From an uncultured virus (IMG/VR IMGVR_UViG_3300024179_000001) (lineage: Duplodnaviria > Heunggongvirae > Uroviricota > Caudoviricetes), in the IMG/VR virus record IMGVR_UViG_3300024179_000001: 20,000 bases of DNA; one strand, 5' to 3'. The translations under genes and the position numbers were made by a program. Each line of letters begins with the position of its first letter. The first letter of the stretch is position 1. Shown piece after piece: positions 1 to 20,000 of the stretch. The notes below the pieces were generated by a model. That model had not been told where the DNA came from. It was given only the letters and a program-made list of their open reading frames with translations, and searched no databases.

Positions 1-132
1 TTCGCGTGGCCAGCGGATTTCAAGGGAGCTTCACCGATTGCTCCGGATGCGACGCTCGTCAGCTTGCAGAGTTTTCGTCGTGACGGTTCATTCTGGCGCG
101 CGGAGAGCCCGGGCATCACGATGGCCCCGTAA
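1..132 (+). CDS. 3' end of a partial gene, probably a phage tail fibre or other virion protein
   Basis: Frame 1 is open from base 1 to TAA at 130-132: FAWPADFKGASPIAPDATLVSLQSFRRDGSFWRAESPGITMAP*. The F-x-W-P...F-x-x-D-G-x-x-W pattern resembles C-terminal modules of phage tail-fibre proteins (recognised by eye). Not in the ORF track. Confidence 0.6.
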   Translation, partial: FAWPADFKGASPIAPDATLVSLQSFRRDGSFWRAESPGITMAP

Positions 133-216
133 AGATTTTCACTCGCGCTTCGATGGGCGAGGAAAGTAAGACACTGCAGTCCTTCTCAGGTTGCAGACAA
201 TAGAAGGAGCCACACC

Positions 217-594
217 ATGGCCGTCGCAACACTTACAGTTAAGGCTGGATTCGTACAGACCAACGACCAGCGTACGCAAAGCTTCTGGGGCACGTTTCAG
301 GTCAGCGCGCCGACGGACATTTATCCGGCCGGTGGGTTCTCTCTGGATCCTGTGCTTCTGGCAGCTCTCCAGCCGAACACTAATACTGGTTTAATCGGAT
401 TTCAGGCGAACGGTTCCGGTGCTGGTTATATCTATCAGCGCATTCCGTCCACCGGAAAACTGATGGTCTTGCAGGTTCCTTTCAACGGATCGCTCACCAC
501 GGCGGCGCCGCTGATTCAGTATCCGTCCTCGGCGGTGTCTGGCATCTGGGCTGACGTGATCAGCTTTGAAGCCATCTATCTCCGCAACGCGTAA
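217..594 (+). CDS. Small phage virion structural protein (125 aa), function unknown
   Basis: Strong SD AGAAGGAG at 202-209 before ATG 217. Beta-rich G/S/T sequence with YPAGG and GYIY...GKL motifs. Sits among structural genes. Confidence 0.75.
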   Translation: MAVATLTVKAGFVQTNDQRTQSFWGTFQVSAPTDIYPAGGFSLDPVLLAALQPNTNTGLIGFQANGSGAGYIYQRIPSTGKLMVLQVPFNGSLTTAAPLIQYPSSAVSGIWADVISFEAIYLRNA

Positions 595-1055
595 GCCTTA
601 TTTTCGGCTTGTTGCTTCCATGTGGCCCAACGGCAATTACTCGGCTCGTAGTTGCCGTTGGGGTCCGGGAATCTATCCAAGGTGAGACGCGGAGATTTTT
701 TGTGACCCATATCAGCGAGAAAATTCGCAAAGGACTTTTTCCATCTGGAGCACACAGTTACACCTCTACCCCCGTACCTATGGAAGCTGTGATAGTTGGG
801 ATTGAGACAACGCTGAAGCATGTTCCAGTAAGAAAAATATTCCGGCTTTCCCCAGTGCCCGTGTTTAGAAAGCGCGCATCCGCAACTCGTTGTTTGTTTC
901 CCAACGAGATTTTTCCCGAGAGCGCGCTTTGTCTTTCCGCAATCGCAGAGGCACAACCAGAGAGATCCACTTTTTCTATTTGGGATCCGTTTGATTACCA
1001 CAAGTCTTCCAAAGCGGAGTCCTTGAAGTGTGAGCGCTTTTCTCATTTCGTGCAT
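576..1055 (-). CDS. Free-standing phage HNH homing endonuclease with an N-terminal Cys-rich (CxCxCG...SCGC) region
   Basis: Motifs GRLVVIKR, WLCLCDCG, TTSCGC, YWNMLQRCLNPN, YGGRGVTVCSRW, FLADMG and LTLDR...NGNYEPSNCRWAT match the common phage HNH family. Likely start is ATG 1055 or 1046 rather than 1082. AT-richer than its flanks, antisense, and overlaps the 217-594 gene by 19 nt. Confidence 0.9.
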   Translation of the reverse strand: MHEMRKALTLQGLRFGRLVVIKRIPNRKSGSLWLCLCDCGKTKRALGKNLVGKQTTSCGCALSKHGHWGKPEYFSYWNMLQRCLNPNYHSFHRYGGRGVTVCSRWKKSFANFLADMGHKKSPRLTLDRFPDPNGNYEPSNCRWATWKQQAENKAYALRR

Positions 1056-1110
1056 TTTATAAGGGAGTAGTAAAATTAACAACGCTGATCAGCCTTTCAT
1101 CTCTGCACCG

Positions 1111-4100
1111 ATGGAGTTGATGGGTGGCCTCTACACCGAGGCCACGCCTGAATCGCTCCCGCTCGGCGCGAGCCCCCGCGTAATCAACTGCGATTTCATT
1201 CTTGGTTCGGTCTTTCAGCGCCCGGGAAAACAAAGCCAGTTCTACTTCGGAAGTATCTTCATCGAAAATGTCACGAAGTCGGCATCGAGTGTCGCTGGAT
1301 CGCAGGCGCCGAATGAAGCCGCCTGGTCGAACCCAACCAACGCCACGAAAAATATTCCCGGGACGTACGCTTCCGTCACACTGAATTTCGGTGGTGGAAC
1401 TGGTCCGATTGGTCCTGTCGATAAAGTGGTGACCGCTGGATCTAACATTGCTCAGGCAGGATTTTCCGTTGGTCCCATCACGCCGAGTCTCGCCGGAGAG
1501 TGGGCTTTCCTCGCTCTCCATTCGTCTGGAACTGTTTACGCCCCGCCTTTTGCCGTATTCGATTCCGTGAGCGTCCAAGCCAGCGCACTGTTCACTGGCC
1601 TGAATCCACTTACTGCCACTGGAAATTTCGGTGGACCGAATCAGACATGGGCTGCTGTTCTCGCTTCGTTTTTCACAAACGGATCCACGCCAGTAGTCTT
1701 TAACACCAATCACGGAAACAACTCGGCGTCTTTCCCAGTGTCGTCGATGGTGGTCAATCTTCCGCACTCCACGGTTCAGGGGCATACGATTCTCGTGACC
1801 TGTTACGACCTCGGTGCCGTCAACCTAAACAACGTCACTGCCGTAGACAACCTCGGGAACAACTACACGCTGATCGGGAAGTCGCAGAACGGCATTGGCG
1901 GCCGCGACATGTTCCTGCTTGGCCTTGCGAACATCCCTGCGGGAATCACTCAACTCACGATCTCAAAGTCTGGTGGTTTTGCCAGTGCCCAGTGCGAAGT
2001 GCAGGAAATCGCTAACTTCTCTTCTCCACCACCGACCCCGGGAGTGAGCCAGATCCTGCAGTCGCTGAATTTCGCATTCAACATTCCATCGACACAATTC
2101 GTGCTCGGCATGGAAGTCGAAGTCAGCGGGAATCAATCGGACCTGACGGCCAACTCGATCCTGACGGCGACAGTCGTCAGCGGTGGCGTTACATCGGCGC
2201 CTGTCACTGGCCAGCTTCCTTCTGTCGATGGGACTATCGCCCTCGGCCAGCCAACTTCCAACTTCGGATTTGCACTGACTCCTGCGTTCATGAACAGCCC
2301 GAACCTCACCGTGAATCTGGTGGCGAGCGCATCGGCGGCGAACGCTGTTTTCAATATCTATGCCGTGAAACTGAAAGTTTTCGTGACACCAAATCCGCCG
2401 CCGAATTTCAACTACATCAAAACCTTTGCAGAGACGGGCGGCGAAGTACTGACGCTGGTGCTCGGAAGCGACGGAGTCTTCTACCAGGAAGACGCGATCA
2501 ATGCTCCGGGCGTGCTCACGGGTGTCGCCACGAATATTCTTCCGGATAGTTTCGCGCAGTCCGCGACAGTCGATGATCGTGAGTTCATCGCGGTATCGAA
2601 TCTGCAGAACGGCACCGATGTACCGCGCACCTACACGCCGCCGAATTTCGACCGCCTGAGCCAAGTGGGCCCGGGAGCTCCTCCGGCGGCTTCCTCTTCC
2701 TCGGCGTCGAATACCATCGTGTCGATCACGCAGCCGACGGTGAAAAGCGACGTCGCTAATCCGGGACATCTTTCCGGGATCCTGTGGTCCGCTGGCCCCG
2801 GATCCACCGCTGTTGGAAACGTGCTCACCGTTTATTACGTCGGAACAAATTTCCAGCCAGTTGCTGATCCGGATCTCGTGATCGGCGCCGGCGTGCAACT
2901 TGCCGGAATCGATCCCTCACAATTCGCTGGCCAGACGGTGAACGGCGATTACATCATCACGAGCGTTGGACAGGGCGTTCCTCCGGGCGCGGCACAATCG
3001 CGCTGGTATTTCACGGTGACGATGCCGTCGTCGCAGTCGATCAATCAGGCGAATCACATCGAAGCGCACGCACCGACAGGAACCTATCAGGTGACAACGG
3101 CAACCCTGACGGCTGCCGCGCAGGTTCCGAATCTCGAGGTTGGCGGCACGCTGCAGATTTCCGGGACCGGAGGAGCTCCGACTGCCGGATACGATGGCAG
3201 CTGGACCGTCAACGCCACGCCGAACGCTTCGCAGCTGCAGATCACGAGCACGGTGCTCAATGGAAACGTGGCGACGTACGGATTCAACCTGATCACGGGA
3301 ACGAATCCTGTCGTCGGCCAGATCATCACTGTCAGCGGAACACTGAACGGAAACGGGATCTTCAACGTCCAGAATCAGGCGATCTCCGCGACGTCGCCGG
3401 GATCGTTCTCGATCACCTTGTTCGGTCCCAATGTTTCGTCAGCTGCTGAAACCGGATCAGGCATCATTTTCGGAACGATCTTCCAATTTGATCCTCTGGT
3501 GATCGTCGGCAACAGGCTCGGTGGGAATCTCGTCACCACCGGGATCATCAGCGCTGGCGTGCGGAAGGTCTGCTACTCGTTCCTGACGCGAAATGGCTTC
3601 ATGACCCAGCCTTCGCCGATTACGACTTTCGATGTGACATCCGGCGCCGCGAACCTGCAGATCTCGAATCTCCTGACCGGACCCTCGAACGTGATCGCCC
3701 GGGTGATCCACCTGACGGCCGCGAACGGCAGCAACTTCTACAATATTCCCGAGCCCGTTCCGATAAATGACAACGGAACGATTGTCACCAGCACATCGAC
3801 GTGGGTGAACGACAACACGACCCAGAGCGTCACACTGAGTTTTTCAGATGGTGTGCTCCTCGCCGCCGATCAGATCGATATTCAGGGAAACAACCTCTTC
3901 GAGAATATCGAGCTCGGAAGCTGTGTTGCGCTGATCCCTTACAACCAGCGGATCTTCGCCGTCGGCGAACAGAACAAGATCACAAATCTGCTGAACTTTT
4001 CCTTTGACGGCGGCATTACGGCCTCCGGAGCTCCAGCCGGATGGACCGTGGATCCAACGAACGGCGCCGGCGGCAGCGTTGTGAGCTCGCCCGTTTTCGG

Positions 4101-5646
4101 AAACGCTTATCAGATCCTGAATTCCTCGGGCATTTCGCAAGCAACCTACGGGATGATCACGCAGAACGCGTTCGAGGATGAATTCCTCGTGCCGATCATC
4201 AACGCGTCAACGACGTACAGCGTGCGCGTGACCGCACAGGTGCCGACAGGAGCTGCTGGCGGAAATCTTGTCGTGGATCTCTTCAGCCCGTCGTTCAACA
4301 AAGTTTTCGGATCGTTCACTCAGGCGCTCTCCGGAATCGCGACAACGATGCAGATCTTTACCGGGACGCTGCTGACGACAACCTTTGCTCCAGTTCCCAG
4401 CGATCTCCTGATCCGGATCTACGCGACGACGATTGCGAATGGCGTCGAAGTGATCATTGATCGCATCGAGCCATTCCCCACGGAGACGCCGAACCTGAAC
4501 GTGCAGGTGATCGGATCCTATAGCGAGGCCTTCGAGCAGTTTGATCGTCTGACTGGAATCGTGAAGGCGAACCAGCAGAACCAGCAGCCAGTGGTTTCCG
4601 GATTCGTGCTCTCCGGAAATTTCTATCTCGTGAAGACTGGCTCGATCGTCGCCGTCAACAGCAATGACACGACGGAGCCATCGTTCTGGAATACGCCGCG
4701 CGTGATTTCTCAAACCGTCGGCGCCGTCGGTCCTTACGCTGTTTCGCTCGCCATCGACACGAAGAATTCCGGCGAAGAGTGGGCCGTCATCGCCAACCAG
4801 GCAGGAGCATTCCTCTTTCAGGGCAGCCAGCCGATCAAGCTTTCTGAAGAGATCCAGCGGCTCTGGAACATGATCAACTGGATCGTCGGCTACACAGTGT
4901 GGGTGCAGAACGACATCATCAACCGCAGGATCCTGATCGGCGTGCCGCTCAAGGCGCTGCAGGTGGATGGAACAGTGCCGACGTGGCTCCCTGTAGGGCT
5001 TTTCACGGATAACAATCCTCAGACACCGAATGCGATCCTTGCGCTGAACTACAAGCAGCTGAACACGGCGAACGCGCTCGCAAGCGACGTGATGATCCAC
5101 CGGAGCTACTCCGGGAAACTGATCGCCTCGGACATCGTGCGGAAGTGGTCGATCTGGACCGTGAAGGCGCCGTGCGCCGCCTTCGTGCAGCGGCTGGACA
5201 CAACGACACCGCTCTTCCTCGGGAATTCGGATCACAACGGAAAGATCTTCGCGCTAATCGAGGGCCTGCTGCAGGATGACGGCAATGCCGTCAACCAGAT
5301 CTACGCGACAGCAGGCTTCATGCCGACAGAGGCCGCCGAAGGAATGCAGCTGGGCGTCACGCGGTTCACATTCGAGTACGCGACGATGGTGATCGACGGA
5401 TCTGGAACTGTCGTGACGACGGTCTATCCGAACACGCTCGACACTCCGTACTCGCACGTCCTGTTGCCGAATCTGGCGCTGCCGGCGTCTACCAACGGAG
5501 ACGTCGAAATGCCGCTGAACGAAACCGGATCGCGTCTCTTCCTGATCTTCAGCTCGAACGCAGTTGGATCAGGATACGAGCTCTCGCGGCTGATCGTGAT
5601 GATGACAAAGGATCCATGGAGCCCGATCCGTGGTGTGAATAATTAA
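1111..5646 (+). CDS. Large virion protein, probably tail nozzle / packaged-DNA stabilisation protein (T7 gp12 / P22 gp10-like position), with several inserted beta-rich domains
   Basis: 1511-aa ORF rich in G/S/T/N/V. The N-terminal GGL...P..LP.GASP...NCDF..GSV..RPG and the late KLSEEIQRLW...ND...RRILIGVP segments resemble podovirus nozzle beta-propeller proteins. It lies upstream of the GNAT and ejection-protein genes. The true start may be ATT at 1075 (see findings). Confidence 0.7.
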   Translation: MELMGGLYTEATPESLPLGASPRVINCDFILGSVFQRPGKQSQFYFGSIFIENVTKSASSVAGSQAPNEAAWSNPTNATKNIPGTYASVTLNFGGGTGPIGPVDKVVTAGSNIAQAGFSVGPITPSLAGEWAFLALHSSGTVYAPPFAVFDSVSVQASALFTGLNPLTATGNFGGPNQTWAAVLASFFTNGSTPVVFNTNHGNNSASFPVSSMVVNLPHSTVQGHTILVTCYDLGAVNLNNVTAVDNLGNNYTLIGKSQNGIGGRDMFLLGLANIPAGITQLTISKSGGFASAQCEVQEIANFSSPPPTPGVSQILQSLNFAFNIPSTQFVLGMEVEVSGNQSDLTANSILTATVVSGGVTSAPVTGQLPSVDGTIALGQPTSNFGFALTPAFMNSPNLTVNLVASASAANAVFNIYAVKLKVFVTPNPPPNFNYIKTFAETGGEVLTLVLGSDGVFYQEDAINAPGVLTGVATNILPDSFAQSATVDDREFIAVSNLQNGTDVPRTYTPPNFDRLSQVGPGAPPAASSSSASNTIVSITQPTVKSDVANPGHLSGILWSAGPGSTAVGNVLTVYYVGTNFQPVADPDLVIGAGVQLAGIDPSQFAGQTVNGDYIITSVGQGVPPGAAQSRWYFTVTMPSSQSINQANHIEAHAPTGTYQVTTATLTAAAQVPNLEVGGTLQISGTGGAPTAGYDGSWTVNATPNASQLQITSTVLNGNVATYGFNLITGTNPVVGQIITVSGTLNGNGIFNVQNQAISATSPGSFSITLFGPNVSSAAETGSGIIFGTIFQFDPLVIVGNRLGGNLVTTGIISAGVRKVCYSFLTRNGFMTQPSPITTFDVTSGAANLQISNLLTGPSNVIARVIHLTAANGSNFYNIPEPVPINDNGTIVTSTSTWVNDNTTQSVTLSFSDGVLLAADQIDIQGNNLFENIELGSCVALIPYNQRIFAVGEQNKITNLLNFSFDGGITASGAPAGWTVDPTNGAGGSVVSSPVFGNAYQILNSSGISQATYGMITQNAFEDEFLVPIINASTTYSVRVTAQVPTGAAGGNLVVDLFSPSFNKVFGSFTQALSGIATTMQIFTGTLLTTTFAPVPSDLLIRIYATTIANGVEVIIDRIEPFPTETPNLNVQVIGSYSEAFEQFDRLTGIVKANQQNQQPVVSGFVLSGNFYLVKTGSIVAVNSNDTTEPSFWNTPRVISQTVGAVGPYAVSLAIDTKNSGEEWAVIANQAGAFLFQGSQPIKLSEEIQRLWNMINWIVGYTVWVQNDIINRRILIGVPLKALQVDGTVPTWLPVGLFTDNNPQTPNAILALNYKQLNTANALASDVMIHRSYSGKLIASDIVRKWSIWTVKAPCAAFVQRLDTTTPLFLGNSDHNGKIFALIEGLLQDDGNAVNQIYATAGFMPTEAAEGMQLGVTRFTFEYATMVIDGSGTVVTTVYPNTLDTPYSHVLLPNLALPASTNGDVEMPLNETGSRLFLIFSSNAVGSGYELSRLIVMMTKDPWSPIRGVNN

Positions 5647-5655
5647 GGCTTAATT

Positions 5656-6249
5656 ATGCCCATCGACATCGAAAAGGAGATCACCTTCCTCCGCAACATT
5701 CCGGAGATCGGACGCTATCTGGGTGAAGCGTTCCGGAAGATGGTCGATGGAACAAACCTACTGGGCCAGAATTCAGCGGTGGATGCGGTTGGAACGATGC
5801 CGCCGCCTCCGACAGTGCAGCAGCTGCAGGTAAAGACAAACGGCGCAGGCCTCGTCCACGCCGTGATCACCGATAACAATCCGATCCAGAAAAACCTGCA
5901 CTACTTCGTCGAGTACGATACGGATCCAAGTTTTCTAAAGCCGCACGTCGTTCACCTCGGCGCATCCCGTTCAATGAACCCGTTGAACCTGCCAGCGCTC
6001 GACGACAACGGGAATCCGCAGAAGTTTTATTTTCGCGCCTATTCGCAGTACCCGGGAAGCAAACCAGGCACAGTGGTGCATTTTGGCGGCGACATGCCGA
6101 CGGCAGTCGATCCCGGAGGAACGCAGCAGATGACGCTGCTCCCATCGACGGGATCCGGAACCGCGCAAGCGACAGGTGAGCAGGGCGGATCTGGTTTTGG
6201 TAAAGTCCTCTTCAGGCCAGCGCCCAGTGCGAAGAGGTCCGCGAAGTGA
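5656..6249 (+). CDS. Hypothetical phage virion protein (197 aa)
   Basis: Starts 9 nt after the previous stop and its stop overlaps the next start (GTGA). Short N-terminal helix followed by a beta-rich segment. Codon style matches its neighbours. Confidence 0.75.
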   Translation: MPIDIEKEITFLRNIPEIGRYLGEAFRKMVDGTNLLGQNSAVDAVGTMPPPPTVQQLQVKTNGAGLVHAVITDNNPIQKNLHYFVEYDTDPSFLKPHVVHLGASRSMNPLNLPALDDNGNPQKFYFRAYSQYPGSKPGTVVHFGGDMPTAVDPGGTQQMTLLPSTGSGTAQATGEQGGSGFGKVLFRPAPSAKRSAK

Positions 6250-6674
6250 TCAGGCATTTCGACTTCAGTGAAATAGAAAAAGCGCGTGAGATTCACAAGG
6301 CAAACGGACTCGACGAAAGATGCTTCCCGGATCTCGAAGTCAGGACCGAGAAGGGCGATATCGTTCCGAATCCGCTTTTTGTCGTGAAAGAAGTTTTCGA
6401 GCACGAAGGCGCGCCAGTGCTGATGAGCTTTCTGAAGATCACCTCGGAGCTCTACCTGCTCGTCGATCACACGGTGGGAACGCCAGCGGATCGCTGGGAG
6501 TGGCTCAAAGCTTTCAAGGAGCACATGAAAGTGGAAGCGTGGCGGCTGGGTCTCGATCAGATGACCGCATGGATCCCGTCCGACATCGAAAAAAGTTTCG
6601 CAGACAGGCTTGAGGAAATGGGCTTCATCAAGTCGCCGTGGCAATCGTGGACACTGAATATCGAGAACGAGTGA
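6246..6674 (+). CDS. Putative GNAT-fold acyltransferase-like protein (T7 gp13-like position)
   Basis: 142 aa, GTG start overlapping the upstream TGA. The C-terminal AWRLGLDQMTAWI...FADRLEEMGF resembles the end of a GNAT fold. Lies between the nozzle-like and internal virion genes, as in podoviruses. Confidence 0.6.
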   Translation: MIRHFDFSEIEKAREIHKANGLDERCFPDLEVRTEKGDIVPNPLFVVKEVFEHEGAPVLMSFLKITSELYLLVDHTVGTPADRWEWLKAFKEHMKVEAWRLGLDQMTAWIPSDIEKSFADRLEEMGFIKSPWQSWTLNIENE

Positions 6675-6683
6675 TCAGCGAGT

Positions 6684-6713
6684 CCGATTTGTGGCATACT
6701 CTACACGAATCGG
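6684..6713 (+). promoter_or_regulatory. Intergenic stem-loop overlapping an extended -10-like element
   Basis: CCGATTTGTG (6684-6693) pairs with CACGAATCGG (6704-6713) with one G-U pair. TG-G-CATACT (6692-6700) resembles TGnTATAAT. It lies just upstream of the three ejection-protein genes. Confidence 0.4.
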
Positions 6714-6734
6714 GTTAAGGTGAGGAGCAGCACT

Positions 6735-7397
6735 ATGGCCCGAATCACGATCAACCCAGTCATCGACATGGAAACGCTCCAACTCGTCGGCCACGACGGG
6801 CAGTACGAAATCGATCACATCCCACTTCGTTTTGATCGCGGCGCCACGGGGCAAGCGAAGAAGCTCGGCCAGCAGGCCGGAGAAACCGGAGCAACGGCTG
6901 GATCAGAAGCTGCCGTTGATCGGTCTTCTGTTATTCCCGGGCTCGTTCGCGACGTCAATAATCCAACCGGATTCACTCCCGAGCAACGAAACGACATGCT
7001 CGTGAAGCAGCAGGAAGCGGCTGGCGGTGGAAACGCAGCCGTGACCGGAGAAGGGCGCCTCGCGGCATTGCGTACGCGCACCGCCGGAGGTTTTGCGCCG
7101 GCGCTCGCCGAAGCCGCGCGATCCAAGGGACGCACACTCGCGACAGGTGCTCTCGACGTAGCGAACCGCAACGCGGAGCTCGAGCAACAGAAGCAGGCGC
7201 AGGCGCGCCAGCAACTGCTCGGACTGTACGGAGTCGATACATCGAACATGCTGAAATCCATGGGCCTGCAGTCTCAGGATCTTCAGGATCAGCTCGCCGC
7301 TGGCCGTCAGGGCTGGCTGCAGAACACCGAAGGCGTGCTGGGTACCCTCGGAAATCTCGGATCGAGTGCAGCTGGAGTTAAGAAGGCGTTCGGCTAA
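6735..7397 (+). CDS. Putative small internal virion / DNA ejection protein (220 aa)
   Basis: SD GAGGAG at 6722-6727 supports ATG 6735 rather than 6720. The body is A/G/Q-rich and helical with a Gly-rich hydrophobic tail (GVLGTLGNLGSSAAG). First of three genes after the GNAT. Confidence 0.7.
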   Translation: MARITINPVIDMETLQLVGHDGQYEIDHIPLRFDRGATGQAKKLGQQAGETGATAGSEAAVDRSSVIPGLVRDVNNPTGFTPEQRNDMLVKQQEAAGGGNAAVTGEGRLAALRTRTAGGFAPALAEAARSKGRTLATGALDVANRNAELEQQKQAQARQQLLGLYGVDTSNMLKSMGLQSQDLQDQLAAGRQGWLQNTEGVLGTLGNLGSSAAGVKKAFG

Positions 7398-7406
7398 GGG
7401 AAACTG

Positions 7407-9272
7407 ATGGCTCTCTCTCTCGATGACATCATCGCAGCTCCGACAGATCCCGATCTCCTGAACCAGCATCTTCAGGGTCTGGGACTTTTGAAGCGGCCAG
7501 AAGAAACGGCGCCCGTGCAGGTTGCGCCGATGTCTACGGTGACGCCGCATTCCGACGTCGCTCCGATGTCACCAGTAAAAACGGAAACAGGAACAGCTGC
7601 ACCGCTGACTGGCCTGAATCGTGAGCTCGCCCTCGGTGCAACTGTTCAACCGAACAAGCCAGTGGCGCACATGGCGGATCTTTCCGGCGGGGCAGATATC
7701 GGCGCTGCCGCAACGCCCGAAGGTGGAGTCAGCGTGAAGCCAATGACTCTTCCGAATCTTACGCACACGGAAAAGATGGCTCTGCCGCAAACTTCTCCCG
7801 GAGTCTCTGACGTGGGCAGCGCGGCCTTCACGCGCAATGAGCTCGAGCGGCTCGAGGAGCAGAAAGCGCATCCGTGGGGAACTCCTGAAAATCATCCGGG
7901 CACTCTCGGGAAGATTGGCCACGTCGCTGGCAAGATCGGAAATATCGCGCTCGATGTTTTGGCGCCTGGTATCGGCGTCAATATTCCGGGAACGGATCTG
8001 AACCGGATGGCGAACGAATCCGAACTGAAGCGTGAGCTCGCTTCGCGCACCGCTGCGGAGGGCCAAGCGAAGAATCTCGCCTCCGAAGAAGAGGCTCGTG
8101 ACGTCACTACCGCGGAGGGCCGTGAACGATTGAAGAAAATGCAGACCGAGCAAAGCCTCGAGAAGGATATCGAAGGCAATATCACCGGATGGAAAGGCCC
8201 TGACGGAAAACTTCACTCGCTCGATGAAGAAGGAACTCCGCAGGCGATCAAGGACATCGCCGCTGAAACGACAGCGAAGCAGACGAAGCCGACGATCGAG
8301 AAGATGGACAACGGCGACATCGTTGCCGTCACTCCGGGAGTCAACGGAGCTCCGGCGAAATCGCAGGTCGTTTATCACGGGGATCCTAAGCTCGAAACCG
8401 AACTCACGCAGCGCACCGTCGGCGGTCAGGAGCACAAGATCCTGATCAACAAGAAAACGGGCGAGGACATCAAGGATCTCGGCGCATTTAAGACCGAGGT
8501 CTCTCCGACGGCAGCGATCAACAAGGAAAAGGCCAACGAGCGAGTTGTTCTGGCCTACGACAAGAACAACAAGGCGCACCTGATGTCGAGGGGTGACGCC
8601 GAAGAAGAAGGAATGCAGCACATCACTGCGGCGCAGTCCGGTGACATCGATAAAGCCAAGACTCACCACGTCGTGCTGAACACGCTGCAGACGCAACTCA
8701 ACAGCGTTGTGAACTCAAGCAAGGCGCTCGATCAGGGATACGCGCAACGCTCGATCATCGCCAGTGCTCTCAGCCATCCGACGAACACGACGGTCGATTC
8801 CTTGATGCGTGCGGCCGTCCTTTCTGGCGCGACGGAAGAAACGAAGAATTATGTGCAGGCGGTGATCGCGCTCCGCGAAGCAGGGCTCGCACTTCCGAAG
8901 GAGATCACGGGTGGATCGCGGATTGCGGAAGTTCAAGCGTCGGCGTTGTGGGCAACGATGCCTTCGGCTGCTTCACTTAACAGCAAGTACGCGCTCAAGC
9001 AGGCCAAGAAGTTTCAGCAGGACATTGATCGTCTGCGCGAACGTGCACCTGACGTTCGGGGAATGAATATCGTGGATCCGGACGACATGATTAAGAGCAA
9101 GGGTGAGGAGAAACAACACACAACTGGTGGTGGTGCCGCTCCAGCTCCTCCCCCGGGTAAAGTGACTGTGAATGATCCTGAAGGCAAACCGCATTTCGTG
9201 AACGAAAACGCTGTCGATGATTTCCTGAAAGATCCGAAGTACAAGGGATGGAAGCGTGGCACAGGACGATAA
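7407..9272 (+). CDS. Putative internal virion / ejection protein (621 aa)
   Basis: Follows an AAGGG SD. Low-complexity P/T/A N-terminus, a Gly-rich segment GTLGKIGHVAGKIGNIALDVLAPGIG, coiled-coil-like stretches, and a C-terminal VTVNDPEGKPHFV motif. The position fits podovirus ejection proteins. Confidence 0.7.
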   Translation: MALSLDDIIAAPTDPDLLNQHLQGLGLLKRPEETAPVQVAPMSTVTPHSDVAPMSPVKTETGTAAPLTGLNRELALGATVQPNKPVAHMADLSGGADIGAAATPEGGVSVKPMTLPNLTHTEKMALPQTSPGVSDVGSAAFTRNELERLEEQKAHPWGTPENHPGTLGKIGHVAGKIGNIALDVLAPGIGVNIPGTDLNRMANESELKRELASRTAAEGQAKNLASEEEARDVTTAEGRERLKKMQTEQSLEKDIEGNITGWKGPDGKLHSLDEEGTPQAIKDIAAETTAKQTKPTIEKMDNGDIVAVTPGVNGAPAKSQVVYHGDPKLETELTQRTVGGQEHKILINKKTGEDIKDLGAFKTEVSPTAAINKEKANERVVLAYDKNNKAHLMSRGDAEEEGMQHITAAQSGDIDKAKTHHVVLNTLQTQLNSVVNSSKALDQGYAQRSIIASALSHPTNTTVDSLMRAAVLSGATEETKNYVQAVIALREAGLALPKEITGGSRIAEVQASALWATMPSAASLNSKYALKQAKKFQQDIDRLRERAPDVRGMNIVDPDDMIKSKGEEKQHTTGGGAAPAPPPGKVTVNDPEGKPHFVNENAVDDFLKDPKYKGWKRGTGR

Positions 9273-12200
9273 GTACGGCCTTGAACCAGCGGATGAAAAG
9301 TATGGCCTGTCTCCCGCAGGCACCGCTGCAGCTACGGCTGAACCTCCGTCCGATGAAGAGATCGAGGCGGCGTACGGCAAAGACGTCTCTCCGAAGATCC
9401 GCGCAGCCGTAAAAAGCGGCGTCGCGAAAATGCAGCCGCCGACGAAGTTCGAGCAAGATCGGCCGCAGATAAAAGAAAATTACGGATTCACTCCCGGCAA
9501 TGTAGCCAAAAATGCAGTGGAAGGCGCGGCTGGCCTCGTGAAGTCAGGCGCCGAGGGCCTCTACGACGTTGGATTCGTACAGGGCAAGGACGAAGAGGGA
9601 AACATCAAGCACGGCGTCGGTGGACTTGTCGGGATCAACGACAAAGGCGAGTTCGCTCCCATGGAGCGCCTCAACGCACTCACGCAGAAATATGTTACGG
9701 ATCCCGCAGTCGCCGAATGGAATAAAGGAAGTGAAGAGGGCGGCTTTGCTGGCATTGGTCACAAAGCGCTGTCGACGATTCCACTGGTCGGCCCATGGGC
9801 CGGAAGCATCGGTGAGCAAGCTGGAACCGGAGACATCGGTGGTGCCACTGGTCAGGTCGCTGGCCAAGTCGCTCTTGGTGAGCTCGCTCATCACGCTCCG
9901 GCGCTCGCCGACAAAGTTGTGCGCGGAACGCCACTCACGGAAGCCGGAAAACTCGCGGCTGCGAAGGAACAGGCGCTGACTGTCAAAAAGCCGACGATGA
10001 CGGAGACGGAATATTCCGCGAAGGTACAGGCTGCGCTTCCGGATCTGCAAAAAGTCGCGCAGGACAATACCGGAAAGATCAAAACGCCGCGCGACGCCGT
10101 CGGCGCTATCAATCGCCGCGTTCAGGAAATGGAAGCGCCAATCGGCGAGCACCTGAAGGGTCTGAACAGGCCAGAAGACATGGTGCACGTCGATCAGTAC
10201 CACGATCAGATCGACAAAGCCATCGACGCGGAGATGGCGAAGCATCCCGGGCAGCTGACGGCCGCAGAAATCGAGAAGGCCAAGACCCAGATCGATAAAT
10301 TTGTCGGCGATCAGCCGAAAACTCTCGAAGAAGTCGAAGGAAACCGCAAGCGGTTGAATCAGGACGCGGAGGATTACTACAAATCGCGGCCAGCCGACAA
10401 GCGCGTGATGGATTCTTCCGACGCAACAGCGATTGCACAGCGTGCGGCGGCGAATGCGATCCGTTCGATCCTCTACGGAGACGACGCGAACCCCGGATTG
10501 CTCGAAAAAGCTGGCGTGACAGCCGTCGATCAGGCTGGGAATCAGGTTCCGCTCCGCGAATTCCGCCAGAAAGTCGGAAACCTTCTCGAAGTGCGCGATC
10601 ACTTCGAGGATGCAATTGTCCGCGCGGAACAAACCGGGAACTGGAAGGCGTTCGACAAGCTGCACAGCGGTCCTTCTTTGGCTGCTGGTGGTCTTGGCGC
10701 CATCGGTGGTCTCGTGGCTGGTGGTCCGCTTGGCGCGCTCTTTGGAACGCTCGCTGGTGAGGGTGTGAAGGCGTGGGGCGACTACCTGCGCTCGAAAAAT
10801 CCGAATCTGAACGTCCAGAAAATGTTCCGGAACCTCGAGGCCACCGGAAAACCGAACACGATCGAGCCCGTGACGCGGGATATCCAGCATCAGTACCAAG
10901 ACGCCATCGGACCACAGACATCGCAGCACGCCGAACCGATTGGACCCGCGCGGCCTCCGGGAAACTTCCAGATGGAAGACCTCCAGCCGAATCAGGACGC
11001 CCTTTGGCAGCAGCAGGTGGGCCAGCCACCGCCGCTCGAGACCGGAGCTCCTTCGCCGGGGCGCCACGTAGAGCCCATAGGACCGCAACCACAGGCCGAA
11101 GCGCCCCTCGGACCCATCCAAGGTCAGCAGATCCCTTTGCACCTCCCCAGCGGCCCGGAAGAGGCTCCTCTGTTCGGTATAGGGCTTCCTGAGTCTCGGA
11201 AGGCACCTGCGGGAGCTCCAGAAGCCCCTGCGGCGCCCCCGGCAGCCGTCGGAGGGCCCGGGCGGGAAGGTACGCTGGGCCGGATCGACATGACGCCCAA
11301 GAGGACGGCAGTCGAGGACCTGAAAGTCGGGGATACGTTCGTCGACGACAAGGGCGATCCGCGCCGGATCACGGATATCACCGAGGACGGCACGGTGAAG
11401 ACCGCCGATCACACGATGCGCGATTACAAGGCCGACGAGATCGAGCACCTCGGCGAGATCAACTCTCCACGGGCGCAGCTGGCGCGCGGCGGCGTGTTCC
11501 ACGCTGGGCCTGAGGAAGACAGGTACGATCTCGGAGAAATTGGCGGCACGGAAACTCCGCGTGGCGAAGAAGTGGCGCCGATGGAGCGCCCGACGGAAGA
11601 GAAGAAAATCGGAGAGCCGGAGAGGAAAGAATTCCTCGACGCCATTAAAAAGCTCGGTGGAGACACTGAGCTCGCGGACGAGCAGTGGCATGAGATGAGC
11701 GAAGAAGAACGCGCTCACGCGCTCGACAGGTATCGTGGCCAGCTCGAAGGGAAGGGACCAAGGACTGAGCCCGTCCAGTCTGTCGAAAAGGCCATCGATG
11801 CGCTAAAGGAACGCGTCAAGGATCGATCACACAAGGGTCAGGAACGCGATTATCAGGTGGCTCCGTCTGGCGAAGTAAATCCGCGCCAACTCTACCAGAC
11901 GACGTTCCTCCTCGACGACGGATCCGCGCTGCAGGGCGACATGGGAATCAAATCGCACATGCAGCTCGCGCGTGAAGTCGGCCAGCATCACTTGAACGAT
12001 GCGAATGCGATCCGCATCGTCACGCCAGATTCGTACGAGCTCCATGGAATGCCGTCCGAAGCGCAGCTCGCGGAAATGAATCGTTACTTCCGTGAGTTGT
12101 CGCGCGCAGATCGGCAGAACGTCCACGACGCCGGCTATGTGTACTGGGATTTCTATCCGAAAGAAGTGACCGGATACTCGGCTGACGCGGTGCACGCGGA

Positions 12201-13335
12201 TCACGCGACTGGAGCTGGATCGTTCTCCGATTTCCGCAGGGCTATCGACGAATATTATTCTCCGACGACAACCGTCAAGGTTTCTCCTGACGGATCCTCG
12301 GTGAAGTTGATGGAGAATCCGCTCAATGTGAAAGGCACCGGAGAGAAGGGGCGCGTCAGCACCGCAGATCTCCTGAAGGCCTTCAATAAGTACACGAAGC
12401 AAACCATCGGCAAGCTGTCGATGGAAAAAGCGGAGCCAGCAGAAATGGTCGAACGCGCAAAATCTCTCGCTGAAGATGAAGCGAAGTATCAGCTCGCACG
12501 GGACAACAGCGGCGCCGCCTGGTACACGAAGCAGATGGACGAGCATGATGCCGTAGCGCAACAGATGCGCCCCGATCTGCGGGATCCCGCGAAGCTGAGT
12601 CTTTTCAAAATGGCCGAGGCGGTTCTTTCCGCAGGCCAGAAGCCGTACGGAAATTTCAAGTCCGCGATGAAGGCGTGGGACGGATACGTGGACACCGGGA
12701 AATTCCCCGAGCGGAATCCGGAGACAGGGAAATCGTGGGGCCCGAGATCCGCTGCAGCTTACGGAAACGCGCTCGGCATGCTCAATAATCTGATCGAAGA
12801 GCATGGCGAGAAAGGCGCATCGGACTGGTTGCTGTCCGAGCATCCAGTCAGTGAGTTGCGGAAATACAACGAAAATGTTTCGGGCAAAATGGATTCGCAA
12901 CGTCCCGGAGTTCTGATCCTCGGCGAGAAGCGTGGACTTTTCGCGCAAAACCTCCACAAGATCGAAAGCGCGTTCACTGCGGACATGTGGGTGGCGCGAA
13001 CTTGGAACCGCTGGATGGGAACTGCGGAGGTCGATCCGAAAACAGGCGAGATCGCAAGCGATGCCCCGCGCAACGACTCCGAACGCGCGCTGATGCGCGA
13101 GACGTTCGACGCGACAGCTGAAAAGCTGGGATTGTCGACGAGCGCCCTGCAGGCCGTGCTCTGGTATTACGAGCAGGCGTTGCACAACGCGCACGGTGTG
13201 CCGAAGGAAAGCTGGAGCTTCTCAGACGCGGCGAAAAGGGCTTCGGACGAAGAGGCGGGAATTGCGACGACGACAAAGAGCGGGAAAGCCGTAAAGCCGA
13301 AAGCTGCTGCTACTTTGTCGCCTGTCCGTCAGTGA
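9256..13335 (+). CDS. Large multidomain (polyvalent) internal virion protein with a C-terminal HhH-GPD DNA glycosylase-like domain
   Basis: 1359 aa, GTG start overlapping the previous gene. Gly-rich hydrophobic segments (e.g. LAAGGLGAIGGLVAGGPLGALFGTLAG), a Pro-rich linker, a small VEDLKVGD beta-barrel-like module, an FLLDDG..SH..AIRI module, and a C-terminal domain with WY...AVLS...GEK...F..NL...TADMW..R...LQAVLW. Confidence 0.75.
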   Translation: MAQDDKYGLEPADEKYGLSPAGTAAATAEPPSDEEIEAAYGKDVSPKIRAAVKSGVAKMQPPTKFEQDRPQIKENYGFTPGNVAKNAVEGAAGLVKSGAEGLYDVGFVQGKDEEGNIKHGVGGLVGINDKGEFAPMERLNALTQKYVTDPAVAEWNKGSEEGGFAGIGHKALSTIPLVGPWAGSIGEQAGTGDIGGATGQVAGQVALGELAHHAPALADKVVRGTPLTEAGKLAAAKEQALTVKKPTMTETEYSAKVQAALPDLQKVAQDNTGKIKTPRDAVGAINRRVQEMEAPIGEHLKGLNRPEDMVHVDQYHDQIDKAIDAEMAKHPGQLTAAEIEKAKTQIDKFVGDQPKTLEEVEGNRKRLNQDAEDYYKSRPADKRVMDSSDATAIAQRAAANAIRSILYGDDANPGLLEKAGVTAVDQAGNQVPLREFRQKVGNLLEVRDHFEDAIVRAEQTGNWKAFDKLHSGPSLAAGGLGAIGGLVAGGPLGALFGTLAGEGVKAWGDYLRSKNPNLNVQKMFRNLEATGKPNTIEPVTRDIQHQYQDAIGPQTSQHAEPIGPARPPGNFQMEDLQPNQDALWQQQVGQPPPLETGAPSPGRHVEPIGPQPQAEAPLGPIQGQQIPLHLPSGPEEAPLFGIGLPESRKAPAGAPEAPAAPPAAVGGPGREGTLGRIDMTPKRTAVEDLKVGDTFVDDKGDPRRITDITEDGTVKTADHTMRDYKADEIEHLGEINSPRAQLARGGVFHAGPEEDRYDLGEIGGTETPRGEEVAPMERPTEEKKIGEPERKEFLDAIKKLGGDTELADEQWHEMSEEERAHALDRYRGQLEGKGPRTEPVQSVEKAIDALKERVKDRSHKGQERDYQVAPSGEVNPRQLYQTTFLLDDGSALQGDMGIKSHMQLAREVGQHHLNDANAIRIVTPDSYELHGMPSEAQLAEMNRYFRELSRADRQNVHDAGYVYWDFYPKEVTGYSADAVHADHATGAGSFSDFRRAIDEYYSPTTTVKVSPDGSSVKLMENPLNVKGTGEKGRVSTADLLKAFNKYTKQTIGKLSMEKAEPAEMVERAKSLAEDEAKYQLARDNSGAAWYTKQMDEHDAVAQQMRPDLRDPAKLSLFKMAEAVLSAGQKPYGNFKSAMKAWDGYVDTGKFPERNPETGKSWGPRSAAAYGNALGMLNNLIEEHGEKGASDWLLSEHPVSELRKYNENVSGKMDSQRPGVLILGEKRGLFAQNLHKIESAFTADMWVARTWNRWMGTAEVDPKTGEIASDAPRNDSERALMRETFDATAEKLGLSTSALQAVLWYYEQALHNAHGVPKESWSFSDAAKRASDEEAGIATTTKSGKAVKPKAAATLSPVRQ
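9265..9318 (+). repeat. Tandem 27-nt coding repeat (DDKYGLEPA / DEKYGLSPA)
   Basis: Two degenerate copies at the N-terminus of the 1359-aa protein, visible in both DNA and protein. Confidence 0.7.
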
Positions 13336-13480
13336 TCTTCTTGAGCTTCGGGACGTAGTCCTTGCGAGCTGCACCCATGGCCTCACTGAACTTTTCTGGC
13401 GTGGGCATCTGTCCGGACTTGATGAGTTGCTGGGCAATATTGCGGAGTTCCGAAGGCGTCAGTTGTTTCTCGTTGTCCAT
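13310..13480 (-). CDS. Small 56-aa helical protein, convergent with and overlapping the end of the polyvalent gene
   Basis: Translated by hand: MDNEKQLTPSELRNIAQQLIKSGQMPTPEKFSEAMGAARKDYVPKLKKITDGQATK*. SD GGAGG (13490-13486) lies 5 nt before ATG 13480, with a TACAAT -10-like hexamer at 13502-13497. Shorter than any ORF in the supplied track. Confidence 0.8.
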   Translation of the reverse strand: MDNEKQLTPSELRNIAQQLIKSGQMPTPEKFSEAMGAARKDYVPKLKKITDGQATK

Positions 13481-13485
13481 GGATT

Positions 13486-13502
13486 CCTCCTGTCGAATTG
13501 TA
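13486..13502 (-). promoter_or_regulatory. -10-like box plus SD for the 56-aa antisense gene
   Basis: The minus strand reads TACAAT-tcgaca-GGAGG-aatcc-ATG. No convincing -35 element. Confidence 0.5.
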
Positions 13503-13514
13503 CTCCGGAAAGTC

Positions 13515-13606
13515 GCGCTGTGCCGATCACTGTTACTGGGTGGCCCTTAGTCGCCGCCGACTTCCGTCAGCGAAGGGTGCCAATGGATCGGGCGTTTCCC
13601 CAGCGC
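13515..13606 (-). ncRNA. Candidate structured RNA or leader (long irregular hairpin with a GGAA tetraloop); family not recognised
   Basis: Nested helices on the minus strand: GCGCTG/CAGCGC, CCGATC/GATCGG, CCCTT/AAGGG and CGCTGAC-GGAA-GTCGGCG. Lies in the largest non-coding gap of the window. Confidence 0.35.
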
Positions 13607-13675
13607 ACGATCATCATCGCATCTTGGGGCTGATCCTCCTATAGTCCACCAGTTTCCCTCGCTGGTACTTTGGTA

Positions 13676-13687
13676 ATGGTATATACT
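13676..13687 (+). promoter_or_regulatory. Putative -10 element for the glycosyltransferase operon
   Basis: AT-rich ATGGTATATACT containing TATACT at 13682-13687, 13 nt before ATG 13701, which has no SD. An overlapping TACCAT occurs on the minus strand (13681-13676). Confidence 0.45.
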
Positions 13688-13700
13688 TTGCCCGTCCCTA

Positions 13701-13898
13701 ATGGCCATTCCCGTCGAGATCACGGTAGAGAAGGCGCTTGACCAGATCGCAGCAAGGAAACGCGTCCCCATCGGGATCCTCTCGTACGACATGGAGAAAG
13801 AGACGCTGGTGATCGAGCTCGTGGGCCAGATCCACCCGGATGAAGTGAACGCCCTCCTCATAAAGCTCGGAATCGAAGCGAACTTCACAGAAAAATGA
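13701..13898 (+). CDS. Hypothetical protein (65 aa), first gene of the GT operon
   Basis: Typical codon usage. Its stop is coupled to the next start through ATGA at 13895-13898. Confidence 0.7.
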   Translation: MAIPVEITVEKALDQIAARKRVPIGILSYDMEKETLVIELVGQIHPDEVNALLIKLGIEANFTEK

Positions 13899-15772
13899 AA
13901 ATTGCAATTGTCACAAACCTGAACGGAATAGGTTTGCAGCGCGACTACGAGCTCCTGCGCGATTTCCTCCAGCGTCTTGGGCACATTGTCGACGGGATCC
14001 AGTGGGACGGTCCAATCGATGAAGAAATTCAAGCATCGATACCGTACGATCTCGCGATCTTCCTTGAGGTGATTCCCCGGAACTTCCTCGAGCTCGCTCC
14101 GGTGAAGTGGGCATTCCTGAATCCGGAGTGGTGCAAGCCGGATGTGATCAAGATGGCCGAGCGGCACATCGACAGGATCTTCGCAAAGACGCACGAAGGC
14201 CAGAGGATCCTCGAGGGGACATTTCCGGGCAAAGTTTTCTATACGGGCTTCCTGACGCGCGATCAATTCACGCCGGCGATAAAACGCCAGAAATGGTTCC
14301 TGCACATCGGGGGAAATTCTTCGATGCGCGGGACACAGGCTGTGGTCGACGCATGGAAATGGAAAAAGGACGGCTTTGAGCTTCAGTGCAAGCTCTTCGT
14401 CGTCTCTTCGGTCTTGCAGGATAAGCCGAATCTTCTAAACGTCACCTACATCGAACGCGCGACGGAAGAAGAGCTCTACAGTCTGCAGAACCAGTGCATG
14501 TTCCATATCTATCCGAGCGGCACCGAGGGCTTCGGTCATGCGCTCCACGAATCGCTGAGTGTCGGCGCTGTCCTACTCGCTACGGATGCGCCGCCGATGA
14601 ATGAAATTAGCAACGCGTACCGGATGAAGGCGAAGAAGGTCGGCAAGTACAATCTTTCGGATGTCTATGAAGTGGACGCTATCGAGATCTTTGAATCGGT
14701 GCAAGCGGTCCTGACCGTCTATGATGGACCGCCCCAGTCGTGGCATTTCCCGCGAAAAGAATTTGAATCGCTGAACGCGGAATTCGCGACGCGATTCGAG
14801 AAGGAACTGCTTGCCATGGAGCCGGGAAAGAAAGCTCCAGTGGTCCGCACCGCGAAAACGAAACCGAGCATCGCGTTTATCGGAAATTTCAAGGCCAGCG
14901 AGAGCACAGAGAACATGATCCGCTGGGCGCTCGAGGAACGTCTCGGCTACGACGTCGAGCAGTTGCAGGAAAACGAAGTGAATCTGGCAGCGATCCGGAG
15001 CGCGTGTCTTTGGAACGACGCTCTCTTGTGGGTGAAGACTCCAAACTGGCTGCAGGTGACGAACCGTGAGATGGAGGAACTGCTCGAGGAGATCAAAATT
15101 CCGTCGTTCTCGATTCACCTCGACAAGTTCTGGGATATCACGGAGAGAGAGCCGCAGATCGGCGTGCATCCTTTCTGGAAGACCGATTTCGTTTTTACGG
15201 CCGACGGATCCGCGCAGGACAGATTCAGGGAACGCGGAGTGAATCACATCTGGATGAAGCCAGCGGTGAGTGAAGTCTACTGCCACCCAGGCTGGACGTG
15301 GGATATGTACCGCTGCGACGTCGGCTTCGTTGGAGCAAAGGACTACCACGCGCAATATCCCTTCAGGAAGCAGCTCGTCGAGTTCCTCGAGAAGACCTAC
15401 AAGGAACGCTTCCAGCACATCACAGGCCTGCGCGGCCACGGCCTGAACGATTTCTATGCGAGCTGCAAGGTTGTCGTCGGTGACTGCATCTTCGCCGGGA
15501 CGGAGAATTATTGGAGTGATCGTCTCCCTGAAACTGTCGGCCGCTACGGCTATCTCCTCCACCCCGATGTCGAGGGAATCGACATCCCTGTGAATGTATA
15601 TGGAGCACAGGAGCTTGATCATCTCCAGAACCGCATCGAGAGTTGCTTGGTTACAAATGAGCGGATCAGGAGAGACTGGATTGAAAATTGCGCGGAACAT
15701 GTACGGAAGTACGATACATGGACAGCGAGAATGCGCTGGATCCTCGAGCAGGTAATGGATGGAGGTTCCTGA
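13895..15772 (+). CDS. Two-module GT-B glycosyltransferase: N-terminal GT4-like domain plus C-terminal CgeB/YkvP-like domain
   Basis: The N-module starts MKIAIVT and has HIYPSGTEGFGHALHESLSVGAVLLATDAPPMNE (the E-x7-E GT4 motif). The C-module starts SIAFIGN and has CDVGFVG...YPFRKQL...LNDFYASCKVVVGD...YWSDRLPETVG...HVRKYDTWTARM. Confidence 0.85.
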   Translation: MKIAIVTNLNGIGLQRDYELLRDFLQRLGHIVDGIQWDGPIDEEIQASIPYDLAIFLEVIPRNFLELAPVKWAFLNPEWCKPDVIKMAERHIDRIFAKTHEGQRILEGTFPGKVFYTGFLTRDQFTPAIKRQKWFLHIGGNSSMRGTQAVVDAWKWKKDGFELQCKLFVVSSVLQDKPNLLNVTYIERATEEELYSLQNQCMFHIYPSGTEGFGHALHESLSVGAVLLATDAPPMNEISNAYRMKAKKVGKYNLSDVYEVDAIEIFESVQAVLTVYDGPPQSWHFPRKEFESLNAEFATRFEKELLAMEPGKKAPVVRTAKTKPSIAFIGNFKASESTENMIRWALEERLGYDVEQLQENEVNLAAIRSACLWNDALLWVKTPNWLQVTNREMEELLEEIKIPSFSIHLDKFWDITEREPQIGVHPFWKTDFVFTADGSAQDRFRERGVNHIWMKPAVSEVYCHPGWTWDMYRCDVGFVGAKDYHAQYPFRKQLVEFLEKTYKERFQHITGLRGHGLNDFYASCKVVVGDCIFAGTENYWSDRLPETVGRYGYLLHPDVEGIDIPVNVYGAQELDHLQNRIESCLVTNERIRRDWIENCAEHVRKYDTWTARMRWILEQVMDGGS

Positions 15773-16080
15773 TGCCGAAGTGCACAAAAGTTGACTGCGG
15801 AAACAAGGCCACCAAGGCCCTGAAGTTGATTTTCCGCAATGTGGCTGACGGTCCAGCGGTGAGCGCTTACGTCGCGCTGGTCGTCTGCGACGAGATCCAC
15901 ATGCCGGAGGAAGAAGTCGTCGAGTTCTACACGATGAACTTCGAGACGCTGTGCCTGTGCATCGATCAAGTGGGAAAGATCAAGCCGAACCTTGCACTCA
16001 CGAGATTTGCGTGGGTTCCTATCGCCGACGCGGAAGCGGAATGGACGAAGGCGATCAATGAAGCGAGGGAGAAACTATGA
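15772..16080 (+). CDS. Hypothetical protein (102 aa), possibly metal-binding
   Basis: SD GGAGG at 15761-15765 and the TGATG overlap place the start at 15772, not 15688. C-x4-C near the N-terminus and C-x3-H later. Confidence 0.7.
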   Translation: MPKCTKVDCGNKATKALKLIFRNVADGPAVSAYVALVVCDEIHMPEEEVVEFYTMNFETLCLCIDQVGKIKPNLALTRFAWVPIADAEAEWTKAINEAREKL

Positions 16081-16958
16081 TTCCGGTTATCTGGCACCAC
16101 TCGGACGGTTTCTGGGACTGTGCGTTTCCGAAATATATTCTCGATCACGCCGCTCGCTGCATGCACGTCGTCGGCCTCGACAAAGCGCCGATGTTTCTCG
16201 GACAAGATACCGTAGTGGTGGTTGTGCCTGGTCGGCACTCGGATCATCTCGATCAGTACGCCAGTCTGCGCGGAGTCGCAAGCGATTTCAAGAAAGTGAT
16301 CTACATCATCATCGGCGACGAAGAGGGCGTCTTCCAAGTCCGTGCGCTCCACAATGAGAACGCAAAGATCTGGTGGTTCATGCCGCCGTTCAATCCGAAG
16401 CAGGAAGTGGACCGCGTGGCGCCGAACGGATGGCCGACAAATGCGATCGAGATGATCGGTGAGGCGAGAAAAGCGAGCCGGGGAATCCGCAGCTTCGACT
16501 GGAGCTTCATGGGACAGGTGACGCACCGGAGGCGTGAGGAATGCGTCGCTGCCGCGAAGGATATCCCCCGGGGCCACCTTCTGTGCACGACTGGCTTCAC
16601 GAAGGGAGACACGCGAGAAAATTATTACGACGTCATGGTGAGATCCCGCGCGGTCCTTTGTCCTTCGGGGCCCTGCACGCCGGACTCGTTCCGGCTTGCA
16701 GAGGCCCTCGAGGCCGGATGCATGCCGATTGTCGATGACGCGACTCCGAACCCGCTTTATCCTCCGGGCTACTGGAAATACGTCTTCGCGAATCATCCGA
16801 TCCCATTTCCACTGGTCACCGATTGGAAAAATCTTCCTTTCATACTTGAGTTCTGCCGGGATAACTGGGAGCAGCGCATCGGCGCGTGCCGCCTCTGGTG
16901 GAAGAGCCAGAAGGAACGGATGATCGCGGAGATGAAGGAGGATCTCAGTGAAAAATAA
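16077..16958 (+). CDS. Exostosin / GT47-like glycosyltransferase
   Basis: WSFMGQ...YYDVMVRSRAVLCPSG...DSFRLAEALEAGCMPIV matches the GT47/exostosin signature (S.FCLCP.G...S.R..EAL..GCIPV). ATGA-coupled to the upstream gene. Confidence 0.85.
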   Translation: MIPVIWHHSDGFWDCAFPKYILDHAARCMHVVGLDKAPMFLGQDTVVVVVPGRHSDHLDQYASLRGVASDFKKVIYIIIGDEEGVFQVRALHNENAKIWWFMPPFNPKQEVDRVAPNGWPTNAIEMIGEARKASRGIRSFDWSFMGQVTHRRREECVAAAKDIPRGHLLCTTGFTKGDTRENYYDVMVRSRAVLCPSGPCTPDSFRLAEALEAGCMPIVDDATPNPLYPPGYWKYVFANHPIPFPLVTDWKNLPFILEFCRDNWEQRIGACRLWWKSQKERMIAEMKEDLSEK

Positions 16959-17712
16959 AATCACCGTTCTGATCCCGACGTCGCCGATTCCCGCGCATCC
17001 CTCGACGGACGTAATCGAAAAGGCGATCAACTCCGTTCGCCAGCATCTGCCGGATGTCCGCATCATCATCATGGCCGACGGCGTCCGCAAAGAGCAGGAG
17101 CACTACCACGACCAGTATCTCGAATACATCAAGAACCTCGTGGGGAAGTCGATCTTCCACTGGAAAAATATAGCGCTGATGCCGTTCACGGAGTTCATGC
17201 ACCAGGCGGCAATGACGCGCAAAGCGCTCGAGATGGTGGAGACGCCGCAGATCCTGTTCGTCGAGCACGACACGTTTTTCCTCGACGGCCTGCCGATTGA
17301 TTTCGAGGGTATCTCGAGAGTGATCGAGAAAGGCCACGCGAACATGGTCGGCTTCCATTGTCAGTGGGAGCCATGGGTGATCCCGGAACACGAGCACCTG
17401 ATGCTCGACAAGGAGCGCGCATACTTCGATGGCGTGCCGATGATCAGGACGTGGCAATGGAGCCAGAGGCCGCACGTCGCTTCGGCTGAGTTCTACCGGA
17501 TGATCCTCAGAAACCTTTTCAGCAAGAATTGCCGGACGATGATCGAGGACCGCATGCACGACGTGGTGCTGGGGACTCGCTTCGCTCTCGGCGATGCAGG
17601 CTGGAAAGAATGGAAGCTGATGTACTATGCCCCAACCGAAGGCGGCACCATCCGCAGGACGTGGACCGTCGATGGCCGGGGCGCGGATCCAAAATTTCCG
17701 ATGGAGTTCTAA
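16948..17712 (+). CDS. GT-A fold (GT2-like) glycosyltransferase, paralog 1
   Basis: ITVLIPT N-terminal strand, IIIMADG, and LFVEHD at the DXD-equivalent position. GTG start after GGAGG. Confidence 0.75.
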   Translation: MKNKITVLIPTSPIPAHPSTDVIEKAINSVRQHLPDVRIIIMADGVRKEQEHYHDQYLEYIKNLVGKSIFHWKNIALMPFTEFMHQAAMTRKALEMVETPQILFVEHDTFFLDGLPIDFEGISRVIEKGHANMVGFHCQWEPWVIPEHEHLMLDKERAYFDGVPMIRTWQWSQRPHVASAEFYRMILRNLFSKNCRTMIEDRMHDVVLGTRFALGDAGWKEWKLMYYAPTEGGTIRRTWTVDGRGADPKFPMEF

Positions 17713-17713
17713 A

Positions 17714-18460
17714 ATGACGACAGTATCGATTGCCGAAGCAAATTTCGTGAACCGCACGATCAACGGGAAATATCGGGTGAAGATGCCGGCGTACCTCGCC
17801 GCGCATGATTCTTTCGATAACTGGGAGCGCGAGCGGTTCGACAGTATGGAGCAGAACCTGAAGCAGGGCGACGTCCTCTTCGACGTCGGCGCCGAGACGG
17901 GACACATCTCGGCGATCTACGCGCGGTTTGTGGGCCCAGAAAACATGGTGATGTTCGAGTCGAATCCGGACAACTGGCAGAACATCTACGCGACGTGGCA
18001 GGCCGAAGGCCTTGCGGATCCGCTTGCTACGTTCTGCGGCCTTGTCAGCGATCAGACGCAGGTCCCGAAGACCAACTACGATCCCGCGTACATGGGAGCG
18101 TGGCCACTACCAGCGCTAACTGGGAGGGTGTGGACGCCGCGATCCTACCGCTACCTCCACGAGCACGCGCACAACACCGCGCAGATCACCCTCGATGATT
18201 TCTCTGCAACGAAGAAGATTATTCCGAAGGCGATCACCATCGACGTCGAGGGTGCGGAGTTCGAGGTGCTGCTCGGTGCCCGGGAGCTACTCAAAAAATC
18301 GCGGCCGCTCGTCTGGGTGAGTATCCATCCGGATCTGATGCTCGCGCACTACAAGCACTCGGTGAAAGAAGTTCTGAGCCTGATGGCGCTGCTAAATTAC
18401 AGGGATACGTGGCTCGCCAGCGACCACGAGATCCACTATCTCTTCAGGCCGCTGCTATGA
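17714..18460 (+). CDS. FkbM-family SAM-dependent methyltransferase
   Basis: VLFDVGAETG (motif I), VMFESNP, ITLDDF and TIDVEGAEFEVLLGA. The start is ATG 17714 (GGAG at 17703-17706), just after the upstream stop, rather than 17627. Confidence 0.9.
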   Translation: MTTVSIAEANFVNRTINGKYRVKMPAYLAAHDSFDNWERERFDSMEQNLKQGDVLFDVGAETGHISAIYARFVGPENMVMFESNPDNWQNIYATWQAEGLADPLATFCGLVSDQTQVPKTNYDPAYMGAWPLPALTGRVWTPRSYRYLHEHAHNTAQITLDDFSATKKIIPKAITIDVEGAEFEVLLGARELLKKSRPLVWVSIHPDLMLAHYKHSVKEVLSLMALLNYRDTWLASDHEIHYLFRPLL

Positions 18461-19194
18461 ATCTGCACGACGACATCACGGTGGTGATCCCCACCAGCCC
18501 CATTCCCAGTTGCCCGACAACCACGCTGATCGAGCAGACGATCAACAGTATTCGCGTCCATCTTCCCGACGTCGACATCCTCATCCAGGCGGATGGAGTT
18601 CGTCCGGAGCAGGAAAAATTCCGCGAGCCCTACAGGCTCTATATCGAAAGACTCGAGAACATCTGCTCCGATCCGGACAATAACATCACGATGATCGAGT
18701 TTGAGGAGTTCCATCATCAGGCGGCGATGATGAAGCGGAGCATCGGAGAAATCGGAACTCCGTTTCTCTTCTACGTCGAGCACGATCTTCCACTACTTCC
18801 GGATCCGATAGACTTCGTCGGAATGGTCCGGTTGCTTCGCTCCGGCGCCCTCAACCAGATCCGTCTGCACTACTGGTCGCAGATCCTCGACGATCATAAA
18901 TACTTAATGCTCGACGAGAAGCCGCTGTTGATGGACGGCGTTCCGATTGTCCGTACTGTGCAGTGGTCACAGCATCCCCACGTCGCGCGTGTAGACTTCT
19001 ACCAGCGGCTGATGGACGCGTTCTCTCCGAACTGCCGGACAATGATAGAAACTAAAGTGTACGGGCTGGTGCAGTCGGCGCGCTGGGACGATTACCGTTG
19101 CGGGATCTATGCCCCGGAGCCGAATCTCCGCAGGATCTACCACACGCATGGAAGGGAGGAAGAGCCTAAATGGGAAGAGAACTTTACATTCTGA
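18457..19194 (+). CDS. GT-A fold (GT2-like) glycosyltransferase, paralog 2
   Basis: Colinear with 16948-17712 (IPTSPIP, HLPDV, ADGVR, HQAAM, VEHD, LMLD, QWSQ.PHVA, NCRTMIE). Start is the ATGA overlap at 18457. Confidence 0.75.
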   Translation: MNLHDDITVVIPTSPIPSCPTTTLIEQTINSIRVHLPDVDILIQADGVRPEQEKFREPYRLYIERLENICSDPDNNITMIEFEEFHHQAAMMKRSIGEIGTPFLFYVEHDLPLLPDPIDFVGMVRLLRSGALNQIRLHYWSQILDDHKYLMLDEKPLLMDGVPIVRTVQWSQHPHVARVDFYQRLMDAFSPNCRTMIETKVYGLVQSARWDDYRCGIYAPEPNLRRIYHTHGREEEPKWEENFTF

Positions 19195-19526
19195 GATCCA
19201 CGAAAGGTCAATTCCTTCCCGGATCTCAAATCAGATTAATTCACGGCGGGGACCGAAGAGGGAAAAGAACTTCGACCTATGTTAGTTGGGTCGAAATGAA
19301 AAAGCGTTGTCTCAATCCGAATTGCGTCCAGTACAAGTATTACGGCGGCCGTGGAATTAAGATTTGCGCGAGGTGGCTGAAGTCTTTCAAAAACTTTCTC
19401 GCCGACATGGGTCATCGACCAGTAGGAAAAACCTTGGACCGTATAAAGACGAATGGACATTACAGGCCCTCAAACTGCCGTTGGGCCACGCACACGCAAC
19501 AGGTGCGAGGTAGGAGAAAGCGGTAG
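19170..19526 (+). CDS. Free-standing phage HNH homing endonuclease (118 aa)
   Basis: TYVSWVEMKKRCLNPN, YGGRGIKICARW, FLADMG and TLDRIKTNGHYRPSNCRWAT. AT-richer than its flanks and overlaps the upstream GT by 25 nt. Confidence 0.9.
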   Translation: MGRELYILRSTKGQFLPGSQIRLIHGGDRRGKRTSTYVSWVEMKKRCLNPNCVQYKYYGGRGIKICARWLKSFKNFLADMGHRPVGKTLDRIKTNGHYRPSNCRWATHTQQVRGRRKR

Positions 19527-20000
19527 ATGCTCACCCCGATACAGTTCGCCGACATGCAGGAAGTCTGGATGCAGGTCATGGTCAAGCATCCTGAATTCAC
19601 TCAAGCGCACGATCCTTCCGGGAACTACCACTCGGTGCGGGAAATCGTTCTCGGCGGATCCACGGGCTGGGCCGGAGTCCACCGGAGATTCACGCCGACT
19701 CCCGGGATGCGCGTAATGGATGTTGGAGCGAATGCCGGAATCTGGTCGGCCTTCTGTGCGGTGAAGGGCGCGTACGTCGTGGCCTACGAACCTTTCGCAG
19801 CTCCGTACCTGCTCCTGACGATGATGATCGAGAAGACGAAACTCGAGAAGCGGATCACCGCGCTCAATGCCGTTGTGTGGCACAAGGATGGCTGGCTCCC
19901 TTATATCGGTAACATCACTTCGCTCGATGGCGCCTGCACCGTTTTCAACGGAGGACTCGAGACGGCCGGAGTTCCGTGGACGCGGTCAGACATCGTCAAC
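19527..20000 (+). CDS. Second FkbM-like SAM-dependent methyltransferase (partial, runs off the window)
   Basis: Translated by hand from ATG 19527 (AGGAG at 19512-19516): MLTPIQFADMQEVW...MRVMDVGANAGIWSAFCAVKGAYVVAYEP...NAVVW... The frame is open to base 20000. Not in the ORF track. Confidence 0.85.
   Translation, partial: MLTPIQFADMQEVWMQVMVKHPEFTQAHDPSGNYHSVREIVLGGSTGWAGVHRRFTPTPGMRVMDVGANAGIWSAFCAVKGAYVVAYEPFAAPYLLLTMMIEKTKLEKRITALNAVVWHKDGWLPYIGNITSLDGACTVFNGGLETAGVPWTRSDIVN

Follow-up and report, generated by a model that had tools for sequence, protein, structure and literature searches.

A glycosylase-like HhH-GPD domain in a putative phage ejection protein and an adjoining candidate inhibitor gene

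The 20,000-nucleotide stretch of DNA analysed here (the window) forms the final 20 kb of a phage genome (G000) that is 66,446 bp long and has a direct terminal repeat of 127 nt. Its 1359-aa open reading frame at 9256..13335 (plus strand) encodes a putative polyvalent ejection protein in the gp16 position, of which the N-terminal ~540 aa are common to close relatives and the C-terminal domain is exchangeable. This domain (aa 1042-1335, 12379..13260, plus strand) is glycosylase-like, belongs by its model and fold matches to the HhH-GPD superfamily and is related to DUF7178. A 56-aa partner gene on the minus strand (13310..13480) overlaps the end of the 1359-aa gene by 26 nt and is a candidate cognate inhibitor. 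The reading that we tentatively favour is that the domain is an active guanine-type DNA glycosylase/AP lyase ejected as a weapon against non-self DNA, and that the neighbouring gene encodes its inhibitor.

An AF2 model of the domain, built from 84 sequences and covering the last ~295 residues, reached a pLDDT of 94.3. The HhH-GPD fold proposed in the preliminary description was supported when the model was compared with solved structures. Foldseek returned three Ogg2 enzymes as the best rows (probability about 1.0, E 0.05-0.09), and realignment to MjOgg (3knt) gave a VIA Z of 12.9 at an rmsd of 3.8 with 195/206 residues aligned. In an unbiased search against 48,161 solved chains, HhH-GPD-fold proteins took all of the first 23 places, led by the Ogg2 enzyme 3n0u (Z 12.0, rmsd 4.1, 200 residues aligned), and the next, unrelated row lay at or below about Z 4.5. 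Lower in the same search were NTHL1 (Z 9.4), AGOG (9.2), the queuine salvage enzyme (9.2) and the gp46 transferase (6.9). The fold tool cautions that Z values of this size arise by chance among helical proteins; here every top row belonged to one superfamily and the whole Ogg2 chain was covered. The model thus supports a two-lobed, all-helical HhH-GPD fold. The likeness to EndoIII and OGG1 suggested earlier is supported for the fold and for the Lys/Asp dyad, but the solved family nearest to the domain is Ogg2, not either of these. EndoIII was rejected as nearest kin: its Z of 8.5-9.4 falls short of the 12.0 reached by Ogg2, and the domain lacks Fe-S cysteines.

The putative catalytic residues lie within an Ogg2-aligned core of aa 1071-1322. 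K1225 (AAG, 12928..12930), the predicted catalytic lysine and by analogy the Schiff-base nucleophile, aligns with the Lys of the Ogg2 motif GYKEA, and the predicted catalytic aspartate D1243 (GAC, 12982..12984) aligns with the Asp of ILDxH. These two residues, their spacing of 18 and the LQAVLW segment at 13147-13164 were all found where the preliminary description had placed them; its interval for the domain, 12502..13230, is somewhat too short, since the model spans 12379-13260. A profile alignment with 27 Ogg2 sequences paired the Lys and the Asp with their Ogg2 counterparts, FxxN with FLRN, and Q1299/W1303 with the Asp/Trp of Ogg2. The residue-by-residue match depends on this alignment, which is weak in itself (E 0.0045 against 0.11 for the reversed profile; probability 7.7%), because the fold tools give ranges only. 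On this same weak alignment Q1299...W1303 (13150..13164) form a predicted pocket for a guanine-type base, at the positions of hOGG1 Q315/F319 and MjOgg D194/W198, the Gln being as in OGG1. According to the available text of PMC3397491, these residues act as guanine-face reader and stacking residue in those enzymes.

Both dyad residues are conserved in homologs, as the preliminary description required for its reading. Of the 92 proteins retrieved with aa 1030-1335 as query, 92/92 have K and 92/92 have D. A wider set, which extends down to 24% identity to the query and contains some contigs twice, had K in 275/275 sequences and D, R1248, Q1299 and W1303 each in 274/275, the exception for D being one gap. 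The loci of this set were picked by the pattern QA[VI]LW, so that the conservation of QAxLW is partly selected, whereas K and D lie outside the pattern; with these counts the conservation of the dyad is more than chance. Also nearly invariant is a WY motif (W1089, Y1090; 12520..12525), which is common to the DUF7178-type sister domain.

The domain departs from Ogg2 (MjOgg 3FHF/3KNT, Tm1821 3N0U, SsOgg 3FHG; NF002305) in several respects. The two share the fold, the Lys...Asp spacing of 18, FxxN after the Lys and a pocket helix with an acid or amide followed by Trp. In contrast, the window domain has ~10% identity to Ogg2, DxW for DxH, a partner gene and a place within a phage structural protein. 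Neither the canonical hairpin (L/P-G-h-G) nor a Gly/Pro-rich stretch was found, and an insertion of 25-40 aa takes the place of the hairpin. This does not exclude membership of the superfamily because the AGOG hairpin is non-canonical too (PMC3397491, available text). The same source gives the 8-oxoG sensor of Ogg2 as its C-terminal lysine, whose carboxylate senses N7-H. This lysine is absent here: Ogg2 residue 207 pairs with model residue 281 (F1322), from which the chain runs on with no conserved Lys. The domain is therefore predicted to work like Ogg2 without being a member of it, and specificity for 8-oxoG cannot be assumed.

Sequence libraries place the domain near DUF7178 (PF23802) and phrog_3842. 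Its matches to these were weak (E 0.004 and 17.5 bits for DUF7178, below the gathering cut-off of 27; E 0.0015 for phrog_3842), but 16/55 members of the window family match DUF7178, with a best E of 4.6e-9, and in the Atlas the best matches were all DUF7178 clusters. The window subfamily differs from DUF7178 in falling under the Pfam cut-off, in its length (~295 aa against ~193) and in having DxW for DTH. NCBIfam (at E 0.1, including NF002305) and PADLOC gave no match for the domain, PDB sequence searches with the domain and two profiles gave chance matches only and no solved glycosylase, and no significant alignment was obtained between a DUF7178-type profile and Ogg2 (E 0.41). A standalone relative, gp22 of Microbacterium phage Cece (L224 2980-3603), has a weak match to the sister domain (E 3e-4, 17% cover) and is named 'glycosylase' in GenBank; its annotators may have seen the fold.

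A full-library search at E 0.001 found the domain in 1,692 clusters, in carriers mostly of 1,000-4,000 aa and at varying positions along them. Other Pfam domains were present in 11/16 scanned carriers, including ART-PolyVal, LPD38, SLT, GGDEF, RadC and GNAT, and the viral structure matches of the domain were for the most part polyvalent proteins. Two carriers (P0143, P0167) also have a radical-SAM domain, one of them together with a HATPase domain. The window protein itself has a second small alpha/beta domain (11863..12288, plus strand) with few homologs; its poor model (pLDDT 60) matched no fold.

Gene order in several relatives points to a place in the virion. In two loci (L014, L029) the carrier gene lies 3' of the major head and tail genes, with an internal virion gene of phrog_418 on one side and one of phrog_6651 on the other, in L052 it is immediately upstream of phrog_6651, and in the cultured phage OANV1 the domain is within gp16 (2,986 aa), downstream of the tail tubular and lysozyme genes. 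Limnohabitans phage DC33 is another cultured carrier. In the window, the carrier is placed among virion genes by its order downstream of the terminase, and 225-aa and 621-aa genes (6720..9272, plus strand) stand, to judge by gene order, where the small and the middle ejection protein would be expected. Since these structural neighbours have no family matches of their own in Pfam, PHROG or NCBIfam, virion carriage in the window is deduced from gene order. A group with a different virion context counts against the ejection-protein reading: in L073 (5010-8144; also L068, L074, L075) the domain is in a ~1,000-aa gene between the small terminase and the portal. Co-injection, as suggested in the preliminary description, thus finds backing in relatives whose carriers lie between internal-virion-protein genes and, for the window, in gene order, and we consider it likely that the 1359-aa protein is carried in the virion. 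Among GTDB genomes the domain was found only on one 3.4-kb contig from a Terriglobales MAG, which is a weak hint of Acidobacteriota hosts.

Other features of the surroundings were observed. Just after the ejection module (window 13895-20000 and G000 1-3208) are glycosyltransferases (GT1/GT4-like, GT47/RXYLT1-like, GT2-like) and FkbM methyltransferases, possibly a pathway for virion or surface glycans, and the same glycosyltransferase cluster follows the module in L009, L203 and L204. A protein with the Acb2/Tad1 hairpin domain (E 1.7e-9), encoded at G000 28531-28746, might act as a sponge for the signalling nucleotides of defence systems. Two ORFs of the window are similar to HNH-type homing endonucleases, one by eye (576-1082, minus strand) and one with PHROG matches (19170-19526, plus strand).

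The partner gene of the window has an AGGAGG Shine-Dalgarno (SD) sequence 5 nt before its ATG (13486..13491, minus strand) and, upstream, a sigma-70-like promoter match by consensus (13497..13526, minus strand; 1 found against 0.2 +/- 0.4 in shuffles). Its homologs stand directly 3' of the domain in L001-L009 and beside the domain in 46/48 loci of the closest cluster. Where the loci are more distantly related, the partner overprints the carrier gene in the +1 frame, immediately past the invariant Trp. Such a +1 ORF followed the domain in 49/57 eligible loci (of 62), against 6.9% at control positions, and an SD-led one in 42/57 against 0.9%; in the +2 frame the count was 0/57. The loci compared are related and not independent, and as 26 of those in the 57-locus test form one clade they were clustered at 60% identity. 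The partner was then present in most members of 22/26 clusters, or of 18/26 by the stricter test, with controls at 10.6% and 0.9%. The +1 ORF tracks the domain even where the domain lies in mid-protein (L012, L058, L069, L072, L076). In the large clade, substitutions in the domain peak at frame-0 position 3 (0.53), and in the overlap the peak moves to position 1, the wobble position of the +1 frame (0.45 against 0.13). The same shift was seen in the six-locus L051 group; two small groups were uninformative. This pattern indicates that the +1 partner ORF is under selection in its own frame.

A further short partner family recurs across clusters, 12/16 groups having passed a leave-one-out test against shuffles and 4 having failed, and part of this score may stem from the frame-0 motif. 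It includes clusters first scored as partner-less, with ORFs of <33 aa. For some +1 ORFs the ATG falls in the codons of the conserved S-D-G/A residues and might be no more than a by-product of these. No clear homology links the three partner families (family 1 against family 2, E 0.3), and the Atlas gave no match for the 56-aa partner. Fusion of the partner to the C-terminus of carriers was also considered and dropped: an HMM found no match in the stored carrier proteins, and there was one 118-aa longer match only. In L008, the gene just 3' of domain and partner (11412-11846, minus strand) resembles NADAR by eye; NADAR reverses guanine ADP-ribosylation.

Complex prediction for the domain and the 56-aa partner scored 0.59, against 0.01 for the best of 3 controls, with runs agreeing in at least 83% of contacts and a partner pLDDT of at least 75. 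This is weak support: in a benchmark the mark was reached by 116/157 solved and 2/215 mismatched pairs, but 18/157 of the solved pairs and both mismatched ones reached it with scores at or below 0.60. A pass this low misleads in most cases, except where a pair is already likely on other grounds. The genomic coupling of domain and partner makes this pair likely beforehand, and we consider it rather probable that the partner binds the domain.

Four relatives (L201-L204), found via the upstream 621-aa gene, show how the end of the protein is exchanged. L202 has the same domain and inverted partner, and L201 is cut short. L204 shares its first ~1,000 aa with the window protein and then has a DUF7178 domain (55 bits, above cut-off), whose motifs are collinear with those of the window domain (E 0.002) and which is followed 3' by a different inverted gene of 55 aa. 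The family of this second partner occurs after the sister domain in 15/18 other loci, in 13 of them as SD-led +1 ORFs. L203 (11841-15149) has the same N-terminus as the window protein, in a gene split into 796 and 211 aa, and a different C-terminus which by eye we take to resemble GP88-type proteins. No HhH or DUF7178 domain was found in this 51%-complete record, yet a sister-type small gene is kept (E 2e-6), an orphan that argues against strict coupling of domain and partner. It is fused to a CKCG peptide, which in L204 is a separate ORF. A conserved N-terminus with an exchangeable C-terminal enzyme is thus seen in window/L202 against L204 against L203, and a cognate small gene adjoins each domain subfamily, each with its own partner family and with one orphan.

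In the mechanism that we propose, the protein would be packaged and ejected with the phage DNA into the host, where its last domain would flip a guanine-type base into the Gln/Trp pocket; the Asp would then release the base and the Lys nick the strand. The partner would block the enzyme where the carrier is mass-produced. Chemistry of this kind, with Asp-assisted base loss, a Lys Schiff base and a strand nick, is very probable, and the most likely target would be a guanine-derived base in the DNA of the host or of a rival phage. Attack is ranked first because an exchangeable enzyme, a cognate fast-changing partner and an orphan copy form the pattern of a toxin-immunity cassette such as that of the MuF toxins (PMC5576092); the preliminary description had listed attack last, and it is the finding of the partner gene that shifts the odds from repair towards attack. 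The weak point is how the phage's own incoming DNA would escape the enzyme. A modified guanine absent from the phage would solve self-protection but lessen the need for an inhibitor. A Pfam scan of the phage's own genome detected no base-modification pathway other than a C5 methylase. In this genome CTAG is counted 2 times against 108 expected on both strands, and CCWGG and several 6-base palindromes are also avoided. Two explanations of self-protection were looked for and not found: a 7-deazaguanine pathway (QueC in 0/49 carrier records, including 14 with a completeness of at least 90%), and an avoided recognition word common to the carrier groups, of which none was found despite strong palindrome avoidance.

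Next after attack we place entry-time repair, in which the injected enzyme would remove 8-oxoG/FapyG from packaged DNA and the small protein would be a chaperone, or a brake by which the mass-produced enzyme spares concatemers in the course of assembly. We regard this as unlikely but the most serious competitor: the closest fold is that of Ogg2 with AGOG near too, the pocket is of a guanine type, and the phage's own DNA would need no protection. The strong conservation of the domain, at 50-68% in unrelated carriers, also fits an enzyme that acts on a single fixed chemical substrate better, and counts against a weapon. Repair glycosylases are not known to require a cognate partner, however, and the cassette is exchanged like an effector in L204 and L203; the loss of the 8-oxoG sensor lysine (PMC3397491, available text) speaks against repair as well. 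More doubtful still is that the domain excises a base mark set by a host defence on incoming phage DNA, such as a modified guanine, or processes abasic sites that defence glycosylases leave behind, with host repair restoring the genome. Polyvalent proteins have been proposed to counter defence at entry (PMC5512222, as far as available), a preprint anticipates pre-packaged countermeasures (10.1101/2025.10.29.685425, available text), and phage Amethyst encodes a distant standalone relative in a group of small genes close to an OCR-like gene. Yet no linked defence system was found, PADLOC gave no match for the domain, a Gln that reads N1/N2 would probably leave no room for a bulky N2 adduct, and the partner is left without explanation.

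Least probable, and in our judgement very unlikely, is a non-hydrolase, either a transferase of the PaMx11 gp46 type that modifies bases or a protein that shields phage DNA covalently on entry. While gp46 has the same fold (Z 6.9-7.3) and DNA methylases are frequent in polyvalent proteins (PMC5512222, as far as available), gp46 ranks under every glycosylase family except AlkA 3ogd. The available text of PMC11472151 proposes a cysteine mechanism for it, whereas the family alignment of the window domain (275 sequences) has no conserved cysteine. The Lys/Asp dyad is moreover intact, and the Pfam scan of the own genome found no hmU/5-PmdU pathway genes. The enzyme might also be real while the small gene is an unrelated passenger that encodes, for instance, a minor structural component or a regulator of the ejection module, an improbable case whose share overlaps with the repair, counter-defence and transferase readings. 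The L203 orphan, the low complex score (0.59) and the lack of clear homology among three partner families would fit it, but the ORF tracks the domain and not the gene end, and each domain subfamily has its own partner family. Against it also stands a search by the small protein, of low sensitivity and the only test not selected by the domain, in which 4/4 viral contigs found carry the domain.

Several described systems resemble the attack cassette that we favour. The phage polyvalent proteins of Iyer et al. 2017 (PMC5512222) are, in the available text, large virion-module proteins with exchangeable enzymatic domains, and the homologous carriers here contain the polyvalent-type domains ART-PolyVal, LPD38, GNAT and RadC. 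The available text mentions no nested partner genes; 'glycosylase' is absent from the main text as far as available, and in the supplements the domain may go by an LPD name. The polymorphic MuF toxins that temperate phages encode (PMC5576092, available text) likewise combine a virion-linked carrier, a variable C-terminal enzyme and a small downstream gene, but the window system has no MuF domain, an HhH glycosylase as effector and a partner family that is usually +1-overprinted. A Pfam scan of the own genome detected no DNA polymerase, primase or integrase. Dag1/Dag2 and END nucleases (10.1101/2025.10.29.685425; PMC12191111, both as far as available) also use an HhH fold in phage-host conflict and sense modified bases, e.g. 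7-deazaguanine; those are host-encoded, whereas the window domain is phage-encoded and probably injected. Glycosylases have recently been shown to serve bacteria as weapons against phages. The same preprint describes host HhH glycosylases and predicts pre-packaged countermeasures. The available text of Iyer 2021 names T4 endonuclease V only. Our literature search, which for Iyer 2017 covered the main text, found no paper naming DUF7178 and nothing on the domain, the nested gene or phage-injected HhH enzymes. An HhH-GPD glycosylase in a polyvalent protein is of a known kind; the partner-gene architecture is unreported.

In summary, it is possible, though we regard it with considerable doubt, that these loci represent an undescribed, widespread class of injected HhH glycosylase toxins with overprinted +1-frame immunity genes that move with them as one cassette. 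We are equally hesitant in proposing that podovirus-type phages of soil, freshwater and marine bacteria use this class to cut guanine-type bases from host or rival DNA. The domain occurs in about 1,700 phage-protein clusters and yet falls under the Pfam, NCBIfam and PHROG cut-offs, and an injected, phage-borne glycosylase counterpart is predicted in the defence literature and was not found in our literature searches. With a domain of 295 aa and a partner of 56 aa, the question lends itself to a direct test in E. coli. Should the partner prove to be an inhibitor, its families may provide a set of natural glycosylase inhibitors, and a check of the +1 frame after effector domains may expose hidden immunity genes in other polyvalent proteins.

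Follow-up and report, generated by a model that had tools for sequence, protein, structure and literature searches.

A small gene linked to the glycosylase-fold domain of a giant phage protein: a candidate inhibitor gene

A giant phage protein described here ends in a domain with the predicted fold of a DNA glycosylase, and a small gene accompanies this domain in related phages in several different layouts. The best explanation, to which we assign a probability of roughly 55%, is that the small gene encodes the cognate inhibitor of a virion-delivered glycosylase/AP lyase and acts in self-protection. What was found, a small gene of no known family that lies directly behind a putative effector domain and is specific to that domain, is what characterizes effector-immunity pairs. 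Our analysis concerned a 20,000-nt stretch of DNA (the window), the final part of a virus record of 66,446 bp that is complete and has direct terminal repeats.

An antisense gene at the end of the giant gene

A preliminary description of this DNA had reported a 56-aa minus-strand ORF with a Shine-Dalgarno site, and a 26-nt overlap of that ORF with the giant gene. Its coordinates, the AGGAGG site, and the overlap (positions 13310-13335) were all verified (Table 1). The ORF is a real gene, given its AGGAGG site, its membership in a family of 517 small-protein clusters, and its pattern of codon changes. The reference for that comparison was L001, a phage with 89% identity over the glycosylase-fold domain, in which 13 codons of the ORF differ, 11 of them synonymously and two as Thr to Ser. 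The ribosome site and a TACACT box are retained in L001, whereas the DNA farther upstream of the ribosome site differs from that of the window. The -10-like box that had been ascribed to the ORF is indeed present, but the promoter-like site of which it is part (TCGGCA-18-TACAAT, 9/12) is not above chance when taken alone, with one site found against 0.5 +/- 0.8 in shuffled sequences.

Table 1. Positions in the window of the small gene, its signals, and the giant gene with its C-terminal domain.
Feature	Position	Strand	Remarks
56-aa two-helix partner gene	13310..13480	-	ATG start; family consensus MxxxKxxPSDLxxEAxxLxxxGKMPxLExLLxAVAxxRxxYAPKI
Shine-Dalgarno AGGAGG	13486..13491	-	5 nt before ATG; GGAGGAATCC retained in L001
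-10-like TACAAT	13497..13502	-	16 nt before ATG; L001 counterpart TACACT at 17 nt
Weak -35-like TCGGCA (4 of 6)	13521..13526	-	absent as such from L001
Gene of 1359-aa polyvalent-type protein	9256..13335	+	end of structural block; protein likely ejected from the virion
HhH-GPD DNA-glycosylase-fold domain	12316..13275	+	weak match to Pfam DUF7178
Lys1225 in G-x-K, predicted catalytic lysine	12928..12930	+	invariant in 73/73 rows
Asp1243 in T-x-D-x-W-x-x-R, predicted catalytic aspartate	12982..12984	+	18 residues after the lysine; 73/73 rows

The giant protein and its C-terminal domain

The giant gene shares the plus strand with the terminase genes, while RecT-like and exonuclease-like genes occupy the minus strand. 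Polyvalent proteins are large multi-domain proteins described as being injected with the DNA (PMC7824862). Like them, the giant protein is large and multi-domain; some of its homologues carry PF18760 and PF18834, and matches of the domain in BFVD are labeled as large-polyvalent and ART-PolyVal proteins. The domain occurs in gp16 of Octadecabacter phage BD virus 1, which is encoded by an 8,961-nt gene between a lysozyme gene and a tailspike gene. That the giant protein is likely ejected with the DNA is suggested by the BFVD labels, the context of gp16, and the descriptions of polyvalent proteins. The giant gene of L001 (1161-5945) has an extra block of roughly 235 aa upstream of the glycosylase domain (1594 versus 1359 aa), a domain gain or loss typical of polyvalent proteins.

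Searches with the last 311 residues of the giant protein found 80 relatives of 574-1996 aa. An AlphaFold2 model of the domain, based on an alignment of 73 rows, had a pLDDT of 94.3 and a pTM of 0.90 and showed a two-lobed helical fold with a helix-hairpin-helix. When the model was compared with PDB folds, all 23 representatives with Z of at least 5 had the HhH-GPD fold, and unrelated folds scored at most 3.9. The best match was the OGG2 enzyme Tm1821 (3n0u), with Z 11.8 and rmsd 4.0 over 200/209 aligned residues at 13% identity; other repair enzymes, MutY and NTH1, were also among the nearest folds. Foldseek also placed OGG2 first among PDB entries, but with E 0.05 at best, and searching the PDB with the domain sequence yielded no credible match. 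The "glycosylase-like" label of the preliminary description therefore holds at the level of the fold. As the domain covers 200/209 residues of Tm1821 without the peptide, the fold is not one that the peptide completes.

Three residues of the domain (G203, K205, and D223) are invariant in 73/73 rows, and the pattern G-x-K...D-x-W recurs in 9/11 later loci, with K205 itself having formed part of one search pattern. The catalytic pair of hOGG1 is Lys249 and Asp268, 19 residues apart (PMC3397491), and from the sequence spacing we infer that Lys1225 and Asp1243 form a glycosylase/AP-lyase dyad. Where the superfamily has a Gly/Pro-rich stretch before the Asp, G215 is present in 70/73 rows, but the sequence there is F-T-A-D without Pro. 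The domain resembles OGG2 (Tm1821 3n0u, MjOgg 3fhf) in its HhH-GPD fold and in having the G-x-K and the Asp 18 residues apart; unlike OGG2, it has about 100 more residues and is embedded in giant proteins, in addition to the low identity noted above. OGG2 requires a C-terminal lysine, its last residue, for 8-oxoG cleavage (PMC3397491). We rejected membership in OGG2 because this lysine is absent: the window protein ends ...PVRQ, and the domain is internal in L013, L015, L128, and L166. Membership in DUF7178 (PF23802) was likewise rejected, the window domain scoring 17.5 bits (E 0.004) against a cut-off of 27 bits. Of the domain members, 50/73 match DUF7178 at E<=0.5 (best 9e-8), and that family is a distant relative only. 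Similar folds also included queuine salvage enzymes (Z 8.6) and, at Z 6.5, a DNA amino-acid transferase from a phage (8z2m), so that damage to DNA does not necessarily follow from the fold.

Linkage of the small gene to the domain

Domain-first scans gave 161 loci, and an iterated profile of the peptide was run over 23,486 six-frame segments. It matched 69/162 sequences (window included), with one match per sequence. The peptide was present at 62/66 loci with at least 50% domain identity or, counted by 90% clusters, in 46/47. The four loci without it comprise L118 and L123, whose sequences stop before the stop codon of the big gene; L106, which has no partner gene within 1897 nt downstream; and L129, in which a TTGACA promoter-like site is followed by a 52-aa ORF of another kind. 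Peptide-first scans gave six distinct contigs, all six with the domain directly upstream, in a small test whose contigs were all known already from the domain-first scan. Of the 88 loci from the pattern scans among these searches, most were chance matches, and eight rows were family members. The tie between peptide and domain that the preliminary description had supposed is thus borne out, both at the close loci and in the peptide-first contigs.

The family profile matched 517 small-protein clusters at E<=0.001 among 1.84 billion representatives, all of them sequences without genomic context; among the 150 matches listed, all are 43-154 aa long. In the model of the peptide (pLDDT 84.7, pTM 0.48), two helices, residues 9-22 and 28-54, lie around an invariant G-x-x-P turn. 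Net charge in 52 members ranges from -3 to +6, so the peptides are neutral to basic and not acidic. A word-index search with the single peptide matched only the near-identical P0001, and the ESM Atlas gave no usable match. Matches to Pfam and PHROG were all sub-threshold and included no DNA-binding family. A PDB profile search returned designed armadillo repeats with no passing stretch, the best Z in a fold search with the model was an uninformative 4.2, and tblastn of one family member against 50,697 phage records found no match. In L069, the ORF that immediately follows the domain gene is 251 aa long (4479-5234, plus strand) and begins with the family motif (15.4 bits, beating all shuffles); it is possibly a fused form of the family.

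Neighboring, nested, inverted, and displaced layouts

Among 53 clusters of the peptide, 40 have the gene as a same-strand neighbor of the giant gene, eight have it overprinted in the +1 frame, three have it antisense (the window with L083, the L001 group, and L012), and two have it displaced 0.5 and 3 kb downstream. The antisense orientation, which had been taken as a feature of the module, is therefore an exception. A quick tree of 41 rows needed two changes of strand, and more than one is not forced.

In the eight nested clusters, the +1-frame gene begins 31-103 nt past the W-Y-Y-E codons, inside the giant gene. The same gene is overprinted on the giant gene of other phages, a form that the preliminary description had overlooked. 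In L013, L015, and L128 the big ORF runs 2.4-3.3 kb beyond the domain, and the peptide gene is nested right behind the domain, 37-103 nt past the W-Y-Y-E codons, which indicates that the small gene tracks the domain and not the end of the gene. A nested peptide was also found in L166, where the big ORF continues for 4.1 kb; this locus, retrieved after the peptide profile had been built, scored 26.6 bits, above all 1980 shuffles. The occurrence of the small gene on the opposite strand, and 3 kb away in one cluster, indicates a separate protein and not a frameshifted tail. The W-Y-Y codons (window 13162-13170 and homologues) can spell TG-n-TATTAT, an extended -10-like sequence, upstream of nested partners. 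The second Tyr is TAT in 7/8 nested clusters (3.3 expected), a count that is also raised in other classes (7/14 versus 5.5, and 5/8 versus 3.0).

The slot behind distant domains

More distant domains have small ORFs in the same place. Domains with less than 50% identity form 31 clusters (clustered at 80%), seven of them profile-positive. In 29 of the 31, an ATG ORF of 40-90 aa starts in the +1 frame 25-140 nt past W-Y-Y-E, whereas 2.4 would be expected on the basis of other positions in these ORFs, and frame +2 has none. The limits of length and distance were set after preliminary data, and the number of nested starts is inflated because the domain's S-D-G and Y-E codons yield an ATG when read in the +1 frame. 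Slot ORFs with a ribosome site numbered 18 in these clusters versus 0.5 expected. Later loci had a +1-frame ORF of 35-110 aa that starts 20-200 nt after the anchor in 10/11 cases, with none in frame +2.

One freshwater clade (28 distinct sequences) was compared by pairwise codon differences, the pairs not being independent. In its nested core, the synonymous share was 0.65 when codons were read in the +1 frame but 0.047 when read in the host frame; in the domain core this was reversed (0.11 in the +1 frame, 0.74 in the host frame). The +1-frame slot genes thus appear to be under selection in the one clade tested. When the distant nested ORFs were compared with the peptide profile, only L166 and L069 of 99 segments beat all shuffles, and the rest were not detectably related to it.

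Two further types of slot ORF were observed. Limnohabitans phage DC33 (L176, PQ492659.1) has an unannotated 71-aa ORF (approx. 10232-10447) in the +1 frame inside LBILNBIM_00045, with an AGGAG site and 178 nt after the domain anchor. It has a P-G-L-T motif in common with the nested ORFs of L045, L046, L047, L049, and L052, and we regard these ORFs as a second partner family, one with a member in a cultured phage. A third type, with P-H-P ... L-x-x-L ... G-V-L, comprises nested, basic, helical ORFs of 46-51 aa about 100 nt after W-Y-Y-E in L058, L060, L062, L064, and L066; by profile, these are not detectably related to the window peptide.

Transcription of the small gene

A TTGACA hexamer lies within 70 nt of the start of the small gene in 28/53 clusters, compared with 6/250 other starts with a Shine-Dalgarno site and ATG that served as controls. 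Its presence depends on layout: it was found in 24/24 clusters with a gap of more than 20 nt, 3/16 coupled, 1/2 displaced, 0/8 nested, and 0/3 antisense clusters, and in L114 it is retained although the gene is displaced by 3 kb. Of the 24 gap-type clusters, 18 have their best -10 box ending 14-18 nt upstream of the ATG, a range that includes the position of the window's TACAAT. The 24 gap-type clusters are not independent, because they collapse to eight at 80% identity. Given TTGACA in all of them versus 6/250 controls, much of the peptide family is likely transcribed separately, by host polymerase, with a host-type promoter rather than inversion as the means of independence; the -35 of the window itself is poor.

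The preliminary description had proposed transcription independent of the late operon and expression early or in a lysogen. Independent transcription agrees with the gap-type clusters; the window's own promoter is weak, and TTGACA is lacking from the antisense clusters. Expression in a lysogen is unsupported, since the complete 66-kb genome has no match to the tyrosine integrase family PF00589. In addition, no integrase or repressor labels occurred among the PHROG matches of 68/99 ORFs of at least 120 aa (genome 1-47,500) and of 18 window ORFs.

Discussion

If the peptide is an inhibitor, the following sequence of events can be proposed. The giant protein would be packaged and ejected with the genome, and its domain, with the predicted HhH-GPD fold and Lys/Asp dyad, would excise a base and/or nick abasic sites, its target being DNA of the host or of competitors during the first minutes of infection. 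The small gene behind the domain, whether neighbor, +1 overprint, or inverted, would be transcribed soon after entry by the host sigma70 polymerase from its own promoter or, in coupled and nested layouts, might alternatively be co-translated with the late message. Its product would bind the domain and inactivate the enzyme both ahead of phage replication and during the synthesis of new copies destined for virions.

The linkage of peptide and domain, the tracking of the domain within longer genes, the promoter of the small gene, and the replaced occupants of the slot argue for an inhibitor. Divergent small genes behind one conserved enzyme domain are a pattern of toxin-immunity systems (PMC5576092). 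Against it count the weak promoter of the window and the scarcity of TTGACA in antisense, nested, and coupled clusters; the partnerless L106, the lack of acidic peptides, and a fold that includes non-damaging enzymes; and the limits of the samples, namely the non-independent gap clusters, the peptide-first contigs that were known already, and the 517 clusters without context.

Tight linkage would fit equally well if the peptide were a positive partner, such as an activator, a specificity subunit, or a folding or packaging chaperone that binds the domain at assembly or after ejection. The 16/53 translationally coupled and eight nested clusters would suit such co-synthesis with the big protein. 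We nevertheless consider this reading unlikely: a TTGACA promoter that bypasses the big gene (24/24 gap clusters) uncouples the peptide from late synthesis, as does its inversion off the late strand in the window, L001, and L012, and the domain fold is complete without the peptide.

Because the nearest folds are repair enzymes, the domain could instead repair or modify the incoming genome without doing harm; the peptide, from a two-helix family that is basic to neutral, would then be a small regulator (e.g., of transcription) that accompanies the domain but does not bind it. We consider this rather improbable: to overprint a gene at precisely this point within a giant gene, just past the domain, carries a cost that makes little sense unless the two products are linked physically or by stoichiometry, and no DNA-binding family was matched by the peptide.

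Superinfection exclusion as the main function, in which the peptide neutralizes the same enzyme when injected by a second, related phage, would agree with an early host-type promoter, and divergent slot occupants would make the exclusion clade-specific. It also has a precedent in T4 Spackle, the inhibitor of gp5 (PMC7677548). The complete genome, however, lacks a PF00589 integrase and hence any sign of a lysogen, and the coupled and nested layouts suit late co-expression, so that we judge exclusion as the main function quite improbable. That the ORF is a product of chance on the antisense strand, or extends the big protein through a frameshift, can be dismissed for the window, even with the ATG-spelling codons noted above, given the 11:2 synonymous excess, the 517-cluster family, the ribosome site, and a gene that is on the opposite strand in three clusters and 3 kb away in another.

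With inhibition as the preferred reading, we tentatively extend it, at somewhat less than even odds, to a widespread module in which an ejected HhH glycosylase/AP lyase attacks non-self DNA and is switched off by a small phage inhibitor that unrelated genes replace elsewhere.

An effector with a small cognate partner is an already known arrangement. The MuF polymorphic toxins of temperate phages have a variable enzyme domain followed by a small ORF read as an immunity gene (PMC5576092). The system described here resembles them in joining a multi-domain phage protein, an enzyme domain, and a small ORF of no known family. It differs in its HhH-GPD fold and in a partner that is often overprinted, or inverted with its own promoter; membership among the MuF toxins was rejected, as the 1359-aa protein has neither MuF nor any other Pfam family at E<=0.05 and the genome has no tyrosine integrase (PF00589). 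T4 Spackle is likewise a small phage protein, made early, that inhibits the tail lysozyme gp5 by binding to it (PMC7677548), the proposed target here also being an enzyme domain of the phage's own virion. Spackle is periplasmic with a lysozyme as its target, whereas the target predicted here would act on DNA and the small gene abuts or nests in the gene of its target.

Small phage proteins that block DNA glycosylases are represented by Ugi and phi29 p56, acidic DNA-mimic inhibitors of the host uracil-DNA glycosylase, an enzyme of a different fold. The peptide is comparable as a small phage protein and proposed blocker of a DNA glycosylase, but it is linked to the phage's own enzyme. Its net charge excludes it from the DNA mimics, which have a strongly acidic surface. 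We know of no earlier protein inhibitor of an HhH-GPD enzyme, and if inhibition is true, these peptides would be the first. In a literature search in which subscription papers were thinly covered, no paper was found on the pair of peptide and glycosylase domain, nor any for "DUF7178". The main text of a 2017 paper on polyvalent proteins (PMC5512222) has no hits for "glycosylase" or "overlap".

New in this work are the inverted and promoter-bearing free forms, the peptide family, and the domain fold with its putative dyad. If our reading is true, phages carry a timed weapon-and-antidote system inside their own ejected protein; inhibition would add a base-excision weapon to phage biology and provide a natural inhibitor of the fold of OGG1, NTH1, and MutY. 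With only two genes, the pair also offers a direct experimental approach to the role of giant ejected proteins after entry and to the question of how phages withstand the cargo that they carry. The inverted copy in the window is a natural experiment indicating that small genes hidden in polyvalent genes are separate, trans-acting proteins. Annotation misses this class of gene, as with the unannotated slot ORF of DC33.

Other genes of the neighborhood

Several features of the surrounding DNA were noted. After the giant gene, genes for glycosyltransferases (GT1, GT47-like, and GT2) and an FkbM methyltransferase follow at window positions 13895-19194 (plus strand) and genome positions 405-3208, a cluster that spans the genome end. 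HNH-type endonuclease genes lie at 19170-19526 in the window and at 33283-33687, 34648-35112, and 47025-47492 in the genome. In L001, HNH-like ORFs (6163-6600, minus strand; 6694-7254, plus strand) flank a 65-aa gene after the promoter region of the small gene; the two HNH-like ORFs are absent in the window.

At genome positions 22863-23825 and 22954-23799 (plus strand), two ORFs overlap in different frames, and both have DNA-methyltransferase PHROGs as matches (E 8e-70 and 2e-25); we read them as a gene-in-gene cytosine methyltransferase pair. Should methylation serve to protect the phage's own DNA from the glycosylase by marking it as self, this pair would be of interest.
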